Source of the DNA: Candidatus Staskawiczbacteria bacterium
GTDB taxonomy: Bacteria > Patescibacteriota > Minisyncoccia > Minisyncoccales > Staskawiczbacteraceae
DNA length: 64,000 nt
Direction of reading: 5' to 3'
NCBI GenBank assembly: GCA_903835075.1
Contig: CAILLM010000009.1
Coordinates: 25,274-89,273 of the forward strand
Position numbers and translations under genes: made by a program
The notes under the pieces: generated by a model
The model's input: only the letters and a program-made list of their open reading frames with translations
What the model was told of the DNA's origin: nothing
Database searches by the model: none
Shown: positions 1 through 64,000 of the stretch, one piece after another
Position numbering within the stretch: the first letter of the stretch is position 1
Layout of the letters: the number at the start of each line of letters is the position of its first letter

Positions 1-558
1 AATCGTGTGTGGAAAGGAATGAGTGGGAAGACCTGTTTAATATCGTTGTTTATGCAATGAAAACGCTCGATAGTGTTTTGGACAAGCTAGAGGTGTATCC
101 AGATAACATGATGCGGGAAATTGATGATTCACATGGAACATATGCTGGTTTGGCTGCTCGCGACTTTTTGGTCAGTTTGGGATTTGATGATCAGGAGGCG
201 TATCGCATTATTCAAGTTTCTGGGTGGATGACCTTAATGCCAACGTTAGTTGGTGAGCAGATGCGACAAGGTGTTTGCCTCTGTCAAAGAAGCAATCGCG
301 TATCTTGGCTCTATTCGCCAAGAACGTCGTGCAATAGTGATTCCAACAATCCAAGAAATCATTTGCGAACATCGTCTCGAGTGCATTCCTACTCTGGAGC
401 CCACTGCTGAACAAATCGTTGACTGGAACGATAGGTTACGGATAAACTTCGAACACCCAGATGTTGTTGCTCAGTGGAACCGCATTTTTGAGTCCGCATT
501 TGAGCGAACATTTAAGAATGAAGCTAAGCTGTATTGGGAAGTCCTTGGGGACGAATAA
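1..558 (+). pseudogene. purB: adenylosuccinate lyase (PurB-like) 3' portion, truncated by the window edge and apparently frameshifted
   Basis: ORF 9..410 starts with a PurB C-terminal-like stretch (LEVYPDNMMREID...GFDDQEAYRIIQ), then turns into Cys/Ser/Arg-rich junk. Protein-like sequence resumes in another frame (250..558, KVFASVKEAIAYLG...IFESAFERTF) and ends just before a terminator. The frame switch lies roughly between 215 and 275. Confidence 0.5.
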
Positions 559-575
559 CGGTTTTCTATGTTATG

Positions 576-612
576 AGCCTTGTTGCGCTTGCGCAACTGG
601 GCTTCTTTTTTT
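576..612 (+). terminator. hairpin + T-run terminator
   Basis: AGCC..GTTGCGC/GCGCAAC..GGCT stem followed by cttttttt. Confidence 0.6.
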
Positions 613-738
613 GCATTGACGAATTTTTTGAAATTTGTTAGTCTGACAATACCGTGGCTCTAAGTGGAGCCACAAACCCGTTCGTTGAAAATTCGAATTA
701 TTAGAAACGAACACAACCACCACTAGCCATATCAAACC

Positions 739-1722
739 ATGAGTACGACTATCAAGCCTCGCTTCACAGGGGTATCTTTGAAGGGCGGATGCCTTATGGG
801 CATAAGAGTTGAAGGATGCGAAGTCCAAACTGGAAAAGTGCGGGACATGCCCTTGTTTGAAACGGAAGCGTTGCCAGTTTGTAGCGACAGACTTAGCGGT
901 TTTGATGTAGTCGTCAAAACTCCTATTCCTGACAAGGGGCGTCTGTTGAATGCGATGACTGAGTTCTGGTATCCCAAAACTGCACATATAATCCAGAACT
1001 GTTTCCTTTCTACTGAAATGGAAGAATTTGAAAAGCGCATCGAAGTGGGCGAATGGGCGAGGTACATCAACAATCGCTCAATGCTGGTTCGCAGAGCAAC
1101 GCCGTTGCTAATTGAATGCGTTGTGCGTGGTTTTCTTTACGGGAGCGGTCTCAAGGATTACAAAGCTACTGGTTCTATCTGCGGGATTAAGTTGCCCGAA
1201 GGAATGCGTGAGGCTGATAAGTTCCACGAGCCAATATTCACTCCGTCTGATAAGGCGCCTAAGGGCAAACACGATACAAACATCACTTTTCAGCAAGCAT
1301 GCGATATTGTCGGAGAAAAACTGGCTCGCAGAGTCAGGGAGATTTCGCTGGAATTGTATAAATTCGCTTATGATTATGCACTCAAGCGCGGGATCATTAT
1401 CGCCGACGTCAAGTTTGAATTTGGGTTGATAGGTGACCAGCTCTTCCTTATTGACGAAGTTTTCACCTGCGATAGTACACGTATGTGGCCGGTTGGAGAT
1501 TATGAGCCCGGTCGTTCTCAGTCCAGCTTCGACAAACAGTATGTTAGAGACTATTTACAATCGCTTTGCGACCGTGGCATTTGGAACAAAACATACGATG
1601 ATGTTCCTGAATTGCCGGAAGAAGTGGTTAGAAATACAACCATGAAATATCAGGAAGCATTGCGCATTATTACTGGTCCCGAGTTGTCGAGCGTGAGAAT
1701 CCCTGCGTATCTTAAAAACTAA
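739..1722 (+). CDS. purC: phosphoribosylaminoimidazole-succinocarboxamide (SAICAR) synthase
   Basis: 327 aa with GKVRD and SDRLSGFD motifs and overall SAICAR synthase-like sequence. Confidence 0.85.
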   Translation: MSTTIKPRFTGVSLKGGCLMGIRVEGCEVQTGKVRDMPLFETEALPVCSDRLSGFDVVVKTPIPDKGRLLNAMTEFWYPKTAHIIQNCFLSTEMEEFEKRIEVGEWARYINNRSMLVRRATPLLIECVVRGFLYGSGLKDYKATGSICGIKLPEGMREADKFHEPIFTPSDKAPKGKHDTNITFQQACDIVGEKLARRVREISLELYKFAYDYALKRGIIIADVKFEFGLIGDQLFLIDEVFTCDSTRMWPVGDYEPGRSQSSFDKQYVRDYLQSLCDRGIWNKTYDDVPELPEEVVRNTTMKYQEALRIITGPELSSVRIPAYLKN

Positions 1723-1726
1723 AGTC

Positions 1727-2260
1727 ATGAAACCGAAAAATGTTTTGGTGCTGCTGGGAAGTGTAAATGACTGGAAGAAAGTCAAACACATATTCGAAAC
1801 CTTAGAATGGGGTCTTTCGATTGAAGTAAAGGCATTTAGTTGTCACTTTCACCCGGCCAAGATTAGGAAACTGGGGCAACTGATAGCTTATGCGGATGCG
1901 AAGACTTATGATTTGGTAATTTGCGTGGGAGGCTTGGCACTTGCCTTACCCGGCATATTGGATGCATGGATACGTTTTTACGGAGGCTTTGTACCGGTTG
2001 CAGGAGTTGCGCTTGGTGAACCCGGAACTCGGGAATTGCTTGCCGCTCAATATTCAATAGAATACATTCCTAATAACCCGTTGGTTCTGACGCCAGAAGG
2101 GCATGCTTACACGGGCCCCGATGGACTTCAGTGGCTTCTGGAATCATTCCAACTTGGGAATTTGTCTATTGTATTGAAAGAGCGCCCCGATAAACCTTTT
2201 GGTGAGGATATTTGGCACAACTGTCCGGACGACGAGGTTCTTCGGTTGCCGGAAGAATAA
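1727..2260 (+). CDS. divergent PurE-like (AIR carboxylase/mutase fold) protein
   Basis: 177 aa. LLGSVNDW, SCHFHP (in place of SAHRTP) and VGGLALALPGI (in place of AGGAAHLPGM) align by eye to PurE blocks, but with substitutions at conserved residues. Confidence 0.55.
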   Translation: MKPKNVLVLLGSVNDWKKVKHIFETLEWGLSIEVKAFSCHFHPAKIRKLGQLIAYADAKTYDLVICVGGLALALPGILDAWIRFYGGFVPVAGVALGEPGTRELLAAQYSIEYIPNNPLVLTPEGHAYTGPDGLQWLLESFQLGNLSIVLKERPDKPFGEDIWHNCPDDEVLRLPEE

Positions 2261-2279
2261 CCACTTTTCGTTTCTCAGA

Positions 2280-2314
2280 CCCCGCAGGTGCTTGCACTGG
2301 TGGGGATTTTTTTT
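2280..2314 (+). terminator. hairpin + T8 terminator
   Basis: CCCCGCAGGTGC/GCACTGGTGGGG imperfect stem followed by atttttttt. Confidence 0.7.
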
Positions 2315-2343
2315 GTTCTAAAAATTTGTTATAATAATTTAAG

Positions 2344-3051
2344 ATGGCCGAGAAAAAAATAAAATTATCACCAAATTCGTTGAACCTTTTTTTGGATTGC
2401 CCACATTGTTTTTGGCTAGATAAAAATTTAGGAATTAAAAGACCTCCGCCATATCCTTATGCCTTAAATTCAGCGGTTGACGCCTTATTAAAAGAAGAAT
2501 TTGATACTTACCGAGCAAAAAAAATACCGCACCCAATTTTTAAAGAAAACCATATTAAAGCTCATTTATTCGGCAATCAAAAACTGTTAAACCAGTGGAG
2601 AAATAATTTGGCGGGTATAAGATATTTTGACGAAGATTTAAAAGCAACATTGTTTGGTGCGGTTGATGACATTTTGGAATTTGACCCTTCGGCGGGCTCA
2701 GGGCAGGTAGGGGCGCTGGCCCCACTAGATTATAAATCAACAGGAAGTACGGCAGAAAAAGTTTATGACAGATTTCAATTACAGCTAGACACATATACAT
2801 TTTTATTAGAAAAAAATGGATATAAAACAGCGGGTAAGGGTTATTTAGCGTTTTATATTGTAGATAAAAGTAGGGGATTCATAGATAGGTTGCCCTTTCG
2901 AAAAGAAATAGTAGAAATAGAAACAAACCCCGCAGATGTTCACGAAATTTTTAAGGATGCTGTGGATACTTTAAGAATGGCAACCCCACCAAAACATAGT
3001 TCTGACTGCGCATTCGGAAAATTTCTAAAGAGTGCAAAAGGTTTTAATTAA
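2344..3051 (+). CDS. PD-(D/E)XK (Cas4/RecB-like) nuclease family protein
   Basis: 235 aa. N-terminal CPHC, GAVDD...PLDYKS (D...DxK arrangement) and a C-terminal Cys. Confidence 0.55.
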   Translation: MAEKKIKLSPNSLNLFLDCPHCFWLDKNLGIKRPPPYPYALNSAVDALLKEEFDTYRAKKIPHPIFKENHIKAHLFGNQKLLNQWRNNLAGIRYFDEDLKATLFGAVDDILEFDPSAGSGQVGALAPLDYKSTGSTAEKVYDRFQLQLDTYTFLLEKNGYKTAGKGYLAFYIVDKSRGFIDRLPFRKEIVEIETNPADVHEIFKDAVDTLRMATPPKHSSDCAFGKFLKSAKGFN

Positions 3052-3105
3052 TGTTAAAAAGTTGTATAATACAATAGTTAGGTAATCAAACTAATTAATA
3101 AAAAT

Positions 3106-4668
3106 ATGAAAATAAAAGTTCCCAATTTCTTGAAAAATATATTTACAGGTAAGCATAAAAAAAGAAACATATGGCTGACCATAATTTTGGTAATTGTAAT
3201 TATTATTGGTTTTTTAGTTTTTAGTCCCAAAAATAATACAGGTTCTATACAAACTGGGTTTGTTGCAAAACAAAATTTGCAGGAAACAGTTTTGTCTACT
3301 GGGCAGGTTGTTAGCTCAACTGATTTGAGTTTAAGTTTCCAAGGCAGTGGAGTTGTTAAAAAAGTATCCGTAAAAGAAGGAGACAAAGTAACCCAAGGAC
3401 AAGTCTTAGCAACGCTTGATGCTGCTTCGGCATATGCGACCTTAACATCTGCTAGTGGATCTTTGATGCAGGCGCAAGCTAATTATGATAAACTATTGGC
3501 TGGCGCTTCTCGGCCAACAGTTCAGGTTTCTCAAGATGCTGTTAACTCTTCAAAGCAAGACATAACAAACGCCTATAACGGTGCAATAAATACTTTAAAT
3601 ATAGGATATACTGCCGTATATATCGCAGATTTTTTGGCTAAGTCAACCGAGGATGCATATTTTCCTACTTATGATTTAGTTGGTCTTGAGGTTAGAAATG
3701 CGAAACTTGAAATAGATGGCATTGTACAGAACATAAAAAGTTCCTTGGACGCGGTTAAGGTAAATCCAATGCAGCAAGGCATTGACGCATTAGTTTCTCA
3801 AGAAATTATAGCTCTGAATACAACTTACAACGACATAAATGTTATTCGTGTGCAAACCGATGCAGATACATATTCCAGCAGAATTCCCGATTTACAAAGG
3901 ACTGCCCTGGATGCGCAGAAGGCGTCAATAAGCTCTGCATTATTGGGCGCTACTTCTTTACAACAAAATTTGGCTTCTTTAAAATTAGCTTTGCAAAGAG
4001 CAGAAGACCAACTAAGCGTGACTACTGCCGTACCAACTCAGGCTGATCTTGATTTGGCTGCCGGTCAGGTGCTTTCGGCTCAAGGTCAAGTTAATGCAGC
4101 TCAGGCTGTTTTGAATAATTTAATTATTAAGGCACCTGCTGACGGAACAATCACTCAAGTTGATGTTAAGGTGGGTGAATTGGCAACGCCATCAAAAGAG
4201 GCAATAATTTTACAAGATGTAGGGAGTCTTCATGCAGAGGCTAATGTGAGTGAAGCAAATGTTGCAACAATACAAGTTGGTCAACCAATTGATTATACTT
4301 TTGATGCGCTTGGGCCCGACCAACATTTTTCAGGAACAGTTTTAACAATAAATCCTGCTTCAACAGTTATTTCTGGAGTGGTTGATTATTTGGTGAAAGG
4401 TAGTTTAGATAATATTCCAAACATAAGGCCTGGAATGACTGCTAATATGACAATATTGGTTGCTAAAAAAGACAATGCATTGGCAGTGCCATCAACAGCA
4501 GTAATTAATAAAAACAATAAGCAATATGTGAGGGTGATTGATAATCATAATAAAAAAACTTATCATGAAGTCCAGGTGCAAACAGGCTTGCAAGCAGACG
4601 GCGGGTTAATTGAAATTACTTCTGGACTTAATGACGGCCAGGAAATTATTATTTATATGAAATCGTAG
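3106..4668 (+). CDS. HlyD/MacA-type efflux adaptor (membrane fusion protein)
   Basis: 520 aa. N-terminal TM helix, lipoyl-like hairpins (VKEGDKVTQGQVLATLD; IKAPADGTITQVDVKVGE), long coiled-coil centre. First gene of an ABC operon. Confidence 0.75.
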   Translation: MKIKVPNFLKNIFTGKHKKRNIWLTIILVIVIIIGFLVFSPKNNTGSIQTGFVAKQNLQETVLSTGQVVSSTDLSLSFQGSGVVKKVSVKEGDKVTQGQVLATLDAASAYATLTSASGSLMQAQANYDKLLAGASRPTVQVSQDAVNSSKQDITNAYNGAINTLNIGYTAVYIADFLAKSTEDAYFPTYDLVGLEVRNAKLEIDGIVQNIKSSLDAVKVNPMQQGIDALVSQEIIALNTTYNDINVIRVQTDADTYSSRIPDLQRTALDAQKASISSALLGATSLQQNLASLKLALQRAEDQLSVTTAVPTQADLDLAAGQVLSAQGQVNAAQAVLNNLIIKAPADGTITQVDVKVGELATPSKEAIILQDVGSLHAEANVSEANVATIQVGQPIDYTFDALGPDQHFSGTVLTINPASTVISGVVDYLVKGSLDNIPNIRPGMTANMTILVAKKDNALAVPSTAVINKNNKQYVRVIDNHNKKTYHEVQVQTGLQADGGLIEITSGLNDGQEIIIYMKS

Positions 4669-4671
4669 CTC

Positions 4672-5388
4672 ATGTCACTTATTGAAATAGACAATTTAAA
4701 GAAAAATTATGTGAATGATGAAGTTGTCACTCATGTTTTGCATAATATAAATTTTAAAATAAATGAAGGAGAGTTTGTAGCAATAATGGGACCATCGGGT
4801 TCGGGCAAGTCAACTTTAATGCACATTTTAAGTTTTCTAGACAGGCCAACTTCAGGTGTTTATAAATTTGAAGGAAAAGATATAAAAGATTTTGATGATG
4901 ATTATTTGGCCAAACTAAGAAATGAAAAAGTTGGTTTTGTTTTTCAATCTTTTAATTTGTTGGCACGCACAACTGTTTTAGATAATGTGAAGTTGCCTTT
5001 GGTTTATAGTAAAATAAAAGATTTGGACAGCTTGGCAGAAAAAGCTTTAGAGTCTGTTGGTCTTTCTCACAGATTAAATTATTTTACTAATCAAATTTCT
5101 GGTGGAGAAAAACAAAGAGTGGCAATTGCAAGGGCGTTGGTGAATAATCCAGCAGTAATTTTTGCTGACGAGCCAACAGGAAATTTAGATTCAAAATCGG
5201 GTAATACTGTAATGTATATTTTGCAAAAATTAAATAATGAAGGTCACACAATTATTTTAGTTACTCATGAAACAGACACAGCAAACCACGCAAAAAGAAT
5301 TATCAAAATTAAAGACGGAGAAATTATTTCTGATGAAAAAATAACAAAAAGAACAATTGCCGAAGAAGATAAAGACTTAATTAAATAG
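4672..5388 (+). CDS. ABC transporter ATP-binding protein (MacB/LolD type)
   Basis: Walker A GPSGSGKST, signature ISGGEKQRVAIARAL, Walker B IFADEPTGNLD. Confidence 0.9.
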   Translation: MSLIEIDNLKKNYVNDEVVTHVLHNINFKINEGEFVAIMGPSGSGKSTLMHILSFLDRPTSGVYKFEGKDIKDFDDDYLAKLRNEKVGFVFQSFNLLARTTVLDNVKLPLVYSKIKDLDSLAEKALESVGLSHRLNYFTNQISGGEKQRVAIARALVNNPAVIFADEPTGNLDSKSGNTVMYILQKLNNEGHTIILVTHETDTANHAKRIIKIKDGEIISDEKITKRTIAEEDKDLIK

Positions 5389-5389
5389 T

Positions 5390-6661
5390 ATGGATTTTAT
5401 TGGAACAATTAGATTAGTTTTTAGAACTCTGCTTGCTAGAAAGGGCAGGTCTTTTTTGACTATTTTGGGAATTGTTATTGGCGTGGCGGGAGTGATTATT
5501 ATAATTTCTTTGGGGGCTGGTGCGCAAAGTTTAATTTTGGGTCAGGTTTTAAAGTTGGGTTCAAATTTATTAAGTGTTTCACCTGGTGGAGGTGACGCCA
5601 ATGGTCCGCCCTCAGCTGTTTATGGAGTTACTGTCACAACACTTGTTAATTCAGATGCTGATGCATTGCGAAGCAAAACGCAAGTGCCACATGCTGTAGC
5701 CGTAAACGCAATGGTTCGTGGGCCAGCCACAGTTGTTTGGCAAAATAAAAATGTTGACACAAATTTTATTGGCACAGATAGTAGCTATCCAGATGTTGTA
5801 AGCTTTGCAATGAAAGAAGGACTATTTATTAATCAACAAGAAGCAGGAGGAAATGCGAATGTTGCTGTTTTAGGTTCTACGGTAGCAGATGAATTATTTG
5901 GTGGTACCGGCGTTGACCCCATTGGACAAATTATAAAAATAAAAAATTCTTCACAGTCTCAGCCAGGTGGAGTCCCCTTAAGAATTATTGGAGTGGTAAC
6001 GCCGAGAGGTAGTTCATTTTTCCAAGACAATGATGACCAGGTTTTTTTGCCTTTAACAATTGGGCAAGAGCAATTGTTGGGAGTGCATTATTTACAGGCA
6101 ATAAATATAAAAGTTGATTTGGCTGATAATATTGAACAAACAAGGGCTGACGTAACAAGAGTTTTGAACCAAAACCATCATATTTTGCGCGCAGTTGACG
6201 CTGATTTTACGGTTTATAGTATCGCAGACGCGGTGAAGGTTTTAAGCACAATTACAGATGCTTTAAGATTATTTTTAACAGCTATGGCAGCATTGGCTTT
6301 AATTGTTGGTGGAATTGGAATTTTAAATATTATGCTGGCAACAGTTGCCGAGCGTACAAGAGAAATTGGTTTGCGAAAAGCAGTGGGAGCTACAAATGGA
6401 GCTGTTATGCGACAGTTTTTAATTGAAGCAGGAGTGTTAACTTTTTTGGGTGGAGTTATTGGAATTATTATTGGAGCTGTAATTTCATTTATAATATCTT
6501 TGGTTATGAAAAGTTTGGGATATGATTGGCAATTTGTAATTTCTATCACGTCTGTTTTGTTAGCAGTTGGAGTTTCTATTTTAACAGGCGTAATTTTTGG
6601 CTTATACCCAGCATTAAAAGCATCAAAATTAAATCCAATAGACGCATTAAGGTATGAATAG
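5390..6661 (+). CDS. ABC transporter permease (MacB/FtsX-like)
   Basis: 423 aa. N-terminal TM, large extracytoplasmic domain, C-terminal FtsX-like 3-TM block ending NPIDALRYE. Confidence 0.85.
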   Translation: MDFIGTIRLVFRTLLARKGRSFLTILGIVIGVAGVIIIISLGAGAQSLILGQVLKLGSNLLSVSPGGGDANGPPSAVYGVTVTTLVNSDADALRSKTQVPHAVAVNAMVRGPATVVWQNKNVDTNFIGTDSSYPDVVSFAMKEGLFINQQEAGGNANVAVLGSTVADELFGGTGVDPIGQIIKIKNSSQSQPGGVPLRIIGVVTPRGSSFFQDNDDQVFLPLTIGQEQLLGVHYLQAINIKVDLADNIEQTRADVTRVLNQNHHILRAVDADFTVYSIADAVKVLSTITDALRLFLTAMAALALIVGGIGILNIMLATVAERTREIGLRKAVGATNGAVMRQFLIEAGVLTFLGGVIGIIIGAVISFIISLVMKSLGYDWQFVISITSVLLAVGVSILTGVIFGLYPALKASKLNPIDALRYE

Positions 6662-7895
6662 TAAGGCATTAACACAATCTATAAAGGCGCTGTCTGCGAA
6701 TCCTGTTCGTACGTTTTTAACTACTTTGGGAATTATGATTGGTATTGCAACAGTTATAACGGTTTTATCAGCTGGAGCAGGATTTAGAAGTTTAATAAAT
6801 GATGAAATAAAATCTTTGGGAAGTGATACTTTATTTATAAAAACGCGAGTCCCTCCTACAATAAAAAACAGGGCATCAACTTTAACTCCTGGAATTGCAG
6901 TTGGGATTACAACTTTTGTGCAAAGAGATTTAGATGATATTAAAAAACTAAACAATGTTACCAATGATTACGGAATGGTGACAGGAATGGCTATTGCTGG
7001 TTACCGCGACAACCAAAAAAATACTATTTATTTTGGATCTTCTGCAGAAAGATTTTCAATTGACCAGCACACTTTGAAAGAAGGGAGATTTTACACGCAA
7101 GCTGAGGATACGGGAGCCGCCCAAGTTGCAATTTTGGGAAGTAATATTGCAAAAAATTTATTTGTACAAGATGATCCTCTTGGAAAATTAGTTCACTTAG
7201 GAAATTTGAATTTTTTGGTGATTGGAGTATATGATGTTCAGGGATCTGTGGGCGGGCAGGGAGCAGATGATTCAATTTATGTGCCACTAGGGACTGCTCA
7301 GAAAAAAATGTTGGGAGTAAATTATATTACAGTAGCGGTTGTACAATTAAAAAATACAAATTTAGCTGATGCAACAGCTGCTCAAATTGCTTTAACCCTA
7401 GAACAAAATCATAACATTACAAACCCTGAAAAAAATGATTTCATTATCATGACGCAGGCGCAAGTTTTAGACATTTATAACACCATTTTTAATGGCATAA
7501 CAATTTTGTTAATTGCTATTGCATCAATTTCTTTGATTGTGGGTGGAGTAGGAATTATGAATATTATGTATGTGGTTGTTACTGAAAGAACAGCAGAAAT
7601 AGGGTTAAAAAAATCAGTTGGAGCAACCAATTCAGATATTTTAAAAGAATTTTTAATTGAATCTATTTTGGTAACTGTATTGGGGGGAGTTATCGGAATT
7701 TTATTGGGAACTTTATTAAGTTGGCTGGTTGCTGTTGTTGCAACAGCAAATGGTTTGACTTGGACGTTTACGGTACCCTTGTATGCAATTATAATTGCAG
7801 TGGGAGTTTCAGCTGCTATAGGAATTTCTTTTGGTGTCTTGCCAGCGAGGTCTGCAGCTAAATTAGACCCCATTGAAGCATTGCGTTACGAATAG
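6654..7895 (+). CDS. second ABC transporter permease (MacB/FtsX-like)
   Basis: 413 aa paralogue of the previous gene with the same architecture, ending DPIEALRYE. It has an 8-nt overlap with the upstream gene. Confidence 0.85.
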   Translation: MNSKALTQSIKALSANPVRTFLTTLGIMIGIATVITVLSAGAGFRSLINDEIKSLGSDTLFIKTRVPPTIKNRASTLTPGIAVGITTFVQRDLDDIKKLNNVTNDYGMVTGMAIAGYRDNQKNTIYFGSSAERFSIDQHTLKEGRFYTQAEDTGAAQVAILGSNIAKNLFVQDDPLGKLVHLGNLNFLVIGVYDVQGSVGGQGADDSIYVPLGTAQKKMLGVNYITVAVVQLKNTNLADATAAQIALTLEQNHNITNPEKNDFIIMTQAQVLDIYNTIFNGITILLIAIASISLIVGGVGIMNIMYVVVTERTAEIGLKKSVGATNSDILKEFLIESILVTVLGGVIGILLGTLLSWLVAVVATANGLTWTFTVPLYAIIIAVGVSAAIGISFGVLPARSAAKLDPIEALRYE

Positions 7896-7920
7896 TAGAT
7901 ATGGTAAAATTTAATAATAT

Positions 7921-8012
7921 CGCTCGGCAATAAACTTTTTTCCGATGCAGGTTACCCCCTTTGCCTCTACGGGCAAGTGGACCTGGGTCTACAAAAAGTT
8001 CATTGCCTCGCT
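7921..8012. repeat. long-hairpin repeat element, copy A
   Basis: Starts CGCTCGGCAATAAACTTTTT and ends AAAAAGTTCATTGCCTCGCT. The ends are imperfect inverted repeats shared with copy B at 15498..15575. The interior is GC-rich and self-complementary. Confidence 0.6.
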
Positions 8013-8020
8013 TAAATAAA

Positions 8021-8644
8021 ATGTACAAATTTAAATTTAAAAAATCATCAGGGCAAGCGTCAAAATTGCTTTTAGTTTTGGCGGTTGTTATTTTAGTGGC
8101 AGTAATTATTACTTTTTTAGTATTAAAAATGGCAGAAAAGCCAGCAGCTCCTGTAGCTCCTGTAGTCCAAACAATTCCACTTCCAGTTTACGAAAAACAA
8201 CTTGGTAATATTGATTTTATTTTTGAGTCTGCAATTGATAGGGGGCAGGTTTTAAAAGCTTCTGAAATTTTGAATAATTTATACGCAACTCATAGGGACT
8301 ATGTTATAGACAACCCCGGAGCTAAATTTATTCAAGTAACAATTGGTGCTCAAAATATGGGCACTATGAACACAAGCCAGGGGGCATGGATTATGCAAAA
8401 TATTGTTGATTCTAAAAATAGAGAGTTTGTTCCTTTAGATGGATTTAACATTAGTCCGTGGCTTCCTACTAATAATTCTTGCGGCGAATTGTTAAAGCCT
8501 GCATTTGACCCAACACCATGTACTAAAATTTATGAAGTTTCTAAAGAGTCTGCGGGGTTGAAAGTGAGGGTTGAAACCGGCAAAGATAATAGTCCCTCAT
8601 CTAGTAAAAAAGACACATTCTTAATAGATTTAATAGTTAAATAA
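8021..8644 (+). CDS. membrane-anchored hypothetical protein
   Basis: The ORF track starts at TTG 7961, inside the hairpin repeat. The first ATG (8021, MYKFKFKK) precedes a TM helix (LLLVLAVVILVAVIITFLVL). No recognised domain. Confidence 0.5.
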   Translation: MYKFKFKKSSGQASKLLLVLAVVILVAVIITFLVLKMAEKPAAPVAPVVQTIPLPVYEKQLGNIDFIFESAIDRGQVLKASEILNNLYATHRDYVIDNPGAKFIQVTIGAQNMGTMNTSQGAWIMQNIVDSKNREFVPLDGFNISPWLPTNNSCGELLKPAFDPTPCTKIYEVSKESAGLKVRVETGKDNSPSSSKKDTFLIDLIVK

Positions 8645-8648
8645 TAAC

Positions 8649-9071
8649 ATGTCAATTCAAGATAAAAGTGACGAAATAAAAGCTCCAGAAAAAGTTTCTG
8701 CAGAGCAAGAACAAGCAGTGCACTTTAAGCAGGAACACGAAAGAATTGTAGAGAAAAAAGAAAATGTTGATGACAAAATTATTTCAGCTGAGCTGAGAAG
8801 AGAAATAGAAATGATGGAATTAGATCCTGTTAATGCAAAAGCTGTAGAAGTTGAAAAAGAAAAAATAGAATATTTGGGAGAAAAAGAAAAAATAGAGCAC
8901 CTTTTGAGCATGGCCAGACAGAAAGGAATGGTTTTTGCAGTACAACTTGCAAAAAAAATGAATGAGCCATATTTATTGGATCTTTTGCACGATGTATTAG
9001 CAAAAGAAGGATTTTATCTAAAAATGCAAGCAACTACAACAGACGACGACAGTAATAATAAAAAAACTTAG
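8649..9071 (+). CDS. acidic coiled-coil hypothetical protein
   Basis: 140 aa, Glu/Lys-rich, tightly spaced between neighbouring genes. No recognised motif. Confidence 0.45.
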   Translation: MSIQDKSDEIKAPEKVSAEQEQAVHFKQEHERIVEKKENVDDKIISAELRREIEMMELDPVNAKAVEVEKEKIEYLGEKEKIEHLLSMARQKGMVFAVQLAKKMNEPYLLDLLHDVLAKEGFYLKMQATTTDDDSNNKKT

Positions 9072-9091
9072 AATTATGAAATTATAAATCT

Positions 9092-11566
9092 ATGCCCATA
9101 ATTATCCCAGGTCTTATTTTAGTTTTTTTGCTCATTGTTTTGGCTTTTATTATAGTTTTAAATGCTGAAACAAATGAAAAAAATGCTGTTTTTGGCGGGC
9201 TGGAGATGGTTTTATTTTTGGTGATGATGCCAAAAAATGCTTCTAAAAAAGAAGAAGAAGCAAAAAAAGAAGAGAAAAAAATAATATCTCAAATGGAGCA
9301 GGTATTTGCTAATTTTCTTTATTTAAAAAAAACTAAAGCTTTCCAAACTCCACCTGCTTGCGCCTTTGAAATTGCTTCTCAAATTGGAGGCTCAGATATC
9401 TCTTTTTATGTAGCAGTTCCAAAATATTTAGAATCGGTTTTTGAAAAATATGTACAAGGTGTTTATCCAAATGCTGTAGTTGATAAAGTTCCACAAGATT
9501 ATACAATATTTGAACCGCAAGGAGCTACTGCTGCTGCTTATTTGCAACTATCACAAAGCTCCCTTTTTCCAATAAGCACTTATCAGAATTTAGAAACAGA
9601 TCCCTTAGCATTAGTAACAAATAATTTAAGTAAAATTGCAACCAACGAAGGTGGGGCAGTGCAGGTGATAATTAGGCCATTGTCTAAATTAAATTTAAGA
9701 AAAAAAGGTGAGAAAGCTTTAAAAAAAATGCGAGAAGGAAAGCCAGTTAGAATTGCGGTTGCGGAAGCTTCTCATGGTCATGTAATGGAAGGGCTCCAAG
9801 AAGCATGGAACACCTTGTCGGGAAAAAGTTTGAAGAAAAAAGAAGAAGAAGCAGGGTTGCGAGATCCCGCTCAGCAAAAATTTGACCAAAAAGATTACGA
9901 GGCTATTCAAAGTAAAATTCAAAAACAACCATTCGAAACAAACATAAGAATTGTTTCCTACGCCCAAACGCAAGATAGAGCAGAAGAAATTTTGGGGCAC
10001 TTAACATCTGCTTTTAGTCAATTTTCTTTATCAGCCATAAACAGTTTAGAGCCCAAAGAAGTTCGCGGTAAGGAATTGCAAAAATTAATTTATGATTATA
10101 GCTTTAGAAATTTTAATATTACGCAATCAAATGTTTTAAATTTAGAAGAATTGGCAAGCGTTTATCACTTTCCAACGCAATATATAGAAACTCCATATAT
10201 TAAAGCAGCTAAATCAGCTACTTTTGCTCCGCCAACAAATTTACCAGAAAAAGGAGAAATAATTATTGGAAAAGTTTCTTACAGAAATGAAGAAAAGAAA
10301 GTTTATTTTGCAGATAAAAAAGATAGAAGAAGACATTTATATGTTGTTGGGCAAACTGGTGTTGGTAAGTCTGTATTTATGGAAGGTATGATTTTGCAAG
10401 ATATTATAAATGGCGAGGGTGTGGCAGTTGTTGATCCACATGGTGATATTATAGAACACATTTTAGCTAACATTCCGAAAGAAAGAGTTGACGATGTTGT
10501 TATGTTTGAACCCTTTGACATTGAAAGGCCATGCGGTTTGAATATGTTAGAATATGACAGCCCCGAACAAAAAGATTTTGCAGTGCAAGAAATGATTGCC
10601 ATATTTATGAAGCTTTTTCCGCCAGAAATTATTGGTCCAATGTTTGAGCACTACATGAGAAACGCCATGTTGGCACTTATGGCTGACAAAGATAACCCAG
10701 GCACACTTGTTGAAATTCCAAAAATGTTTACAGACCCAAGCTTTTTACAACAAAGAATGGCAAAAGTTACAGATCCTGTTGTGCGAAGTTTTTGGGTAAA
10801 AGAATGGGCACAAACAACAGGCTCTACAAGATCTGATATGTTGGGTTATGTTGTTTCAAAGCTTGGCAGATTTATTGAAAACGAAATGATGCGAAATATT
10901 ATTGGGCAATCGCACTCTGGTTTTGATTTAGCTCAAATAATGGATACTAAAAAAATATTTTTAGCTAATTTGTCTAAAGGTTTAACTGGTGAAGTAAATA
11001 GTTCTTTGTTGGGTTTAATTTTAATTTCAAAAATTCAAATGGCAGCAATGAAACGCGCACGCGTGCCCGAAGAACAAAGAGTCGATTTTTATTTATATGT
11101 TGACGAGTTTCAAAATTTTACAACAGATTCAATTGCCACAATTTTGTCTGAAGCCCGAAAATATAAATTGAATTTAATTATGGCTCACCAATATATGCCA
11201 CAATTAAAAGAAGAAATTCGCGATGCAGTGTTAGGAAACGTTGGAACAATTGGGGCATTTAGAATTGGAGCAGAAGATGCAGAAAATTTGGAAAAGCAAT
11301 TTGAGCCAGGGTTCTCAAGGTTTGATTTGGTAAATTTAGATAACTTTTCAATGATAATAAAAATGATGATTGATAATAAAATCTCAACACCGTTTAAAAT
11401 GAATACCTTGCCAATGCCAAAAGGAAAGCCCGAACTTGCTGAAGCAATTAAAAAAATATCAAAGTTAAAATATTCGCGCGCTAAGGCAATTGTTGAAGAA
11501 GAAATTACTAGCCGTTCATTTGTTGATTTGCCACCAGCCCCACCACCAATAGCGCCGTTGAAATAA
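9092..11566 (+). CDS. membrane-anchored P-loop ATPase of the FtsK/HerA/TraD-VirD4 (coupling-protein-like) kind
   Basis: 824 aa. N-terminal TM helix, Walker A VVGQTGVGKS, Walker B FYLYVDEFQNF, about 400 aa of unassigned sequence before the ATPase core. Confidence 0.65.
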   Translation: MPIIIPGLILVFLLIVLAFIIVLNAETNEKNAVFGGLEMVLFLVMMPKNASKKEEEAKKEEKKIISQMEQVFANFLYLKKTKAFQTPPACAFEIASQIGGSDISFYVAVPKYLESVFEKYVQGVYPNAVVDKVPQDYTIFEPQGATAAAYLQLSQSSLFPISTYQNLETDPLALVTNNLSKIATNEGGAVQVIIRPLSKLNLRKKGEKALKKMREGKPVRIAVAEASHGHVMEGLQEAWNTLSGKSLKKKEEEAGLRDPAQQKFDQKDYEAIQSKIQKQPFETNIRIVSYAQTQDRAEEILGHLTSAFSQFSLSAINSLEPKEVRGKELQKLIYDYSFRNFNITQSNVLNLEELASVYHFPTQYIETPYIKAAKSATFAPPTNLPEKGEIIIGKVSYRNEEKKVYFADKKDRRRHLYVVGQTGVGKSVFMEGMILQDIINGEGVAVVDPHGDIIEHILANIPKERVDDVVMFEPFDIERPCGLNMLEYDSPEQKDFAVQEMIAIFMKLFPPEIIGPMFEHYMRNAMLALMADKDNPGTLVEIPKMFTDPSFLQQRMAKVTDPVVRSFWVKEWAQTTGSTRSDMLGYVVSKLGRFIENEMMRNIIGQSHSGFDLAQIMDTKKIFLANLSKGLTGEVNSSLLGLILISKIQMAAMKRARVPEEQRVDFYLYVDEFQNFTTDSIATILSEARKYKLNLIMAHQYMPQLKEEIRDAVLGNVGTIGAFRIGAEDAENLEKQFEPGFSRFDLVNLDNFSMIIKMMIDNKISTPFKMNTLPMPKGKPELAEAIKKISKLKYSRAKAIVEEEITSRSFVDLPPAPPPIAPLK

Positions 11567-11859
11567 AATAAGATATTGGTATAATTATAACTAATGAATA
11601 ATCGTAATCAAAAAATTTTTCTTGCCACTTTAATTATAGGGGCCATATTTATTGGCATTTTTTTTATGCCGATTCCGGTAGCTCACGCCATAGATGATAA
11701 CACTCCTCCACAGTTAATTTCTTTTACATCTACTACTCCAGATGGAATGTATTTTTACAATGGTTCTATTAATATAACAGCAAATTTTGATGAAGATTTG
11801 TGCGATCCTTCATCTATGACTATTGTTTTAGATAATGGAGAATCGGTTGTTCTTTCTAT

Positions 11860-11866
11860 GGGGGGG
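11860..11866 (+). repeat. homopolymeric G7 tract at the frameshift point
   Basis: tctatgggggggagac; the longest G run I noticed in this AT-rich window. Confidence 0.9.
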
Positions 11867-12476
11867 AGACCTAAATACCCTGTCTGGGACATACAGTCCT
11901 CAAAAGGCCTCAAGCGCGCACCTTACAGTATCTTCTATTTCTGAAGTTCTGGTTACAGACTGCGACACTATTCCAAATACGAAGACAAATTATTTAGTTC
12001 CCAGTACGCCAAATAATCTCGGTGATACCTCTAGCATAGTTATAGATATCTATCCAAAAGTTATTTCATTTACATCTACTACTCCAGACGGCACTTATGG
12101 AGCAGGAGCTTCGATAAATATTACAGCAAATTTTGATAAGGCCTTAGATCCAAACACAGTTCCTTTTATGAATGTTCATTTGAATGTCAATGGAGTGGTG
12201 GTAGCCCTTGATCATCTTTCTGGTAGCAGTCTTTCTGGGACATACATCGTTCAAGATGGAGACTATTCTGCTAGTAAGCTTGCAGCTTCTTATAGTGATT
12301 ATTTTTCTGGAATACAAGATCTTTTTGGCGGTGGTGACCCAAATTTTCTGGAAGATTTCGGTAGTATTGAAAATAATTTAAATTATGCGAACAATATATT
12401 AATAGATGGTGTAGCTCCAGTATCGATTTCTGGGGGTATAGATGGTAATAATATAACGCTTTATTATAATAAAGCG

Positions 12477-12848
12477 TTAGACGTAAGTTCTGTTCCATCA
12501 ACTGGAGATTTTACAGCTTATATAAATGGTTCTCCGGTATCAATAAGTGGTGTTAGTGTTACGGTAAATACCATTGTATTACATTTAGAAGCTGGGGTTG
12601 TTAGTGCGTCCGACGTGGTTTATGTAGATTATGTTCCTGGAGAGCATTTAGTAAAAGATACTTTGGGAAATCAATCGACGCAATCTTTTTCAGAATTCAA
12701 TATAGTAAATAATAGCGTTATTTTATCTAATGCTACCATATCAAATGAGGACATTTCTCTTTTGTATAGCAAGGCCTTAGACGTAAGTTCTGTTCCATCA
12801 ACTGGAGATTTTACAGCTTATATAAATGGTTCTCCGGTATCAATAAGT
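12477..12848 (+). repeat. intragenic 300-bp-period domain repeat with a 72-nt identical core
   Basis: 12477..12548 is identical to 12777..12848 (ttagacgtaagttctgttccatcaactggagatttt...caataagt). It encodes LDVSSVPSTGDFTAYINGSPVSIS twice. Confidence 0.9.
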
Positions 12849-14876
12849 AGTGTTAGCATCACAGGTAACACCGTGGTGTTGCATCTTGCAAACCATGTGT
12901 CTTCGTTAGATGTAATTACTCTTGATTACGCTCCAACATCTAATATTATAAAAGATCAATCTGGAGTAGTGGTATCATCATTATCCGGACAAGACGTGAC
13001 AAATCATATAGGTGCAGCTATTTCGACGATTTCTTCTTCATTGGTATCACAAACTTCTAATTTTTTTACTAACGTGGGTTCATCGTCTTCTTTTTCTAAT
13101 TCGGCAGGAATGGTTTCTAATGGAAATTACATATATGTGACGCTAGGCAGTATTATGAAAATTTATGATATTTCTGGTCGTAATCCTTATTTAGTGAACT
13201 CTATTACAGTTGGTGAAGATGCAGAGAGAGCAGTGATAGCTGGGAACTACTTATATATGGCAGAGGGAACTAGTGATCAATTCCAAATATTTGATATTAC
13301 AATCCCCGTATCTCCAGTGTTATTAAGCACTACAAGCGTTGGTGGCCATGCTGAGGGAATGGATATCGATAGGAATTTTTTAATTATAACTAATTATGGA
13401 CTTAATCGCGTGCAAGTGTATGACGTAGTAAATCCTATGTCACCTTCTTTTGTTGGACAAGTGAGTACGTTTTCTTTGCCGGCTGGTGGCGTATTTTCCA
13501 ATAATCACTATTGGATAAATAGCGACGTAACAGGAGAGTCATCTATTGAATCAATTGCTATCTCTGATAACGGCACCCCCACACTTGATGGGCAAATAAC
13601 AATATCTGGAGCCGGTGGATTCTCAAATGAAATATCTGGAGATTATTTGTATACGCTTGATGATAACAGTTTCAATGGCGGAGACTATTTAAAGGTTTGG
13701 AATATTTCAAACCCTAGTAGTCCTAGTTTTGTTGGATCAGTTGATACTGGCGCCGGGAATGTAAATAATAGAGGGGTGATTGTTTTAGGAGATTATGCTT
13801 TTGTCGCGAATGGGGCTCATTTGCTTCAAGCTTATGATATTTCAACTCATGGTAACCCAGTTTTGATAAAGAGATTGTCACTTATTGATAATTCATTGAA
13901 CGGTGGCGCGCAAATTCTAAGTTCTGGAAATGAAATGTATGTTTTAAATAGAGGGCTTCTATATCATTTTACCACTAATTCTACGCCTGCTTTTTCGGCA
14001 ACCATAACATGGGCTACCGACCGCGCAACAGATTCAAGGATAAATTTTGGACCAACTGCTTATTATGGCGACACAATTTATTTTCCTAGCTTAGTCACGA
14101 ATCACTCAGTTGTTTTACCTGATTTATTAGCCGATACTACTTATCATTATCAAGTAGTCTCCACATATCAATTTGGTGACATTAGTACGTCGGATGATTA
14201 TACTATGAAAATTAATATTTTATCAAATAATGCCGCTGTTACTTCTTCGGTCTACACGGTTAGCTCTTTAACCAATAACGCTGGAACAATTACTAACGTT
14301 CCATATGGAACTTCTAAAGCTACATTTGAGACAGCAATATCCAAAGGAGAAGTCAATCAAACATGGAACGACTCAGGCGTAGCCAACACAGTGGTAACTG
14401 GAAATACTTTAGTAGTTACCGCACAAGACGGTTCAACGACAGCAATATACACAATCACGGTTAATGCTGCTCCTGGAGGAGGAAGTGGTGGAGGTGGTAG
14501 AATTTTCGTGCCACCAGTAATTGATAGAATTTTAACCATTCCCGCTTTAGAAAATGAAATAAAAAAGCTCCAGAATTTGATTCAACAGCTGTTGAATCAA
14601 AAAGAAAATCCATCGGGAGCCATTTTAACTAAAGATTTAAAGCTCGGTGATGTAGATGAACAAGCTAAAATATTACAACAATTTTTAAATACTCACGGAT
14701 TTGTGCTAGCCAAAACTGGCGTTGGTTCTCTTGGTTTCGAAACAACAAAATTTGGCTATGCAACTCAAGCATCATTAAAAAAGTTTCAACGCTTAAATGG
14801 AATAATTTCTAGCGGAAAATTAGGGCCAGTTACAAGAGATTTAATTAATAAAATTATAAAATCAGGTACCTAGAAA

Positions 14877-14906
14877 TAAAAAAGCGGGGGAATTGGCCCC
14901 GCTTTT
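14877..14906. terminator. bidirectional terminator between convergent genes
   Basis: AGCGGGG-gaattgg-CCCCGCT stem flanked by an A-run and a T-run. Confidence 0.8.
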
Positions 14907-14926
14907 TAGTTGTATAAGTTTTGTAA

Positions 14927-15487
14927 TTATGCGCGTTTTACGTAGGTTCCGGTTTCGGTGTTAACCTCAATAACGTCTCCTTCTTCTATAAATAATGGAA
15001 CCTGTATAACTGCTCCCGATTCCAAAATTGCTTCTTTTGTTCCGCCTTGAGCGCGGTCACCCTTAACTCCTGGGGCTGATTCTTTGATTATTAATTGAAC
15101 TTTTATTGGCAACTTAAAGGTAATAATTTTACCTTCAAATAAAATTCCCATTACAGGTTCATTTGGTTTTAAATATTTTGCTTGTGGGCCAATGTGGTCT
15201 TCTTCAAAAGAAAATCTATTTGATGGATCTTTAATGTCGCAGAAAAAATATTGTCCTTTTGTTTGGTATAAAAATTTAATATCTTTTTTTTCTAAATCAG
15301 CTTCATTAAAAACATCACCTTGTTGGAAGCTCTGTTCTTGAACTCTGCCATCAACCAAATTTCTAATTTTAGTTCTAATAACTGGTCGTCTTTGAGCCAT
15401 TTTCATTGAGTTGGCATCTAAGACTTCCCAAGGTTGACCCTCATAAATAAATTGAACTCCTGGTTTTAAATCTGTGTGTGTAAGCAT
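14927..15487 (-). CDS. efp: elongation factor P
   Basis: 186 aa; aligns by eye to bacterial EF-P along its full length (DLKPG..., KIRNLVDGRVQEQSF...). Confidence 0.9.
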   Translation of the reverse strand: MLTHTDLKPGVQFIYEGQPWEVLDANSMKMAQRRPVIRTKIRNLVDGRVQEQSFQQGDVFNEADLEKKDIKFLYQTKGQYFFCDIKDPSNRFSFEEDHIGPQAKYLKPNEPVMGILFEGKIITFKLPIKVQLIIKESAPGVKGDRAQGGTKEAILESGAVIQVPLFIEEGDVIEVNTETGTYVKRA

Positions 15488-15497
15488 TTGTTTATTT

Positions 15498-15575
15498 CGC
15501 TCGGCAATAAACTTTTTCTGCGAGGAGAGCCTCTCTGCGGGGCACCCTCTTCTCGAAAAAGTTCATTGTCTCGCT
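15498..15575. repeat. long-hairpin repeat element, copy B
   Basis: Same 20-nt ends as copy A (CGCTCGGCAATAAACTTTTT ... AAAAAGTTCATTGTCTCGCT). The interior differs but pairs (CGAGGAGAG/CTCTTCTCG). Lies directly upstream of efp. Confidence 0.6.
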
Positions 15576-15582
15576 CATTGTT

Positions 15583-16269
15583 TTATTCGACGATACGCCA
15601 ATCGACGTCTTCTTTTTTCCCAACATATTCTAACCATTCACCATCTTTTATTACAAACCATTTCTTTTTTGCTTCCGACCAAATCATCGGATTATTTTTG
15701 TAAAATGGTTTTTTAACAATTTCTTTTGGTTTCAACTGGTCTAGTTCAAGCCATTTTTTAAAAACTGTTTCAATGGCATAATCAAGTTTTCTTGTTTTTG
15801 CCCATTGCGAAACAGTGGTTATGGCCTCTTTGGCCTTTTCAGTTGAACCAGCTAACTCCAACAATTGCTTTGCTGGCTTGGTGAATCTAGAATAGATTAT
15901 CTTCTTTTTTTTAGCATTATTTTTCAATTCTTGCAACCCTACACCCTTGGTTTGAAAGTAGTGGGCAATAACATTTTGTATTGCAGTTTCTTCTTGTAAT
16001 TCCTCAAAATCTCTTATCACGCCGTAGCCTTTGGCGGAGGAGGACACAATATACTCTTCAATCTTTTTTGCATTTTTGTCACCAATGCCCAATTCGGTTA
16101 TTCCTTTTAATCCTTTCTCGGTATAAATTACACTAACATCAACTTGCAGACCGTCTAAAATACCAATAGCTTTTCTATAGGCTTTTATTTTGAAATTTAA
16201 AGCTTTGTCACCACGTAGTTCCAAAAGCTTTATCATCTCCCCAAAAATTTCTGATATTTCCTTGTTCAT
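15583..16269 (-). CDS. helix-hairpin-helix protein resembling the N-terminal region of family X polymerases
   Basis: 228 aa. The N-terminus (NKEISEIFGEMIKLLELRGDKALNFKIKAYRKAI...ITELGIGDKNAKKIEEY) looks like the Pol X 8-kDa/HhH region. No polymerase core is present. Confidence 0.45.
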   Translation of the reverse strand: MNKEISEIFGEMIKLLELRGDKALNFKIKAYRKAIGILDGLQVDVSVIYTEKGLKGITELGIGDKNAKKIEEYIVSSSAKGYGVIRDFEELQEETAIQNVIAHYFQTKGVGLQELKNNAKKKKIIYSRFTKPAKQLLELAGSTEKAKEAITTVSQWAKTRKLDYAIETVFKKWLELDQLKPKEIVKKPFYKNNPMIWSEAKKKWFVIKDGEWLEYVGKKEDVDWRIVE

Positions 16270-16315
16270 ATCTTATGGCTTTAATTTTAGGCTCTTTTAT
16301 GATAATATTCAAGCA

Positions 16316-16918
16316 ATGGAAAAAAGATATAGAATTTTTATTGCTATAAATTTGTCCAATGACATTAAACGAGTGTTAGAAAAACACCAGAAAGAAATTC
16401 GGGGCAGGTTTACTTTAAGCCAAGGCGAAGACGTCAGCGAATGGGCTAAGTGGGAACCCAAAGAAAATTTGCATATTACTTTGGAATTTTTGGGTGCGCT
16501 TACTGATGCTGAAATTGGTGAAATTTGTGTAGTTGTAAAAGAAGTTGCCGAAAGACATAGTGGATTTTCTTTAAATTTAAACAAAATTTTATATGGACCG
16601 CCTAAAAAGATGCCACCAAAATTTGTTTGGGTGGAAGGTGAAAAATCTGAAGAGCTAACGGCGCTTCGCCAGGACTTAGAAAACTCCTTAGCCGAAAAAG
16701 TTGCTTTTGTCCCTGAAAATAGAGCGTTTTCGCCACACATTACATTGGCTAGAATAGGTGCTTGGGGGTTTAAGGCTATTGAGCCCGAAGAGCGCCCAGA
16801 AATAAATGAAAATATTGATCTGGCTTTTACCGTTGAATCAATTGAAGTTATGGAATCTGAAATGAGAAAAGGCGGGCCAATTTATACAGTTTTAGAATCA
16901 CATAACCTGCAAAACTAA
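16316..16918 (+). CDS. thpR: RNA 2',3'-cyclic phosphodiesterase / 2'-5' RNA ligase family protein
   Basis: Two HxT/S motifs (HITLEFLG and HITLARIG). Start moved to ATG 16316 (MEKRYRIFIAINL). Confidence 0.8.
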   Translation: MEKRYRIFIAINLSNDIKRVLEKHQKEIRGRFTLSQGEDVSEWAKWEPKENLHITLEFLGALTDAEIGEICVVVKEVAERHSGFSLNLNKILYGPPKKMPPKFVWVEGEKSEELTALRQDLENSLAEKVAFVPENRAFSPHITLARIGAWGFKAIEPEERPEINENIDLAFTVESIEVMESEMRKGGPIYTVLESHNLQN

Positions 16919-16920
16919 GT

Positions 16921-18252
16921 ATGAAAATACATTTAATTGGAATTGGTGGGATAGGGGTGAGCGCATTGGCGCAATACTATTTATCAAAGGGGCACCAGGT
17001 TAGTGGCTCAGATTTAGTTGCTTCAGAAATTACAGATTTTTTAAAGAAAAAGGGCGTTAAAATATTTATTGGAAACCATGCTCAAAATATAAAAAGAGAT
17101 GTAAGCATGGTTATTTACAGCCCTGCGGTAAAGAAAAGTAATCATGAATATAGAAAAGCCAAAGAACTAAAAATAAAAACTTTAAGTTATCCCGAGGCAC
17201 TTGGCGAATTAACAAAAGAATATTATACAATTGCAGTGGCGGGAGCTCATGGAAAAAGCACGACAACGGCGATGATTGCACTAATTTTGACCAAGGCCAA
17301 ACTAGATCCAACAGTTGTTGTTGGCACGAAATTAAAAGAATTCGGAAACAGCAATTTTAGGGCTGGGAATAGTAAATTTCTAGTTATTGAGGCGTGCGAA
17401 TACGATTCTTCTTTTTTGAAATATAATCCAAACATAACCGTAGTTACAAATGTAGATAAAGAACATTTAGACTTTTTTAAAACTTTTGCAAATGTTAAAA
17501 AAGCATTTAAAGATTTTATTTTAAGAACTGCCGAAGATGGCTATTTAGTTTTTAATAAAGATAACCAAAGAATTTCTAATTTTCAAATTCCAATTTCTAA
17601 TAAATTTTCAATTAAACAATTTTCAATTAAACAACCAGAATCTCAGAAATTAAGCAAAATTTTAAAAGTTCCGGGAAAACACAACATTTATAATGCTTTG
17701 GGCGCCTTAAACGTTGCCAGAATTTTAGGTGTCCCAGATTCAATTTCTTTTAAGGCGTTAGAAGACTTTAAGGGGACATGGAGAAGGTTTGAATTAAAAC
17801 AGGGGAAGGTTGGCAGTAAAGCAATAACCGTAATATCGGATTATGCTCATCATCCGAATGAAATTTCAGCAACATTGTTGGCAACACGAGAAAAATTTCC
17901 AACGAAAAGCATTTGGTGTGTTTTTCAGCCACACCAACACCAGCGCACACATTATTTGTTTGGCGACTTTGTTAAAATGTTTCGCCAAATGCCAATAGAT
18001 AAAATTATTATTACAGACATTTATGATGTTGCCGGCAGGGAAATCCCGACTTCCTCGAGGACTCGCGATGGAATCGGAGCAAAAATAAATGAAACCAGTT
18101 CGCAAAAATTAGTTGAAAAAATAAATAAAGAAAATACTATTTATTTGCCAATTAATAATTTAGAAAAATACATCAAAGCAGACATCAAAAGTGGGGAAGT
18201 GCTAATTATTATGGGTGCAGGAGAAATTTATAAATTGTTTGATAAATTTTAA
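16921..18252 (+). CDS. murC: UDP-N-acetylmuramate--L-alanine ligase
   Basis: 443 aa. IGIGGIGVSALA N-terminus and AGAHGKSTTTAM P-loop, typical of MurC. Confidence 0.9.
   Translation: MKIHLIGIGGIGVSALAQYYLSKGHQVSGSDLVASEITDFLKKKGVKIFIGNHAQNIKRDVSMVIYSPAVKKSNHEYRKAKELKIKTLSYPEALGELTKEYYTIAVAGAHGKSTTTAMIALILTKAKLDPTVVVGTKLKEFGNSNFRAGNSKFLVIEACEYDSSFLKYNPNITVVTNVDKEHLDFFKTFANVKKAFKDFILRTAEDGYLVFNKDNQRISNFQIPISNKFSIKQFSIKQPESQKLSKILKVPGKHNIYNALGALNVARILGVPDSISFKALEDFKGTWRRFELKQGKVGSKAITVISDYAHHPNEISATLLATREKFPTKSIWCVFQPHQHQRTHYLFGDFVKMFRQMPIDKIIITDIYDVAGREIPTSSRTRDGIGAKINETSSQKLVEKINKENTIYLPINNLEKYIKADIKSGEVLIIMGAGEIYKLFDKF
17605..17634 (+). repeat. in-frame 15-bp tandem duplication inside murC
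   Basis: TTTTCAATTAAACAA x2, encoding FSIKQFSIKQ. Confidence 0.9.
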
Positions 18253-18259
18253 ATAAGAG

Positions 18260-18287
18260 TTGACTCTACAGTACGATGTGCTAATAT
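18260..18287 (+). promoter_or_regulatory. sigma70-like promoter for the T-box leader
   Basis: TTGACT-N16-TAATAT. Confidence 0.45.
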
Positions 18288-18319
18288 TAGTTATCTTTAA
18301 AAATTACAAAACCATTGAT

Positions 18320-18572
18320 TCAGGTCCTTCGATTCCCAAGATCGGAGGGTGGGCCTGATGAGGTGATTTCTGCATTAGTGGAAATCCGGCTTCCTCCGTA
18401 ATCATAGGATATTCGTTAACCCTGATTAGTTTCAGGGAAGTCGAAAAAGCGTCTCAACATTGTGTTGGGAAATCGGGGTGGTACCGCGAGTCCTTCGATC
18501 CTACTCAGGATTGAAAACTTCTCGTCCCTGTTGCGTAACTTGTTTACGCCATAGAGATGAGAAGTTTTTTTA
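18320..18572 (+). promoter_or_regulatory. T-box riboswitch leader with terminator
   Basis: T-box sequence AATCGGGGTGGTACCGCG at 18471..18488, preceded by a stem III-like hairpin (TCTCAACA/TGTTGGGA). Terminator stem AACTTCTCGTC/GATGAGAAGTT + T7 at about 18514..18571. Upstream hairpins are present, but I could not assign the specifier codon. Confidence 0.75.
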
Positions 18573-18625
18573 TTTACGAAAATTTCTTATGTAGATCATT
18601 CACAATACAATAAAGTCATGAAATT

Positions 18626-18862
18626 ATGAGAATGACACAAAGCGAAACATTGCCGGCATATAATCCGGGGAAGAATTGTGCTAAATGCGGGAAAACGCAT
18701 ACTACATGGAGGCTAGTTGCTTCTACGCAAGATGGTAATTTGGTGGTCAGGCATAGTTTTTGTCCAACTATCACTCCAAAAGGAGAAATGCTTAACCTTT
18801 GCATGGAATGTAAGATGGTAGACAAAGGGACTCTTCGCGGAGAACCTGTGCGGCGACAGTAG
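18626..18862 (+). CDS. small zinc-ribbon-like protein
   Basis: 78 aa with CAKC ... CMEC; noticeably GC-richer than flanking DNA. Confidence 0.4.
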   Translation: MRMTQSETLPAYNPGKNCAKCGKTHTTWRLVASTQDGNLVVRHSFCPTITPKGEMLNLCMECKMVDKGTLRGEPVRRQ

Positions 18863-18964
18863 AAACACTTGTAGCCGCTTTTTTTTGCATCAAAATACTA
18901 AATCACATAAGCCTTTCATTTTTCTACAAAAATTGCTATTATTTATTAATAAATAGATAAATTT

Positions 18965-20164
18965 ATGATAAATACAAATCCGCAAAAAATAGATGAGATA
19001 TTAATTCGTGGAGTGGGAGAGGCGATTATTAAAGAGCATCTCCAAGAAAGGCTATCTAGAGGAGAAAAACTTAGAATAAAATTTGGGATAGACCCCACTG
19101 GAAGTGTTTTGCATTTAGGGCATGCGGTTTGTCTGCTAAAATTGAGAGAACTTCAAGACGTGGGGCATCAAATTATTTTTTTAATAGGCGATTTTACGGC
19201 AAAAATTGGCGACCCAACGGGAAGAACTTCGGCAAGGACGCCATTAACCGAAAAACAGATTAAGGAAAATATGAAAAATTACAGGAAGCAAGCAGGTTTA
19301 ATTTTAGATTTGCGTAAAGTAGAAGTCCGTTACAACTCTGAATGGTGGAACAAGATGAATTTGGGTGAAATGATGCAATTATCAATGAAGGTTACATATA
19401 GTCAAGTTTCCGCCAGAGAAGATTTTAAAAAAAGACTTGCAGAAGATAAGGATTTTACTGTTGAAGAGTTTTTGTACCCTGTTTTGCAGGGGTATGACTC
19501 GGTTGCCTTAAAGTCTGATGTAGAAATTGGAGGAACCGATCAAAAATTTAATATATTAATGGGACGACAAATTCAGAAAAGATATGGGCAAGAACCACAG
19601 GACGTTATTACTATACCATTGTTGGAAGGTTTAGATGGAAAAGAGAAGATGAGCAAGTCTCTTGGTAATTATATTTCTATTGTCGATGAGCCTTTTGATA
19701 TGTATGGAAAAATTATGTCGCTTCCCGATAGTTTAATTCTACGATATTTCGAACTTTGTACGAGGGTCTCTGCGGAAGAAATTTCTCAAATTAAAAAAAT
19801 AGAAAATCCCCGTAATCAGAAGATGGTATTAGCAAAAGAAGTTGTTAGAATGTATCACGGAGAAAAGTTAGCACTTAAGGCCGAAGAAGAATTTAATAAA
19901 ATTCATAGGGACAAAGAACTGCCAAGTGATATGCCTATTTTCGAAACAGAAAAAGTAAATTATCCACCATTAGATTTATTATTTGATGCAAAATTGTCTG
20001 TTTCAAAAAATGAAGCTAAGAGATTAATTGAAGGTGGTGGAGTGGAAATAATCAATGGAGAAATTAAACAAAGAGTTGAGGATTGGAAAAAAGAGATTAA
20101 TTTAAAAGATGGCGATATTATAAAAGTTGGTAACAGAAAGTTTATTAAGATATCGATAAGCTAA
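18965..20164 (+). CDS. tyrS: tyrosine--tRNA ligase
   Basis: 399 aa. HLGH (LHLGHAV), KMSKS (KMSKSLGN) and a C-terminal S4-like domain. Confidence 0.95.
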   Translation: MINTNPQKIDEILIRGVGEAIIKEHLQERLSRGEKLRIKFGIDPTGSVLHLGHAVCLLKLRELQDVGHQIIFLIGDFTAKIGDPTGRTSARTPLTEKQIKENMKNYRKQAGLILDLRKVEVRYNSEWWNKMNLGEMMQLSMKVTYSQVSAREDFKKRLAEDKDFTVEEFLYPVLQGYDSVALKSDVEIGGTDQKFNILMGRQIQKRYGQEPQDVITIPLLEGLDGKEKMSKSLGNYISIVDEPFDMYGKIMSLPDSLILRYFELCTRVSAEEISQIKKIENPRNQKMVLAKEVVRMYHGEKLALKAEEEFNKIHRDKELPSDMPIFETEKVNYPPLDLLFDAKLSVSKNEAKRLIEGGGVEIINGEIKQRVEDWKKEINLKDGDIIKVGNRKFIKISIS

Positions 20165-20178
20165 AAAATAAAAATTAT

Positions 20179-21498
20179 ATGAAAAAGATAATCATAATTT
20201 TTGCGATTGTTGCTATCCTTGTATTAGGAATTGGTGGAAGTTATTTGATGTCATATTTTTTTTCCGGCACTAATTATGCCAGTATTTTTTCGTCGATAAT
20301 TAATACTAAGCCATCTATTCTTGTACTTAAATCAAGTTTTTTTAAGAATGATCCAATCGCAGTAAGCATAGCAAAAGGGAATGATTATCTTCTAAGCGAT
20401 TCCTTTGAGCATATTAATAGTTTTGAGTTTAAATTATTAAGCGCATTTAAGCAATTAGGTTTTGTAGGGCTAGGATACAGCGCTTATGATGGACAATCTC
20501 CGGTTAGTGGAGCTGTAAACTATTTTAGAAAAATTCATAGTATTCGGGCATCAAATTATCTTGATAAAAAAACCTTAGAGTTTCTAGATAAGGAGCTTGC
20601 ACAGAGAGAGATCAATGATAAAAAAGTTGCAACAACATATCCTCCATTTTCTAAATTTATGGATAGCCCTATTAATGAGCCACCTAAAGAACATCTTGCG
20701 ATGTTACTTGCTGGATTATTTGGGTCTTTGCCAAAAAATATCACAAGTTTTGAGGGATGTCATAATGTTTGGACGGTTGAAGAATTTAGAGATAGCTTAT
20801 CGTATGGTCTTGGGGGGAATTTAGGTAGATTTATTAGTGAAGATTCAACTAGATATCTTACGCCTCAAGAGTATAATGATTTGATATCAAACAATCAAAC
20901 AGATTTTAAATACTGTAATGATTTATATTATTCTGCTAATCAGCTAGATAATTGCTTAACCCCCGCCCTACATGTGAATACGCAGATTATGAGCGACTTT
21001 GATTATATTTATACTGTCACGCACGAATTCGGACATTCTGTTGCTTTTAATAGTGATAATTTAACTGATGTCAGTAAACCCAGTGGAATTTGTCTATTTG
21101 GTGGCATTTCTTTTGTTATGGATTCTTCCTGCCCTGCGGGACATGTTAGCATTTCTGATAAAAAGCGTGTAGATAATAACGGCGAATTTATTAGTGAATA
21201 TGCTAAAACTAATCAAGATGAGGACTTTGCAGAATCTTTTTCTGCTTACGTACTTGCTGGAGATGTCTTTAGAGAGAGAGCAAAAAGCAATTCATATTTA
21301 AAGCAAAAATACGATTTTTTGAAAAACAATGTCTTTGATAAAAGAGAATTTGATACAGGTGGTTTGGAACGTTATGAGCTTTGGAATTCAAAACATAATA
21401 GTTTACCAAATGTTGTGCGAGATTACTTCACCCAAGAGTCTAGCTGGGTATGGGATTACAAATATAATATATTAAAACAGAGTAAATGGTTTTTCTAA
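20179..21498 (+). CDS. membrane-anchored putative zinc metalloprotease
   Basis: 439 aa with an N-terminal TM helix and an HExxH motif (THEFGHSV). Confidence 0.45.
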   Translation: MKKIIIIFAIVAILVLGIGGSYLMSYFFSGTNYASIFSSIINTKPSILVLKSSFFKNDPIAVSIAKGNDYLLSDSFEHINSFEFKLLSAFKQLGFVGLGYSAYDGQSPVSGAVNYFRKIHSIRASNYLDKKTLEFLDKELAQREINDKKVATTYPPFSKFMDSPINEPPKEHLAMLLAGLFGSLPKNITSFEGCHNVWTVEEFRDSLSYGLGGNLGRFISEDSTRYLTPQEYNDLISNNQTDFKYCNDLYYSANQLDNCLTPALHVNTQIMSDFDYIYTVTHEFGHSVAFNSDNLTDVSKPSGICLFGGISFVMDSSCPAGHVSISDKKRVDNNGEFISEYAKTNQDEDFAESFSAYVLAGDVFRERAKSNSYLKQKYDFLKNNVFDKREFDTGGLERYELWNSKHNSLPNVVRDYFTQESSWVWDYKYNILKQSKWFF

Positions 21499-21533
21499 AA
21501 CGATTAAAGTTAAGCAAATAAAAATAAAATAAT

Positions 21534-22118
21534 ATGAAAAAAACAACTATAATAGCAACAATTATAATTATTATTGTAATTTTAGGAATTGGAGGATATT
21601 TTTATTACGAAAACAGTTTGCCAAAATCAAATCCAAAGCCTGTGACTTGCACCATGGATGCAAAAGTTTGTCCCAATGGTTCTTCTGTGGGCAGAACAGC
21701 CCCAAATTGTGATTTCGCACCATGCCCTGTTGGGGTTTCATATAAAAATTATGAATATGGATTTAATTTGAGTCTTCCAAATGCATGGTCAGATTATAAA
21801 GTAATTAAACAAAGTTGGCAGGGGCGAACAGTTGATACGGGAAAAGTTGATTACACTGGGGTTGAGGTAATTATAAAAAATCCACAAACAACGCCAACAC
21901 AAGCATGGCAAGATATTCCTGTTATGGTTTTTACGCCAGATGTTTGGAAATTAATTTCTGAAGAAAAAGTTGCAGTTAGTGCAGCTCCAATTCCGCCAGA
22001 AAAGATTGGGGAAAATGCAAAATATGTTTTTGCTACGCCACCAAGATGGTATGGTTTTACTGATGATAAGGGTTGGCAGGAAGCGGTTGATGCAGTAAAA
22101 ACGTTTAAAGCTTTTTAA
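21534..22118 (+). CDS. membrane-anchored hypothetical protein
   Basis: 194 aa with an N-terminal TM helix and a Cys-containing extracytoplasmic part. No recognised motif. Confidence 0.45.
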   Translation: MKKTTIIATIIIIIVILGIGGYFYYENSLPKSNPKPVTCTMDAKVCPNGSSVGRTAPNCDFAPCPVGVSYKNYEYGFNLSLPNAWSDYKVIKQSWQGRTVDTGKVDYTGVEVIIKNPQTTPTQAWQDIPVMVFTPDVWKLISEEKVAVSAAPIPPEKIGENAKYVFATPPRWYGFTDDKGWQEAVDAVKTFKAF

Positions 22119-22138
22119 TTAAATAATAAAATAATTTT

Positions 22139-23593
22139 ATGCCAAGATTTTTAATAAAAGATACAGCAAAACATATAGGTGAAAAAGTGAGAATTTGTGG
22201 TTGGGTTGATACCAGAAGAGCTCACGGGAAAATTTTATTTATTGATTTGCGTGATATAAGCGGAATTATGCAGGTTGTTTTTGTGCCCTCAAATAAAGAA
22301 GTTTATGATTTGGCGCAAACTTTGAGGCCAGAATGGGTTGTGGAAATTAAGGGACAAATTGTTAAAAGGCCAGAGAATATGGTTAATGATAAAATTGAAA
22401 CAGGAATGGTTGAGCTTTCTGTGGACAGCTTGAAAGTTTTGTCACAATCTGAAACTTTGCCTTTTCCAATTGACGGAGATGGTTACGATATTGGCGAAGA
22501 AAGCAGGATGAAATATAGATATTTAGATTTAAGAAGGCAAAGGATGAAAGACAATATCATTATGCGACACAAAACTATAAAGTTTTTCAGAGACTTTTTA
22601 GATAAAGAAGGTTTTGTGGAAATAGAAACCCCAATGCTAACAAAATCAACACCGGAGGGGTCTAGAGATTTTGTGGTTCCATCAAGGTTGCAACCTGGTA
22701 AGTTTTTTGCTTTGCCACAATCTCCTCAACAATATAAACAATTGCTAATGGTAGCCGGTATGGAAAAATATTTTCAAGTTGCTAGATGCATGAGGGACGA
22801 AGATTCAAGGGGCGATAGGCAATATGAGCACACGCAACTTGATATAGAAATGAGTTTTGTTGAAAGAGAAGATATTTTGGAATTGGTTGAAAGAATGTTG
22901 ATAAAAATGATTGAGGTTGTTTATCCCAATAAAAAAATTCAAGAAACGCCATTTCCAAGAATTCCTTATGCCGAGGCAATGAAAAAATATAAATCAGATA
23001 AGCCCGATTTAAGAAATGATAAAAATGATCCAAATCTTTTAGCTTTTTGCTGGATAGTTGATTTCCCTTTTTTTGAAAAAACAGATGACGGCGGTTGGAC
23101 ATTTGTTCACAATCCGTTTTCTGCTCAAAAAGAAGAATTTATTCAGAACTTGTTGGATGGCAAAGACATAGAAAAAATAATAGCCAACCAATACGACATA
23201 GTACTTAACGGCTGGGAATTAGCAAGCGGAGGAATTAGAAGTCATGACCCGAAGGTTCTTGAGAAGGTTTTTGAAATTATGGGATATAAAAAAGATGAAA
23301 TTCAAAAACAATTTGGTCATATGCTGTCTGCATTGGGATTTGGTGCGCCCCCTCATGGTGGAATTGCTCCTGGAATCGACAGGCTGGTTTCTCTTTTGCA
23401 GAATGAGCCGAACATAAGAGAAGTTATTGCTTTCCCAAAAACTGGTGATGGTAGAGATTTTATGATGGATGCTCCTTCGGAAATTTCTAAAAAACAATTG
23501 GATGAATTACATATAAAAACTGATTCATTGAAAAATACCAAAGAAAAAGTGAAACCAGCAACTCAAAAAAAATCTACAAAAACTAAAAAATAA
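22139..23593 (+). CDS. aspS: aspartate--tRNA ligase (bacterial-type core without the GAD insertion)
   Basis: 484 aa. OB-fold N-terminus and class II motif 2 region QSPQQYKQLLMVAGMEKYFQVARCMRDEDSRGDRQYEHTQLD. KPDLR is followed directly by WIVDFPFFE. Lys-rich C-terminal tail. Confidence 0.9.
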   Translation: MPRFLIKDTAKHIGEKVRICGWVDTRRAHGKILFIDLRDISGIMQVVFVPSNKEVYDLAQTLRPEWVVEIKGQIVKRPENMVNDKIETGMVELSVDSLKVLSQSETLPFPIDGDGYDIGEESRMKYRYLDLRRQRMKDNIIMRHKTIKFFRDFLDKEGFVEIETPMLTKSTPEGSRDFVVPSRLQPGKFFALPQSPQQYKQLLMVAGMEKYFQVARCMRDEDSRGDRQYEHTQLDIEMSFVEREDILELVERMLIKMIEVVYPNKKIQETPFPRIPYAEAMKKYKSDKPDLRNDKNDPNLLAFCWIVDFPFFEKTDDGGWTFVHNPFSAQKEEFIQNLLDGKDIEKIIANQYDIVLNGWELASGGIRSHDPKVLEKVFEIMGYKKDEIQKQFGHMLSALGFGAPPHGGIAPGIDRLVSLLQNEPNIREVIAFPKTGDGRDFMMDAPSEISKKQLDELHIKTDSLKNTKEKVKPATQKKSTKTKK

Positions 23594-24567
23594 TGAACAT
23601 AAAAAGGATTATTGCAGGACCATTATTATCTGTTATATTTTTGATATTTTTTGCATATTTAATTTCTAATTTGCAATTGGTTTTTGATATAGGTTCAAAA
23701 CATATAGGTGCAAAAGTTGATGGTAGTGAGCTTTTGGGAAGCGTTTCTAGTGGTGTTCAAAATGTTTTGCCAGATGTTAATAATAATACAACATTTATAA
23801 TTGAAAATAATGTCACGCCCGTTATTGATCGAAAAATTCCTGTTGTTGCAACAATAAATGCAAAATCAGCAATTTCAGTTGAAAGTAATCTTGACGGTAC
23901 AAACAAAATTATTTTTGATAAAAATTCTGATGCAAAATTACCTATTGCCAGTTTGACCAAATTAATGACCGCTGCAGTTGTTTTGGACAACTACAATTTA
24001 TCAGATACTTGGAAGGTAGATAAAATTGCTGACTCTCAGGCATCTATGAAACAAGATGTTAAGTTGGGAGATGAAATGACAGTAAATAGTTTTTTGGAAA
24101 TAATGCTAATTGAATCTAGCAACAAGTCTGCATATACTTTGTCAGAAATAATTGGAGAGCCAAAATTTGTGGAATTAATGAATCAAAAAGCGCAAAGCAT
24201 GGGTTTGGAAAACACTTCATTTTTTGACCCAACAGGGCTAAGTTCGCAAGATGTTTCTACGGCAAATGACTTAGTAAAACTAACAGAATATATTTTAAAA
24301 AATTATCCTAAAATATCAGAGATAAGTCAGAAAAAAGAGCTTTATATAATTGGGTTTGGACAAGTTGTAAATACAGACCAGCTTTTAGGAGAAATACCCG
24401 AGGTAGTTTGTAGCAAGACAGGCTTTACTACAACCGCAAAAGGATGCTTGCTTTTGGCAGTTAAAAATCCTAAAAATAATGACTATATAATTAATGTTAT
24501 TTTGGGTGCAGATGATAGATTTTCTGAAATGAAAAAATTAATAAATTGGCCAACAACCTGTAAATAA
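23593..24567 (+). CDS. serine-type D-Ala-D-Ala carboxypeptidase (PBP5/S11-like)
   Basis: SxxK (SLTK), SxN (SSN) and KTG (KTGFT) motifs. Confidence 0.8.
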   Translation: MNIKRIIAGPLLSVIFLIFFAYLISNLQLVFDIGSKHIGAKVDGSELLGSVSSGVQNVLPDVNNNTTFIIENNVTPVIDRKIPVVATINAKSAISVESNLDGTNKIIFDKNSDAKLPIASLTKLMTAAVVLDNYNLSDTWKVDKIADSQASMKQDVKLGDEMTVNSFLEIMLIESSNKSAYTLSEIIGEPKFVELMNQKAQSMGLENTSFFDPTGLSSQDVSTANDLVKLTEYILKNYPKISEISQKKELYIIGFGQVVNTDQLLGEIPEVVCSKTGFTTTAKGCLLLAVKNPKNNDYIINVILGADDRFSEMKKLINWPTTCK

Positions 24568-24570
24568 AAA

Positions 24571-25269
24571 ATGGAAAATAAGAAGGTATTATTTTTGTGT
24601 GTTATTTTGATAATTTTTATTTTTGGTGTGGGGTTGTATGTATTTAAATTACAAAAACAAAATAACAATATAGTTATTCCAGAATTGAAAATAGAGCAAT
24701 CAAATAAAACAGAGAAATTAAATGCAGATTATTTATTGGTGCAAATTGATAAACATCATTGTTTGTCAGCTGACTATACGCCCTCAGACTTAGTGAGCAT
24801 TTCAAATTATAACATTTCTACTGAAAATAATTTTAAACTTAGAAAAGTAGTAATTAATGATTTGGTTGCCATGGTTGCTTCGGCTAAAAAAGATGGAATT
24901 GATTTAAAAGTTATTTCAGCTTATAGAACATATCAAGATCAAAAAAGAACTTATAATTCTTGGGTAAGTCAGTTGGGCGAGAAAGAAGCTGGTAGGCAAA
25001 GTGCGCCAGCAGGATGTAGCCAGCATGAATTGGGCACAGCAGTTGATTTTAATGAACTAAGTATTTCTTTTTCAAATACTCCAGCGGGAATTTGGCTTTC
25101 TAAGAATGCATGGCAATATGGGTGGGTAATTTCTTATCCTATAAATTCAGAAAATGTAACAGGTTATATTTATGAGCCGTGGCATTATAGATATATTGGA
25201 ATAAAAAATGCTGAAGAATTAAAAAAATCGGGATTAATATTAAGTGACTTTTTAAATATAAAAAAATGA
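24571..25269 (+). CDS. VanY/M15B-type D-alanyl-D-alanine carboxypeptidase
   Basis: CSQHELGTAVD and EPWHYRYIG motifs; N-terminal TM helix. Confidence 0.8.
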   Translation: MENKKVLFLCVILIIFIFGVGLYVFKLQKQNNNIVIPELKIEQSNKTEKLNADYLLVQIDKHHCLSADYTPSDLVSISNYNISTENNFKLRKVVINDLVAMVASAKKDGIDLKVISAYRTYQDQKRTYNSWVSQLGEKEAGRQSAPAGCSQHELGTAVDFNELSISFSNTPAGIWLSKNAWQYGWVISYPINSENVTGYIYEPWHYRYIGIKNAEELKKSGLILSDFLNIKK

Positions 25270-26330
25270 TAACCACACTAACTTTTAACATTATCAAGAT
25301 ATTTACGTTGGCAACATTGGCGTCAACTTTAGCGGTTATTTTGACTCCTCTTTTGACGCATTTTTTATATAAAAATCAGCTTTGGAAAAAATCAGCAAGA
25401 AAAAAAGCAATTTCTGGGGAAGACGCAGTAATTTTTAATAATTTACATAGAGAAAAAGAGGTGGGCACTCCTCGCATGGGCGGACTTTTAATATGGGTGA
25501 CGACAGTATTTATTATTTTTTTATTTGCTGGGTTGTCTGCAATTTTCCCAGATGATTGGATTGCTCAATTTAATTTTTTATCAAGAAGCCAAACATGGTT
25601 GCCCCTTTTTACATTAGTCGTAGCATCTATTGTTGGATTGGTTGATGATCTACTAGTTACTAAAGGTTGGGGAAAGTATATTGGTGGTGGTATTTCTTTT
25701 AGAAAAAGATTATTGCTTGTGGCATTGATTGGCTTAATTGGAAGTATTTGGTTTTATCAAAAATTAGGATGGGATACAATTTTTATTCCTTTTGTTGGAG
25801 ACGTGGCTATTGGGTTGTGGTATATACCATTATTTATTGCTGTAACAATCGCTTGTTGGTCGGGCGGAATAATAGACGGTTTAGATGGGTTGGCAGGTGG
25901 AACTTTTGCCTCAATTTTTGGTGCTTTTGCAATTGTGGCATTTTCAACTGGTAAAATTGATTTAGCTGCATTTTGTGCGGTTATAACGGGTACTTTGTTT
26001 TCATTTTTGTGGTTTAACGTGCCACCTGCCAGATTTTATATGGGAGAAACGGGGATTCTTGGTTTAACAACTGTTTTATCAGTAATAGCTTTTTTGACTG
26101 ATTCAGTTTATGTTTTACCAATAATTGCTGGGCTTTTGGTAGTTACAGTTGCATCTGCAATAATTCAACTTCTTTCAAAAAAATTCAGAAATAAAAAAGT
26201 ATTTCATTCCACGCCAATTCATCATCATTTTGAAGCATTAGGTTGGCCATCTTATAAAGTTACAATGCGAGCTTGGATTGTTGGAATTGTTTTGGCGTTT
26301 ATTGGTGTGGCAGTAAGATTATTAAGGTAG
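25266..26330 (+). CDS. mraY: phospho-N-acetylmuramoyl-pentapeptide transferase
   Basis: 354 aa polytopic membrane protein. IDGLDGLA and HSTPIHHHFE motifs. Confidence 0.9.
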   Translation: MITTLTFNIIKIFTLATLASTLAVILTPLLTHFLYKNQLWKKSARKKAISGEDAVIFNNLHREKEVGTPRMGGLLIWVTTVFIIFLFAGLSAIFPDDWIAQFNFLSRSQTWLPLFTLVVASIVGLVDDLLVTKGWGKYIGGGISFRKRLLLVALIGLIGSIWFYQKLGWDTIFIPFVGDVAIGLWYIPLFIAVTIACWSGGIIDGLDGLAGGTFASIFGAFAIVAFSTGKIDLAAFCAVITGTLFSFLWFNVPPARFYMGETGILGLTTVLSVIAFLTDSVYVLPIIAGLLVVTVASAIIQLLSKKFRNKKVFHSTPIHHHFEALGWPSYKVTMRAWIVGIVLAFIGVAVRLLR

Positions 26331-26472
26331 GTGGTTGAAAAAAACAAAAAAATAAGTATAATTAAAAAGAATTCGAAAAAGAAATTGATGCTAGAAGAAT
26401 TGAGATAAAGCTGAAGAAATTTAAGAATAGGAATATAATTGAAAAAATAATAAAAGAGCAAGAGATAATCAT

Positions 26473-26543
26473 GGGCCCATAGTAAATCGGTATTACGCCT
26501 CCATGGCATGGAGGAGGGCCGGGTTCGATTCCCGGTGGGTCCA
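26473..26543 (+). tRNA. tRNA-Ala (anticodon GGC)
   Basis: Manual cloverleaf: acceptor GGGCCCA/TGGGTCC with G3:U70, D stem GTAA/TTAC, anticodon stem CCTCC/GGAGG with loop ATGGCAT, T arm CCGGG-TTCGATT-CCCGG, discriminator A. No encoded CCA. Confidence 0.85.
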
Positions 26544-26553
26544 CATTAGAAGT

Positions 26554-26583
26554 AAAAAAATACGGTCGCATGGTATGCGACCG
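26554..26583 (-). terminator. terminator of the GreA-like gene, abutting the tRNA
   Basis: CGGTCGCAT/ATGCGACCG stem followed on the minus strand by a T7 run. Confidence 0.7.
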
Positions 26584-26609
26584 CCTGTTGCGGGGCCCAA
26601 AAGGGCTCT

Positions 26610-27125
26610 TTATTCGGTTTCGGGTTTCGACCCGGCGATGCTGATGGAAATTTCCAAAATCTTCACTTGGAAGGTTCTGCCCTTGATTGTGATGGGTTCA
26701 TCAAACCCAACTTCCTGATCCATAAGGGCTTCGGCTAGTGGGGCATCAAAGGATATTGTTTTCATGCCGTCGCCTTCACGTTGGCCGACAATGCCCCACA
26801 TCTCTTCTTCGCTGTCCCTCGTGATTTTAACAGTTGTACCAATAGCGACTTTTTTGTTGTCTGTTGGCTCAGGGACAACAACAGCCTCTTGGATTAAGGC
26901 ACACGTTGCGCCGAATTGAGATTGGAGACCGAAGTGGCTGTAATCCTTATCGGTATACGACTCACCGTCTTCTCCTTTTTCCTTGTCTCTGGGTTCGGCG
27001 ACTTCGCGCCTAAGCCTTTGTCCCAATTCACTGCGTAGCTGTTTAAGGGCATCAAGTCCTCTTTGGGTGACTTGTGGCTTTACGACTATGAGCGGTGCCG
27101 CTGTCTGTGTTTTTATTCGTTTCAT
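26610..27125 (-). CDS. GreA/Rnk-like transcription factor
   Basis: The C-terminal part (VAIGTTVKITRD...WGIVGQREGD...ISFDAPLAEALMDQEVGF) resembles the GreA C-terminal domain. Start set at MKRIKTQ (27125). GC-rich. Confidence 0.55.
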   Translation of the reverse strand: MKRIKTQTAAPLIVVKPQVTQRGLDALKQLRSELGQRLRREVAEPRDKEKGEDGESYTDKDYSHFGLQSQFGATCALIQEAVVVPEPTDNKKVAIGTTVKITRDSEEEMWGIVGQREGDGMKTISFDAPLAEALMDQEVGFDEPITIKGRTFQVKILEISISIAGSKPETE

Positions 27126-27312
27126 ACAGGGGGTTAGTTGTGTAGAGTTGATTGTTAATATGCGAGTAACAAAATTCCAGGGTGGATTTTTGTTAAATAA
27201 ACAATAACACAAATTATTATTTGTTGCAACAAGGTGTTGACGTTAAGAAACAAAAAATGTAAATTTAATCAATTAGCTGTTTGAGAATCAAAATCGAACC
27301 AAAGAATTGCAA

Positions 27313-28137
27313 ATGAAAACGATAAGCTTGAAAGATTATAGTAGCTTGGAAGAAGCACTAAGGCTTGTTAATACAGGAGACGTTATTGTTTTATGCGTAG
27401 GGGCATATGATGAATGGAAGACAGATTTGTTTGGTATAATCACCAGACAGGGAAACAGGTTTCTGCGCAATGGAAGCAACCTTATTCGCGAATGTGAATG
27501 CACTCTTGACGATGATGGCCAAGGTCATCGTGTTTGCGCTTGTAGTTGTGGCGGATGGTATCCCAGCATTAGTGGGGATGTTATTTTTAAACAAAATCAC
27601 CAATGCTTAAGGTACACAGCAGGATATCGTGAGGTACTTCAGGCAATTCATGGTTGTACCTATCAGCAAGAATCTACCGTGGCAACGAAAATCGTTTTCG
27701 ATAATGGTTTCGTTTGTGGAGAAATGGATGATTGCGCACCCAATCTTAGGGGATTGGTTATAAAAAGAGACAACACGTTCTTGCTTCGTGACTGGAAGGG
27801 TGGATTAAATTACCTATGTACTAGTTTTGGTAATGATTGGAGGCCAAGCCCCAGAGGAGTGTTTACTCGTCGTGATGGGGATGATAGGTTTTTCTGCAGT
27901 GGCGAATATCATGGTCAGAATGAAGAGCTTTTTTGCAGGGGAGAACCGTGCGACTGGGATGCTGGTTTTTCAGAGTTGGTATTTATGCGAGGCCAACGTG
28001 TCTTACGTGTTTCGCGTAATGGTGAAAAGCTTATTTATGAGGGTGAATTTGAAGCTCAAAAAGCCCACCCAAATGGTGTAGTTATTGTCATAGGCAATGA
28101 GTTTCGACTCGTTGTTTACAAAAACGACGAAAAATAA
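27313..28137 (+). CDS. Cys-rich hypothetical protein
   Basis: About 274 aa, many Cys (CECTLDD...CACSCGG), GC-rich, with its own TTGACG-N17-TAAATT promoter-like site upstream and a terminator downstream. Confidence 0.45.
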   Translation: MKTISLKDYSSLEEALRLVNTGDVIVLCVGAYDEWKTDLFGIITRQGNRFLRNGSNLIRECECTLDDDGQGHRVCACSCGGWYPSISGDVIFKQNHQCLRYTAGYREVLQAIHGCTYQQESTVATKIVFDNGFVCGEMDDCAPNLRGLVIKRDNTFLLRDWKGGLNYLCTSFGNDWRPSPRGVFTRRDGDDRFFCSGEYHGQNEELFCRGEPCDWDAGFSELVFMRGQRVLRVSRNGEKLIYEGEFEAQKAHPNGVVIVIGNEFRLVVYKNDEK

Positions 28138-28150
28138 CTGCTCGCAACAA

Positions 28151-28180
28151 CCCCGCGTCTTTATGGCCGGGGATTTTTTT
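28151..28180 (+). terminator. hairpin + T7 terminator
   Basis: CCCCG...CGGGG followed by attttttt. Confidence 0.65.
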
Positions 28181-28297
28181 ATATAAAAGTATTTGAATAG
28201 TTATGCACAGCTTTAGTATTAGCATAAGTCTGTTTTTTTATGGTATAGTAATATAATAATATGATAATTAAATTAAAAAATAATAAAAATTAGGAAT

Positions 28298-29209
28298 ATG
28301 AAAAAAATATTTAGTATTTTCTTATTAGTTGCAGTTATGTTTTTATTTTCAGGGATCACTTTGGCTGCAACAGATTACAAATTAACTAAATCTTCAGTTG
28401 ATTATACTGACCAGCAAAAGGTCTGCATCAAAGAAGCTCAGGCTAAAATGGTGCAAGCCACAAAGCCCGCGATGGAAGTATTTAATTCTGCTACAAATGG
28501 GGTGTTAGAAATAAGACAAGCTGCAATTCAAAAAGCACAAGCAATCAAGGATGAAAAAGCACGTGCAGTTGCCATAAAAGAGGCCATGGATGCATATAAT
28601 AATGATGCATCAGTTGAGACAGCCAGGGTCCCATATATGGCTGCTATAAAAGTCGCTAATGACCAATTTCAATTAGATAAAAAGGCTTGTTTAACCGGTA
28701 ATAAAGTTGTAGGATTTTTCCAAAATATTTTTATGAATATAAGTGCGAGTTTGTCTAATTCGGTTACATCAAAAAATTCTTCAGTTGTTAAAAAAGCACC
28801 AACAACTCCAGTTAAATATACAGATGAGCAAAAAGCTTGCATTAAAGCTGCTCAAGACAAGAGGGCCACCGCCATGAAGCCAGCAATTGACGCAATTAAA
28901 TCTCAAACAGAAGCAGCTTTAAAAGTAAGGCAAGAGGCAATAACTGTGGCACAAAAAATTAAGGACGTGAAAGCACGTGCAGCTGCTATTAAAAAAGCTA
29001 ATGACATATATAATAATGACAAAACAGTGCAACAATCAAGACCAGCATATATAACTGCTGTCAAAGCTGCCAATGACCAATTTCAGGTAGACCAAAAATC
29101 CTGTTTATCGGGATCGGGCATCTCTCCAAAAGGATTCTTTAAAAAAATTGGTGACAGCTTTTCAAATTTTGGATTAGGCTTAGCAAAATTCTTTACAGGA
29201 AAGAAATAG
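28298..29209 (+). CDS. secreted protein made of two ~130-aa internal repeats
   Basis: Signal peptide. YTDQQKVCIKEAQ...NDQFQLDKKACL is repeated as YTDEQKACIKAAQ...NDQFQVDQKSCL. Confidence 0.55.
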   Translation: MKKIFSIFLLVAVMFLFSGITLAATDYKLTKSSVDYTDQQKVCIKEAQAKMVQATKPAMEVFNSATNGVLEIRQAAIQKAQAIKDEKARAVAIKEAMDAYNNDASVETARVPYMAAIKVANDQFQLDKKACLTGNKVVGFFQNIFMNISASLSNSVTSKNSSVVKKAPTTPVKYTDEQKACIKAAQDKRATAMKPAIDAIKSQTEAALKVRQEAITVAQKIKDVKARAAAIKKANDIYNNDKTVQQSRPAYITAVKAANDQFQVDQKSCLSGSGISPKGFFKKIGDSFSNFGLGLAKFFTGKK

Positions 29210-29220
29210 AAACAATAAAA

Positions 29221-29246
29221 AATCCGGCTTTGGTCGGATTTTTTTT
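29221..29246 (+). terminator. hairpin + T-run terminator
   Basis: AATCCG..CGGATT followed by tttttt. Confidence 0.7.
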
Positions 29247-29297
29247 ACAATTTATGACATTGTTGCTTTATGAAAGATTTTTTAGTATTATACCTAT

Positions 29298-30485
29298 ATG
29301 AATATAAATATAAAAAAGATATTTTTTTATGCGGTTATAGTAGTGGCTTTTTGTGGCGTTTTTCTTTTGGGAATTTGGGTAGGAGTGGCTAAAATCGCTT
29401 ATCATGTGCCCCAGCCAAATACAATTGATTTTTCGCTTTTTTGGGATGCATATGGAAAACTTCAACAAAACTTTATATCTCCTCAGAAAATAGATAATCA
29501 GAAGGTGGTTTATGGTGCAATTGAGGGAATGACAAAATCATTAGGTGACCCTTATACTGATTTTTTTGATCCAAGTCAGGCAAAACTATTTCAACAAGAT
29601 TTGGCGGGTTCTTTTAGCGGTATAGGCGTAGAGATTGGAGTTAAGAAAGACTTGCTAACTATTATTTCTCCAATAAAGGGTACTCCAGGAGAAAAAGCTG
29701 GGTTATTGGCAGGAGATATAATTGCAAAAATTAATGGTCAAGACACTAGCAATATGACAGGCGACGAAGCAGTGGGTTTAATCCGCGGAGCGAAGGGAAC
29801 TGTTGTAACATTGACTATTTTTAGAGATGGTTGGACAAATACAAAAGATATCAAAATTATAAGAGACACAATAAAAGTTCCTTCAATGGAATGGTCGCTA
29901 AAAAATGGAAATGTAGCCTATATACAAATTTATCAATTTGATGAATCACTTTCTGCTGACTTTGAAAAATCAGCTTTAGAAATTTTAAGAAGTCCTGCAA
30001 AAAAAATAGTATTAGATTTGAGAAATAATCCAGGTGGATATTTAGAAGTTGCTCAAAATGTGGCTGGCTGGTTTTTGAAAAATGGTCAAATTGTGACTGT
30101 TGAAGATTTTGGTAGGGATAAATTACAACAAATTTATAAGGCTGATGGAAATGCTAATCTTTCAAGTTATCCAACAGTTGTTTTAATTAACCAAGGGTCT
30201 GCTTCTGCTTCAGAAATTTTATCAGGTGCATTGAGGGATGATAGAAACGTGAAGTTAATTGGTACAAAGTCATTTGGAAAAGGTTGCGTTCAACAGGTAA
30301 TAGCATTAAATGGTGGCTCATTTTTAAAAATTACTATTGCTAATTGGTTAACACCAAAAGGCAATTCAATTTCAGATGTGGGGTTGACCCCAGACGTAAA
30401 GATTGATATAACAGATAAAGACATACAAGACAAAAAAGACCCGCAATTGAATAAAGCCCTTGAAATTGTGGGCAACTTAAAGTAG
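29298..30485 (+). CDS. carboxy-terminal processing protease (S41 family, PDZ domain)
   Basis: 395 aa. PDZ-like GDIIAKINGQD, catalytic-type GSASASEIL and GTKSFGKG blocks. Confidence 0.85.
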   Translation: MNINIKKIFFYAVIVVAFCGVFLLGIWVGVAKIAYHVPQPNTIDFSLFWDAYGKLQQNFISPQKIDNQKVVYGAIEGMTKSLGDPYTDFFDPSQAKLFQQDLAGSFSGIGVEIGVKKDLLTIISPIKGTPGEKAGLLAGDIIAKINGQDTSNMTGDEAVGLIRGAKGTVVTLTIFRDGWTNTKDIKIIRDTIKVPSMEWSLKNGNVAYIQIYQFDESLSADFEKSALEILRSPAKKIVLDLRNNPGGYLEVAQNVAGWFLKNGQIVTVEDFGRDKLQQIYKADGNANLSSYPTVVLINQGSASASEILSGALRDDRNVKLIGTKSFGKGCVQQVIALNGGSFLKITIANWLTPKGNSISDVGLTPDVKIDITDKDIQDKKDPQLNKALEIVGNLK

Positions 30486-30522
30486 AATATAAACATACAA
30501 AATATAAACATAAAAAATCAAC

Positions 30523-30996
30523 ATGAAAGTTATCTTATTGCAAGAGGTCGAAGACCTTGGAAAAAAATACGAAATAAAAGAAGTCAAAGATGGTTACGCC
30601 AGAAATTTTTTATTAGCTAAAAAATTGGCAAGGGCTGCAACAAAAGAGGCCTTGAAATGGTTGAGTGACCAAAAAGAAGTTATTGAAAAAGAAGCAGAAG
30701 AAGATTTGAAAAAATCACAAGCCTTAGCTTCTCAACTAGACGGACTTGAAGTTGCTATTGCAGTAAAAGTTGGAGATGAAGGACAACTTTTTGAATCTAT
30801 TAACAGTCAAAAAATTGTTGATAAATTAAAAGAACTTGGTATTGAAGTCAAAAAATCTAAAGTTAAATTAGATCATCCTATTAAAGAATTAGGAGATTAT
30901 CCAATAAGCATAGTCTTAGATCATAACCTAGAGGCAGAAATCAAAGTTGTGGTGTCAGACGTAGAAGGTGCTTCTAAAGAAGACGATTCAGAATAA
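30523..30996 (+). CDS. rplI: 50S ribosomal protein L9
   Basis: MKVILLQEVEDLGKKYEIKEVKDGYARNFL is typical of L9. Confidence 0.9.
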   Translation: MKVILLQEVEDLGKKYEIKEVKDGYARNFLLAKKLARAATKEALKWLSDQKEVIEKEAEEDLKKSQALASQLDGLEVAIAVKVGDEGQLFESINSQKIVDKLKELGIEVKKSKVKLDHPIKELGDYPISIVLDHNLEAEIKVVVSDVEGASKEDDSE

Positions 30997-31029
30997 AAAT
31001 ATATCAATAAAATACATCAATAAAATTAC

Positions 31030-32685
31030 ATGTCCACAAAATATATATTCGTTACAGGTGGAGTAATGTCAGGCGTAGGAAAAGGAGTTGCAGCGGCTTC
31101 AATCGCTAAAATAATTCAGTCAAGCGGTTTTGATGTCACAGCTATAAAAATTGATCCATACGTAAATGTTGATGCAGGAACAATGAGCCCCACTGAACAC
31201 GGTGAGGTTTTTGTTTTGGACGATGGAATGGAGTGTGACCAGGATATGGGTAACTACGAGCGATTTTTGAACACAAGTCTTTCTAGCGCTAATTACATGA
31301 CAACTGGAAGCGTTTATTTATCGGTTATCAATAAAGAGCGCAGAATGGAATATGGTGGCAAGCAGGTTGAGGTTGTTCCTCGAATTCCAATGGAAATAAT
31401 TGAAAGGATTAATAACGCAGCTAAAAAAGAAAAAGCTCAAATTGTAATTACTGAAATTGGTGGAACAGTTGGAGAATATGAGAATCTTTTATTCTTGGAA
31501 GCAATAAGATTGTTAAAATTAAAACAACCAAAAGACGTTTGCGTTATTTTAGTTAGTTATGTGCCAGCGTTGGGTGCAGGTGGAACAGAACTTAAAACAA
31601 AACCAACTCAGCATGCAGTAAGAAATTTAAATTCTGTTGGAATTCAACCGGACATTATTTTAGGAAGAGCTAGCGTGCCGTTAGACCAAAAAAGAAAAGA
31701 AAAAATTCAATTTATGTGTGGGCTTGAGGCCGGAGATGTTATTTCTGCTCCAAACGTAGAAAGCATTTATGAGGTTGCTATAAACTTTGAAAAAGATAAT
31801 ATTAGCTCAAGGATTTTTAAAAAGCTTGCATTAAAGCCAAAGAAAAGAGACTTGAAAGAATGGAAAGCATTCACGGATAAAATAAAACACCCAAAAGGTG
31901 AAGTAAAAATTGGAATTGTTGGAAAATATTTTGGTAGTGGAGATTTCATTTTAACAGATTCCTATATTTCAGTGTTGGAATCAGTAAAACACGCTGCATA
32001 TTTTTGGAATCAAAAGCCTGTTATTGAATGGCTTGATTCCGATGTTTATGAAAAAAATCCTGCTAAATTAAAAGAATTAAGCAGTTTTGATGGTATTGTC
32101 ATTCCAGGAGGTTTTGGAAACAGGGGAGTAGAGGGGAAAATAAAAGCAATCCAATATTGTAGAGAAAACAAAATACCATTTTTTGGGCTATGTCTTGGCC
32201 TACAACTTTCAGTGATAGAATTTGCCAGAAATGTTGTGGGTTTGAAAGATGCAACATCTAGGGAATTTGAAAAAAATTGCAAAAATGCAGTCATTGATGT
32301 TATGCCAGAGCAAAAAGTATTGCTTGAGGAAAGACATTACGGCGGAACAATGAGACTTGGGGCGTATGATTGCCAGGTTCAAGAAGGTGCAATTAGTCAT
32401 AAGGCTTATAAAGATTGGGTAGATGGAGCTGTGGGCCCATACACAATATCTGAGAGACATAGACACAGATATGAGGTAAACAATGATTATAGGGATGAAT
32501 TAGTCAAAAATGGTTTAGTTGTGGCAGGAATTAATGTAAAAAAAGATTTAGTAGAAATAATTGAATTACAAGGCCACCCATTTTTTGTGGGAGTGCAGTT
32601 TCACCCAGAATTTAAATCTAGACCATTAAAGCCTCATCCGCTATTTAAAGAGTTTGTAAGAGTGGCGGTAAAAAATAAAAAATAG
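31030..32685 (+). CDS. pyrG: CTP synthase
   Basis: 551 aa. KYIFVTGGVMSGVGKG N-terminus and a C-terminal glutamine amidotransferase with GLCLGLQ. Confidence 0.95.
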   Translation: MSTKYIFVTGGVMSGVGKGVAAASIAKIIQSSGFDVTAIKIDPYVNVDAGTMSPTEHGEVFVLDDGMECDQDMGNYERFLNTSLSSANYMTTGSVYLSVINKERRMEYGGKQVEVVPRIPMEIIERINNAAKKEKAQIVITEIGGTVGEYENLLFLEAIRLLKLKQPKDVCVILVSYVPALGAGGTELKTKPTQHAVRNLNSVGIQPDIILGRASVPLDQKRKEKIQFMCGLEAGDVISAPNVESIYEVAINFEKDNISSRIFKKLALKPKKRDLKEWKAFTDKIKHPKGEVKIGIVGKYFGSGDFILTDSYISVLESVKHAAYFWNQKPVIEWLDSDVYEKNPAKLKELSSFDGIVIPGGFGNRGVEGKIKAIQYCRENKIPFFGLCLGLQLSVIEFARNVVGLKDATSREFEKNCKNAVIDVMPEQKVLLEERHYGGTMRLGAYDCQVQEGAISHKAYKDWVDGAVGPYTISERHRHRYEVNNDYRDELVKNGLVVAGINVKKDLVEIIELQGHPFFVGVQFHPEFKSRPLKPHPLFKEFVRVAVKNKK

Positions 32686-32700
32686 CCCCGCAGGGCAACT

Positions 32701-32726
32701 AAAAACCGCCCTAATGGACGGTTTTT
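32701..32726. terminator. bidirectional terminator between pyrG and rpmA
   Basis: ACCGCCC-taat-GGACGGT flanked by an A-run and a T-run. Confidence 0.65.
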
Positions 32727-32734
32727 AAAAAATA

Positions 32735-33025
32735 TTATTTTGTTTTGGCAGTAAGTTCAACAGATACCACTTTTGCAGTTCTTCTTAATCCGTTAAAAAG
32801 TTTTTTGGTTTTTGATGAGAATTTAACAAAACCATCTGCCATTGCGTAAATTGTATCATCAGAACCCTTTTTTACGTTTTTACCCAAAAGATATTTGGTT
32901 CCACGTTGTCTGATAATAATCATTCCAGTTTTGACTTTTTGCCCAGCCGATATTTTGACTCCCAGCCTTTGAGCGGCCGAATCTCTTCCTAGCCTAGACG
33001 AACCTCCTTGTTTAGTTTTTGACAT
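32735..33025 (-). CDS. rpmA: 50S ribosomal protein L27
   Basis: [23 protein letters not shown]...IIIRQRGTK is typical of L27. Confidence 0.95.
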
Positions 33026-33063
33026 GTTTTTATGTATTTATAATTTATGTATAATATAATAAT

Positions 33064-33240
33064 ATGTTATCAGAAATAAAGGAATTTGTCAAAGCCCGAT
33101 TTAATGACATAATGTTATTTATTATAATAATACTTTTAGTTTTGCTGGCATTTGCAGCGGGCTTTATAACCGCGAAACAACAATTAAAAGAACCGCTAAA
33201 AATTACAACACAATTATGGAACACATACCACAACACATAG
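33064..33240 (+). CDS. possible 58-aa single-TM miniprotein
   Basis: Own translation: MLSEIKEFVKARFNDIMLFIIIILLVLLAFAAGFITAKQQLKEPLKITTQLWNTYHNT. Below the ORF-track cutoff and overlaps the uppS start. Confidence 0.3.
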   Translation: MLSEIKEFVKARFNDIMLFIIIILLVLLAFAAGFITAKQQLKEPLKITTQLWNTYHNT

Positions 33241-33902
33241 TCTTATTCCCAGACGGAAACAGACGTTGGGCCAGAGCAAAAGGTTTCCACACCTTGGAGG
33301 GACACAAGCAAGGATATAAAAATCTTTTAGATTTTTCAGAATGGTGCAAAAGAAAGGGGGTAAAAACTCTCACTGCTTTCGGTTTTTCAACTGAAAATTG
33401 GAATAGAACAGAAGAAGAAGTGAACTATTTAATGAAGCTTTTAGAAAGCTGTTTAATAGATAACTTATCAAAATATGATAAAGAGGGGACTCGAGTGAGA
33501 GTAATAGGGCAAAGAGACCGTTTGCCAAAATCTTTGCAGGGAGCAATTACAAAAACAGAAGAAGCCACAAAAAATAATCAAAATCTTAATTTGAATTTGG
33601 CAATAAGTTATGGTGGTAAATGGGATATTTTAAACGCAGTTAAAAATATCATAAAGCAGGGGATCCCAGTTGAAGAAATAGACGAAAAATTATTTGAAAG
33701 CCATTTATCAACTGCAGGTTTGCCAAATCCAGATTTTATAATAAGAGCGGGAGGAGAAATGAGAATGTCAAATTTTGTTTTGTGGCAAGCTGCTTATTCT
33801 GAATTATATTTTTCTTCAAAATTGTGGCCAGATTTTACAGAAAAAGACTTAGAAATAGCACTTGAAGAATTTGATAAGCGATCCCGCCGTTTTGGAAAAT
33901 AA
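33216..33902 (+). CDS. uppS: undecaprenyl diphosphate synthase (isoprenyl transferase)
   Basis: LFPDGNRRWA and RAGGEMRMSNFVLWQAAYSELYF blocks. Confidence 0.9.
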   Translation: MEHIPQHIVLFPDGNRRWARAKGFHTLEGHKQGYKNLLDFSEWCKRKGVKTLTAFGFSTENWNRTEEEVNYLMKLLESCLIDNLSKYDKEGTRVRVIGQRDRLPKSLQGAITKTEEATKNNQNLNLNLAISYGGKWDILNAVKNIIKQGIPVEEIDEKLFESHLSTAGLPNPDFIIRAGGEMRMSNFVLWQAAYSELYFSSKLWPDFTEKDLEIALEEFDKRSRRFGK

Positions 33903-33915
33903 AGACATTATAAAG

Positions 33916-33936
33916 CCCTGCGTTTGCGGGGTTTTT
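33916..33936 (+). terminator. hairpin + T-run terminator
   Basis: CCCTGC-gttt-GCGGGG followed by ttttt. Confidence 0.7.
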
Positions 33937-34041
33937 GCTTGTATTGAGTTCGTCGAAATGCTTTGACAAATTTGAATAAATACCGTAAATTAAATTACTG
34001 TAAATTGTCAATTGAATAATAAAACAAGGAGAAACAAACAC

Positions 34042-35115
34042 ATGAAAAAAATTAGAGTAGCTATAGCTGGAGCAACGGGGATGGTGGGTCAGTCATTTGT
34101 GATGCTAAATCAAGATCATAGAAACTTCGAGGTAGTATTGGTTGCGGCAAGCGATCGTTCTGCTGGAAAACCGTATTATGAAGCAGTAGATGGCAGGTGG
34201 GTGATGGGCGAGGAAATTCCGCCTAATATAGCGGAAATGCGCGTTTATGACGCTTTAGATGTTGATGCAATAGCGGGCCAGGTAGATTTGATATTTTCCG
34301 CTATTTCATTGGGCCAAAAAGAAACTGCCGAATTGGAAGAACGCTATGCACGTTGCGAAATTCCGGTTGTATCAAATAACTCGGCTCATCGTTGGACGCC
34401 CGATGTGCCAATGGTTATACCCGAACTAAACCACTCTCATCTTCAGGTAATTTCTGCTCAACGTAAAAGGCTGGGGACGAAAAGGGGATTTATTGCCGTT
34501 AAGCCCAATTGCTCAATCCAAAGCTATGTTTCGGCAATTTATCCGTTGCTCGACCTTGGGCCCTATGAACTTATGGTTTCAACCTATCAGGCGGTTTCGG
34601 GTGCTGGCAAAACTTTGAAGACTTGGCCGGAAATGCAAGACAATGTAATTCCATATATTGCTGGCGAAGAAGAAAAAAGTGAAAAAGAACCGCTAAAAAT
34701 TCTTGGACATGTCGGCCAAGGAGAAATATGCCCCGCTTCATTCATTAAGATAAGTGCACAATGCGTAAGGGTGCCTGTTTCTAATGGTCACTTGGCAACA
34801 GTGTCAATGAATCTTCGCAAACCCGTTACGTGCGAGGATATTATTGAGAGATGGCGTAGTTTTAAAACCTTGCCTCAAAAGCTTGGACTTCCATCTGCGC
34901 CTAATCCATTTTTAACTTATTTTGACGAAGATGATCGTCCGCAACCCAGACTGGATAGGTATCTGCAACAAGGCATGGGCATTGCAATTGGTCGGCTTCG
35001 CGAAGACCCAATTTTTGATTTTAAGTTTGTAGCACTTTCGCACAACACTGTTCGGGGTGCGGCTGGAGGCGCAATACTTTTGGCTGAATTCCTCTATGAC
35101 CAAGGAGATATTTAG
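34042..35115 (+). CDS. asd: aspartate-semialdehyde dehydrogenase
   Basis: IAGATGMVGQ N-terminus, active-site KPNCSIQ and SHNTVRGAAGG. GC-rich, with a TTGACA-N17-TAAATT promoter-like site and a canonical AAGGAG 10 nt before ATG 34042. Confidence 0.85.
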   Translation: MKKIRVAIAGATGMVGQSFVMLNQDHRNFEVVLVAASDRSAGKPYYEAVDGRWVMGEEIPPNIAEMRVYDALDVDAIAGQVDLIFSAISLGQKETAELEERYARCEIPVVSNNSAHRWTPDVPMVIPELNHSHLQVISAQRKRLGTKRGFIAVKPNCSIQSYVSAIYPLLDLGPYELMVSTYQAVSGAGKTLKTWPEMQDNVIPYIAGEEEKSEKEPLKILGHVGQGEICPASFIKISAQCVRVPVSNGHLATVSMNLRKPVTCEDIIERWRSFKTLPQKLGLPSAPNPFLTYFDEDDRPQPRLDRYLQQGMGIAIGRLREDPIFDFKFVALSHNTVRGAAGGAILLAEFLYDQGDI

Positions 35116-35134
35116 CAAAATGCTGTAAAGCAAA

Positions 35135-35170
35135 ACCGTCCCGACTTTCGTCGCGGACGGTCTTTTTTTT
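35135..35170. terminator. strong hairpin + T8 terminator
   Basis: ACCGTCC-CGAC-tttc-GTCG-c-GGACGGT followed by ctttttttt. Confidence 0.8.
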
Positions 35171-35175
35171 AAAAT

Positions 35176-35670
35176 TTAATTAGTTTTTGAGAAAGCTTTT
35201 GCCATGTCTAGCCATTTTGGAGTTCTGGGATTATTTTTGTATTTTGCTGACGACTTATGAATTTCAATAAGTGAATTAACTTCATTTTTTTTCCAATCAG
35301 CTAAATTTTTACCTTTATTCCGTTGTAAAATTTCTACGGCCTTTACCCAAAGTTCAAAGTCTTTTTTCTTTTTGTCGGCTAAGGTATTTTTTTTAAAAAA
35401 TGGCACAACTGTTGAAGAAATATCATCTATCTTTTGTACTGAAAATCTTGCTTGGTCTTTTGAAGTTGAAACTTCGCCACAACCCAATTCTTTTTTTATT
35501 TTTTTTAAAATTTTAACATCATCTTTTGAAGCAGTAACAATAAATTGTGTTTTCCAACGGTAGTAGGTGGGTGAGCCCGTTCTTTCGTGACGTGTATCTT
35601 TTCTGAATTGTAAATCAAAACATCCGTCATTGTTTACAATTGTTGGAATATGAAATTCTTCTTTTGGCAT
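35176..35670 (-). CDS. free-standing LAGLIDADG-type homing endonuclease-like protein
   Basis: TIVNNDGCFDL (LAGLIDADG-like motif with D-G-C-F) and the family-typical tail ARFSVQKIDDISSTVVPFFKKNTLADKKKKDFELWVKAVEIL. Start set at MPKEEF because the longer ORF overlaps the metK promoter. Confidence 0.55.
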   Translation of the reverse strand: MPKEEFHIPTIVNNDGCFDLQFRKDTRHERTGSPTYYRWKTQFIVTASKDDVKILKKIKKELGCGEVSTSKDQARFSVQKIDDISSTVVPFFKKNTLADKKKKDFELWVKAVEILQRNKGKNLADWKKNEVNSLIEIHKSSAKYKNNPRTPKWLDMAKAFSKTN

Positions 35671-35718
35671 AATTACGCAATTTAATTTTTTATATGATTT
35701 TATTGTACCAAAAACTAT

Positions 35719-35729
35719 ATTATGCGACA
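35719..35729 (+). repeat. one-mismatch copy (ATTATGCGACA) of the island motif
   Basis: Differs at one position from ATTGTGCGACA. Lies just upstream of the LAGLIDADG gene start. Confidence 0.4.
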
Positions 35730-35748
35730 AGGGTGTGGATATCTGTAC

Positions 35749-35776
35749 TTGCATTGAATTTTTAGTTTGTTATAAT
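35749..35776 (+). promoter_or_regulatory. promoter of the SAM riboswitch-metK unit
   Basis: TTGCAT-N16-TATAAT. Confidence 0.5.
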
Positions 35777-35794
35777 TTAGACAATACAATTTAA

Positions 35795-35889
35795 CTATCA
35801 AGAGTGTGGCGAGAGTTCTGGCTCAATGACCCACCAGCAACCTACGTAGTCGCGTAAGGTGCTAAGTCCTGCCCAAGAGGGAAAGATAA
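35795..35889 (+). promoter_or_regulatory. SAM-I (S-box) riboswitch
   Basis: CTATCAAGAG...GGCGAGAG..CTGGCTCAATGACCCACCAGCAACC...AAGGTGCTAAGTCCTGCC...AAAGATA matches the S-box core blocks by eye. Located immediately upstream of metK. Confidence 0.8.
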
Positions 35890-35897
35890 ATTATATC

Positions 35898-35923
35898 ACT
35901 TCCTTTTCGGGAAGATTTTTTTT
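35898..35923 (+). terminator. riboswitch expression-platform terminator
   Basis: Short CTTCC/GGAAG stem followed by T8. Confidence 0.5.
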
Positions 35924-35944
35924 AAAATAATTAATAAAAAACAT

Positions 35945-36994
35945 ATGATTATAAATCAAAAAACATATGCAGTAGAAAGTGTAACATCGGGGCACCCCGA
36001 TAAAGTTTGTGATCAAATATCAGATGCAATTTTAGATGCTTGTTTGGCACAAGACCCAAACTCAAGAGTTGCAGTAGAATCTTTCGGCGGGCACGGAATG
36101 TTGGTTATTGGTGGGGAAGTTACAACAAATGCAAAAGTTGATTATCAGGCAATAGCAGACAAAGTATATAAAGAAATTGGTTACACACAAGAATTAAAAT
36201 TTACAATAAATGTTGTTGAGCAATCTCCAGACATTGCCATGGGCGTAAACACTGGCGGAGCAGGGGATCAGGGAATTATGTATGGTTATGCAACAAATGA
36301 AACTCCTGAATATATGCCTTGGGCTGTTGTAAAAGTCCATGCATTAGCAAAAGGTTTACAAAGCTTGCGGGAATCAGGAGAAATAAAATGGTTAAAACCA
36401 GATGGAAAGTCGCAAATAACCATGCAAGACGGCAAAGTAAAAAATGTTTTAATTAGCACCCAGCACAGTCCTGAAGCTTCACAAGAAGAAATTAAAACAA
36501 CTTTAACCGAAAAATTAATTAAGCCAATTTTGGGTGACGTTACTGGTGTAGATATATTTGTTAATCCAACTGGAAATTTTGTTCAGGGCGGTTTTGAAGC
36601 AGACACTGGCTTAACTGGTAGAAAAATTATGGTGGACACTTATTGCGGGTTAATTTCGCATGGTGGTGGCGCATTTTCAGGCAAAGACCCAAGCAAAGTA
36701 GACAGGTCAGCAGCTTATATGGCACGTTTTGCCGCAAAAAATATTGTTGCAAATGGTTATGCAAAGGAATGTTTGGTTTCAGTCGCTTATGCAATTGGAA
36801 TGGCCGAACCTTTAATGGTCTCTGCTGTTGATGAAAATGGAAAAAGCTTAGATGAATTAATTGCTAAGTTTGATTTCAAACCACAATCAATTATTCAAAC
36901 CTTAGAATTAAAACAGCCCATTTATCAAAAAACAGCAGCTTACGGCCACTTTGGAAAATCTGATTTGCCTTGGGAAAAAATAATAAAAATATAA
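35945..36994 (+). CDS. metK: S-adenosylmethionine synthetase
   Basis: ESVTSGHPDKVCDQISDAILDA, GAGDQGIMYGYA and GGGAFSGKDPSKVDRSAAY blocks. Confidence 0.95.
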   Translation: MIINQKTYAVESVTSGHPDKVCDQISDAILDACLAQDPNSRVAVESFGGHGMLVIGGEVTTNAKVDYQAIADKVYKEIGYTQELKFTINVVEQSPDIAMGVNTGGAGDQGIMYGYATNETPEYMPWAVVKVHALAKGLQSLRESGEIKWLKPDGKSQITMQDGKVKNVLISTQHSPEASQEEIKTTLTEKLIKPILGDVTGVDIFVNPTGNFVQGGFEADTGLTGRKIMVDTYCGLISHGGGAFSGKDPSKVDRSAAYMARFAAKNIVANGYAKECLVSVAYAIGMAEPLMVSAVDENGKSLDELIAKFDFKPQSIIQTLELKQPIYQKTAAYGHFGKSDLPWEKIIKI

Positions 36995-37004
36995 TATTAA
37001 AAAA

Positions 37005-37026
37005 CTGCCCGTAAGGGCAGTTTTTT
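37005..37026 (+). terminator. hairpin (GTAA loop) + T6 terminator
   Basis: CTGCCC-gtaa-GGGCAG tttttt. Confidence 0.8.
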
Positions 37027-37070
37027 GTTGGACAAAAAATAAGAAAAGTAGTAACGTTTAAGTATAAAGG

Positions 37071-38477
37071 ATGACCTTTGTCAATCTATTCGCACTAGCC
37101 ACAGCTACAACAGAAAATACCACTATGAATCCAACACCACCAGTACCAATGCCTCCTCCGGTCGTGCCGGGTAAGCCAAAGTTGTCGCAGATAATACCGG
37201 GGATTACCCCACAACGTGCTTTTGAAGTGATTAGCGAGTCTTCACTTAAGAATTGTGATTTCACCAGAGATGACTTTAAGCCATTCTATGTAAGTGCTGC
37301 GAAAATAAAAGGATGGAATGCCGACGTGAATGACAACATGATACTGTCGGTTTTTGATGGATCAGCTGATTCCTTAAAGACCATCCTCTACATCGAAAGC
37401 ATTGGGCAGGGGAGACTATCACAGTATAGACTTACTGAACGCGGTTTAACGGCCGCTGATACAGGTCATAATGTATGGAACACAACTGTTGTTTTGGACG
37501 CTTCAGTCGCCAAGAACCAACGAGCCAATCAAATTCTCGAATCCCTCTTAGAGGTTCTTACAAGATTTAAGTCGACCGCAATTAATGCTACAGTTTTCAC
37601 TGAGCGTGCATATAAACTTTCTCGATCATTGCCAGACATTTTTGCACAAGAAGGTTCTGAAATGGTATGCGTCAAAATGCGTCAAATTGTAAACAGTCTA
37701 ACGGCCACAGAAGATGGTAAGCCTCATGGGGAACAATATCTAGCAGAAATGACTAGATTGTTCGGAGCGCTCAATAGTCATATTTCTGATATAGAGGGTC
37801 TGTTTACGATTCATAGCTTCGAAAGACTGGAGCCAAAATTAATTATTTCATTTTCGGTTCCAGCCGAAGGTTTTCGCGCTACTGCATTAAATCTAAACGA
37901 TGGCGGTGCTTTACGAATTCTCGATAACATATTTGATAAGCCCGATGGTTTCTTGAAAGAACCCGCGAATGTGTGCATTGAATATGCCGGCACAAATCTT
38001 GGCTTGCTTAAACGTAGTAACAACGTGTTTGACGTTATCAGCGAAGATGGCATATCACTTTTTACTTTTGCGTTTATTGTTGCTGTTGTGGATGTGTCGG
38101 AACCAACGGAAGCACCCATATCTGCAACCGTGGATATGACAGCAGCCCTACGTCGCTTCATAACAAGTCTTCGTCAAGCACTTCTGGAATACAACAAAAA
38201 GGTCAAAATTACCATATATCACGCATACGCCGAATACTTGGTGGAACGTCTTGATGAAATGTTGATTTTGCAAGTGGGTGCATTTTCTAACAACGAGCTT
38301 TACACAAGACTTTCTTCTTTGCCCACGCTTGCAAAAGACCATTTCCCTGAAGCCTTTGATGGTTCACAAGCAGCTCCTTTTCGAAGCGATGCTCTTCTAG
38401 GAGTGTGTGAAGTTGCTGATAATCATTTTAAGAGCTTTGCGGCTCGATACCCTGAGGTTGCTCAGGCCACAAGCTAA
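37071..38477 (+). CDS. hypothetical protein (orphan, GC-rich)
   Basis: 468-aa uninterrupted ORF, 59/120 GC by hand count at 37081..37200. Pro-rich N-terminus, no signal peptide and no motif I recognise. The start could also be ATG 37125. Confidence 0.5.
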   Translation: MTFVNLFALATATTENTTMNPTPPVPMPPPVVPGKPKLSQIIPGITPQRAFEVISESSLKNCDFTRDDFKPFYVSAAKIKGWNADVNDNMILSVFDGSADSLKTILYIESIGQGRLSQYRLTERGLTAADTGHNVWNTTVVLDASVAKNQRANQILESLLEVLTRFKSTAINATVFTERAYKLSRSLPDIFAQEGSEMVCVKMRQIVNSLTATEDGKPHGEQYLAEMTRLFGALNSHISDIEGLFTIHSFERLEPKLIISFSVPAEGFRATALNLNDGGALRILDNIFDKPDGFLKEPANVCIEYAGTNLGLLKRSNNVFDVISEDGISLFTFAFIVAVVDVSEPTEAPISATVDMTAALRRFITSLRQALLEYNKKVKITIYHAYAEYLVERLDEMLILQVGAFSNNELYTRLSSLPTLAKDHFPEAFDGSQAAPFRSDALLGVCEVADNHFKSFAARYPEVAQATS

Positions 38478-38491
38478 TATCCGTTTATTAT

Positions 38492-38524
38492 AGGCCACGA
38501 TGAATTTCGCTGGCCTCTTTTTTT
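38492..38524 (+). terminator. hairpin + T-run terminator
   Basis: AGGCCACG...CGcTGGCCT followed by cttttttt. Confidence 0.7.
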
Positions 38525-38603
38525 ATGCTGAGCCCGTCGAAGTATTTGCATCCTAACTAAAAAAGGAGTATTAATAATATATATAATTAAATTATAAAAA
38601 AAC

Positions 38604-39371
38604 ATGAGTGCTATTTTATTTTATTCGTTGTGGGTTTTATTCTTAATTTTAATTTCGGGAATTCGTGTTATTAAAGAATACGAAAGAGCAGTTATTTTCT
38701 TTTTGGGCAGGCAGACCGTTATTCGTGGGCCTGGCTTAATTTTCTTGGTGCCAATTTTTGAAAAAATGGTGAAGGTAAGTTTTAGAACTGTAACAATGGG
38801 AATTCCTTCACAAAAAATTATCACAAAAGATAATGTTTCCATAGACATTGCAGCTGTTGCATATTATCATGTTGTAGATCCTAAAAAAGCAGTTATTGCT
38901 ATTGAAGATGTTTTTAGTGCAGTAAATCAAATAAGCCAAACAACAGTTAGAAATGTTGTTGGACAATTTATGTTAGATCAATTGTTGTCGCAAACAGCAG
39001 ATATAAATGAACAAATTAAAAATGTTATTGATGGACATACCGAACCTTGGGGCGTGCAAGTAACAGCTGTAGAAATTAAAGATATTATTTTACCAGACAA
39101 CATGCAACGTGCAATGGCTAAAGAAGCCGAAGCTGAAAGAGAAAGAAGGGCAAAAATTGTTGCAGCACAAGGAGAATTTCAAGCTGCTGAGAAATTAGGC
39201 CAAGCAGCTGACTTAATTGCTGCACATCCTGTTGCGTTGCAATTAAGAACATTGCAAACAATGTCTGAAATTGCTACAGAAAAGAATTCAACAATCATTT
39301 TTCCAGCTCAATTTATGACAACAGTTAAAGAAGCTTTAGAAACTATTCGCGGCGACAACAAAAACAAATAA
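38604..39371 (+). CDS. SPFH/band-7 (stomatin-prohibitin) family protein
   Basis: 255 aa. N-terminal TM and typical EYERAVIFFLGR...TKDNVSIDIAAVAYY...ERERRAKI. Confidence 0.85.
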   Translation: MSAILFYSLWVLFLILISGIRVIKEYERAVIFFLGRQTVIRGPGLIFLVPIFEKMVKVSFRTVTMGIPSQKIITKDNVSIDIAAVAYYHVVDPKKAVIAIEDVFSAVNQISQTTVRNVVGQFMLDQLLSQTADINEQIKNVIDGHTEPWGVQVTAVEIKDIILPDNMQRAMAKEAEAERERRAKIVAAQGEFQAAEKLGQAADLIAAHPVALQLRTLQTMSEIATEKNSTIIFPAQFMTTVKEALETIRGDNKNK

Positions 39372-39390
39372 ATTTTTGTAAAAATGTAAA

Positions 39391-39414
39391 ACCGCTCGTA
39401 AGGGCGGTTTTATT
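39391..39414 (+). terminator. hairpin (GTAA loop) terminator
   Basis: ACCGCTC-gtaa-GGGCGGT ttttatt. Confidence 0.6.
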
Positions 39415-39516
39415 ATGCTCTGAAGATTTTTGGCCTTGCTTGTTTTTTAAAAAAGAGTAAAAATAAATATGCACCTTTACAATGTTTAGCGTGCAAGCTC
39501 AACCAATCAGAATGAA

Positions 39517-39771
39517 ATGAAAACAATATATTTGGTTTTACTTCTGACGACTTTGCCCATTTCTGGGTTTGCTATTTTGGGCCTAAAGCATGAAAATGAT
39601 GTTCAAAGAAAGTCTATTGAATTTTTGCTTCGTCCCGATGGCCTAGATAAGCCCCAGCCTCAAGAAGGGCCTCCCAAAGCAGTTAATCCTCAAAAGGTCC
39701 ATCCTGCGGAAGCCACGCCCAAAAAGACTCCCATGCCAAAGAGGGATTTCAATCCAAGCAACATGGCCTAG
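39517..39771 (+). CDS. small secreted Pro-rich protein
   Basis: 84 aa with a signal-like N-terminus; GC-rich; followed by its own terminator. Confidence 0.4.
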   Translation: MKTIYLVLLLTTLPISGFAILGLKHENDVQRKSIEFLLRPDGLDKPQPQEGPPKAVNPQKVHPAEATPKKTPMPKRDFNPSNMA

Positions 39772-39784
39772 TCAGGCTTTCAGT

Positions 39785-39813
39785 GCTCCGCATTTATGTG
39801 GAGCCATTTTTTT
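39785..39813 (+). terminator. hairpin + T7 terminator
   Basis: GCTCCGCA-ttta-TGTGGAGC ca ttttttt. Confidence 0.7.
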
Positions 39814-39880
39814 ATATAATATTACATTGACAAAGTGTGTGCATTATATAATATATAGTAAATAGTGATTTAAATTAATT

Positions 39881-40594
39881 ATGCCAAAAAAAATAAACAC
39901 AGAAGCAAAAGATGGTGCAGAACTAGCAATCTTGCATAAGATTATAGAAACAATAAGTTACGACTTAAACTTAGAAGAAGTTTTGTCAAAAATTATAGAT
40001 ACTGTTGGAAAAGTCACAAAAGCTGATTCTTGTTTTTTATATTTAATTGATGGAAAAAACATTATTATGCGTGCATCACAAAATTCTCATCCTGGAATTA
40101 TTGGTAATATTAAATTAAAACTAGGGGAGGGAATTACTGGCTGGGTAGCTAAAAATAAAAAAACAGTTGCTATTCCTAAAAAAGCCTACGAAGATTACCG
40201 TTTTAAATTATTTAATAATTTACCAGAAGATAAATACGAAGCATTTTTATCAGTGCCCGTAATATACAAAAAAGAAACTTTAGGTGTTATAAATGTTCAA
40301 CATAAAAATTCTCAAAAATATTTTGACAGTGAAATAAAACTTTTTGAAACAATTGCCCGCGCAACAGGCGGGGCCATAGAAAATGCAAGACTTTTCACAG
40401 AAAGCCAAGAATTAAGAGAAACATTGGAAACCAGAAAAGCAGTAGAAAAAGCAAAAGGAATTTTAATGAAAGAAATGTCAATTTCTGAAGAAGATGCCTA
40501 CAAACTTTTAAATAAAAAAAGTATGGATAAAAGAATTTCAATGAAAGAAGTTGCTGATGCAATTCTAATTTCTGATGAATTGAGAAGGGGGTGA
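39881..40594 (+). CDS. GAF-ANTAR RNA-binding antitermination regulator
   Basis: 237 aa. N-terminal GAF-like region and C-terminal ANTAR block (RKAVEKAKGILMKEMSISEEDAYKLLNKKSMDKRISMKEVADAIL). Confidence 0.8.
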   Translation: MPKKINTEAKDGAELAILHKIIETISYDLNLEEVLSKIIDTVGKVTKADSCFLYLIDGKNIIMRASQNSHPGIIGNIKLKLGEGITGWVAKNKKTVAIPKKAYEDYRFKLFNNLPEDKYEAFLSVPVIYKKETLGVINVQHKNSQKYFDSEIKLFETIARATGGAIENARLFTESQELRETLETRKAVEKAKGILMKEMSISEEDAYKLLNKKSMDKRISMKEVADAILISDELRRG

Positions 40595-40595
40595 C

Positions 40596-40640
40596 TTGAG
40601 TCTTCACTCAAAATTGGGTGAAGACTTGACACGTTTTTTT
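40596..40640 (+). terminator. terminator-like hairpin with an overlapping alternative hairpin
   Basis: GAGTCTTCAC(40598-40607)/GTGAAGACTT(40618-40627), then T7 at 40634-40640. TTGAGT/ACTCAA (40596-40611) competes for the 5' arm. Confidence 0.45.
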
Positions 40641-40786
40641 AAAAGAATATAATTAAATTGAAGCTGGTACAGTGTTGTGCCAACCAATGACAATGAGGTC
40701 TCCTACAAAATAGGGGGCTTTTATCGTTTATGTTCGTTGAAAACAAATTTCATGGGACAAACAACCAACCAAAGGAGACCAAAATC

Positions 40787-41014
40787 ATGAACAGTTGCCC
40801 GTTCGGAAGACATTGTGAGAAAGGAAAATATCTCGACAAATTTTATGGCGATAAGGAAAAGCCTTGTTCAACGGTTTATCCCACGTGCCATACTTATCGA
40901 CAACTAAAAGACGAAGCCGACAAAGCCAAAAAAGCCAAAAAAGCAACCGGGGCTGACCAAAATCAGCACTCTGACGACGAAGAGTTCTGCGTCGCATTGA
41001 GAAAAGCTGGTTAG
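40787..41014 (+). CDS. small Cys-rich hypothetical protein
   Basis: 75 aa from ATG 40787, preceded by AAGGAG. MNSCPFGRHCEKGKY...; GC-rich. Confidence 0.45.
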   Translation: MNSCPFGRHCEKGKYLDKFYGDKEKPCSTVYPTCHTYRQLKDEADKAKKAKKATGADQNQHSDDEEFCVALRKAG

Positions 41015-41035
41015 CGCCTGTCGCTCCCATTCTAT

Positions 41036-41066
41036 GCCACGTTTCGCGCAACGTGGCCTTTTTTTA
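41036..41066 (+). terminator. hairpin + T-run terminator
   Basis: GCCACGTT-tcgcgc-AACGTGGC c ttttttt. Confidence 0.8.
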
Positions 41067-41157
41067 TTGTGCTATTTTTGTTTGACTTTTGCCGTAATTT
41101 ATTGTAAATTCTATTTAACCTCAACGCGGTGTTGAGGGTGCAAATTGAAAATCTGCT

Positions 41158-41433
41158 ATGAACAAAAAACCATTGCTTGCAGTCGCCATATTCTTTTCGG
41201 GAAGTTGTACGCCAACTTTCTTACCCCAAAACAGTCCAAAAGAAACCTCACAGGCCAACATTGGAAAGCCCGCGGTATCTGAGCTCATTGATGGACATTA
41301 CTATTGTTACCCAGGTTGCAATGGTCACAAAAATAAAACCAGTATTTGTAAACAAGCAACTTTAGAAAAAGAACTTACTAGGCGCTTGATTGCGTTTTAC
41401 ATTGAGGATACTTCCACTGAAATAAGAAGATGA
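41158..41433 (+). CDS. small putative lipoprotein
   Basis: 91 aa with a lipobox-like FSGSC after a hydrophobic N-terminus. Confidence 0.45.
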   Translation: MNKKPLLAVAIFFSGSCTPTFLPQNSPKETSQANIGKPAVSELIDGHYYCYPGCNGHKNKTSICKQATLEKELTRRLIAFYIEDTSTEIRR

Positions 41434-42050
41434 AAACACGATATTGTTTGTTGATTGGACTTATGTCCGCATTGGTGCTTAGTTGCAAGAAAGATGAAAA
41501 AAGTAAAGACACTGTGCTGGGCGATTTTGCCAAGAGCGTTCTTGTGGCTGGGAAAGCAAAGGACGTTGGCATGCTTGTGAGCAAACTGAGTATGTCTACT
41601 GTTGCCGAAGGCAAGGCCTTTATGGATCAGCTTAAGAAGTCAAACCCCGAGCTCACGTTTACCGAGGGCAAGGAAGATGCCAACGACAATGACCTTTGCA
41701 AAGAAATGGAGGTCAATGCGCGGTTGTTTATTGACTCTTACGCGGATGTTTTTGACGGTACCCTGTCCAGCATTTCAACAGCTCAGAATATTGAACTAAA
41801 GGGCTCAAATGTGTATGCAATGATTATTTGGGTTAAGCAAAAAGACGGCAAGTTCTGTGGTGTCAAAATTGATAGCGTTTGGAAAAAGGATGACGGCTCA
41901 TTTGAGGTTTTGACGTGGGCAGAAATTAGCGGCTATTACGCTGACAAGAACGTTAAGAAAAAGCAGGCCATTTTAGAATGTGATACAGCCGATGCTTGTC
42001 ACTTCCCAGACATAATTCAATACAAGTACGTCATGTCACCATACAACTGA
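41430..42050 (+). CDS. putative lipoprotein
   Basis: 206 aa with lipobox-like LVLSC. Start overlaps the previous stop (ATGA). Confidence 0.5.
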   Translation: MKTRYCLLIGLMSALVLSCKKDEKSKDTVLGDFAKSVLVAGKAKDVGMLVSKLSMSTVAEGKAFMDQLKKSNPELTFTEGKEDANDNDLCKEMEVNARLFIDSYADVFDGTLSSISTAQNIELKGSNVYAMIIWVKQKDGKFCGVKIDSVWKKDDGSFEVLTWAEISGYYADKNVKKKQAILECDTADACHFPDIIQYKYVMSPYN

Positions 42051-42055
42051 ATCCA

Positions 42056-42238
42056 ATGAACGCTCTCGATGAAACAATTTTGGCGAAATGCACGCAGGTG
42101 CAATCCGCAAAAGTTTCGGATCTTTTGGAAGATGGCTGGGAGATCGTTAGCTTTGATGGATTGAAACGTGTTCAGATAAGGAAAGATGGGCACAGCTCTA
42201 AATGGGTTCTCCCCGACGGGCGAGTAGACTTGGGCTAA
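42056..42238 (+). CDS. small hypothetical protein
   Basis: 60 aa from ATG 42056 (MNALDETILAKC...), followed by a terminator. Confidence 0.35.
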   Translation: MNALDETILAKCTQVQSAKVSDLLEDGWEIVSFDGLKRVQIRKDGHSSKWVLPDGRVDLG

Positions 42239-42258
42239 TATAACCCATTGTTTCGCAT

Positions 42259-42285
42259 GCTCTGAGATTTCTCAGGGCTTTTTTA
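42259..42285 (+). terminator. hairpin + T-run terminator
   Basis: GCTCTGAG/CTCAGGGC followed by ttttttt. Confidence 0.75.
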
Positions 42286-42297
42286 TTCCAAAACATC

Positions 42298-42314
42298 TTA
42301 TTGTGCGACAAATT
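42298..42314 (+). repeat. island motif copy 1 (TTATTGTGCGACAAATT)
   Basis: 17/17 identical to 45293..45309; core ATTGTGCGACA at 42300..42310. Confidence 0.9.
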
Positions 42315-42376
42315 AACATTAAACCATCTTTGAAATAGGGTAGTTTTTTGGTAGTATTAAATAAACAAATAAACAA

Positions 42377-42922
42377 ATGGAAAATAATAATCAAATTGAA
42401 AAAGTAGCTTTTGGGGGTGGTTGTTTTTGGTGCACAGAAGCTGTGTTTTTAATTTTAAAGGGTGTGGTTGGCGTAACCCCAGGTTATGCTGGAGGGAGCA
42501 CTGAAAACCCAACATATGAACAAGTATCTTCTGGCAAAACAGGGCACGCAGAAGTGATATTAGTTGAATATAATCGGGACATTATATCTTTTGAAAAACT
42601 ATTAGAAGTTTTTTTTGATGCACACAGCCCAACTGAATTAAATAAACAAGGGAATGATGTGGGCACACAATATCGTTCTGTTTTGCTTTACTCAACCACT
42701 GAACAAAAAAATATTGCAGAAACTTACGTTGCAAAACTTACAGATGCTCATAAATATGAAAACCCAATAGTCACAGAAATAGTTCCACTAAATGAATTTT
42801 ATCCTGCCGAAGAATATCACAAAGACTATTATGCTAAAAACCCAAATTATGGTTATCCCATGTATATTATTAAGCCAAAAGTTGAGAAAATAAAAGAAAA
42901 ATATAATAACTTATTAAAATGA
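42377..42922 (+). CDS. msrA: peptide-methionine (S)-S-oxide reductase
   Basis: GGGCFWCTEAVF active-site block and HAEVILVEY. Confidence 0.9.
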   Translation: MENNNQIEKVAFGGGCFWCTEAVFLILKGVVGVTPGYAGGSTENPTYEQVSSGKTGHAEVILVEYNRDIISFEKLLEVFFDAHSPTELNKQGNDVGTQYRSVLLYSTTEQKNIAETYVAKLTDAHKYENPIVTEIVPLNEFYPAEEYHKDYYAKNPNYGYPMYIIKPKVEKIKEKYNNLLK

Positions 42923-43548
42923 CAATGTTAACTTTATTAATAATTATTATTGCTATAATAATTTTATGGTCTGCTTATGGATTTTTTTCTTCGCGCGTTG
43001 AACAAGCTGAATATAGTGTAATTAAAAAAATGTTAGGGTATGAAATAAGAAAATATCCTGTCCACATTGTTGCACAAACCACTGTAAGGGGAAATTATCA
43101 ATATGCTCTTAACGAAGGCTTTAGAATTGTTGCAGGATATATTTTTGGTAATAATTCAAAAAAACAGGGCATTGCAATGACAGCTCCAGTTGTTTCGCAG
43201 AATGCAGGTTCAGAAAAAATTTCTATGACAGCTCCCGTTTTGGCAACTACAAAAGGGGAGTCACATGTCATATCTTTTGGAATGCCGCGTTCTCAAACTT
43301 TGCAAACATTGCCAGAGCCGGGCGACCCAAGGGTGAAAATTGTTGAAATACCTGCAAAGCAATTTGCAGTCATTAGGTTTTCTTGGTCGCGCACAGATGA
43401 GAAAATTAAGAAAATGGAAACTAAATTACTCAAACTAATTTCACGTGATAATTTGCAGGTAATAGGTAGTCCAATTTATGCAGGATACAATGCTCCCTGG
43501 ACTCCACCGTGGATGGCAAGAAATGAAGTAATGATAGAAATCAAATAG
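42919..43548 (+). CDS. SOUL heme-binding family protein
   Basis: YEIRKYP...GFRIVAGYIFGNN...IAMTAPV...MTAPV...EIPAKQFAVIRFSW...AGYNAPWTPPWMARNEVMIEI. Confidence 0.75.
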   Translation: MTMLTLLIIIIAIIILWSAYGFFSSRVEQAEYSVIKKMLGYEIRKYPVHIVAQTTVRGNYQYALNEGFRIVAGYIFGNNSKKQGIAMTAPVVSQNAGSEKISMTAPVLATTKGESHVISFGMPRSQTLQTLPEPGDPRVKIVEIPAKQFAVIRFSWSRTDEKIKKMETKLLKLISRDNLQVIGSPIYAGYNAPWTPPWMARNEVMIEIK

Positions 43549-43572
43549 TACTATCGACTTCGTAGAACATAT

Positions 43573-43583
43573 ATTTCGCGACA
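43573..43583 (+). repeat. two-mismatch copy (ATTTCGCGACA) of the island motif
   Basis: Located 25 nt after the SOUL-family stop codon, before a terminator. Confidence 0.35.
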
Positions 43584-43600
43584 TTATTATTAGACAGACT

Positions 43601-43629
43601 AAAAAAGCTGAGTTTGCACTCGGCTTTTT
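43601..43629. terminator. hairpin terminator flanked by A- and T-runs
   Basis: AGCTGAGT-ttgc-ACTCGGCT tttt. Confidence 0.65.
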
Positions 43630-43673
43630 GATTGTGTTGAAACTTTATTGAAAAAGGAGTAAATTATACTAAT

Positions 43674-44513
43674 ATGGATAAAAAAATCCTTTCCGGAATT
43701 AAACAAAAGCCATACTTCACTGAGGGAAATTTTGTTTTATATAATCAAGATAGTATTGAGCTGCTTAAAGAGCTACCAGAAAATTCTATTGATATGATTT
43801 TTGCCGATCCTCCATATAATTTATCAAATGGGGGATTTAGCGTGCATGCAGGGAAAATGGTTAGCGTTAATAAGGGAGATTGGGATAAGAGCAGGGGCTT
43901 TGATGGTGATTATGAATTTCACTATAAATGGTTGGAAGCCTGTAAAAGAGTCTTAAAGCCTGGCGGAACATTATGGGTTAGCGGTACATATCATTCAATA
44001 TATCAGTGTGGGTTTGCTTTACAGTCCTTGGGTTATCATATTTTAAACGATATATCTTGGTTTAAACCAAATGCTAGTCCAAATTTAAGTTGCAGGTTTT
44101 TCACCGCCAGCCACGAGACCTTAATATGGGCAAGAAAGGACAAAAAGGCAAAACATACTTTTAATTATGATCTAATGAAAAATGGTAACTGGCCCGAAGA
44201 TCAATTAAAAAAACCAAATCTCCAAATGCGTTCTGTTTGGGCAATAGGAACCCCAAGACCAAATGAAAAAAGGTTTGGCAAGCATCCAACTCAAAAACCA
44301 ATAGATTTACTTAATAGAATTGTATTGGCGAGTACGAACAAAAATGATGTTGTCTTAGATCCTTTTACCGGAAGCTCAACTACTGGGCTTGTTGCAACCA
44401 CGAGTGGAAGAAAATTTATTGGAATTGATACAGAAAAAAAATATTTAGATTTATCGATTAAAAGATTAAAAGATTTAAATCAAAATATAAAAAATATAAT
44501 TAAATTCGCTTAA
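43674..44513 (+). CDS. DNA methyltransferase, beta-class N6-adenine/N4-cytosine (type II)
   Basis: Motif IV FADPPYNL precedes motif I DPFTGSSTTG (beta-class order). Confidence 0.85.
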   Translation: MDKKILSGIKQKPYFTEGNFVLYNQDSIELLKELPENSIDMIFADPPYNLSNGGFSVHAGKMVSVNKGDWDKSRGFDGDYEFHYKWLEACKRVLKPGGTLWVSGTYHSIYQCGFALQSLGYHILNDISWFKPNASPNLSCRFFTASHETLIWARKDKKAKHTFNYDLMKNGNWPEDQLKKPNLQMRSVWAIGTPRPNEKRFGKHPTQKPIDLLNRIVLASTNKNDVVLDPFTGSSTTGLVATTSGRKFIGIDTEKKYLDLSIKRLKDLNQNIKNIIKFA

Positions 44514-44514
44514 T

Positions 44515-45285
44515 ATGGCAAATAGTAAATCATGGGATAAAATTTTTAGAGATTATAAAATTCTAGAACATAATTTTGATAAGGAGCCATTTAAATTATC
44601 TGCGTTACAGATTAAAAAATCTTGTCAAAAATTTAAAGATACGAGCGAGAAAGAAGTTCGCATACTTTGCAAGCAAGATACTAGAGAACAAAGACCCGAA
44701 ATTTTTATAAAGAATGGTTTGTTTTTGTTACCAGTTAAAAACGGTTTCTATAACATTATAAAAGGAGAGGGTTATGTCGACATTCCTACTATTGATAATG
44801 AAATAATCATATATGCCTCTAAACTGGATTTTAAGCTAGACACGGCGGGTATTGGTGATTCTGAAATGCAACACTTAGATTATGCTTATGCGGCAAGTTT
44901 GATTAGAACTTTTGCAGAGGATCCTTCCTTAGTTTTAACTATACGTGGAAGGAAATATACACCCAATTTTAATTTTTATGTAGGAAAACAACTAATCGAT
45001 GTTTCTAGCGTGCAGACTGAGGTGGACGCTGGATATGAAGGTAAGAAACAAATTGTTTTGATCGAAGCTAAAAATTTTAATGCTAGCAATATTATAATAA
45101 GACAACTATTCTATCCATATCGGCAATGGCAGGAACATACGAATAAAAAAGTAGTAACATTATTTTTTGATAAAGATCTTGGCGGAAACGTGTATTCAAT
45201 ATGGCAATTTGAGTTTAGTAATCCTCAAGATTATAATAGTATCAAGCTTGTTAAATCTGGAAAATTTAAAATAGAAGAAAAATAG
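44515..45285 (+). CDS. putative type II restriction endonuclease (PD-(D/E)XK)
   Basis: Starts 2 nt after the methyltransferase stop. TEVDAGYEGKKQIVLIEAKN provides a D...EAK catalytic-type motif. Specificity unknown. Confidence 0.5.
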   Translation: MANSKSWDKIFRDYKILEHNFDKEPFKLSALQIKKSCQKFKDTSEKEVRILCKQDTREQRPEIFIKNGLFLLPVKNGFYNIIKGEGYVDIPTIDNEIIIYASKLDFKLDTAGIGDSEMQHLDYAYAASLIRTFAEDPSLVLTIRGRKYTPNFNFYVGKQLIDVSSVQTEVDAGYEGKKQIVLIEAKNFNASNIIIRQLFYPYRQWQEHTNKKVVTLFFDKDLGGNVYSIWQFEFSNPQDYNSIKLVKSGKFKIEEK

Positions 45286-45292
45286 GATCATT

Positions 45293-45309
45293 TTATTGTG
45301 CGACAAATT
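45293..45309 (+). repeat. island motif copy 2 (TTATTGTGCGACAAATT)
   Basis: Core at 45295..45305, 9 nt after the endonuclease stop codon. Confidence 0.9.
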
Positions 45310-45325
45310 GATAAATAATTGTTGA

Positions 45326-45988
45326 ATGGAAATGAAAAAAAATAAAAATATTAAAATTATACTACCAACCGGATATATAAATATATCTATTCCAAAAATA
45401 ACCATGAAGTTAGAATCTGGATATTTAATTACCTCTAATAAGGAAAAATGCAGAGGGTTAATTGAGGAGTCGCCCCTAAATGACAACGATATTATTGATA
45501 TATTAGTAAGTCTTCATCTAGTTTTAGAAGTGGGTCTAAATACGATGTATCGACACTTGATGTTAAGGGATATAAAGAAAGATATAGATAAATTTGAGAT
45601 TATGAAAAATATAGATAATATAAATTTTATCGATAAGACGATAATGTTTATATACAACTCTAAATTTGATTTTGAAGGCAAGCTTGGCGAAGCCACAAGA
45701 TATCATAGCATTATTAACGCGCTTCGTGATTTTTCTGGGGTGAGAAATAAACTGCTTCATGGCCATTCAATAAGTACAATATCAGATGGGGAGAAAATTA
45801 AAAATTCAGAGGTTAAAAATATGCTTAATCCTGGTTTTTTGAAGGAGCAAATTGGAAAATTCTGTTTTATTATGGAGGGTATGCGTTTTTATTTAAACTG
45901 TTTGGACTCTGGGACGAGTGATGCCGACAAGGAACAATTTAGCAAATCGTATTTGGACGATAGTTTTTTACCTTTACTAAGAACATAG
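45326..45988 (+). CDS. hypothetical protein with a HEPN-type RNxxxH signature
   Basis: 220 aa. GVRNKLLHGH at residues 138-147 (nt 45743..45760 encode RNKLLH) in a predicted helical protein. Nothing else recognised. Confidence 0.4.
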   Translation: MEMKKNKNIKIILPTGYINISIPKITMKLESGYLITSNKEKCRGLIEESPLNDNDIIDILVSLHLVLEVGLNTMYRHLMLRDIKKDIDKFEIMKNIDNINFIDKTIMFIYNSKFDFEGKLGEATRYHSIINALRDFSGVRNKLLHGHSISTISDGEKIKNSEVKNMLNPGFLKEQIGKFCFIMEGMRFYLNCLDSGTSDADKEQFSKSYLDDSFLPLLRT

Positions 45989-45999
45989 ATTCTATTTAT

Positions 46000-46010
46000 A
46001 TTGTGCGACA
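46000..46010 (+). repeat. island motif copy 3
   Basis: ATTGTGCGACA 11 nt after the stop codon of the HEPN-signature gene. Confidence 0.9.
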
Positions 46011-46073
46011 CTTTAATAAACTCAGCGTAGGCGTAACGTCGCGAAAGATACCTTTACCGAACAAGCAAAGAAT

Positions 46074-46099
46074 CCATCTTTTAATTGAGGTGGTTTTTT
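46074..46099 (+). terminator. hairpin + T6 terminator
   Basis: CCATCTT/GAGGTGG (with G:U pairs) followed by tttttt. Confidence 0.5.
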
Positions 46100-46118
46100 G
46101 TTGGTGGTATAATAAAAT

Positions 46119-46424
46119 ATGAAAAATATATTTAAAAATTACGCAGACTATTTTAAAGATAACCCACATGGTTATTGGTTCAGAAAAAAGCTTTATGGGT
46201 GGGGGTGGACGCCCGTAACGTGGCAGGGGTGGCTTGTTGTGGGTGTATATATTCTATGTATTACCTTATTTGCTTTTACAATAGATGAAAACTCACCACC
46301 AAACGAATTGATGTTTACGTTTTTTCTTCCTATCGCTTTACTAACGGCCGTGCTTATTCGCATAGCATACAAAAAAGGTGAAAAGCCAAGCTGGCAGTGG
46401 GGGCCACCTAAGAAAGACAAATAA
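46119..46424 (+). CDS. small two-TM membrane protein
   Basis: 101 aa with two hydrophobic helices and a Trp-rich N-terminus. Confidence 0.45.
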   Translation: MKNIFKNYADYFKDNPHGYWFRKKLYGWGWTPVTWQGWLVVGVYILCITLFAFTIDENSPPNELMFTFFLPIALLTAVLIRIAYKKGEKPSWQWGPPKKDK

Positions 46425-46485
46425 ATTATATAAATTATATCGCTACGCTAAAAAATTTAAAAAATTAACAGTAAAAATTTTCGAT

Positions 46486-46848
46486 ATGGATGAAGAAGAA
46501 ATAAAAAATAAATTAACTCCAGAGCAATACAAAGTTTTAAGGGAGAAGGGGACAGAAGTCCCTTTTACGGGGAAATATGTGCACAAAACAGAAAATGGAA
46601 ACTATGTTTGCATGGTGTGTGGCAACCTTTTATTTTCATCTGATGCTCAATTTGATTCTGGCACTGGCTGGCCGAGTTTTGATAAGCCCATTGAAGGGTC
46701 GGTTGAATATAAAGATGACCACGGAGCAACCGAGATAATTTGTTCAAACTGTAAATCTCATTTGGGGCATGTTTTTAATGATGGCCCAACAGAAACGGGA
46801 AAGAGATATTGTATAAATTCAGTTTGTTTAAACTTAAAAAATAAATAA
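46486..46848 (+). CDS. msrB: peptide-methionine (R)-S-oxide reductase
   Basis: Start moved to MDEEEIKNKLTPEQYKVLREKGTE. CMVC...CSNC zinc Cys pairs and the RYCINS active site. Confidence 0.9.
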   Translation: MDEEEIKNKLTPEQYKVLREKGTEVPFTGKYVHKTENGNYVCMVCGNLLFSSDAQFDSGTGWPSFDKPIEGSVEYKDDHGATEIICSNCKSHLGHVFNDGPTETGKRYCINSVCLNLKNK

Positions 46849-46891
46849 CGCGTTGTGTGTATTAAATTTTTTAATACGATTTGATATAATA

Positions 46892-46992
46892 ATCATAGAT
46901 TGGGTTAAAGTTATCTACGGTTGGAGTCAGTTGACATAATCTTATCTACGGATTATACTATTAATCGTAGATAGTAAATAACATATCTACGG
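46892..46992 (+). promoter_or_regulatory. fic promoter (TTGACA-N17-TATACT) embedded in a five-copy 9-nt operator-like array
   Basis: TATCTACGG at 46912-46920, 46943-46951 and 46984-46992. Inverted TATCTACG at 46966-46973 and a one-mismatch inverted copy at 46892-46900. -35 at 46931-46936 and -10 at 46954-46959. Confidence 0.5.
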
Positions 46993-47013
46993 TTCAATAA
47001 AGGAACAAAACAT

Positions 47014-48141
47014 ATGAGAAGCGGAAAATATATCAGCCAAGTATCTAAAGATAAAATTCCATACAAGGCATTCAGCCCGGGGAATTTACCATTCAAAATT
47101 AATTTTGACGAAGAGCTTCAATCCTTACTTTCTAAGGCTGACTTAGCATTGGGGAGACTGGATGGAATTGCTGAAACATTACCTGATGTTGATTTTTTCA
47201 TTTTGATGTATATCAGAAAGGAGGCCACGCTTTCCAGCCAAGTTGAAGGGACACAAGCCACCTTCGCGGATGTTTTGAATGCAGAAGCAAAAATAGAAGA
47301 CTTAGAAATACATAAAGATGTAGACGAAATTTTGAATTATGTTGATGCAATGAATTATGGACTAACTGGCTTAAAAAAAATCCCCTTATCTTTAAGGTTA
47401 ATAAAAGAGATCCATCGACTTCTACTTTCAGGTGTTAGGGGTGAATGGAAAGAGCCAGGAGAATTTAAGAAAACACAGAATTGGGTTGGAGGAACCGCTA
47501 TTGAAAGAGCGTCTTTTATTCCTTGCCCACCACAAGAAGTGATGGCGGCTCTGGATAACTTTGAAAAATTTCTGCATCAAAATTCTCAACTTCCAGTTCT
47601 AATTAAAACTGGTTTAATACATAGTCAGTTTGAAAATATTCACCCATTTTTAGATGGTAACGGCAGAATCGGTAGACTTTTAATTACATTTTATTTGTGC
47701 CAACAGAAATCTTTGGACAAACCGTTGCTATATCTTTCAGATTTTTTTAAGAAATATCGCCAAGAGTATTATGACAGACTCAATGCAGTTCACGAAAAAG
47801 ACGATATAGAAGGCTGGCTTAAATTTTTTCTTGAAGGAGTAGCCACAACTGCAAGTCAGGCTGTCGAAACAAGTAAAAAGATAATTAAACTGAAAGAAGC
47901 GGATATAAAAAAAATAGCAACCCTTGGTAGATCCACTATCAAGGCTATGGTAGTTTTTAGTTATTTATTTCACACACCAACCGTAAGGGTGAAAGATGTA
48001 GAAAAAATTACGGGATTAAAAAATCCTAATGCTTTAGCATTAATAAGTAAATTAGTGAAAATAGAAATTCTAAAAGAAATTACAGGCAGAAAAAGAAACA
48101 AAGTTTTTAGATATCAAAACTACGTAAACCTTTTCGAGTAA
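47014..48141 (+). CDS. Fic family protein (AMPylase-type) with a C-terminal wHTH-like region
   Basis: Fic motif HPFLDGNGRIGR; 375 aa. Confidence 0.85.
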   Translation: MRSGKYISQVSKDKIPYKAFSPGNLPFKINFDEELQSLLSKADLALGRLDGIAETLPDVDFFILMYIRKEATLSSQVEGTQATFADVLNAEAKIEDLEIHKDVDEILNYVDAMNYGLTGLKKIPLSLRLIKEIHRLLLSGVRGEWKEPGEFKKTQNWVGGTAIERASFIPCPPQEVMAALDNFEKFLHQNSQLPVLIKTGLIHSQFENIHPFLDGNGRIGRLLITFYLCQQKSLDKPLLYLSDFFKKYRQEYYDRLNAVHEKDDIEGWLKFFLEGVATTASQAVETSKKIIKLKEADIKKIATLGRSTIKAMVVFSYLFHTPTVRVKDVEKITGLKNPNALALISKLVKIEILKEITGRKRNKVFRYQNYVNLFE

Positions 48142-48146
48142 TTTTT

Positions 48147-48157
48147 ATTGTGCGACA
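48147..48157 (+). repeat. island motif copy 4
   Basis: ATTGTGCGACA 5 nt after the fic stop codon, before the bidirectional terminator. Confidence 0.9.
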
Positions 48158-48171
48158 AAACATTATTAAAT

Positions 48172-48201
48172 AAAAAGTAGGGAATTAAGCCCTACTTTTT
48201 T
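48172..48201. terminator. bidirectional terminator between fic and the YdeI-like gene
   Basis: GTAGGG-aattaag-CCCTAC flanked by an A-run and a T-run. Confidence 0.75.
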
Positions 48202-48452
48202 GGTCTATGCGGACAGCCGGGCCAACAGCAGGGCCGACGCATTTCATCTATAAGTTCCGAGCAAACTCTTTTAACGTGGTCGGCTCTTGTTTCAGCTCCT
48301 TTAACTGAAATAGTCCAACAGATCCACTCGTTGCGAGATAGTGGAGTTATGTCTTCCCATTTTGCCAATGCTTTTGGATTGGCGAGTAATGCCTTTTTTA
48401 AATCAGCTGGTAATTCGTGCACTACACCATTTGAAATATTTTTATTAACCAT
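48192..48452 (-). CDS. YdeI/OmpD-associated family protein
   Basis: 86 aa. LPADLKKALLANPKALAKWEDITPLSRNEWICWTISVKGAETRADHVKR resembles the YdeI C-terminal family. Confidence 0.55.
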   Translation of the reverse strand: MVNKNISNGVVHELPADLKKALLANPKALAKWEDITPLSRNEWICWTISVKGAETRADHVKRVCSELIDEMRRPCCWPGCPHRPKK

Positions 48453-48467
48453 ATTATTAATACGTTT

Positions 48468-49463
48468 TTATTTTTTATCTGGATCACTGTGGAATTGGTG
48501 ATGTATGTCACGCAATCGTTTATTTGTTACGTGCGTATAAATTTGAGTCGTTGCGATATTTGAGTGGCCAAGAAATTCCTGAATGCTACGAAGGTCAACT
48601 CCTTGATTCATTAAATCTGTTGCATAACTGTGGCGCAATGTGTGCGGAGTTGTGAAAACTGGAATGCCTGAAAGTAGGGCATATTTTTTTACAATGCGTT
48701 CAATTGAACGCGGGGTGAGCCTTGGATCAGCTTTTTCGGACTTGTCGCCTGCACTGAGCGTAGCCGAAGGGCGAAAGTTTATAAACAAGGCTTTTGAATG
48801 CATACTTTTTGCAGCGTTCCTAATTTCTAAATATTTTTTTATATATTCTAGCGCGCGTTCAGAAAAATAAACTGTGCGAGGTTTTCCACCTTTTCCAATT
48901 ATTCCAAGTTCTAAATCTTTTCTGTTTTTTAAGTTTTCAAATTGTTCGAGGTTTAACGCAACTAATTCTGCAATACGCAAACCAGTTGAAAAAAAGCTCT
49001 CTAAAATAGCGCGGTCCCTGATACTTATATCATCCTTAGGATCTATAGATGACAAAAGCTTGGCAATTTGATCTAAGGTAAGGAATTTTATGCTTTTTAG
49101 GCCTCTATCTGCCTTTGCAAGGGCTATTTTGTCAGGAGGGGTGCATTGTATGTCTTTTGCCACAAAATAGCCCAAAAGGGCTCTTAGGGCTATTAAATAG
49201 TAGTTTTGTGTGCCTTTGCCTAGCAATTTGCCCGTAGCAGGGCTTGGGGTGCGGGAAAGGTACAAACGGTATGCCCAAATATGCTCCGAGGTCAATTGAT
49301 GGGGGAGAATAGAGCTATTTTTACTTATATCAAGCCAGCTAAAAAATTTAATTAAATAATTTTTATAATTCTCCTGAGTATTTTTTCTTAAACCTTTTTC
49401 AACTTCACAAAAATCAAGAAAATCTTGAAGATGTTGTTTAATTGGTTTGTTAGAATTATTCAT
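48468..49463 (-). CDS. tyrosine recombinase (XerC/XerD/integrase family)
   Basis: 331 aa. N-terminal SAM-like core-binding domain, TGLRIAEL, HTLRHSYATDL and LGHSNIATTQIYTHV. Confidence 0.85.
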   Translation of the reverse strand: MNNSNKPIKQHLQDFLDFCEVEKGLRKNTQENYKNYLIKFFSWLDISKNSSILPHQLTSEHIWAYRLYLSRTPSPATGKLLGKGTQNYYLIALRALLGYFVAKDIQCTPPDKIALAKADRGLKSIKFLTLDQIAKLLSSIDPKDDISIRDRAILESFFSTGLRIAELVALNLEQFENLKNRKDLELGIIGKGGKPRTVYFSERALEYIKKYLEIRNAAKSMHSKALFINFRPSATLSAGDKSEKADPRLTPRSIERIVKKYALLSGIPVFTTPHTLRHSYATDLMNQGVDLRSIQEFLGHSNIATTQIYTHVTNKRLRDIHHQFHSDPDKK

Positions 49464-49514
49464 TGTTTTAGATGAATCTTAATTGGGCCCCTTGGGATAC
49501 GTCGCTTTACCTAC

Positions 49515-49525
49515 ATTTTGCGACA
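49515..49525 (+). repeat. one-mismatch copy (ATTTTGCGACA) of the island motif in the recombinase leader
   Basis: Lies 14 nt beyond the predicted -10 of the recombinase promoter. Confidence 0.5.
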
Positions 49526-49538
49526 TTGCCTCTATCTC

Positions 49539-49567
49539 TATAATACACCCCCCTCAGCCCAGGTCAA
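49539..49567 (-). promoter_or_regulatory. predicted recombinase promoter
   Basis: Minus strand reads TTGACC-N17-ATTATA, with a second TTGACC immediately upstream. Confidence 0.4.
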
Positions 49568-49595
49568 GGTCAAAATAGACGACCTAAACATCAAC

Positions 49596-50006
49596 TTATT
49601 TTGTGGGTGTTGTAACAGGCGGACAATTTTGCGGAGTCCCCGGCTTTGTAATACTATTGGCAATTCCAGAAAAATAATTTTCAGTTTTTTTTAAAATATT
49701 TTCAGAATTATTTTTTTTGTCAGTTGAATTAACAATTATTACTGCTGCTCCCCCGCTTTTAGACCCTTCTGCTACTTTTGAGACGACGTTTGTATTAACC
49801 CATGCAGATCCTTTTGACAGCTGGGCACCTGCCTGATTATTTGCTGCTGAGATGAGGTTTTGACCAACCTGCTTAAAATATATTTGCTGGCTTAAAAAAA
49901 CAAACACTAAAATAAAAATTATTGCAATTACTGGTAAAATAAAATTCTTTTCCACGGGTCTGCGAGCGAGGCGAACAGATTTGCTTCGGAAATCAAGCCC
50001 AGACAT
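49596..50006 (-). CDS. membrane-anchored hypothetical protein
   Basis: 136 aa with a single TM helix (ILPVIAIIFILVFVFL). No motif recognised. Confidence 0.4.
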   Translation of the reverse strand: MSGLDFRSKSVRLARRPVEKNFILPVIAIIFILVFVFLSQQIYFKQVGQNLISAANNQAGAQLSKGSAWVNTNVVSKVAEGSKSGGAAVIIVNSTDKKNNSENILKKTENYFSGIANSITKPGTPQNCPPVTTPTK

Positions 50007-50065
50007 ATCTTACACATTGCGGGTTTGATTTACGCTGAACACCTTACTGGGTTAATTATATATTA

Positions 50066-50076
50066 TGTCGCACAAT
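50066..50076 (-). repeat. island motif copy 5 (inverted)
   Basis: tgtcgcacaat on the plus strand. This is ATTGTGCGACA on the minus strand, 4 nt after the exonuclease stop codon. Confidence 0.9.
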
Positions 50077-50080
50077 AGTT

Positions 50081-50626
50081 TTATTTAGCGAACTGTGCGG
50101 GGTCTGCAATAAATTTTAAATAAGCTTCTCGTAATAAACGGGAGTCGTCTAATGCGTTGTGTTGGTTATATTTTGAGCGGTCAATTCCTAATTTGTTTAA
50201 AAGCTCAGCATTGTTTTCTGAATAATAAGCTTCTGGGTCTATTCCATAAGAAAACAGCATTGTGGCGAAATCAACAGACACTAAATGAAATGGATTTTCT
50301 GAATTTTCATCAACTGACATAAATAATTCCTGCCAAAAAATATTATCGTCCTGATTAATGTATCCAACCATATATGGTTTTGTGTCACCAACAAATTCTC
50401 TTATTTTTTCAACTGCGCTTTCTTTGCTTATTTTTTTACCTGAAAGAAACGGTAATACATGTTGTTTTACCCAATCACTTTCTTCCCCGCTGTAATCTAA
50501 CTCAACATATAATTCTTCGCCGTTAAATTTTACCAAACCAATTGAAATTAGCTGGGCCTTGTTTGGGTTTAAGCTGGTAAATTCTGTGTCAAAAAATATT
50601 ATATTATCGGAAAAAGGTTTTATCAT
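50081..50626 (-). CDS. DEDDh-type 3'-5' exonuclease
   Basis: FFDTEFT (Exo I), INQDD (Exo II-like), HNALDD (Exo III, HxxxD). Confidence 0.65.
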   Translation of the reverse strand: MIKPFSDNIIFFDTEFTSLNPNKAQLISIGLVKFNGEELYVELDYSGEESDWVKQHVLPFLSGKKISKESAVEKIREFVGDTKPYMVGYINQDDNIFWQELFMSVDENSENPFHLVSVDFATMLFSYGIDPEAYYSENNAELLNKLGIDRSKYNQHNALDDSRLLREAYLKFIADPAQFAK

Positions 50627-52119
50627 TATGAGAGCATTTTAATTGCGTTTTCTATAAATTTTAGGGTTTTTTCTTTGCCATAAATGTTAGCTATCTCGAA
50701 TGGGCTTGGTGACATTTTTTTTCCAGACAATGCCACGCGCAATGGCCATAGCAAATAACCCTTATTCTTTTCTGGATAACCTTTTTTTAAATTAAATTTT
50801 TCAGAAGCCGAAAACATTTCCTCTTCCAATTCTTTTAATTCCCAATTTTTTATTTCAGATAATATTTTTGTAGAGAATTCTAAAGAATCTTTAGTCGCGT
50901 TATCCCCTGCTTCTTTCCACTGCAATAAATCTTTATCAAAAATTAATTTATCTTGGAAGAAAAAATCTGCAAGCTCTACAATGTCTGATAATTTTTTCAT
51001 TCTAGTTCGGGAAACTTCCACAACTTCTTGAAGTTTGTTTTGAGGCATTTGCCCTATAACTAATAAACCTGCTTCTTTCAAATATGGCACGCAAAGCTCA
51101 GTTAATTTTTCAATTGATTTTTCTCTTATGTAAAGTCCGTTCAAGAAATCTAATCTTTGTATGTTAAATACGGCCCCTGCTTTTTGAACTTTATCAATTG
51201 TGAATTCCTTAATTAATTGTGATAAAGTGAAAACTTCTTTTTCAGTGCCTGGGTTCCAGCCTAATAAAACCATGAAGTTTATTAAAGCTTCAGGTAAATA
51301 TCCATTTTTATGATAATCAGAGATTGCCACGTCACCCTGTCTTTTAGACATTTTGCTTTTATCAGTGTTCAGCATTAATGGTAAATGTGCATATATCGGT
51401 TGATAAAAACCAAGTGCTTCTTGGAGTAGAATTTGACGTGGAGTATTTGACAAGTGTTCTTCACCTCTAATTACGTGACTTATTTGCATTAAAAAGTCAT
51501 CCACAACCACTGCAAAGTGATATAGCGGCGTTTGCAAATTTTTTGCAATTACAATGTCCCCCAACAGTGCGGCATCAAACTCTACGTCGCCCCGAATTAA
51601 ATCTTTAAATTTTATTTTTTTATTCTCTATTTTAAATCTAATTACAGATGGTGTGTTGTTTTTTATTTTTTCTTCAATTTCTTCTGCGGTTAGCCTGGTG
51701 CAAGTGCCATCATATTTTGGTGCCAATCCCCTACTCAATTGTTCCTGTCTCTTGTTTTCCAACTCTTCTTCAGTACAAAAACAATGGTATGATTTTTTTT
51801 CTTCAAGAAGCTGTTTTAAATATTTTTCGTAAATATCTAATCTTTGAGATTGTTTGTATGGACCATAATCCCCTCCTATATCCGGGCCTTCATCCCATTG
51901 AATTCCCACCCATTTTAATTCTGATAAAACTTCGTCTGTCCATTTTTGTTCTGATCTTTGAGTGTCTGTGTCTTCAATGCGTAAAATAAATTTACCGTTA
52001 TTTTGCATTGCAAAAAGATAATTATATAGCGCAGTTCGGGCAGTACCAATGTGAGCTGGCCCCGTTGGAGACGGAGCAATTCTAGTTCTTATTTGTTTTA
52101 TGTCTGTATTTTTTTTCAT
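50626..52119 (-). CDS. gltX: glutamate--tRNA ligase
   Basis: RIAPSPTGPAHIGTARTALYNY (HIGH region) and KMSKR (KMSKS region); 497 aa. Confidence 0.95.
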   Translation of the reverse strand: MKKNTDIKQIRTRIAPSPTGPAHIGTARTALYNYLFAMQNNGKFILRIEDTDTQRSEQKWTDEVLSELKWVGIQWDEGPDIGGDYGPYKQSQRLDIYEKYLKQLLEEKKSYHCFCTEEELENKRQEQLSRGLAPKYDGTCTRLTAEEIEEKIKNNTPSVIRFKIENKKIKFKDLIRGDVEFDAALLGDIVIAKNLQTPLYHFAVVVDDFLMQISHVIRGEEHLSNTPRQILLQEALGFYQPIYAHLPLMLNTDKSKMSKRQGDVAISDYHKNGYLPEALINFMVLLGWNPGTEKEVFTLSQLIKEFTIDKVQKAGAVFNIQRLDFLNGLYIREKSIEKLTELCVPYLKEAGLLVIGQMPQNKLQEVVEVSRTRMKKLSDIVELADFFFQDKLIFDKDLLQWKEAGDNATKDSLEFSTKILSEIKNWELKELEEEMFSASEKFNLKKGYPEKNKGYLLWPLRVALSGKKMSPSPFEIANIYGKEKTLKFIENAIKMLS

Positions 52120-52121
52120 AT

Positions 52122-53240
52122 TTAATAATCTAACATTAAAAATTCTAAAATCTCTCTGGCGACTGCTCTGGCTGCTAAAGGTTTTGCAAAAGCCAAAGCA
52201 GATTGTTGCATTTCTTCTATTTTTTCAGGGTGTAAAAATAATAGCTGAACTTTTTCCATGAAAAAATTAGGGGTTAAGTTTTCTTGTTCTATTACCATCC
52301 CAGCGCCTGTTTCTGTGTAGGCATAAGCATTTTTTGATTGATGATTTGAGGCAGCTGAGGGTAGAGGAACCAAAATACTTGGCTTACCAACTGCGGCAAT
52401 TTCAAAAATAGATCCAGAACCAGATCGCGAAATTATTAAATCAGCTGCTTTATATGCATGTTTTATTTTTTCTTCATCTAAAAATCCAATTGGATGGTAG
52501 TATTTATCTAAATCTTTTTCTTCCATAACTTGTGCTTCAGCTGATACTTCTTTAACATTTTGAGTTCCTGTGACGTGGATTATTTCGTAATCTTTTAAAA
52601 GGTCGTTTATAATTCTTAAAATAAAATCATTTATTGTTTCAGCTCCTTGAGAACCGCCAATTATTAAAAATATTGGTTTTGAAAGAGTTAAATTAAAAAT
52701 TTCCACAGCCTTGTCTTTACTTCCTTCTGAAATTTCTTTTCTTATGGGGTTACCAGTTAAAGTAATTTTCTCGGGGTTGAAATATTCTGTTTTTGGAAAA
52801 GAGGTAAAGATTTTTTTTGCCCATTTTGCAGTAACTTGGTTGGAAAGGCCTGGTACAACATCACTTTCATGCAAAAACACTGGAATTCCTAAAATTCTAG
52901 CTGAACACGTCACAGCTATGGAGCCCGAACCGCCCTTGCTGAAAACTAAATCTGGACGTATTGATAAAAGAAAGAAAAAACTTTGAATTATTCCAAAAGG
53001 AATTTTAAAAATAATATCAACAAAATTCTGCCAAGAAAAATATCTTCTTATTTTACCAGAAACAATTGTTTTAATTATAAAATCTTCTTGCGATAATAAA
53101 ATTAAGCTAAATTCATCTTTGGGACCCAAATAATAAAACTCTAAATCCTTTTTAGGATAAATTCTTCGTATTTCTCGAACAGTAGCTATTATGGGATAAA
53201 TATGCCCACCAGTACCACCTCCTGTAAATAGTATTTTCAT
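52122..53240 (-). CDS. murG: UDP-N-acetylglucosamine--N-acetylmuramyl-(pentapeptide) pyrophosphoryl-undecaprenol GlcNAc transferase
   Basis: FTGGGTGGHIYP N-terminus and two-domain GT28-like sequence. Confidence 0.9.
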   Translation of the reverse strand: MKILFTGGGTGGHIYPIIATVREIRRIYPKKDLEFYYLGPKDEFSLILLSQEDFIIKTIVSGKIRRYFSWQNFVDIIFKIPFGIIQSFFFLLSIRPDLVFSKGGSGSIAVTCSARILGIPVFLHESDVVPGLSNQVTAKWAKKIFTSFPKTEYFNPEKITLTGNPIRKEISEGSKDKAVEIFNLTLSKPIFLIIGGSQGAETINDFILRIINDLLKDYEIIHVTGTQNVKEVSAEAQVMEEKDLDKYYHPIGFLDEEKIKHAYKAADLIISRSGSGSIFEIAAVGKPSILVPLPSAASNHQSKNAYAYTETGAGMVIEQENLTPNFFMEKVQLLFLHPEKIEEMQQSALAFAKPLAARAVAREILEFLMLDY

Positions 53241-53254
53241 ATTTTTTATTAAGT

Positions 53255-54382
53255 TTAAGTAGTATTTTTTGAAATGTTTAATAAAAGGCCAATTCCAATT
53301 AACTCAACAACTAAGTGCGACCCTCCTGAAGAAAAAAATGGCAATGGAATTCCAGCTAATGGAAAAATTCCTGCAACAGAGGCCATATTTATAAAAGCTT
53401 GAAATGATATCCAAAAAGTAATGCCCAGGGCTGTCATTTTAGAAAACTTGTCGTGAGAATTTTGAGCAATTTTAATTCCCATCCAAAAAAATAAAATAAA
53501 GCAAGCAATCAAGGCAAGACATCCAATCATTCCAAGCTCTTCACCTATAATTGCAAAAATAGAATCTGTCATTGATTCTGGTAGAAAGAATTTTTCAGCT
53601 GACATTCCTAAGCCTTTCCCAAAAAATCCGCCTGAACCCAAAGAAATTAAGGATTGCCTTAATTGAAGTCCTTTTCCAAGTGGGTCTTGACTAGGATGTA
53701 AAAATATCAAAAGACGGTCAAAGCGATATGGCTCAAACTTTATCATAAGTAGTAAACTGACAATGCCAAGAAACAAAATAACAAGGGTGTGCCAAACTGG
53801 AGTTTTGGCATAAAAATATAATACAAATAAGGTAATGGTGACAACCCCAAGTGTGCTGGCATCTTTTTGCAATATTAGAGCAGAAGAAATTAAGCCTAGA
53901 AAAACTAGAAATGGGGCAAGTACGTGTATGGCATTGTGATAGTTTTTTGTTGCAATTGCTTTCCATTCCGAACTGCTTGTTTCAGCTAATTTTGATGCAA
54001 TCCATGCTGATAAATATAAAATAGCAGTAATTTTTAAAAACTCTGATGGCTGGAAAGTCATAAACCCTATTTTGATCCATCTGCTGGCACCACCTGCGCG
54101 AGAACCTATCCCTGGAATAAATACTGCAAACAACGCTAAAATATTTAAAATAACTAATAATGGCGCCCATTTCTTAATAAATTTTAAAGATATTTTGTAG
54201 GCAACAAAACCAGCAATAATTCCTGGTATTAGCCCTGAAAGTATTTGATGGAATAAATAGTAATTGGTATTTCCAAATCTTTGCAAAGAAGCCGCAGACG
54301 AAAGACAAGATAAAAATAAAAAACTAAACCCAGTCAAAATAACTGTCAGAAAAAATAAAGGATAATTAAAATGGCTTTTCAT
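53255..54382 (-). CDS. ftsW: SEDS family peptidoglycan polymerase (FtsW/RodA)
   Basis: 375 aa polytopic protein with the typical LPESMTDSIFAIIGEELG block, between murD and murG. Confidence 0.85.
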   Translation of the reverse strand: MKSHFNYPLFFLTVILTGFSFLFLSCLSSAASLQRFGNTNYYLFHQILSGLIPGIIAGFVAYKISLKFIKKWAPLLVILNILALFAVFIPGIGSRAGGASRWIKIGFMTFQPSEFLKITAILYLSAWIASKLAETSSSEWKAIATKNYHNAIHVLAPFLVFLGLISSALILQKDASTLGVVTITLFVLYFYAKTPVWHTLVILFLGIVSLLLMIKFEPYRFDRLLIFLHPSQDPLGKGLQLRQSLISLGSGGFFGKGLGMSAEKFFLPESMTDSIFAIIGEELGMIGCLALIACFILFFWMGIKIAQNSHDKFSKMTALGITFWISFQAFINMASVAGIFPLAGIPLPFFSSGGSHLVVELIGIGLLLNISKNTT

Positions 54383-54386
54383 TAAT

Positions 54387-57338
54387 TTATTTTGATAGTT
54401 TTTTAACTGCTTCTACAAACTGCCTGCCCCTGTCAAATTCATTTTTAAAGAGATTAAAACTTGCAGCTCCTGGCGAAAGAATAACGACATCTCCTTTTTT
54501 AGATAATTTTTTAGCTTCTTTTACAGCTTCTTGCATTGAAAAAACTTCGTGCATTCGTGTGTATCCTTGCATGTGTTTTTTTATTTCATCAGATGCTGTG
54601 CCTGGAAGCATTATTATTTCATCTACTTTTTCTCTAATTATTTTAGCCATTTCATTATATTTTAATCCTTTATTCTGCCCACCACAAATCAAAATTAATC
54701 GTGAATCTGGAAAATGCTCAAGAAAAACTTGAACTGTTATTATTGTGGCCTCTGGCGTGGTAGCGCTTGTGTCCTCAAAATATTTTACACCTTTTATTTC
54801 CCCTACTAGTTGTCGACTTGTTGAGATTTTTCCAAATTTTTTCACTAAAAATTTAAACTGATTTCCTTTTTCTTCAAAATTTTTCCAAAGAGTATAGCTT
54901 GGCGAAGCACAAGATAGCAGACATATTTTACCAGGCTTGGTATGTTCATAAGCAAAGATTATTGCATCTTCCATGCTTTCAGTTTGTAAAATATTTAATC
55001 CTTCTGTCGATTTAAATATTTTGGCACCGGTTTTAGGAAATAAAACAATATTTTTAATGCCAGATTTTTTAATTGTTTTTTCTAATTCAAAAAAATTATA
55101 TCCGCGATCCTCTCCTCCCAGAAAAATTGTATCAACGTTTTTTAAAGAATCAATGGCCAATATGGTTGATTCTGGCGTTGTTGAGATTGCATCATCATAA
55201 AACTTAATATTTTTAAATTCTCCTACAAGCTCAAGCCTGTGTGGCAATGGCTGGAACTTCTCAATTGCTATTTTTATTATTTTTTCTGAAATGTTAAGTT
55301 CTTTTGCAACAGAAATTGCAGCGCTTACGTTTTCTTTATTGTGTTCCCCAATTAGTGGTACGTGAATATTTTCAGAAAAATTTGTCTTTTCAAAAGAAAT
55401 ACATCTAGACTCTGTTTCGTTTGCCCATTCTCTTAAAATCTTACTATTGTTATTGTATATAAAAATATCATGATTGTTTTGAAAATTTATTATATTTTTC
55501 TTTGCCATATAATAGTTTTCAGCCCCATTGTGGTAATCCATGTGTTCTGGAAATAAAGTTGTAACTACCGCTATATTTGGCGAAAACTCTATGTCAGCTA
55601 ATTGATAGCTGGATAATTCCAATACAAAAATTTCTTTTTTATCAATGGGCTCTAGGAGGGCTTCAAGCATTGGATTTCCAATGTTGCCCAAAAGTCTAAC
55701 CTTTTTACCGGATTCCTTTAATATGGAATAAATTAATGAAGCAGTTGTTGACTTCCCCTTGCTTCCTGTTATTCCTATGATTGTATTCCCGCATTCTTTT
55801 ATTTTAGAAAAAAAGATATTAGTAGCAGTAGTATATGGGATTGTAATTAATTCCTTTTTTATTCCAGGAGTTTTTATCGCTAAGTCGTAATTTGTTTGTT
55901 TTTTTAAGTAGCTTTTTCCATTTTTTTCATCAGCAATATCTATTTTCAGATTAGGATATTCTTTTTCAATAAATTTTTGTGTTACCTTACCTTCTTTTCC
56001 ATAACCAATAATTAAAACGTTATCCATGCCAGAAAATCGGAATTGGCTTGGAACGTTTGGAGCTAGTTGTGTTTTAAACAAGTTTGTTACATCGTCTTTT
56101 TTTACGTTAACCTTGGGCCAAAGTGATTTAACTATAAAATCACTTTTAAATTTATCTCTTCCCAATATAAATGCTGTTTTTGATTCTTCAAAAGTCCCCA
56201 CGCAGTCAAATGGCTTCATTTCTCCTAGGCCAAAAATGTTTTTGAATAATGGCAAAAGACGTTCGTCTTCATACAGATTTTTTTTGAAAATATTTAATAA
56301 ATCTTTTTTTGTTAAAAAACCTGAAAGTAGCGTAAAGGAAAAAACACACTTTGGACAAGACCCGCACCAAAGACCATTTTTCTCTTCTTTTATTAATTTA
56401 AAGTTTTTATTACAACTTGAAAAATAAGGAAAATATTGGTTATATTGTGAAAATAATTTAGCAATGCGTAGTTCATAAAAAGGACGCACCAAAGAAAAGT
56501 ATTTTATATCTTTTGATATGCAATTATAAATATAATCGGAAAAAATATTTTCAAATTCAGAAGATTTTGACCACTGGTGATTTACAATTTTCCCTTTGTA
56601 TTCTGTATTTCCAAAATTACTGCTATATTCGTTTGCTACTACAAAATATGAATGTTTATTAAGAACAGAATAAAAAATTCCTAAAAATGCATATATCATA
56701 GAAATAGGTATATGGCCTTCATATTTGTGATTATCAAAGACCTGTTTATCTAGCACTCTTTTTATTTTCACAAAATCAATGTGCATTTTTTTAGCTAAAT
56801 CATCAACTAAAACAGATCCCCTGTTTGTTTCGGTAAACATTGCAGAAATTTTAAAGCCCTGTTTTTTTAATAATTCAGCGGCAACGATCGAGTCTTTTCC
56901 ACCAGAAAGAGCAACTAGGCAATTATTGTTTTGGGCTAAGGGGTATGTTTTGTCTTCTTTATTTTTGTTACAAGGGAATTTGGGTGATTTTTTAGGATCT
57001 AGTTTGTTTCTGAAATAAAATTCGCCCAGGCCTGCTTGATAAATTGTATTCCAAAAATTAGCTTCTTTTTTAGAGAGAATGTAATTAATTTTTACTTTTG
57101 GTGCACAATAAAATTTATAGTAACTTATTCCAATAGCTAAATGCAGACTTTCTAATAATTTTTTGATTAATTCTTCCGAGATATCTTTTGTATCCCAAAT
57201 TTTGGGCAATGTTATTGTCTCTGTGAAAAGTAAAGGATCTTTATTACTAAATTCTTGCTTGTAATTAAAGAGGATCTTTTTATTTTCGGGTTCGAACTTG
57301 TATGAGGTGAATTCAAAAATAGTTATTTTACTATCCAT
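54387..57338 (-). CDS. murD: fusion protein: PP-loop ATP-pyrophosphatase-like domain + complete MurD-like ligase + a second MurD C-terminal domain
   Basis: 983 aa. SGGKDS at residues 145-150 (nt 56889-56906). The MurD part runs from about residue 438 (NVLIIGYGKEG, GITGSKGKSTT, HRLELVGEF...LLSCASPSYTLWKNFEEKGNQF). A second C-domain runs from about residue 840 (RQLVGEIKGVKYFEDTSATTPEA...ILSPGAASFNLFKNEFDRGRQF). Confidence 0.8.
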   Translation of the reverse strand: MDSKITIFEFTSYKFEPENKKILFNYKQEFSNKDPLLFTETITLPKIWDTKDISEELIKKLLESLHLAIGISYYKFYCAPKVKINYILSKKEANFWNTIYQAGLGEFYFRNKLDPKKSPKFPCNKNKEDKTYPLAQNNNCLVALSGGKDSIVAAELLKKQGFKISAMFTETNRGSVLVDDLAKKMHIDFVKIKRVLDKQVFDNHKYEGHIPISMIYAFLGIFYSVLNKHSYFVVANEYSSNFGNTEYKGKIVNHQWSKSSEFENIFSDYIYNCISKDIKYFSLVRPFYELRIAKLFSQYNQYFPYFSSCNKNFKLIKEEKNGLWCGSCPKCVFSFTLLSGFLTKKDLLNIFKKNLYEDERLLPLFKNIFGLGEMKPFDCVGTFEESKTAFILGRDKFKSDFIVKSLWPKVNVKKDDVTNLFKTQLAPNVPSQFRFSGMDNVLIIGYGKEGKVTQKFIEKEYPNLKIDIADEKNGKSYLKKQTNYDLAIKTPGIKKELITIPYTTATNIFFSKIKECGNTIIGITGSKGKSTTASLIYSILKESGKKVRLLGNIGNPMLEALLEPIDKKEIFVLELSSYQLADIEFSPNIAVVTTLFPEHMDYHNGAENYYMAKKNIINFQNNHDIFIYNNNSKILREWANETESRCISFEKTNFSENIHVPLIGEHNKENVSAAISVAKELNISEKIIKIAIEKFQPLPHRLELVGEFKNIKFYDDAISTTPESTILAIDSLKNVDTIFLGGEDRGYNFFELEKTIKKSGIKNIVLFPKTGAKIFKSTEGLNILQTESMEDAIIFAYEHTKPGKICLLSCASPSYTLWKNFEEKGNQFKFLVKKFGKISTSRQLVGEIKGVKYFEDTSATTPEATIITVQVFLEHFPDSRLILICGGQNKGLKYNEMAKIIREKVDEIIMLPGTASDEIKKHMQGYTRMHEVFSMQEAVKEAKKLSKKGDVVILSPGAASFNLFKNEFDRGRQFVEAVKKLSK

Positions 57339-57384
57339 AGTTGTATTTTATGATTATATCAAAAATAGGCATAAAGTAAAATAA

Positions 57385-57412
57385 AACCACCCCCAATTAG
57401 AGGGTGGTTTTA
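57385..57412 (-). terminator. terminator after the Cys-rich surface protein gene
   Basis: ACCACCC/GGGTGGT stem followed on the minus strand by ttttatttt. Confidence 0.65.
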
Positions 57413-57430
57413 TTTTTGTGTTGCTTTTTA

Positions 57431-59692
57431 TTATGTTTCTGAAGAAAGACGTCTAAAAACTATGAAAAATAGAGATATTAAAACTAGCGCTACTAGAATC
57501 CATAGGTACCAGCGTTTTAAAAATTCCCAAAATCCAGAAGTTTGAGTAGCAGATGATACTGATGCGGTTGCTTGGTTGGGGTTAAGATTTATTGAAACAG
57601 AGTCGGACTGAAGGTTGCCAGAGGAATTGCTTGTTGCCATGGCCTGTTTTACAGATGTTGAAGTAAAGTTTTGTGTTTTTCCTTCAAATGTAACTGGTTT
57701 TGTATTATAAGGTGCAATAGAGCCCACATTTATTCCTGAAACAATATCCCCAGAAACAGGAATGCCTGCAATTTGTAAGTTCCCTAAAGATGTAATTTCG
57801 CTTGGAATATTAGCTGAAATCATTACATTATCAGCTTGTGTTGCTGAATTATTTGTTACAGTAACCATGAAATAGATTTGACCGTTAGGACCAACTTGGG
57901 CTGTTTTCTGCCACTGTGCTGAAGCAGGGTCTTGTTTGGTGAAAAAGGAAACTGCTAACCCATTAGGGTTTGTGTTTGTATTTATTTTACAATCTGCAGG
58001 ACAGCTAGAGTTGGTCTCTCCCAAAGTAGATTCGCACAACCCATTACCGCAACGAGCTTGTGTGCTTGTCGCACAATAAGAATTGTAATCAGCTGATCCT
58101 GTTGCGCAAGTAGATCCGTCACATTTTAATATGTTTGAGCACTTGCTACCCGAGCATGAATCAATGGTACAGCTATTGCTATCGGAACAATTTCTATATG
58201 TGCCCGTGTCTGCTCCTGTTGAGCTAAACCAATGCACAGAATTACCTGAGCAAGCTGTTCTGTAATAGGTTATGTAAGTGTTATTAATTGGTTGGACTGG
58301 TGGCAAAACAGGGTTTATTATGTAGTTTGCACACTGACCATATTGGCAAGTTTGCCCTCCGCCACAACTGGTGTATAAATCTTGTTGATTTCCGCACGAG
58401 TCATACCAGTAGGAGTAATTCCCAGTGCAAAGTTTGTATGCATGGTAAGTGCAGTTTCCATAGTAATTGTTGTAGTTATTATTTTGACAAGTATTGTTGT
58501 AGCATCCACTAGAGCAATATTGGGCTAAATCTTGCACAGTTCCACATGAGTCGTACCAGTAAAGATTATTCCCATTACATCTTTGATACGAATGGTAGGT
58601 ACAAGTATTATTATAGTTTAAACAAGAGTTGCCAGAACATCCGTTAACACAATATTGAATTAAGGCGCCTTGTGTTCCACATGAGTCGTACCAATAAAGG
58701 TTATTCCCTATGCATTGTTGTTGGTAATTTGCTGTACAATTTGTACCACAAGTCCCTATGTAGCTTCCCTGTGTTCCGCATGAATCATACCAATACATGC
58801 TATTACCCACACATCTTTGTTGGTAGTTTGCTGTACAGGTACTAGAACAGCTACCGCTAGAGCAAATTTGATTGCCCAAGCAAGTTGTTTGCAACTGAGG
58901 TATCATGGCACTTGAGCATGAGCTCAAAGAAGTTCCTGGATTGTTACAAGTGTATGTTTTATAGTTTTTATAAACACCATTTCCTTGGCAAAATGAGCTA
59001 CCAGTAATTCCATCAGCTCCACATTGTGAATTAGAGCTGCATGCAACAGCTACAGATGAACAGCTTCCATTAGAGCAAGTTTGATTTCCTGAGCAGGCAT
59101 TTTGTAATTGGGGTGTTACAACGCTAGTACATGAACTCAAAGATGTTCCTGGGTTGTTACAGGTGTATGTTTTATAGTTTTTGTAAACAGCGTTTCCTTG
59201 GCAAAATGAGCTACCAGTTATTCCATCGGTTCCACACTGCGCGTTGGCTGAGCATGCAACAGCCGTAGGAGGTGTTACTGTTGATCCACATGTTACTGTG
59301 CCAAGATAAGAGCCCGTGTTACAGGCATTTTCAATAGTCCAATATCCGGAGTTCCATACATAATTATGGTCATTTCCACAAGAAGTGTATTGATAGGATG
59401 TTTTTTGAATAAAAGCAGTATATGGTTTATCAAGCCCAAGTTGAGTATAATATTTTTCAGTTAATGCACAAAGCTTTGCAGCTACATCGGTTGTATTTCC
59501 AAAATGGTTATATGCTCCCAAGTTAAGGCCCTCTCCTGACGCTATTGTCCTGAATGAACTAGATGCACTAAGGTTAGTTCCAGAAAGAGTAATTTGTGAA
59601 GTAGCAAAAGCCGGGGAAGCCACCGCGTATGCTAAAACGACCATTAATGGTAAAAAGACTCCTGCAACAATTATTTTGTTGATTATTGTCAT
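57431..59692 (-). CDS. secreted Cys-rich modular surface protein with a C-terminal TM anchor
   Basis: 753 aa. Signal peptide, two 71-aa tandem modules, about five CxGNxxYWYDSCG modules, and a C-terminal hydrophobic helix plus RRLSSET tail. Confidence 0.6.
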   Translation of the reverse strand: MTIINKIIVAGVFLPLMVVLAYAVASPAFATSQITLSGTNLSASSSFRTIASGEGLNLGAYNHFGNTTDVAAKLCALTEKYYTQLGLDKPYTAFIQKTSYQYTSCGNDHNYVWNSGYWTIENACNTGSYLGTVTCGSTVTPPTAVACSANAQCGTDGITGSSFCQGNAVYKNYKTYTCNNPGTSLSSCTSVVTPQLQNACSGNQTCSNGSCSSVAVACSSNSQCGADGITGSSFCQGNGVYKNYKTYTCNNPGTSLSSCSSAMIPQLQTTCLGNQICSSGSCSSTCTANYQQRCVGNSMYWYDSCGTQGSYIGTCGTNCTANYQQQCIGNNLYWYDSCGTQGALIQYCVNGCSGNSCLNYNNTCTYHSYQRCNGNNLYWYDSCGTVQDLAQYCSSGCYNNTCQNNNYNNYYGNCTYHAYKLCTGNYSYWYDSCGNQQDLYTSCGGGQTCQYGQCANYIINPVLPPVQPINNTYITYYRTACSGNSVHWFSSTGADTGTYRNCSDSNSCTIDSCSGSKCSNILKCDGSTCATGSADYNSYCATSTQARCGNGLCESTLGETNSSCPADCKINTNTNPNGLAVSFFTKQDPASAQWQKTAQVGPNGQIYFMVTVTNNSATQADNVMISANIPSEITSLGNLQIAGIPVSGDIVSGINVGSIAPYNTKPVTFEGKTQNFTSTSVKQAMATSNSSGNLQSDSVSINLNPNQATASVSSATQTSGFWEFLKRWYLWILVALVLISLFFIVFRRLSSET
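58841..59263 (-). repeat. 213-bp tandem duplication inside the Cys-rich protein gene
   Basis: AVACSANAQCGTDGITGSSFCQGNAVYKNYKTYTCNNPGTSLSSC... is repeated as AVACSSNSQCGADGITGSSFCQGNGVYKNYKTYTCNNPGTSLSSC... (residues 144-214 and 215-284). Confidence 0.85.
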
Positions 59693-59770
59693 ATTTTTAT
59701 GATTTTATGTTATTCTAAACGCTATAATATTTTATATTAAATGTCAATATTAAACATTGCATTAAAAACT

Positions 59771-60490
59771 TTATTGTAGAACTGCTTGAACTGTAATTCT
59801 CTGATAGTCTTTTCCTGGTGGCCAGCAACTAATTAGTGTTAAAACATTGCTATTTGCTGAAGATGCGTCTGCTGGTACGTCTGCGCCTCTTTTGATAATG
59901 GTTTTTTGTTTAACAATGTATGTGTATTGTTTGTTGTTTAAGTCTATTAAAATTTGATCGCCCGCTGATAATTTATCTAAGTTTGTGAAAACCCAATCAT
60001 GCTTTATTGTTGGCCATCCTGGAGGAGCTGAGTGTCCCAAAATTACAATTTGACCAACTTGCCCAGGATATACTGACCCTGGGTAATAAACTGTTCCCAA
60101 ATCTAGGTCTTTGGCTAGGGCAGTTTTATTAGTGCTTGTTGCAAATATGATTGGAACAGAAATGGATATTTTGGGTATTTCTATAGTATTTTGTTTGTCT
60201 GTATAATTTGTTTTTGTAGCTTGTACTATTGGAGCCGTTTTTGGGTCAGATATTATTACAGCGGGCGTTTGTTGGCCTGCCTGCGCAGGCAGGCTATGAT
60301 TTGGATAAAAATAAGTGTCTATTGTAGAGGCATCTATTGAAGGATATGGATTAAAAAAATCGCTTATTAGGCCCGAAACTTCTTTGTAATTAAAAACCCA
60401 TGAAACATCACTCCAGTTTATAATCAAAAAACTTGCTAAATAAATTAACACAGCCACTTTTAAAATTTTTTTAGCGGATTTTTTTTCCAT
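59771..60490 (-). CDS. sortase family transpeptidase
   Basis: N-terminal TM, catalytic-type ILGHSAPP, TLISCWP (TLxTC) and a downstream conserved Arg (QRITVQA). Confidence 0.8.
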   Translation of the reverse strand: MEKKSAKKILKVAVLIYLASFLIINWSDVSWVFNYKEVSGLISDFFNPYPSIDASTIDTYFYPNHSLPAQAGQQTPAVIISDPKTAPIVQATKTNYTDKQNTIEIPKISISVPIIFATSTNKTALAKDLDLGTVYYPGSVYPGQVGQIVILGHSAPPGWPTIKHDWVFTNLDKLSAGDQILIDLNNKQYTYIVKQKTIIKRGADVPADASSANSNVLTLISCWPPGKDYQRITVQAVLQ

Positions 60491-60497
60491 GGTTGGA

Positions 60498-61556
60498 TTA
60501 AATAACTATTTGGTGTGGTATTAGAGAGATTATTACTTCTTTGTTTAGCAATGTAGCTGCAGATAATAGCACCATAATTAAAACTGCTCTAACAACAAGT
60601 TGTTTTTTAAAATGTATATTGAAGTTAGAAAATATTAGTACAAGCAAAATTCCTATAACAATTGAAGATATTCCATATATAATGTCTTGCAACCAAGTGT
60701 TGTAATTATATAAAACAGAATTCATAATTTTTGAGTGCAGGTTGTTTGTAATTGTATTTGTAGGAGCAACTATAGATTCTTGTGATGATACTGATTGTGA
60801 TAAAACTTGTTCATCATTATTTTTGGTTGTTGATTCTGCTGGTGTTGTTTTTGTTGCAACAGTGCTTGGTTTGGCAGGTTGCACTGGCGCAACTTTTGCG
60901 ATGGGCTTTTGTTTTACTGATACAGCAACTGGTTTTGTGCTTGTTTTTTTAGCTATTATTTTTGCAGGTAACTGACTCCCAAACTCTTGCACTACAATAA
61001 TAGCATTGCCTTCAAAGCCACTTACTACAGCTGTTCCTACATCAGTATAATGAGGGTTTATAATGTTTGCTTTGTGAGAAGGTGAATTTAACCATGCGTT
61101 ATAAACTTCTAATGAATCATAAAATCCAACAGCTAAATTTTCTCCTGCATAATTAAATTTATATCCTGCTTGTGAAAACCAAAACCATGGCTTGATGCCT
61201 GTTGGGCTAACGTGGTCAAAATAATTATTTTGTACCATGTTTTGCGCTTTTAATTGAGCTGCCTGAGTTAGCTTGTCATTAGTAACCAATGGTTTTAGGC
61301 CTACAGATTCCCTAGTTTGATTAACAAAACTTTCTAAAGTTGATTTTGTTATGTCAGCAAAGAAAATATTTGAAGGTAAATCAATTGAAATTAAAATTGT
61401 AAAAATTTTAATAACTAAAATTGCAGTAACGCAATAAAGCAAAACATTGCTTTGCAAAATCTTTGATTTGTAATTGTTGTTTTCCGAGGGCAGAATCAAG
61501 CTTTTTGCCTTATCAAAAGTTTGATCAACTAGGTCCTCTTGATTGGAGTAGTCCAT
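60498..61556 (-). CDS. membrane-bound CAP/SCP (YkwD-like) domain protein
   Basis: AQNMVQNNYFDHVSP...YAGENLAVGF...AWLNSPSHKANIINPHYTDVGTAVV, flanked by TM helices. Confidence 0.7.
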   Translation of the reverse strand: MDYSNQEDLVDQTFDKAKSLILPSENNNYKSKILQSNVLLYCVTAILVIKIFTILISIDLPSNIFFADITKSTLESFVNQTRESVGLKPLVTNDKLTQAAQLKAQNMVQNNYFDHVSPTGIKPWFWFSQAGYKFNYAGENLAVGFYDSLEVYNAWLNSPSHKANIINPHYTDVGTAVVSGFEGNAIIVVQEFGSQLPAKIIAKKTSTKPVAVSVKQKPIAKVAPVQPAKPSTVATKTTPAESTTKNNDEQVLSQSVSSQESIVAPTNTITNNLHSKIMNSVLYNYNTWLQDIIYGISSIVIGILLVLIFSNFNIHFKKQLVVRAVLIMVLLSAATLLNKEVIISLIPHQIVI

Positions 61557-61625
61557 ATTTTTATATATTTAATTATATAATAATTAAACTACTTTGTCAA
61601 TAGCAAGAGGTTTTTTTACCTTATG

Positions 61626-64000
61626 CTACTTAGTTAAATTAGCTATTTGTAGAGTTAAAAGTCGCACAGCTTCTATTAGCAAAGGGATGAGTTGTTGTTT
61701 AATTTGTGTAATAAGTTGAATTTTTTGTTGTAACGGGCCTGTGATTGGATCCTCGGTTTTTGGAATTATCACCGTGTCAGCAACTATTGGAGAAAAGTTT
61801 GCTAAAATTGTGTGAGACTGAGTAACGTTAGTAAATGTATAGGTTGATTTGGCGCCAACCGAAATATTATTTACCAATACTTCGGCAATTTGGTATCCCG
61901 TATTAGGTGTAATATTGAAGGTCGCAGAACCACCCTGTGCAATGTTTTGACTACCGGGGCTTATTGAGCCATGCGGAGTAACGTAAACTGAGATTGGATA
62001 AGATGTTACACCGCCTCCGGCTGCTCGGGTTACTACAATTGTATATGTGTTTGTTGTCACTCCATCTTGGGCAGTAACTACTGTTGTGATTGTGTTATTT
62101 CCAACATCTAGGGTAATGGCTCCTGATGCCGCGCCGCTTGTTACCGGTGTTCCGTTTACTGTGACTGTGGCATTGGCTTGGTTAACTGTTGGAGTAACGG
62201 TTAAACTTGTGACTCCATTGCCAACACTGGCAGTATATGAAGTAGCACTAGATGAAAATGCTGGGCTTAAAGTCCCTTGGGAAATTGTGAGATTAGAGAG
62301 GGTGGCGTCTGCAGACAAAACCGATTCACTGAATGTTACAGCCCAGTTATAAAGGTTATTACCCATCGCAGTAGGAACACTTGCATCTTGGTATAATGCT
62401 TGGGTAGTGTCGCTGTCGCGTAAATTTCCTCTTGGTGAGCCGGTAACGTGAGCACCAAATGCAGAATCTACGCTTGCAGTATAAGCATATCTTAAAACTG
62501 GATTAGTTCCCGTTGGTGTAGTAGATAAAGTAACTTGAACAGTATCTGCTGAAGTAATTGCAACAGATGATATTGTGGCACTACTAGTGTCATCTGCATA
62601 TTCAAAACCATAGTTGGTTTGTGCATCAACAGCTGTTGTGTCAAATTGAAGGGCACCTACGGGTACATTAAATTTAGCTGTTATTATGTTTCCACTTCTA
62701 CTAATTACTTTTGGAGAAAGTGGTGTCCATGGTCTGCCATCAACAACAACCTGTTTATATACTTTTCCAAAATATTCACCAAGTCTTCTATATCCATAAT
62801 TTGTTATATGAGAACCAGGTACATAATCAAATATATACATAGGTGTCACAAGTACAATTTTATTAGGTTGCGCCTTATTGGCTAAATACTGGCCAATAGC
62901 CACGTGAGGGACGAGGTTTCCCCATTTATTCCAAGAACTCATTTGATCGGTAAATAATGGAATAGCTTGTGATTGGCCAGTTATAGCCTGTGTGTCTGTT
63001 TGATAGTCGCCCTGCCATTGTAATAAATAATCCCTATACTGATTGGCTGTAGTTACACCATTCTCATCGGTTTCGCCATGAATAGTTGTTACCGCTGTAG
63101 CAACAAGTGTTTTACCTGCTGCAGCAGATAATGAGTTGGCGGCAGTTGCTTGCGCCATTCCATTATTGTATGGAGTAGTCCCCTTTTTTAATCCACTATA
63201 GCCCGTTGAACCAACACCATGTAAGCCAATTATTAATGGATAATTAGTTTGAGTTGCATTTGTAGTATAATTTGCAAGGGCACTAGACATAGTTTCAACA
63301 TTTCCACCTCCACCTGTGTTGTCTGCCCCAGTGGCAGGCTCTGTTAGAGGTATAAGTGCCGTGTTTGATGCATTTGGCATTTGGTTGTTAAATGGTTGCG
63401 TTGTAGTGAGTGATGGTGTGCCCATATAGCCTACCGACAAACTTTGTCCCGTTGAAAGAATTAAATGATTTACTGTTGAAGCATTGGGTATAGCGGTAAC
63501 TGTTGTCGTTGGCGCGCTTGAGCCAGTTGCATTAACCGCACTTATTCTAAAATCATAACTTAGTCCATTCGTGAGTCCTGTAACAGCGCTACTTGTGCCG
63601 GTTGGACTAGCGAATTGTATCCATGTTGGCGATGATGAAAGCTTATATTCAACAAGATATGAAGATATAGGAATATTGCCATTACTTACACTTGTCCATG
63701 TCAGATTTACTTGCCCGTCATTTGCAGCACCAATTACGTTCGTTGGAGTTGGCGGTACTGATGATGGCCCATTTAAGGAAAAGTTAGTAAAAGTGGACGT
63801 AATTCCCGTTCCGAGAGTCTGGAGCCAAAAATTTTTGCTTGTGAAAGCGGTGGTTCCCGAAATTGAAGCATTCGGAGTGACTGCACCATTTAAATAGACA
63901 TCTGCTCCACCGGCCTGTTTTATAACAAGCCTAATCGTTACGGGTGTGTTTATCGCACAAGAATATCCTGTGGCAGTAGCGGTTGTTGTGGCACCCGATG
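61626..64000 (-). CDS. large surface protein, 5'-truncated by the window edge (Fn3-like, GQS-motif esterase-like, cadherin-like and B-repeat-like domains)
   Basis: My own translation shows the frame stays open from 63440 to 64000 (…YDFRISAVNATGSS…NHLILSTGQSLSVGYMG…), so the track start at 63440 (TTG) is not the true start. The C-terminal half has ATLSNLTISQGTLSPAFSSSATSYT… and YPISVYVTPHGSISPG… modules. Confidence 0.6.
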   Translation of the reverse strand, partial: SGATTTATATGYSCAINTPVTIRLVIKQAGGADVYLNGAVTPNASISGTTAFTSKNFWLQTLGTGITSTFTNFSLNGPSSVPPTPTNVIGAANDGQVNLTWTSVSNGNIPISSYLVEYKLSSSPTWIQFASPTGTSSAVTGLTNGLSYDFRISAVNATGSSAPTTTVTAIPNASTVNHLILSTGQSLSVGYMGTPSLTTTQPFNNQMPNASNTALIPLTEPATGADNTGGGGNVETMSSALANYTTNATQTNYPLIIGLHGVGSTGYSGLKKGTTPYNNGMAQATAANSLSAAAGKTLVATAVTTIHGETDENGVTTANQYRDYLLQWQGDYQTDTQAITGQSQAIPLFTDQMSSWNKWGNLVPHVAIGQYLANKAQPNKIVLVTPMYIFDYVPGSHITNYGYRRLGEYFGKVYKQVVVDGRPWTPLSPKVISRSGNIITAKFNVPVGALQFDTTAVDAQTNYGFEYADDTSSATISSVAITSADTVQVTLSTTPTGTNPVLRYAYTASVDSAFGAHVTGSPRGNLRDSDTTQALYQDASVPTAMGNNLYNWAVTFSESVLSADATLSNLTISQGTLSPAFSSSATSYTASVGNGVTSLTVTPTVNQANATVTVNGTPVTSGAASGAITLDVGNNTITTVVTAQDGVTTNTYTIVVTRAAGGGVTSYPISVYVTPHGSISPGSQNIAQGGSATFNITPNTGYQIAEVLVNNISVGAKSTYTFTNVTQSHTILANFSPIVADTVIIPKTEDPITGPLQQKIQLITQIKQQLIPLLIEAVRLLTLQIANLTK

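Follow-up and report, generated by a model that had tools for sequence, protein, structure and literature searches.

A dispersed family of palindromic repeats in Patescibacteria, probably mobile, with conserved arms and interchangeable cores

The 64,000-nt stretch of Candidatus Staskawiczbacteria DNA analyzed here in full (the window) carries two copies, A and B, of a long-hairpin element. With a probability of about 0.72, they represent insertions of a non-coding, non-autonomous mobile palindromic element dispersed in Patescibacteria, and the family is best described as a selfish repeat with the behavior of REP, MITE, and Rickettsia palindromic (RPE) elements; the two copies in the window are most likely passengers. 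A further 181 copies were found in public genomes and metagenomes (142 unique sequences at 152 distinct loci over all search sets; 58 copies in the first set). All share the anatomy of A and B, and the family is spread through Patescibacteria, above all Staskawiczbacteria-like genomes. It is apparently undescribed: no account of it was found in the searchable literature, and Rfam returned nothing at the gathering score, with E-values up to 10 giving only noise matches of 12-14 bits, in agreement with the sequence-only reading that first pointed to these hairpins and recognized no known family.

Two copies in the window and their neighbors

The initial description of two long hairpins in the same orientation, with conserved 20-nt ends, is borne out by exact end repeats, by folding, and by a covariance model. 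The 20-nt 5′ end CGCTCGGCAATAAACTTTTT occurs only twice in the 64 kb even when up to three mismatches are allowed (at 7921 and 15498, both on the + strand; chance expectation, 0.01), and the 3′ end AAAAAGTTCATTGYCTCGCT likewise has exactly two occurrences (7993 and 15556). The copies had thus been placed correctly, but the conserved unit starts one base earlier, at 7920 and 15497. Copy A folds as a single long hairpin at -38.2 kcal/mol (z = -5.2), and so does copy B at -32.7 kcal/mol (z = -4.4). The covariance model, trained on copy-A-type relatives, matches the window only at A and B, with 110 and 46.5 bits on the + strand versus 34 and 25 bits on the - strand; weak matches at 9991-10059 and 50068-50126 are noise, and another at 39347-39440 has an ordinary terminator-like hairpin inside. 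Copies A and B are the only two family members in the window. Their parts and surroundings are as follows:

6654..7895, + strand: gene for a MacB/FtsX-type permease (Pfam MacB_PCD, FtsX); its stop codon lies 24 nt 5′ of copy A
7902..7910, + strand: TGGTAAAAT, resembling an extended -10 promoter element by its sequence, 9 nt 5′ of copy A
7920..8012, + strand: copy A, entire element, 93 nt (110 bits, covariance model)
7920..7926, + strand: copy A 5′ terminal motif TCGCTCG, in direct repeat with the 3′ end of the element
7927..7941, + strand: copy A 5′ arm GCAATAAACTTTTTT, pairing with 7993-8006
7942..7992, + strand: copy A GC-rich core hairpin, core cluster 1, of the “...CCCCCTTTGCCTCTACGGGCAAGTGG...” type (covariation in relatives)
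7993..8006, + strand: copy A 3′ arm AAAAAGTTCATTGC (3′-end repeat, fold, family arm covariation)
8007..8012, + strand: copy A 3′ terminal motif CTCGCT
8021..8644, + strand: gene for a membrane protein of 207 aa that matches no Pfam family; its ATG lies 8 nt 3′ of copy A
14927..15487, - strand: efp (Pfam EFP_N, EFP, Elong-fact-P_C); its ATG lies 9 nt from copy B
15497..15575, + strand: copy B, entire element, 79 nt (46.5 bits, covariance model)
15497..15503, + strand: copy B 5′ terminal motif TCGCTCG
15504..15517, + strand: copy B 5′ arm GCAATAAACTTTTT (5′-end repeat, fold, family arm covariation)
15518..15555, + strand: copy B GC-rich core, core cluster 0, CTGCGrGGAGAGCCTCTCTnCGGGGCACCCTCtyCTCG
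15556..15569, + strand: copy B 3′ arm AAAAAGTTCATTGT (3′-end repeat, fold)
15570..15575, + strand: copy B 3′ terminal motif CTCGCT
15583..16269, - strand: gene for an HHH_8-domain protein; its stop codon lies 7 nt from copy B

Copy A occupies the spacer between the permease and membrane-protein genes and is co-oriented with both. Copy B fills the 95-nt spacer between the HHH_8 stop codon and the efp start codon; it is antisense to both genes, yet it matches the strand on which most genes of the region lie. That each copy sits immediately 5′ of a gene start, as first reported, holds (8 and 9 nt), but each also lies just 3′ of a stop codon (24 and 7 nt). The 7.5 kb between A and B contain efp and other housekeeping genes. 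A 125-nt spacer is identical in all eight of the strain contigs that encode an identical 207-aa membrane protein, and the element is kept in every one of them.

Are these hairpins parts of defined transcription units? Promoter and terminator scans found no such framing of copy A or B. No intrinsic terminator was called at either; on both strands, a T-run precedes the core and an A-run comes after it. The TGGTAAAAT motif, retained at the empty orthologous site in L020, was not called in a simple promoter scan; were it a genuine promoter, the downstream mRNA would begin with copy A as its 5′-terminal hairpin. A Shine-Dalgarno-like motif is absent from most genes in the window.

Conserved arms and recurrent cores

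Members of the family are 70-100 nt long and are built from direct-repeat termini (TCGCTCG...CTCGCT), AT-rich inverted arms of ~15 bp, and a GC-rich core hairpin; they have no ORF of their own. The 5′ motif TCGCTCG is essentially invariant over the 142 unique copies. The ends had been read as imperfect inverted repeats, which they are, except that the irregularity of the arm in the window is an A.C mismatch, not a gap. Across the family, a conserved extra base or A.C mismatch is found 6-7 bp into the arm and is missing in only 9 of the 138 parsed copies.

Pairing in the arms is maintained by compensatory change. Mixed arm variants in the MAFFT alignment led to a poor RNAalifold consensus, and arm covariation was thus counted directly: at the closing pair, 22 copies have C-G and another 22 G-C; at the inner pair, 17 have C-G and 29 A-T; and the lengths of the A-run and T-run are matched (2/2 in 24 copies, 3/3 in 24), with two discordant cases. 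The interiors of A and B, reported as unrelated, do lack any relation to one another, yet both are recurrent core types, well represented by relatives elsewhere; ~25 such types were distinguished, of which A and B represent two, and cluster 0, the copy B type, is the commonest, with 55 unique relatives. The earlier suggestion that the GC-rich interiors pair with themselves is upheld by covariation in the cores. The formal test was restricted to one core type: in the alignment of 20 relatives of copy A, 97.4% of the cells are paired, six pairs are changed on both sides, and none of 500 shuffles reaches the observed value; one U.G pair is retained in 17 of the 20. Structural covariation thus extends beyond the shared ends, to arms and cores alike.

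The two strands of the core are not equivalent. C-TNCG-G loops (C-UNCG-G in RNA) number 36 on the + strand versus 1 on the - strand and are present in most core clusters, and G.U pairs favor the + strand by 194 to 96. However, the - strand hairpin is the more stable overall in 111 of 141 copies, which complicates statements about which strand folds.

Insertion sites, reading frames, and orientation

Comparison of orthologous sites points to mobility of the element. L020 and L055 have no copy in the spacer that houses copy A, and L117 has one there with another core; L055, in turn, is filled at a different spacer, where the window and L020 have none. At the copy B locus, L020 and L004 have another core, and in L002, which is 99.7% identical from efp onward, an unrelated AT-rich palindrome replaces the sequence 5′ of efp. 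Core differences between genomes at one orthologous site recur at the efp, MacB, rsmH, and mnmA sites. Conversely, near-identical copies occupy unrelated loci within single genomes (L040, L062), and copy B differs at only 2 of 79 positions from a copy inside mnmA of JBAZUH010000001 (L081). Copy density spans 2 per 64 kb to 5 per 8 kb and varies more than 10-fold among related genomes. Nested copies are present, as are 39 orphan arms: new copies land within old ones, and when the outer parts are lost, orphan arms remain and a fixed site acquires another core. On phages the element was not seen: a search of viral contigs with the termini pattern gave four matches, all GC-rich chance hits.

The typical insertion lies in an AT-rich spacer, 0-10 nt past a stop codon and ~11 nt ahead of the next ATG; the median distances are 4 nt from stop codon to element and 11 nt from element to ATG, with a narrow spread. 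The left flanks of 33 copies are T/A-rich and have no common motif, and the flanks of these copies share nothing beyond the element. Target-site duplications, which had been proposed as something to look for at empty sites, were not seen, in a comparison that involves empty sites only 72-80% related to the filled ones. TCGCT is absent from the empty sites in L020, L243, and L244, so the terminal motif TCGCTCG is the element's own and not a target duplication; a 5-bp duplication of TCGCT is ruled out by the same sites. At mnmA, 12 nt are swapped for 78 nt. The element thus appears to insert with no target-site duplication, a provisional conclusion in that the exact junctions rest on empty sites that are ~72-80% identical.

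Not all copies are intergenic. In-frame copies are found in MnmA (eight loci), TGT, TruB, LigA, and a MiaB-like protein, in two cases in antisense orientation. About half of 120 MnmA homologues have inserts at one turn, which corresponds to a hairpin turn by alignment to solved structures. The element enters surface loops of proteins, with a length that preserves the reading frame: the mnmA inserts measure 78, 69, and 114 nt and are stop-free. An intron or translational bypass was considered for these copies and rejected, since the inserts are multiples of three without stops and the frame would be lost upon splicing at the TCGCT repeat. A search with the 32-aa translation of copy B against 1.84 billion representative sequences gave no match at E ≤ 0.001, a threshold of significance that such short peptides cannot reach; a 52-aa concatenate of two reading frames yielded no candidate in a word index.

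How is the element oriented? In spacers between tandem genes, 77 of 86 copies are sense and 9 antisense. Where the flanking genes lie on the majority strand of the region, 41 copies are sense and 1 is antisense; where they lie on the minority strand, none is sense and 4 are antisense, with copy B in addition, a class of only 4-5 loci, two of them orthologous. Of the 46 tandem-gene loci for which a regional majority strand is clear, 45 have the element oriented with the region, the gene-strand majority serving here only as a proxy for the direction of replication. Exceptions are L165, between genes, and L026, inside LigA. Orientation therefore tracks the regional gene strand and not the adjacent genes, which explains why copy B runs antisense to efp. 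Such behavior speaks against a leader or small RNA and in favor of a replication-linked mechanism that acts on single-stranded DNA.

A plausible scheme can be outlined. The strand-specific features (arm bulge, C-TNCG-G loops, and core G.T wobbles) all fall on one strand, which is nearly always the sense strand of the regional majority, taken here to be the lagging-strand template. Movement of the element, or tolerance of it, would thus probably involve a folded single strand at the replication fork. A putative enzyme would act in trans, by a logic analogous to that of IS200/IS605, REP-RAYT, and attC hairpins. No transposase or other mobilizing gene was found near the copies; tblastn with IS608 TnpA and E. 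coli RAYT as approximate queries gave no match in ~1 Mb of flanking DNA, a weak negative, and no pair of arms enclosing a longer segment, as expected of an autonomous partner, was found in the same ~1 Mb of loci. As a side effect of insertion, a very stable hairpin would be present in the MacB-operon mRNA (copy A) and, in its antisense form, in the efp leader (copy B).

The C-UNCG-G bias, the G.U bias toward the + strand, and the regular distances to stop codon and ATG hint at selection on the sense RNA; the elements may not be purely selfish.

Alternatives, known systems, and implications

If the element is transcribed within operons, could it be kept for what it does in the mRNA? On this account it would be a host-beneficial intercistronic hairpin that protects the upstream cistron from 3′ exonucleases, serves as a processing site, or sets the stop-start spacing in an organism largely without Shine-Dalgarno motifs; E. 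coli REP sequences are thought to act on mRNA in such ways. The preponderance of sense copies between tandem genes, the narrow distances to stop codon and ATG, the loops and G.U pairs concentrated on the + strand, the U.G pair retained in copy-A-type cores, and the scarcity of Shine-Dalgarno-like motifs in the window all agree with it, and some orthologous spacers always hold a hairpin of one type or another. However, copies are antisense at every minority-strand locus, including copy B at efp; the same element is tolerated in frame in five different enzymes, twice antisense; orthologous spacers of related genomes are simply empty; copy density differs more than 10-fold among such genomes; and no T-run follows the hairpin. 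We regard a role in the mRNA as the main cause of the family as unlikely, though it is the most serious competitor to insertion by a mobile element. Far less credible is an independent small RNA gene or a riboswitch-like leader controlling the downstream gene, as the sequence-only reading had offered in its suggestion of a conserved structured leader or sRNA. Both window copies fold strongly and end 8-9 nt from a start codon, and a possible extended -10 element lies just 5′ of copy A, but Rfam has no match even at E-values up to 10, no terminator or other transcription-unit framing is seen, copies follow the region and occur inside reading frames, copy B lies antisense to efp, genes downstream of the element are unrelated over 152 loci, and the cores, which would have to bind the ligand or target, are interchangeable at one locus. 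We give this idea next to no weight.

Recombination offers a different view, in which the hairpin is a single-strand site of the attC or Xer kind, TCGCTCG/CTCGCT is the crossover region, and the core is irrelevant. The conserved ends, variable center, and maintained structure would fit, as would the conserved extrahelical base on one arm, a feature of attC, and the link of orientation to the regional strand. In GC-rich Clostridia MAGs, moreover, arrays of short modules are punctuated by a 25-nt palindrome, TTTGCCTCGCTCATCGCTCGGCAAA, in which the termini are fused head to tail, the pattern expected of a circle junction or of units integrated in an array. Against this, the attC boxes RYYYAAC and GTTRRRY are unmatched in most copies, the commonest arm variants are devoid of AAC and GTT (neither is present in the arms CCAAATCAAATTTTT and AAAAATTTATTTGG, for example), no gene cassettes lie between copies (efp and housekeeping genes fill the interval from A to B), no integrase is seen near them, and the putative crossover sequence is absent from empty sites. 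The attC reading is rejected on the failure of the box consensus, and a recombination site of any such kind seems very improbable.

Insertion of a mobile palindrome is thus the preferred reading, and several known systems provide points of comparison. The RPEs of Rickettsia are short palindromic repeats found between genes and in frame in unrelated housekeeping genes, with no known transposase (PMC10969869). The likeness is close in these respects: palindromic repeats of a reduced-genome bacterium, intergenic copies along with an in-frame peptide at a tolerated position, and no known transposase. The present family is shorter (70-100 versus ~100-150 nt), combines conserved arms with GC-rich cores that can be exchanged, is bounded by direct repeats, obeys a strong rule of orientation, and resides in another host phylum; the resemblance appears to be one of behavior, and by host and description the family would be set apart from RPE families, with no relation in sequence claimed. 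REPs measure 20-40 nt and are tagged at one end by GTAG or CGTC (PMC3733652). Like REPs and BIMEs, the family consists of intercistronic, transcribed, multi-copy GC-rich hairpins, often just past stop codons, and single-strand hairpin recognition has been proposed for the spread of both; unlike them, it has TCGCTCG/CTCGCT termini and long AT-rich arms, and no RAYT gene was found in the loci searched by tblastn with approximate queries. Because its members are 70-100 nt long and lack a GTAG/CGTC tag, the family is not a REP. MITEs such as Correia, ERIC, and Chunjie elements are likewise small, non-coding, and dispersed between genes, with terminal inverted repeats and nested or truncated copies, and they too insert within operons without breaking them. 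The inverted repeats described here are subterminal, inside a direct repeat; target-site duplications are not seen in the available filled/empty comparisons (72-80% related), and ~1 Mb of loci yielded no autonomous IS sharing these ends; on this basis the family falls outside the MITEs. The first characterization as MITE/REP-like was right as to kind, given the dispersal, the lack of coding capacity, the filled and empty sites, and the nesting, but the family fails the strict definitions of both.

The IS200/IS605-derived PATEs come close in other ways: they make no target duplication, have irregular hairpin ends, and are oriented by replication direction, an established property of IS608 and ISDra2 insertions. 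Yet no tetra- or pentanucleotide target is conserved in the left flanks of the family, the element consists of a single long hairpin with inverted-repeat arms and not of separate left- and right-end hairpins, and neither TnpA nor TnpB was found. TCGCT itself was considered as a target of this type and rejected; it would have to pre-exist in the target, and the empty sites lack it. With attC sites the family has in common imperfect palindromes with conserved ends, a variable center, and extrahelical bases, the importance of one strand, and a replication-related orientation, but the R and L box consensus is not matched and there are neither cassettes nor an integrase. The GC clusters of yeast mitochondria, which are sometimes found inside coding sequence, are also GC-rich palindromic mobile units in an AT-rich genome; the family differs in being bacterial, in its AT-rich conserved arms, and in showing no AT-dinucleotide duplication.

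A more ambitious proposal, which we consider doubtful, would join these strands. The termini TCGCTCG-GCAA...TTGC-CTCGCT may mark a cross-phylum hairpin superfamily, comprising dispersed units in Patescibacteria and head-to-tail arrays in gut Clostridia joined by TTTGCCTCGCTCATCGCTCGGCAAA, whose members would move as folded single strands at the fork through a putative enzyme, would leave no target duplication, and would be renewed by landing in older copies, with a swap of the core. UNCG-capped sense hairpins would then punctuate compact, Shine-Dalgarno-poor operons, and the same units would be translated as loops in essential tRNA-modifying enzymes.

Patescibacterial genomes are among the smallest and most compact in the bacteria, and mobile DNA is usually said to be scarce in them. 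This family shows that a selfish hairpin repeat can succeed there all the same, using the few nucleotides between stop and start codons and exploiting even surface loops of essential enzymes, and it explains part of the unexplained protein insertions in this phylum. Its copies are natural strain-typing markers and a likely cause of broken or chimeric metagenome assemblies, and, being strictly oriented, they allow the direction of replication to be read in fragmentary genomes. Should both the single-strand mechanism and the common termini be confirmed, they would point to a mobilizing enzyme that is not yet recognized.

Copies A and B and the family they represent

The sequence-only reading had described two look-alike hairpin repeats in the same orientation, and its description is borne out: the 20-nt 5′ end occurs at exactly two sites in the window with up to three mismatches allowed (chance expectation 0.01), the 20-nt 3′ end likewise at exactly two, and both copies, on the + strand, fold as single long hairpins (copy A, −38.2 kcal/mol, z = −5.2; copy B, −32.7 kcal/mol, z = −4.4). 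Their position was essentially right, except that the conserved unit starts one base earlier.

Conserved units of the element in the window
7920-8012, + strand: copy A
15497-15575, + strand: copy B

A covariance model built from copy A relatives and scanned across the 64 kb finds only these two, scoring copy A at 110 bits on + vs 34 on − and copy B at 46.5 vs 25. An ordinary hairpin at 39386-39413 (AAAACCGCUCGUAAGGGCGGUUUU, then a U-rich stretch), close behind the ORF at 38604-39371, surfaced as a weak match and looks like an intrinsic terminator. The window also holds internal direct repeats (58383-59263; units of 71 and 206 nt) within a 753-aa ORF (57431-59692, −).

The window is AT-rich (~35% G+C), and its long syntenic stretches are 72-80% identical to MAGs labelled Candidatus Staskawiczbacteria (patescibacterial, or candidate phyla radiation, CPR). 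Copy A lies 24 nt after the stop codon of a MacB/FtsX permease gene and 8 nt before the ATG of a gene for a 207-aa membrane protein, all on the + strand; copy B sits in the 95 nt that separate efp from an HHH_8-domain gene; these two genes are on the − strand, so copy B is antisense to each of them. Between the copies are genes for a VirD4/TraG-like coupling protein (9092-11566) and a 1012-aa surface protein with SWM repeat, LVIVD and peptidoglycan-binding domains (11835-14873); they look like type-IV-secretion or competence genes, which are common in Patescibacteria.

Copies in relatives, whose count had been proposed as a check, are numerous. A degenerate pattern of the termini, run on species-representative genomes, hits 113 loci, ~45 of them real copies, all in low-GC Patescibacteria MAGs, and the remainder chance matches in GC-rich genomes; a tighter pattern run on metagenomes gives 120 loci. 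Searching all low-GC loci by arm turns up 181 full copies, which amount to 142 unique sequences and 152 distinct loci, plus 39 orphan arms. All copies are built alike, running from TCGCTCG through a 5′ arm ([G/C]CAA(A)T.AA.TTTTT), a GC-rich core and a complementary 3′ arm to CTCGCT. The cores sort into ~25 clusters, the largest (55 unique members) containing copy B and the second (17 members, 20 with its sister cluster) copy A; the interiors of the two copies thus have no relation to one another, as had been said, but each is a recurrent module with relatives elsewhere.

Evidence for mobility and insertion into genes

Filled and empty sites are one line of evidence that the element is mobile. 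Loci L020 and L055 align with the sequence flanking copy A in the window but have no element there, and L117 carries a copy with a different core at that site; conversely, the spacer ahead of the VirD4-like gene holds a copy in L055 but none in the window or L020. Cores also differ at orthologous sites upstream of efp (window vs L020 and L004), downstream of MacB, upstream of rsmH and inside mnmA. In L002 (1-105), which from efp on shares 99.7% identity with the window, a different AT-rich palindrome (z = −3.2, one strand) replaces copy B immediately upstream of efp. The short contig L004 (1-1206) has an efp 97.5% identical to that of the window, and its element and flank upstream of efp are identical to those of L020, a genome only ~80% identical; L004 has either recombined naturally at the efp spacer or is an assembly chimera.

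Near-identical copies occupy unrelated loci (L040, 4418 vs 6806; L062, 5589 vs 7104), and copy B differs from the mnmA copy of L081 at 2 of 79 positions. Density varies between 2 per 64 kb, in the window, and 5 per 8 kb, in a ribosomal-protein operon of L040. Complete copies are nested between the arms of an outer copy in L104, L109 and L115, and orphan 5′ or 3′ arms adjoin complete copies; nested insertion followed by loss of the outer parts could swap the core at a fixed site. The flanks compared have nothing in common outside the element, and the filled and empty sites, whose comparison had been suggested as a search for target-site duplication, reveal none. The empty sites examined lack TCGCT, so the terminal direct repeat is part of the element.

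The element also enters coding sequence. Eight loci have it inside mnmA, always at a single turn that follows ATGHYA.T; the first three inserts examined (78, 69 and 114 nt) are multiples of three, in frame and free of stops, and at one mnmA site the 12 nt of the KNGK turn give way to 78 nt. Roughly half of 120 MnmA homologues carry inserts of 4-68 residues there (ancestral form, GHYA.IKNGKLLKAKDKNKDQTYFL), including whole copies, nested copies and remnants of the element (TSLGNKLF...KSLLPR) and at least two other insert families; in alignments to solved MnmA structures, the insert takes the place of a short hairpin turn. The KNGK turn is a general insertion hotspot in Patescibacteria. The other repeat families there read ...REIRNSKSEIRN... 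and ...KLQTTNYKLQTA... (P0009, P0040, P0049, P0060, P0064, P0067, P0069 and other homologues), and the peptide KLQTTNYKLQT recurs in a MiaB-like protein of L209. Further in-frame copies lie in TGT, TruB, LigA (antisense) and a MiaB-like enzyme (antisense), with Pfam support in each case from a domain split around the insert. Rickettsia palindromic elements (RPE) behave in the same way, inserting in frame into proteins (PMC10969869).

Fold, orientation and mechanism

The structural covariation proposed as a further check is present in the arms and in copy-A-type cores. The arms close with C-G in 22 copies and with G-C in 22. Where the 5′ arm has an additional A, the 3′ arm has an additional T (24 + 24 concordant, 2 discordant), and next to the T/A runs 17 copies have a C-G pair and 29 an A-T pair. 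In the copy-A core type, 97.4% of cells are paired and six pairs have changed on both sides, a level approached by 0 of 500 shuffles and by no slid control. All but 9 of 138 parsed copies share an irregular position 6-7 bp into the arm, where a C usually bulges from the 5′ arm and both window copies have an A.C mismatch.

Could this hairpin act in RNA, for example in REP-like mRNA stabilisation? Such a role, which is compatible with mobility, draws on the core loops, C-UNCG-G in 36 cases on the + strand vs 1 on −, and on regular spacing: the median distance is 4 nt from stop codon to element and 11 nt from element to ATG. Core G.U pairs number 194 on + vs 96 on −; the arms have 67 on − vs 16 on +, an excess that follows from the A.C mismatch on +, and the − strand forms the more stable hairpin overall in 111 of 141 copies. 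As the primary explanation, however, an RNA role is opposed by the in-frame copies, the empty orthologous sites and the orientation. Copies between tandem genes are sense in 77 cases and antisense in 9. When both neighbours are encoded on the strand that carries most genes of the locus, the split is 41 sense to 1 antisense; when they are on the minority strand it is 0 to 4, and window copy B adds a fifth antisense case. Exceptions are L165 and a diverged copy in LigA of L026. The orientation bias is thus not set by local transcription. The leader or sRNA suggested from sequence finds no support, as no promoter or terminator bounds either copy and the element has no match in, or sequence relation to, any Rfam family. 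The only Rfam and ARAGORN matches in the window are a SAM (S-box) riboswitch (35792-35892, +; 58 bits) and a tRNA-Ala(GGC) gene (26473-26544, +).

The strand of most genes is routinely taken as a proxy for replication direction; since orientation tracks it, we infer that the + strand of the element is normally on the lagging-strand template. In the window, genes lie on + up to ~48 kb and on − beyond, and cumulative GC skew peaks at the same place (about 48000-50000), which resembles the convergence expected at a replication terminus. Orientation tied to replication typifies elements that act as folded single strands, as in attC recombination and the insertion of IS200/IS605. Added to the absent duplication and the bulge in the hairpin, it points to a single-strand, replication-coupled mechanism as the likeliest, at a probability of about 0.4, in which the element would be handled as a folded single strand. 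No mobilising enzyme was found in the loci searched.

The MITE/REP-like label given from sequence named the right kind of element, one that works as REP, MITE and RPE repeats do. Both strict definitions exclude it, however: it lacks the target duplication of a MITE and differs from REP in size and tag (PMC3733652). No description of such repeats in Patescibacteria was found in the literature searched, whose coverage is incomplete, and novelty is unproven.

Related termini and consequences for the window

Among the 'chance' matches, rabbit-gut Clostridia MAGs (54-59% G+C) have both termini fused as a 25-nt palindrome, TTTGCCTCGCTCATCGCTCGGCAAA. This palindrome reads from the 3′ end of the CPR element across CA into its 5′ end, and it separates GC-rich modules of ~60-75 nt in head-to-tail arrays at many loci. 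Because it fits 22 specified pattern positions, coincidence is unlikely. The same termini, with quite different, GC-richer arms, bound hairpins in Shapirobacteria and Minisyncoccia MAGs, which are probably sister subfamilies.

Loci sharing the termini
L044:4348-4860, L066:3041-3165, L070, L077, L087, L092, L103, L110: Clostridia arrays
L041:4211-4286, L054:5838-5909, L074:6780-6852: TCGCTCG[G/C]CAA...TTG[G/C]CTCGCT hairpins

The Clostridia palindrome suggests that the conserved cis-acting part lies in the termini, and it shows how a circle junction of the element would look.

Leaders in the window are mostly A/T-rich and without a Shine-Dalgarno motif, so its absence after the elements is not special. 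Four copies of the motif TTATTGTGCGACAAAT stand a short way upstream of gene starts (42296-42323, 45291-45318, 45996-46020 and 48145-48170), for example before the ORF starting at 45326, and look like a shared operator or promoter element of a small regulon. Copies A and B are most likely passengers; what they leave in the window is a very stable hairpin close to two start codons, at 8-9 nt.

Follow-up and report, generated by a model that had tools for sequence, protein, structure and literature searches.

The frame of a large gene in an uncultivated freshwater Candidatus Staskawiczbacteria-like Patescibacterium is interrupted at a run of seven guanines, which raises the question of what the seventh base stands for: an error in the sequence, a border between two genes, a reversible switch, a site of recoding, or the loss of a once functional protein. 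We addressed this question within a window of 64,000 nucleotides, i.e., the whole stretch of DNA that was analyzed, taken from a contig of 108 kb, and compared the locus with related contigs, homologous proteins, and known switching systems.

The G7 Tract and Its Reading Frames

The G7 homopolymer occupies positions 11860..11866 of the forward strand, where the sequence reads tctatGGGGGGGagac, and is the site of a +1 frame break between two open reading frames on the same strand: ORF1 (11594..11944) encodes 116 aa and reads ATG GGG GGG AGA across the tract, ORF2 (11835..14873) encodes 1012 aa in the +1 frame and reads TGG GGG GGA GAC. A first-pass annotation of this DNA had described the tract and both frames at these positions and had held that six guanines would make the reading continuous. 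Both statements proved accurate: G6 yields a single 1092-aa ORF, and the evidence fully bears out the proposal of one exported surface protein of ~1,090 aa, which G7 interrupts and G6 restores. When the tract length was changed in silico, G9 likewise gave one ORF, of 1093 aa, while G5, G8, and G10 ran into a stop after 92, 93, and 117 aa. All of G5, G7, G8, and G10 hence truncate the product at 92–117 aa, that is, the length of the tract toggles an otherwise intact frame. The tract covers codons 89–91, at 8% of the gene length and ~57 residues past the predicted cleavage site of the signal peptide. It does not separate the signal peptide from the protein body, as had been assumed, but lies inside the first β-sandwich module. 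The heptamer is accounted for by Met-Gly-Gly codons plus one base.

The claim that G/C homopolymers are rare in this DNA holds in one respect only: no other G/C run in the window is as long as G7, the sole one of at least seven in the 64 kb (run counts: 93 G4, 15 G5, two G6, one G7), but its frequency is not above chance. Dinucleotide-preserving shuffles contained 2.6 ± 1.9 G7/C7 matches per window, with at least one match in 87 of 100 shuffles, and the i.i.d. expectation is ~0.6–0.8. The GC content of the window, previously put at ~30%, amounts to 35.9%. What is non-random is the coincidence of the run with the only frame break of the window, not its presence. The one frame-split gene in the window is the surface-protein gene; a second candidate, at 46119/46378 next to a G5 run, was rejected, as its second ORF contains a complete MsrB.

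Gene Architecture and Expression Signals

Upstream of the start codon, a near-consensus σ70-type promoter with an extended −10 element is predicted at 11558..11585 on the forward strand (TTGAAA-16 nt-TG-n-TATAAT). With 11 of 12 matches and the additional TG it is the best promoter-like site in 11300–15100 and, judging by these motifs, probably drives the gene. Its −35 element overlaps the ATPase gene upstream in the final codons of the latter, and only 8 nt separate its −10 element from the ATG, which predicts a transcript with little or no leader; a Shine–Dalgarno sequence is absent from the ATG of ORF1. The start codon and a predicted Sec signal peptide (11594..11689, forward strand) comprise residues 1–32, in which MNNRNQK is followed by a hydrophobic core and by AHA-IDD, the cleavage site between AHA and I having been placed by eye. 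In the AF2 model this region includes a helix at residues 3–23, and it aligns with the N-termini of two intact homologues, P0002 and P0003. After the signal peptide, ORF1 covers the N-terminal half of module 1 and then runs out of frame for 25 residues before it reaches a stop.

Module 1, an Ig-like β-sandwich on the forward strand (11702..12050, approximately residues 37–152 of the repaired protein), is cut in two by the frameshift. Its second half opens ORF2, which constitutes the protein body and goes on with module 2, two SWM repeats, an LVIVD β-propeller, an FN3-like domain, and PG_binding_1. Three of these regions, all on the forward strand, exceed their Pfam gathering cut-offs. The SWM (SwmB-type) repeat region at 12387..12974 (approximate limits; PF13753, two stretches, E = 1.2e-16, 61.1 bits at a cut-off of 27) holds a 98-bp direct DNA repeat, the copies of which (12459–12556 and 12759–12856) are 93% identical; it is followed by the LVIVD-repeat β-propeller region at 13035..13965 (approximate limits; PF08309, E = 4e-10, 39.3 bits at a cut-off of 20.2) and the C-terminal peptidoglycan-binding domain PG_binding_1 at 14658..14843 (PF01471, 27.6 bits at a cut-off of 23). 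The last region has its counterpart in the aligned C-termini of P0002 and P0003, and its family assignment makes it a likely cell-wall anchor. Together with the signal peptide, recognized by eye and by alignment, this domain content places the protein among the cell-surface proteins of the SwmB/LVIVD/PG_binding_1 type. Beyond the stop codon, a GC-rich hairpin with A/T-run flanks (14879..14907; 11 pairs, 6 of them GC) is predicted to act as a bidirectional intrinsic terminator and sits between the convergent surface-protein and EF-P genes.

One Gene Broken within Its First Module

Gene callers list ORF1 and ORF2 as separate genes, and one could read them as two functional units, the first encoding a small protein for secretion and the second a large protein of the cytoplasm. 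The chance of this is practically negligible: P0002 and P0003 align unbroken over query residues 5–190 and thus run continuously over the junction, and in these alignments with intact homologues invariant residues are present on both sides of the frame break. At the DNA level, the register from module 1 to module 2 is a multiple of three only once one G has been removed. In the AF2 model (overall pLDDT of 62.6, low outside module 1) the break lies between the strands of residues 84–89 and 95–100, where the pLDDT reaches ~88–90, and severs the β-sandwich between them. Moreover, ORF1 ends in 25 residues that are read out of frame, and the ATG of ORF2 lies inside ORF1, has neither ribosome-binding site nor signal peptide, and would start an allegedly cytoplasmic product that bears extracellular domains and a wall anchor. 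ORF1 and ORF2 are a single gene, broken inside its first folded module.

Reliability of the Base Call

Homopolymers are classical sites of indel errors, and the extra G could be an artefact of sequencing or assembly in a genome that truly carries G6, an option that the first-pass annotation had left standing. However, the tract is G7 in six of six readable related contigs (L001–L006), which stem from six assemblies with two contig-naming styles (scaffold_ and k141_) and represent two haplotypes, the second of which is distinguished by a SNP at 11930. The samples that yielded the contigs are SAMEA6872762, -771, -779, and -780, together with the runs behind ERZ1426562, ERZ1426627, ERZ27313067, and ERZ27313096. 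The identical frameshifted 1012-aa product (P0001) is called on 11 contigs and the 116-aa product, exact or as a 1-aa variant, on four. Within the window, no further gene is broken at a homopolymer, and the next-longest runs, G6 at 7682–7687 and 20812–20817 and C6 at 49548–49553, match no frame break. Illumina reversible-terminator chemistry adds one base per cycle, and a 7-nt run should not yield a majority insertion; this would also apply to the present reads, provided that they are of this type, as we infer. The contigs may, in turn, share one sequencing project and possibly even be re-assemblies of the same read sets. Weighed against each other, these points effectively refute an assembly error at the consensus level and render it very unlikely. 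Because all assemblies probably sample one population, the recurrence of G7 confirms the base call and is no proof of an old or neutral allele. We also considered L004 as a 3% diverged strain with G7 and rejected it: its 31 differences all fall into the first 125 bp, within the ATPase gene, and beyond these it is identical to the window. By this distribution of differences, L004 is a mosaic or chimera and no independent lineage across the tract.

Homologues and the Genomic Slot

P0002 (1673 aa, GCA_040384045.1) and P0003 (1766 aa, GCA_034680565.1) are Patescibacteria SwmB-domain surface proteins that share with the query the signal peptide, Ig-like modules of the pattern xSFTSxxxxG...INITANF, SWM, the β-propeller, and PG_binding_1, at 36–38% identity over the N-terminal 190–480 residues. 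Unlike the query, they are intact and longer, their genes lie in unrelated surroundings, and the corresponding codons are free of homopolymers: comparing the tract in relatives, a check proposed in the first-pass annotation, shows GAA GGT GAT and TCC GGA ACT in its place. Both proteins belong to the family without being orthologues. Relatives of the protein were not found in GTDB species representatives.

The synteny of ATPase, slot, and EF-P is kept in ~25 relatives, in most of which the slot is empty, and a homologue of the surface-protein gene occurs at none of 80 ATPase-anchored loci. In the closest relative (P0027, 87% ATPase identity) the slot is filled by unrelated small genes. The same applies to P0063, the ATPase matching the head of L004, whose slot genes are likewise small and unrelated. 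Going by this pattern of occurrence, the surface-protein gene is a dispensable, lineage-specific accessory cassette in a variable slot.

A Probable Young Loss-of-Function Allele

Compared with the intact homologues, the frame is disrupted in mid-domain and the body is severed from its signal peptide. With the 1012-aa product on 11 contigs, the 116-aa product on four, and two haplotypes, the lesion is fixed at the consensus level. Downstream of the tract, we found no secondary lesions: the 1012-codon ORF is open, at a base composition at which a stop is expected at ~7% per random codon, and all domains up to the C-terminal anchor are recognizable. Since this ORF is open and promoter and terminator are intact, the lesion is young. 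A dead pseudogene, previously envisaged as G7 throughout with accumulated downstream mutations, is thereby matched in its first part, at the consensus level, and not in its second. The only SNP of the gene (11930) is synonymous in the frame of ORF2 and non-synonymous in that of ORF1; in this nearly clonal population, with a diversity too low for dN/dS, one SNP carries almost no weight.

We favor, with a probability of roughly 0.55, a young loss-of-function allele that arose by a recent slippage insertion, i.e., a nascent pseudogene and not a selected switch. The ancestral state would be G6 (ATG GGG GGA), from which replication slippage to G7 offers the simplest origin of a one-base insertion. 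Expression from the promoter and start codon, both intact, would then stop after 116 residues, and the 1012-codon body, which lacks its own signal peptide and start context, would not be made into protein. The G7 allele would consequently be null, and reversible in principle by slippage of −1 or +2. All assemblies sampled from this nearly clonal population have G7 as their consensus. Two observations speak against a pseudogene: a lesion-free body with a synonymous SNP would be expected if selection still acted on the body, and a 7-nt G/C tract can switch reversibly when mismatch repair is missing, as the 7C tract of Mycobacterium tuberculosis glpK does.

Switching and Recoding as Alternatives

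The same allele could belong to a true contingency locus that alternates between G6/G9 (ON) and G7/G8 (OFF) by slipped-strand mispairing, with OFF favored in the samples so far, e.g., for phage escape or the modulation of host attachment, and rare ON cells retained as a reservoir. Such a locus would fit the position of the tract early in the gene (8%), where a change of −1 or +2 restores the 1092/1093-aa ORF, the surface protein as target, the intactness of promoter, body ORF, and terminator, the synonymy of the lone SNP in the ORF2 frame, and the precedents of the 7C tract in M. tuberculosis glpK and the 5′ homopolymer of Listeria InlA. What it would have to produce, however, are length variants, and these are absent from the assemblies as well as from protein data: the six readable contigs are free of tract-length polymorphism at the consensus level, exact look-up among 15 billion proteins retrieved none of the products of G5, G6, G8, G9, and G10, and the 90% cluster of P0001 has a single member. 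The flanks of the tract, joined by any run from G4 to G12, had no match in a scan of JGI metagenome contigs. At seven bases, the tract lies at the lower limit of the lengths known to switch and either just reaches the usual range (Campylobacter, G8–G11) or falls short of it. A run of this length is expected by chance here, and the ON form, being no longer than G6, would mutate poorly. The equivalent site in homologues lacks a tract, the 64 kb hold no second one of this kind, and in 1.36 Mb of relatives G/C runs are not systematically associated with frame breaks: among 16 runs of at least seven, six lie in frame in long ORFs, and the G7 of the window is the only clear frame break, the others being in frame or non-coding. 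We therefore regard a contingency locus as unlikely, though deserving attention, and the phase variation suggested in the first-pass annotation receives no positive support, given the lack of length variants, the unremarkable length, and the unconserved tract at the consensus level. Slightly less probable still is the specific version of a poly-G contingency switch in a CPR bacterium with OFF dominating in these lakes. For a giant wall-anchored protein under such a switch, a role as host-attachment or phage-receptor molecule of the episymbiont is plausible.

Alternatively, the G7 allele could still yield some full-length protein if the frameshift were bypassed, either by RNA polymerase slipping on G7, which would generate some G6 mRNA, or by a +1 shift of the ribosome on GGG-GGG, possibly aided by an unusual tRNA-Gly. 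The uniformity of G7 across assemblies despite an intact downstream ORF and intact expression signals would agree with recoding, as would the +1 frame of ORF2, which is the direction of a GGG-G slip. The local sequence argues otherwise. For prfB-type +1 frameshifting, both a slow A-site codon and a stimulatory element are absent at the tract: the codon after it, AGA, is the commonest Arg codon (49%), and GUUCUUUCUAUG just upstream contains no Shine–Dalgarno-like element. Local RNA structure is not significant (fold z = +1.09), and a −1 frameshift is ruled out by frame arithmetic. As to transcriptional slippage, the run is a G7, whereas the bacterial cases of such recoding are, to our knowledge, A/T runs of about nine or more. 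The site is also conserved in no orthologue, none having been found for comparison. Overall, recoding seems highly improbable. The sole tRNA that a scan identified in the window is a tRNA-Ala.

Comparison with Known Switching Systems

The 7C tract of M. tuberculosis glpK undergoes reversible frameshifting in a bacterium in which mismatch repair is absent (10.1101/717272). Like the G7 tract, it is a 7-nt G/C run within a coding sequence, and changes of ±1 inactivate or restore the gene; unlike here, glpK is in frame and ON with 7C, and its variants are seen directly in isolates and during infection, while G7 is OFF and no variant was seen. The poly-G loci of Campylobacter, Neisseria, and Haemophilus resemble the G7 gene in that the tract is intragenic, located near the 5′ end of a gene for a surface structure, and in frame in one of three length classes. 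However, these tracts typically measure G8–G11 (the range of the Campylobacter tracts) or more, are many per genome, vary in length within every population, and have mutation rates of 1e-4 to 1e-3 per division; at the consensus level, none of these properties is seen for the G7 gene. In Listeria monocytogenes, a frameshift in the 5′ poly(A) tract of inlA truncates InlA and reverts at raised frequency (Orsi et al. 2010, PMC2831843). The two genes have in common a short early homopolymer, a wall-anchored surface protein, and a truncating frameshift, but the inlA tract is poly(A), with experimentally measured reversion and demonstrated independent origins.

What the locus means depends on which reading applies. 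A plain young null allele would matter little: a lineage-specific accessory surface gene would have been lost by the commonest kind of frameshift. If mixtures of G6 and G7 are real, they would be evidence that ultrasmall, host-dependent CPR bacteria vary their surface by slipped-strand switching, which would bear on host attachment and phage escape in the CPR. As the literature searched contained no report of homopolymer-mediated phase variation in Patescibacteria/CPR, a true contingency locus would, by that literature, be the first example in this group. Annotation pipelines will display two genes here, of 116 aa and 1012 aa and labeled "hypothetical". At the peptide level, the junction falls into a 71-residue tryptic fragment and would escape detection, and ASSAHLTVSSISEVLVTDCDTIPNTK is an example of a peptide derived from ORF2.

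One gene, cut within a folded domain

The tract reads ...GTT CTT TCT ATG GGG GGG AGA CCT..., with its seven G at 11860-11866, and lies where two forward-strand reading frames overlap by 110 nt: ORF1 (11594..11944, 116 aa, frame 0), the signal-peptide piece, and ORF2 (11835..14873, 1012 aa, frame +1), the body. When the tract is edited to G6 or G9, the two frames join into one ORF, 1092 or 1093 codons long; G5, G8 and G10 lead to a stop after 92, 93 and 117 codons, respectively. Translation of these edited tracts confirms the ORF coordinates and the frame logic of the first-pass annotation, including continuity with six G. Its remark that G/C homopolymers are rare in a backbone of roughly 30% GC has to be revised: The window measures 35.9 % GC, the counts of G runs drop geometrically (G4 93, G5 15, G6 2, G7 1), and dinucleotide-preserving shuffles contain on average 2.6 +/- 1.9 G7/C7 matches, at least one being present in 87 of 100 shuffles, so that a G7 is not rare by chance. 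The sole frame break among roughly 60 window genes falls at the G7 tract, and it is this coincidence that is notable, not the run itself.

Joined across a tract of six G, the repaired protein opens with a typical Sec signal peptide (MNNRNQK, hydrophobic core, predicted AHA-IDD cleavage) and comprises two ~115-residue modules, each beginning with xSFTSTTPDG...INITANFD, two SWM (SwmB-type) repeats (PF13753, E = 1.2e-16), an LVIVD beta-propeller region (PF08309, E = 4e-10), an FN3-like domain and a C-terminal PG_binding_1 domain (PF01471, over the gathering threshold). Its nearest intact homologues are the Patescibacteria SwmB-domain proteins P0002 (1673 aa, GCA_040384045.1) and P0003 (1766 aa, GCA_034680565.1), whose alignment runs unbroken from the signal peptide across the junction to repaired residue ~190. 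In a five-sequence alignment of the module, L79, G82 and L87 are invariant before the junction and G98, Y100, S107 and L110 after it. Moreover, the DNA register between modules 1 and 2 is a multiple of three only with one G taken out. Both the continuous homologues and the restored register uphold the earlier reading of one gene whose module series resumes in the +1 frame. The final 25 residues of ORF1 are out-of-frame sequence, and the nominal ATG of ORF2 sits within ORF1, lacking both a ribosome-binding site and a signal peptide; that the two ORFs are separate genes is next to inconceivable.

We located the break differently from the first-pass annotation, according to which the G7 separates the signal peptide from the body: The tract lies ~57 residues past the predicted cleavage site, inside a folded domain. 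An AlphaFold2 model of the repaired N-terminus renders module 1 with confidence (pLDDT ~88-90 over residues 61-100) and places the break, at residues 89-92, between two beta-sandwich strands, hence not at the boundary of signal peptide and body. Further downstream, the two SWM repeats contain a 98-bp direct repeat (12459-12556 and 12759-12856, 93 % identical, 300 bp apart), at which repeats might be gained or lost in frame.

The seventh G at consensus level

Eleven contigs (NCBI and ENA) carry exactly the 1012-aa product of ORF2, and four carry the 116-aa product of ORF1, either unchanged or with one residue different. G7 is found in all six contigs with readable DNA (assemblies ERZ18625396, ERZ18626558, ERZ18626419, ERZ18624736, ERZ27313096 and ERZ27313067), which stem from no fewer than four BioSamples and whose names follow two styles. 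L005 and L006 belong to a second haplotype, one SNP (11930) apart and likewise G7. None of the window's two G6 runs and one C6 run is at a frame break, and no gene elsewhere in the window is broken at a homopolymer. Illumina chemistry calls one base per cycle and should not give an inserted base in the majority of reads across a 7-nt run. The contig names suggest an origin in the stratified-lakes dataset of Buck et al. (Illumina NovaSeq 2x150, MEGAHIT); if this holds, such an insertion is therefore not expected here. The alternative of an assembly error is thus rejected at consensus level by G7 in six of six contigs and two haplotypes, and we consider a sequencing or assembly artefact very improbable.

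Searches for length variation used consensus sequences, in which within-sample minority variants are not visible: Exact look-ups of the G5, G6, G8, G9 and G10 products among ~15 billion proteins found none of them, and JGI metagenome contigs scanned for the tract flanks with G4 to G12 yielded none. The cluster of the ORF2 product at 90 % identity has one member, and no further match to the repaired protein exceeds 37 % identity.

Two observations concern the contigs themselves. L004, a MEGAHIT contig of 999 bp, matches the window exactly from 11349 on, and its positions 1-127 (window 11224-11348, inside the ATPase gene) are ~22 % divergent (31 differences, mostly synonymous) and match none of the fetched loci better than 83 %; it is either a recombination junction with a related lineage or a chimeric contig. 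Contigs also end inside the 5' part of the surface-protein gene, at 12041 (L005/L006), 12219 (L004) and 12233 (L002), two independent assemblies ending at exactly 12041, just short of module 2. These repeated breaks downstream of the tract suggest strain-level variation or repeat-induced graph branching.

An accessory gene in a variable slot

The adjacent ATPase (824 aa; T4SS-DNA_transf, DUF87 and TraG-like domains) places the organism near Candidatus Staskawiczbacteria, with up to 84-87 % identity. The gene order p207, p140, ATPase, slot, EF-P(-), HHH protein(-), LigT, MurC is kept in ~25 relatives, in most of which EF-P follows within 100-200 bp of the ATPase; in the closest relative, DNA homology ends with the ATPase gene and picks up again at EF-P. 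Since none of 80 syntenic loci holds a homologue of the surface protein, and since the exact ATPase is confined to the same 11 contigs as the ORF2 product (next relative 87 % identical), the gene is an accessory cassette specific to its lineage, which sits in a variable slot and is known from a single, nearly clonal population. Comparing the tract in related genomes, as had been proposed, consequently found no orthologue among these 80 loci; at the corresponding position, P0002 and P0003, which belong to the family but lie outside this synteny, have no tract but the ordinary codons GAA GGT GAT and TCC GGA ACT.

The slot between the convergent ATPase and EF-P genes (window 11567-14926, versus L009-L035, L089 and L090) is mostly empty amid rigid flanking synteny. 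Its cargo elsewhere is unrelated: a 1907-aa protein (L012), GlmS operons or GlmS-containing blocks (L023, L024, L028, L035), a pilin-like N_methyl gene (L090) and small ORFs, among them one of 175 aa (L089). The unit of ATPase, p207 and p140 (7961-11566, +) is very widely conserved in Patescibacteria (~80 loci, 44-87 % identity, Staskawiczbacteria to Uhrbacteria and Kerfeldbacteria); the ATPase combines a membrane N-terminus with DUF8128/TraG/VirD4-like domains, and p207 and p140 have no Pfam match.

State of the gene and origin of the frameshift

A near-consensus extended -10 promoter (TTGAAA-16-TG-n-TATAAT) is predicted at 11558-11585. Its -10 element ends 8 nt 5' of the ATG, with no Shine-Dalgarno sequence in window 11558-11593, suggesting that the mRNA may be leaderless or nearly so; a strong bidirectional terminator hairpin (14879-14907) lies past the stop codon. 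The body is recognisable to its C-terminal anchor. We estimate that ~7 % of random codons are stops at this base composition and that ~1/20 substitutions in coding sequence makes a stop; an unselected 3-kb ORF should then pick up a stop before it has diverged by ~1 %. Because all 1012 codons are still open, either the lesion is young or the body is under continued selection. The gene has just one polymorphism, 11930 A>T; it leaves the amino acid unchanged when read in the ORF2 frame (GTA>GTT) but alters it in that of ORF1, as selection on the body would predict, though this is a single site.

As the simplest account, we propose that the ancestral state was ATG GGG GGA (Met-Gly-Gly) with a chance G6, to which replication slippage would have added one G. 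The resulting G7 truncates an accessory surface protein, its allele now being the consensus of the population, and behaves as any homopolymer frameshift, for which -1 or +2 reversion is physically possible. To this young null allele, or nascent pseudogene, we assign a probability of about 0.55; the event is a fresh instance of a well-known kind. A genuine phase-variable switch, at present OFF, is possible although unlikely: In glpK of M. tuberculosis, a 7-nt tract switches reversibly where mismatch repair is lacking (10.1101/717272), and in Listeria inlA, as here, a short 5' homopolymer truncates a wall-anchored surface protein, there reversibly (PMC2831843). Classical contingency loci, in contrast to the G7 studied here, have G8-G11 and mutate at 1e-4 to 1e-3 per division; moreover, the consensus sequences display no length polymorphism, the length of the tract is accounted for by the Met-Gly-Gly codons plus one base, and the tract is neither conserved nor multiple. 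None of the tested features places it among evolved contingency loci, and phase variation as proposed is unsupported. In the literature searched, we found no description of phase variation through homopolymers in CPR bacteria; the nearest case is a Gracilibacterium gene with a hypervariable 9-mer repeat.

Translation or transcription might also bypass the frameshift by recoding, which we regard as improbable and for which we found no support. ORF2 is +1 relative to ORF1, which excludes a -1 frameshift, and a prfB-like +1 shift wants a slow codon, whereas the codon after the tract, AGA, accounts for 49 % of Arg codons, more than any other. Immediately 5' of the tract there is no Shine-Dalgarno-like element, and the 131 nt around the tract are no more stably folded than shuffled sequence (z = +1.09). 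Known bacterial transcriptional slippage involves A/T runs of some nine nucleotides or longer. The window encodes one tRNA, a tRNA-Ala, and no tRNA-Gly.

G/C runs and other genes

In 1.36 Mb of fetched Patescibacteria DNA, 16 G/C runs of at least 7 occur: six are in frame within long ORFs, eight fall in non-coding DNA or at the edges of genes, one (L082) is marginal, and the only clear frame break is the focal tract. Within this DNA, the organisms show no general tendency to have switch-like G tracts in their genes. Longer runs (G8-G9) are present in relatives at L045 14014-14022 (G9, in frame in a long ORF), L015 17696-17704, L025 12502-12509 (G8 in the ATPase/EF-P slot, possibly part of a terminator stem), L010 3132-3139 and L087 2173-2180.

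A second split gene was considered where a 101-aa ORF without Pfam match (46119-46424, +) overlaps the start of the MsrB (SelR) ORF (46378-46848, +) by 47 nt, around a G5 and an A6 run, and was rejected, as MsrB is complete, its start position being putative. A 983-aa protein (54387-57338, -) shows the middle and C-terminal domains of a Mur ligase, which occupy it only from residue ~520 on, its N-terminal ~500 residues being without a Pfam match at E <= 1e-5. Beyond it, 57431-63440 (-) holds a series of further genes for putative surface or secreted proteins, all intact: one of 753 aa without Pfam match, one of 352 aa with a CAP domain and one of 604 aa with a Cadherin-like domain.

Follow-up and report, generated by a model that had tools for sequence, protein, structure and literature searches.

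The 11-mer ATTGTGCGACA has, in our estimate, about an even chance of being a conserved, strand-polar protein-recognition site: isolated half-sites, each equivalent to a single Xer arm, forming a polar array around xer and a dif-like site in the probable terminus. It most likely marks a dimer-resolution/terminus zone rather than a gene-cassette junction. The motif itself is real. In the window (the whole 64,000-nt stretch of DNA analyzed, part of a Candidatus Staskawiczbacteria genome) it has six perfect copies where 0.02 would be expected by chance, and no shuffle reached six. It is not private to the accessory block in which it was noticed, but is conserved across a family of ultra-small CPR bacteria: the same 11-mer recurs in loci of ~25 related species, its extended form being tTTT-ATTGTGCGACA-AA. 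No description of such a motif system for CPR was found in the literature searched.

Most of the preliminary description of this DNA stands. Its five perfect copies were correctly placed and oriented, and their excess over chance is borne out by the counts above; the first two do share a longer identity (TTATTGTGCGACAAATT). Four follow stop codons as described, with gaps of 9, 11, 5, and 4 nt (45295, 46000, 48147, and 50066), and the copy at 42300 lies ~15 nt past the T-run of a terminator (42259-42278). Its statement that there was no perfect copy outside 42.3-50.1 kb is contradicted by the sixth, inside an ORF (Table 1). All of its near copies exist: ATTTTGCGACA at 49515-49525, downstream of a minus-strand promoter (TTGACC-N16/17-TATTAT); ATTATGCGACA at 35719; and ATTTCGCGACA at 43573, although this one differs at two positions, not one, and another one-mismatch copy, at 22559 (+), had been overlooked.

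Table 1. Motif copies, xer operon features, and accessory genes in the window.
Feature	Position	Strand	Context
One-mismatch motif copy	22559	+	Additional to the preliminary description
One-mismatch copy ATTATGCGACA	35719..35729	+	Between LAGLIDADG gene and metK riboswitch
Perfect ATTGTGCGACA copy	42300..42310	+	Distal edge of msrA..Fic accessory block; 3' of terminator
Accessory block: msrA, SOUL, N6/N4 methyltransferase, DUF6996/6997, orphan, small ORF, msrB, Fic	42377..48141	+	
Two-mismatch copy ATTTCGCGACA	43573..43583	+	3' of SOUL gene, upstream of restriction-modification module
Perfect ATTGTGCGACA copy	45295..45305	+	9 nt past stop of DUF6996/6997 gene (methyltransferase partner)
Perfect ATTGTGCGACA copy	46000..46010	+	11 nt past stop of 220-aa orphan
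Perfect ATTGTGCGACA copy	48147..48157	+	5 nt past Fic stop, then GGGAATT..CCC hairpin
YdeI/OmdA-like accessory gene	48192..48452	-	Between xer and proximal copy; shared only with L144
Xer-family tyrosine recombinase, 331 aa	48468..49463	-	Syntenic core gene conserved in Staskawiczbacteria
Candidate site, 28-bp imperfect palindrome in xer leader	49499..49526	-	Reads ATGTCGCAAAA TGTAGG TAAAGCGACGT on xer strand
xer promoter, sigma-70-like, TTGACC-N16-TATTAT	49540..49567	-	Kept in relatives
Small single-pass membrane protein (cluster c5)	49596..50006	-	Conserved; always precedes xer
Perfect ATTGTGCGACA copy	50066..50076	-	4 nt past stop of RNase T-like accessory gene
RNase T-like accessory gene	50081..50626	-	Second hot spot, between gltX and motif
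Sixth perfect ATTGTGCGACA copy	58067..58077	-	Within 753-aa DUF11-like ORF 57431-59692, sense; codons TAT TGT GCG ACA

The copies form two opposed arrays that converge on the small-membrane-protein and Xer operon and its 28-bp dif-like palindrome. The recombinase matches the XerD, XerC, and XerA models with E-values of 1e-51 to 1e-62 (PDB XerD, 4e-32), and is 75-90% identical over more than 100 clusters, in fixed synteny. An identity as an integron integrase was rejected: the TIGR02249 score is 107 bits, with a cut-off of 265, and the gene is syntenic, belongs to the conserved core, and is of Xer type.

Orientation follows position relative to xer. To the left, 35 of 36 copies are on the plus strand; to the right, 51 of 53 are on the minus strand; with the leader copy left out, 86 of 88 have the expected polarity (p=2.5e-23). 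At least nine of the right-side minus-strand copies are flanked by two plus-strand genes, so orientation goes with the side of xer and not with the neighboring gene. Three long contigs have copies 17, 27, and 42 kb out, beside housekeeping genes, with the polarity expected of their side; on contigs of 581 and 694 kb, the 18-mer form is found only at or near xer. The copy at the LAGLIDADG/uppS junction flips between species. Among matches in low-GC metagenomes, about half are outside any recognizable xer neighborhood and co-oriented with genes, which leaves room for a gene-linked role.

Several positions are conserved: after or inside gltX, after xer, before LAGLIDADG, and inside murD/murL. The window copy at 48147..48157 (+) is the counterpart of an xer-proximal copy present in all relatives, and that at 50066..50076 (-) of the conserved copy after gltX, upstream of the small membrane-protein gene; the one at 35719..35729, whose orthologues in relatives are perfect, lies where the variable region ends on the distal side. 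Genomes with no cargo retain two copies, 19-30 nt apart. The coding copies in murD, murL, and gltX are evidently, as judged from sequence, under constraint at the DNA level. They occur in all three frames, as YCAT in murL (seven species), IVRQ in murD (five), and LLCDK in gltX (four), and always include a rare codon, either GCG (14% of Ala codons) or CGA (8% of Arg codons), while the synonymous sites flanking them vary. Those in gltX are in species whose short gltX-c5 spacer carries no copy or, in L131, accompany an intergenic one.

The leader palindrome, one arm of which is the motif (the near copy at 49515-49525), is almost invariant among relatives; its first 19 nt are identical in 22 species. 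The leader sequence TGTCGCAAAATGTAGGTAAA is likewise invariant in 22 species, is a perfect copy of the motif in L147 and L148, and in L150 has a G4-to-A variant in common with all six dispersed copies. This covariation points to one reader for leader and dispersed copies, acting at the xer promoter as well. The site fits an 11-6-11 layout, and TTATGCGACAA matches the Thermococcus kodakarensis dif arm TTATATGACAA at 9 of 11 bases, with 4 of 6 matches between the spacers (TGTAGG and TGTACC; PMC11840125). By simple mismatch count the second leader arm has 5 mismatches in 11, no excess over chance pairs. The palindrome may be a dif-like core site, an autoregulatory operator, or both. At the dispersed copies, neither a second recombinase arm nor an attC-like inverse-core partner was found.

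From its linkage and sequence resemblance, we infer Xer to be the reader of the motif. Each dispersed copy would be one Xer-binding arm (a dif half-site) unable to recombine alone; the two-armed leader site would serve the single Xer in resolving chromosome dimers, and would probably repress xer too. The polar half-sites might mark and organize the dif/terminus zone, either by loading or orienting Xer or, alternatively, by blocking in one direction, or unloading, motors that come in from the origin (SMC, translocase, or replication forks), a role comparable to that of KOPS, the XerD-binding sites of Bacillus subtilis, or Ter sites. That this zone is the chromosome terminus is probable. Genes on both sides also converge at the xer operon (181 to 7 by strand on the left, 201 to 31 on the right), and head-on genes on both sides have lower GC3 skew. 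GC skew over the whole window makes no clean switch at 48 kb and an origin could not be located, so the designation depends on gene convergence and on the GC3 evidence, which is weak.

The relation to accessory genes is what first suggested a cassette system, in which the copies would be boundary sites where the adjacent recombinase inserts, excises, and shuffles modules, in the manner of an integron, IMEX, or pdif module. The block is indeed accessory, msrA..Fic being missing at the syntenic position in relatives, and the motif does punctuate the hot spots that flank xer, one beside the recombinase and a smaller one between gltX and the small membrane-protein gene, whose mostly species-unique genes are co-oriented and separated by direct copies. 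Motif density is 0.99 per kb in the hot spots vs. 0.09 per kb in adjacent core genes (0.84 vs. 0.09 copies per ORF), and loci with more accessory genes tend to have more motif copies (Spearman 0.72, p=0.001). The 5.8-kb msrA..Fic block of the window lies exactly between two direct copies, a single copy being present there in L129 and L006; the stop-to-motif distance is frequently 4-20 nt; in L006, c18 lies between duplicates of a motif-plus-hairpin segment; homologous methyltransferase modules lie between motif-like copies in the window and L145; and c17 and c18 are found both left and right of xer, in every case pointing the same way as the motif there. The motif is not block-specific, however: it is at core-gene positions in ~25 species whatever the cargo, including cargo-free genomes, in constrained core coding sequence, and 17-42 kb out beside housekeeping genes. 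Comparison of strains with identical recombinases (21 contigs, 3 species) revealed identical gene order, with no gain, loss, or permutation of modules. Insertions such as c17 (on either side), c22, and u160 go with one copy, not two; the same GNAT gene can be on one side or the other of a copy that is single and not duplicated; shared modules have no sharp homology break at the motif; and the c5-xer segment, between perfect inverted copies 1.5 kb apart, is never inverted in 24 loci. With the second arm and attC-like core not found, and the recombinase a conserved core Xer rather than IntI, cassette shuffling is unlikely. On the half-site reading, the dif/terminus zone would be the main point of entry for accessory genes into the genome, and the motif would thus end up punctuating them. 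A pure architecture model does not predict that density tracks accessory genes instead of distance from xer, nor that two copies bound the msrA..Fic block.

Rather less probable is a reader other than Xer, with the motif orienting a translocase (an FtsK/SpoIIIE-like KOPS/SRS analogue) or acting as a Ter-like polar fork barrier, and its resemblance to the leader arm incidental or regulatory. The strand switch at xer and the dif-like site, the higher density nearby, and the correct polarity to at least 42 kb would all suit this, as would the small number of copies and their arrangement, two opposing groups plus an inverted pair by a neighboring gene's promoter, as in B. subtilis Ter/rtp; but KOPS, SRS, and AIMS are 7-8-mers with hundreds of copies, whereas this is an 11-17-mer with roughly 10-20 per genome, and the covariation of leader and dispersed copies suggests one reader that is also at the xer promoter. 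Quite improbable is a gene-linked element (a transcription-factor operator, RNA polymerase roadblock or terminator aid, or 3'-UTR RNA motif). Copies usually lie 4-100 nt past a stop codon, facing the same way as the gene that ends there; they adjoin terminators, and have a -35-like hexamer 19 nt downstream where they precede msrA and metK; the LAGLIDADG/uppS junction copy is oriented like whichever gene precedes it. Against this, copies located between xer(+) and LAGLIDADG(+) run antisense to the two genes; copies lie both before and after terminators, so not every one is transcribed; coding copies are in three frames; the genes that follow are unrelated, and Rfam gave no match; and changes in the leader arm are not compensated, so that no RNA hairpin is preserved there. 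Nor would such an element explain why the copies are so strongly concentrated around xer.

Tus-Ter and RTP-Ter fork traps have about ten polar sites in two opposed groups around the terminus, and an inverted RTP-Ter pair in B. subtilis overlaps the promoter from which the neighboring gene for the binding protein is transcribed. The two opposed polar groups around a probable terminus are alike, although fork arrest is hypothetical here and the motif, unlike Ter, resembles a recombinase arm. As with the KOPS/SRS/AIMS sequences oriented toward dif (PMC2958812, PMC5357621), the preferred strand changes at the dif-like site, and copies are co-oriented with leading-strand genes and denser near dif; the present motif is far longer (11-17 nt), far rarer, mostly intergenic, and similar to a dif arm. 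Integrons (IntI, attI, attC) and Acinetobacter pdif modules (PMC12907356, PMC11705084) also have a tyrosine recombinase beside a diverse array of co-oriented accessory genes separated by a short repeated sequence. In contrast to them, this locus has no IntI-type integrase, structured attC, or full 28-bp XerC/D sites, its arrays flank the recombinase on both sides in opposite orientation, and its copies extend into core coding sequence, with no cassette permutation seen.

Parallels are also found among Xer systems. Streptococcal xerS is directly linked to difSL (PMC5357621), and a haloarchaeal xerA operon has a dif-like site upstream (PMC11840125); like these, the window has a single Xer linked to an asymmetric site with a strong and a weak arm, but the candidate site is within the xer 5' leader, and flanking half-site arrays are unreported for either. 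In B. subtilis, according to the summaries in PMC10945525 and PMC8357415, XerD bound at dedicated sites in the terminus region unloads SMC complexes (Karaboja et al., 2021). The B. subtilis sites share with the present ones (as candidates) dedicated Xer binding, independence from dif recombination, and clustering of extra, non-recombining sites in the terminus region. The CPR copies differ in that they would serve a single Xer, in being a perfectly conserved and strictly polar 11-mer that converges on xer itself, and in being packed within ~10 kb, interleaved with accessory genes.

The 11-mer ATTGTGCGACA occurs in six perfect copies in the window, against 0.02 expected by chance. All five copies listed in the preliminary description were recovered, as was their placement, with four lying 4-11 nt 3' of a stop codon and one after a terminator. 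The statement that no perfect copy lies beyond 42.3-50.1 kb has to be withdrawn: a sixth is found in sense orientation within an ORF for a 753-aa DUF11-like protein (see table). There are three one-mismatch copies, and a further site reported as a near copy is present, at two mismatches. All plus copies are below 48.2 kb and all minus copies above 50 kb; gene orientation in the window also switches, at ~48.15 kb. The 42 kb furthest from the recombinase gene (xer) contain no perfect copy. At the Rfam gathering threshold, the window yielded only a SAM riboswitch and tRNA, with no match in the accessory block; in both the window and a related locus (L129), a motif-like copy is found ~20 nt upstream of the -35 hexamer of the metK-riboswitch promoter.

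The xer gene encodes a 331-aa protein with PF00589 and SAM-like N-terminal domains, whose closest PDB structure is XerD 1a0p. The NCBIfam models for XerD (1.8e-62), XerC (4e-60), and XerA (7e-51) all match it below their equivalog cut-offs, and score far higher than those for integron integrases, which cover the IntI-specific insertion (TIGR02249, 106.7 bits against a cut-off of 265; NF011946, 56.6 against 435); at scores far below these cut-offs, it is not an integron integrase of the IntI type. Its homologues form more than 100 protein clusters at 75-90% identity, from sources named Candidatus Staskawiczbacteria (CPR); no paralogous recombinase was found within the window. By these matches, it is a conserved chromosomal Xer-family protein.

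Each of 24 loci, drawn from different species, keeps the gene order around xer. One side holds a DUF11-like gene, murD or murL, ftsW, murG, gltX, and a small membrane-protein gene (c5) immediately preceding xer; on the other are convergent genes, then LAGLIDADG, uppS, L27, pyrG, L9, and ctpB. The msrA to Fic block had been described as accessory, and is so, since it is missing at the syntenic position in relatives; by locus comparison, the same applies to the YdeI gene and to an RNase T-like gene that follows gltX. Within the block, an N6/N4 DNA methyltransferase gene and its DUF6996/6997 partner resemble a restriction-modification module. In another locus (L145), a homologous methyltransferase is again placed between two motif-like copies, but its partner gene is not homologous. 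A GAF-ANTAR RNA-binding antiterminator-type regulator in the variable region is common to the window and L129. The free-standing LAGLIDADG gene (cluster c7) is syntenic beside uppS in 17 of the 24 loci, and a motif copy is nearly always present on the opposite strand, ~40 nt before its start; the gene has the look of a domesticated one and not of one carried by an intron. A long fusion of MurL_N/epimerase and Mur ligase takes the place of murD in some species, while others retain the short murD, and each form has its own in-frame motif copy. A large serine recombinase gene is found ~10 kb from xer, beyond the L9 gene, in the RIFOXYC1_FULL_38_18 species.

Coordinates of features in the window and in related xer loci (L-numbers). 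Strand is given in parentheses where reported.
Feature	Locus	Position	Remark
Sixth perfect motif copy	window	58067-58077 (-)	in DUF11-like ORF
One-mismatch copies	window	22559; 35719; 49515
Two-mismatch copy	window	43573
LAGLIDADG gene	window	35176-35754 (-)
SAM-I riboswitch	window	35792-35892 (+)	58 bits; precedes metK
metK	window	35945-36994
GAF-ANTAR regulator gene	window	39881-40594 (+)
msrA to Fic block	window	42377-48141 (+)	accessory
Methyltransferase and DUF6996/6997 genes	window	43674-45285
xer	window	48468-49463 (-)
Leader site	window	49499-49526 (-)	28-bp imperfect palindrome
Small membrane-protein gene (c5)	window	49596-50006 (-)
MurL_N/epimerase-Mur ligase fusion	window	54387-57338 (-)
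MurL_N/epimerase-Mur ligase fusion	L006	1319-3844
MurL_N/epimerase-Mur ligase fusion	L008	3151-5658
Large serine recombinase	L275/L276	20429-20972	Resolvase, Recombinase, Zn ribbon
Hairpin GAGGGAATTGGGCCCTC	window	~48175-48200	past xer-proximal copy
Hairpin GAGGGAATTGGGCCCTC	L006, L144, L150, L142		twice in L006
Junction copies, varying orientation	L226	9816-9839	head-to-head pair, 2 nt apart
Junction copies, varying orientation	L140	+2016
Junction copies, varying orientation	L152	+1188
Junction copies, varying orientation	L155	6490
Two-armed inverted sites	L148	-9953; -3012; -70	relative to xer start

Across species, the orientation of the motif depends on its position relative to xer. With every locus turned so that xer is on the + strand, and counting perfect copies only, there are 35 copies on the + strand and one on the - strand to the left of xer, the latter being the leader copy of the more distant L148; to the right are 51 copies on the - strand and two on the +. 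Leaving the leader copy out, 86 of 88 copies have the expected polarity (p=2.5e-23). In each species there is a + copy 0.3-1.0 kb ahead of xer, directly past whichever gene precedes the small membrane-protein gene, and a - copy 0 to 0.35 kb past the xer stop codon. At least nine of the right-side - copies sit between two + genes, xer and LAGLIDADG, so that motif orientation tracks the side of xer and not the adjacent gene. The convergent junction between LAGLIDADG and uppS is the sole place where orientation varies between species; one locus there has both orientations.

A sequence logo of 89 copies gives tTTT-ATTGTGCGACA-AA(t), with no information outside -4 to +14. A second inverted arm was sought 3-9 nt from the dispersed copies (all except the one in the xer leader): pair scoring found only chance partners, and the logo showed no signal. 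Inverse-core or reverse-complement partners within 150 nt of copies were not enriched over control positions. L148, whose Xer is 63% identical, has three two-armed inverted sites, xGxCGCAxAAx-N4-xTxGTGCGACA, instead of isolated half-sites. A hairpin recurs 15-25 nt past the xer-proximal copy in several species; in L006 the segment with motif and hairpin is duplicated, and its copies flank one gene (c18) on both sides.

Some copies are within core genes, on the sense strand and in all three reading frames: TAT TGT GCG ACA (YCAT) in murL (seven species) and the DUF11-like gene of the window, ATT GTG CGA CAA (IVRQ) in murD (five species), and TTA TTG TGC GAC AAA (LLCDK) in gltX close to its 3' end (four species). 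In three of the four gltX cases, gltX and the small membrane-protein gene are 8-19 nt apart, with no motif between them; the fourth (L131) has an additional intergenic copy. Coding copies use the rare codons GCG (14% of Ala) or CGA (8% of Arg) every time while neighboring synonymous sites vary, and species with another amino acid at the motif position have common codons there. This pattern of codon use indicates that the word is under selection as DNA at specific positions.

Beyond the xer locus, an unbiased scan of metagenome contigs with the 18-mer TTTTATTGTGCGACAAAT gave at least 120 matches. Among the matches listed, 46 stretches carry at least one xer-neighborhood gene (xer, gltX, c5, murG, ftsW, LAGLIDADG, uppS, or pyrG), ~61 other low-GC stretches have the motif beside unrelated housekeeping genes (mraZ-mraW-ftsI, L7/L12, L21, RuvC, LeuRS), and 13 are high-GC and probably due to chance. 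Some of the ~61 are merely further out on the gltX side; in this group, again among the matches listed, coding copies are 25 sense to 4 antisense, and flanking genes 340 co-oriented to 70 opposed. Three long contigs among the matches listed have further copies, at distances of 17, 27, and 42 kb from xer and oriented as expected for their side, and contigs of 581 and 694 kb have the 18-mer once or twice, only at or near xer. From this breakdown and the long-contig copies, the motif is strongly concentrated around xer yet not restricted to its region. A 14-mer scan of viral contigs gave at least 120 single matches, which resemble chance hits. So few and so locally concentrated a sequence is not a DNA-uptake sequence or Chi site.

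Several observations bear on whether xer marks a replication terminus. In 23 loci, genes left of xer are 181:7 on the + strand, and those to the right 201:31 on the - strand. Pooled coding-strand GC3 skew at four-fold sites in these loci is -0.056 for co-oriented genes on both sides, and -0.13 and -0.21 for head-on genes to the left and right of xer, respectively, the head-on genes being few and often the same orthologues; this is the pattern predicted for a leading-strand switch at xer, and lends that switch weak support. Raw GC skew of the window is ambiguous, becoming negative from 48 kb and positive again past 58 kb. In one locus (L213, Ga0101944_10000029), orthologues of the genes at 2.3-11.5 kb of the window, which are 37-46 kb from xer on one side, are found on its opposite side, still pointing at xer. 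Comparison of these two loci suggests inversions symmetric about the xer point, as expected about a terminus. The xer zone is likely the replication terminus.

The leader of xer contains a possible recombination site. This is (A)TGTCGCAAAATGTAGGTAAA(G/C)CGACGT, which follows a conserved TTGAC-N17-TATTAT promoter and precedes the xer start codon; its first 19 nt are invariant in 22 species. No RNA hairpin is maintained here, since the 3' arm, unlike the invariant 5' part, changes without compensation. The 5' arm differs from the motif by one change (ATTTTGCGACA), and in L147 and L148, which are more distant, it matches the motif perfectly. In L150, whose Xer is 55% identical, the leader arm and all six dispersed copies have a common G4-to-A variant, so that a single reader protein probably recognizes both. 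The highly conserved leader, ATGTCGCAAAA-TGTAGG-TAAAGCGACGT, matches the 11-6-11 layout of a dif site, a 28-bp sequence in which a 6-bp spacer separates inverted arms of 11 bp each; the second arm of the leader site is weak, and mismatch scoring does not single the site out. The canonical bacterial dif consensus matched the window at chance level (34 matches vs. 30 expected). Of the A variant plus one base, TTATGCGACAA, nine of 11 bases are like the Thermococcus kodakarensis dif arm TTATATGACAA, and four of six spacer bases match its TGTACC (PMC11840125). There is precedent for linkage of site and recombinase, in xerS-difSL, where the site is directly linked to a single recombinase gene (PMC5357621), and in the haloarchaeal xerA operon, with a dif-like site upstream (PMC11840125). 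From layout, resemblance, and linkage, we propose the leader site as the candidate dif of these genomes. Lying just downstream of the xer promoter, it may also be an autoregulatory operator.

The preliminary description interpreted the motif as a possible cassette-boundary recombination site, and saw perfect copies only in the accessory block. Copies at core-gene positions across species show that it is not private to the block. A boundary role is another matter, and part of it stands. The unit of small membrane-protein gene and xer has a hot spot on either side, in which genes are co-oriented and mostly unique to one species, and genomes free of such cargo retain two direct copies 19-30 nt apart. 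Motif number increases with cargo (Spearman 0.72, p=0.001): the interval from xer to LAGLIDADG has 0.99 copies/kb (0.84 per ORF), against 0.09/kb in core genes just beyond, a figure which holds even for core genes equally close to xer. The 5.8-kb block of the window lies exactly between the copies at 42300 and 48147, at a place where a single copy with analogous flanks is found in L129 and L006. Against this, accessory genes between gltX and the motif bring one copy, not two, and the same GNAT gene is left of a copy in L130 and L132 and right of one in L006. In no locus is the 1.5 kb between the inner, inverted copies flipped, and selection on coding copies at the DNA level is not something a cassette junction predicts. 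The polarity and placement of copies across species and the leader site also count against it. No gain, loss, or permutation of modules was seen between strains: 5, 10, and 6 contigs from three species are all collinear, and a single seeming exception, L288, comes down to a point mutation. In these three species, contigs with identical recombinases from different samples have identical motif positions.

A full integron-like reading of motif and Xer can be set beside known integrons, which have one site per co-oriented cassette and vary between close strains; here co-oriented variable genes have 0.84 copies per ORF, but the arrays are identical on contigs with an identical recombinase. Integron attC sites are imperfect inverted repeats of 57-141 nt, with inverse core and core, a structure these copies do not have; Acinetobacter pdif modules have full XerC-spacer-XerD sites in alternating orientation, whereas here there are half-sites only, direct within each array. 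We consider this reading unlikely. Quite improbable too, in our estimation, is a version in which a housekeeping Xer would have a second role and drive a platform for integron-like gene capture at the terminus, its single-arm sites both organizing the dif zone and serving insertion and excision, and so building two opposed arrays of defense and stress cassettes on either side of dif. An invertible segment, or shufflon, is not indicated, as the orientation of c5 and xer relative to gltX is identical in 24 of 24 loci. The facts for cassettes and those against them are not jointly explained by any one model.

The best-supported interpretation of these sequences is a strand-polar array of isolated Xer arms, or dif half-sites, converging on xer and a linked dif-like site at the probable terminus. 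The half-sites would be kept by selection as chromosome-architecture signals; bound by Xer, they may also promote insertion and deletion in the accessory-gene hot spots that share the terminus zone. CPR bacteria (Patescibacteria) are almost wholly uncultured, and to our knowledge nothing is known of their replication termination, chromosome dimer resolution, or the organization of their tiny chromosomes. A polar word converging on xer and a linked dif-like site would be a terminus landmark in metagenome-assembled genomes, with the leader site as a concrete candidate for the first CPR dif. The array would also provide a testable case of recombinase half-sites as chromosome-architecture signals outside the Firmicutes. 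It further shows where these genomes have their main accessory-gene hot spots, and raises the question of whether gene capture is promoted by Xer-bound sites.

In the searchable literature there is no report of Xer, dif, or KOPS for CPR and nothing of this array's kind; papers that contain the exact motif are all unrelated. The closest known counterparts of the array are the XerD-binding sites of B. subtilis, polar words of the KOPS/AIMS type, and Ter fork traps. In the B. subtilis terminus, XerD-binding sites unload SMC (PMC10945525); like them, the motif forms isolated sites, which here resemble one arm of the candidate dif without the second and are clustered around xer. KOPS and AIMS are polar words (PMC2958812), whose strand skew inverts at dif as that of the motif does at xer. 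KOPS/AIMS are frequent, genome-wide words of octamer scale, read by the FtsK gamma domain, whereas the motif is 11-17 nt long and rare.
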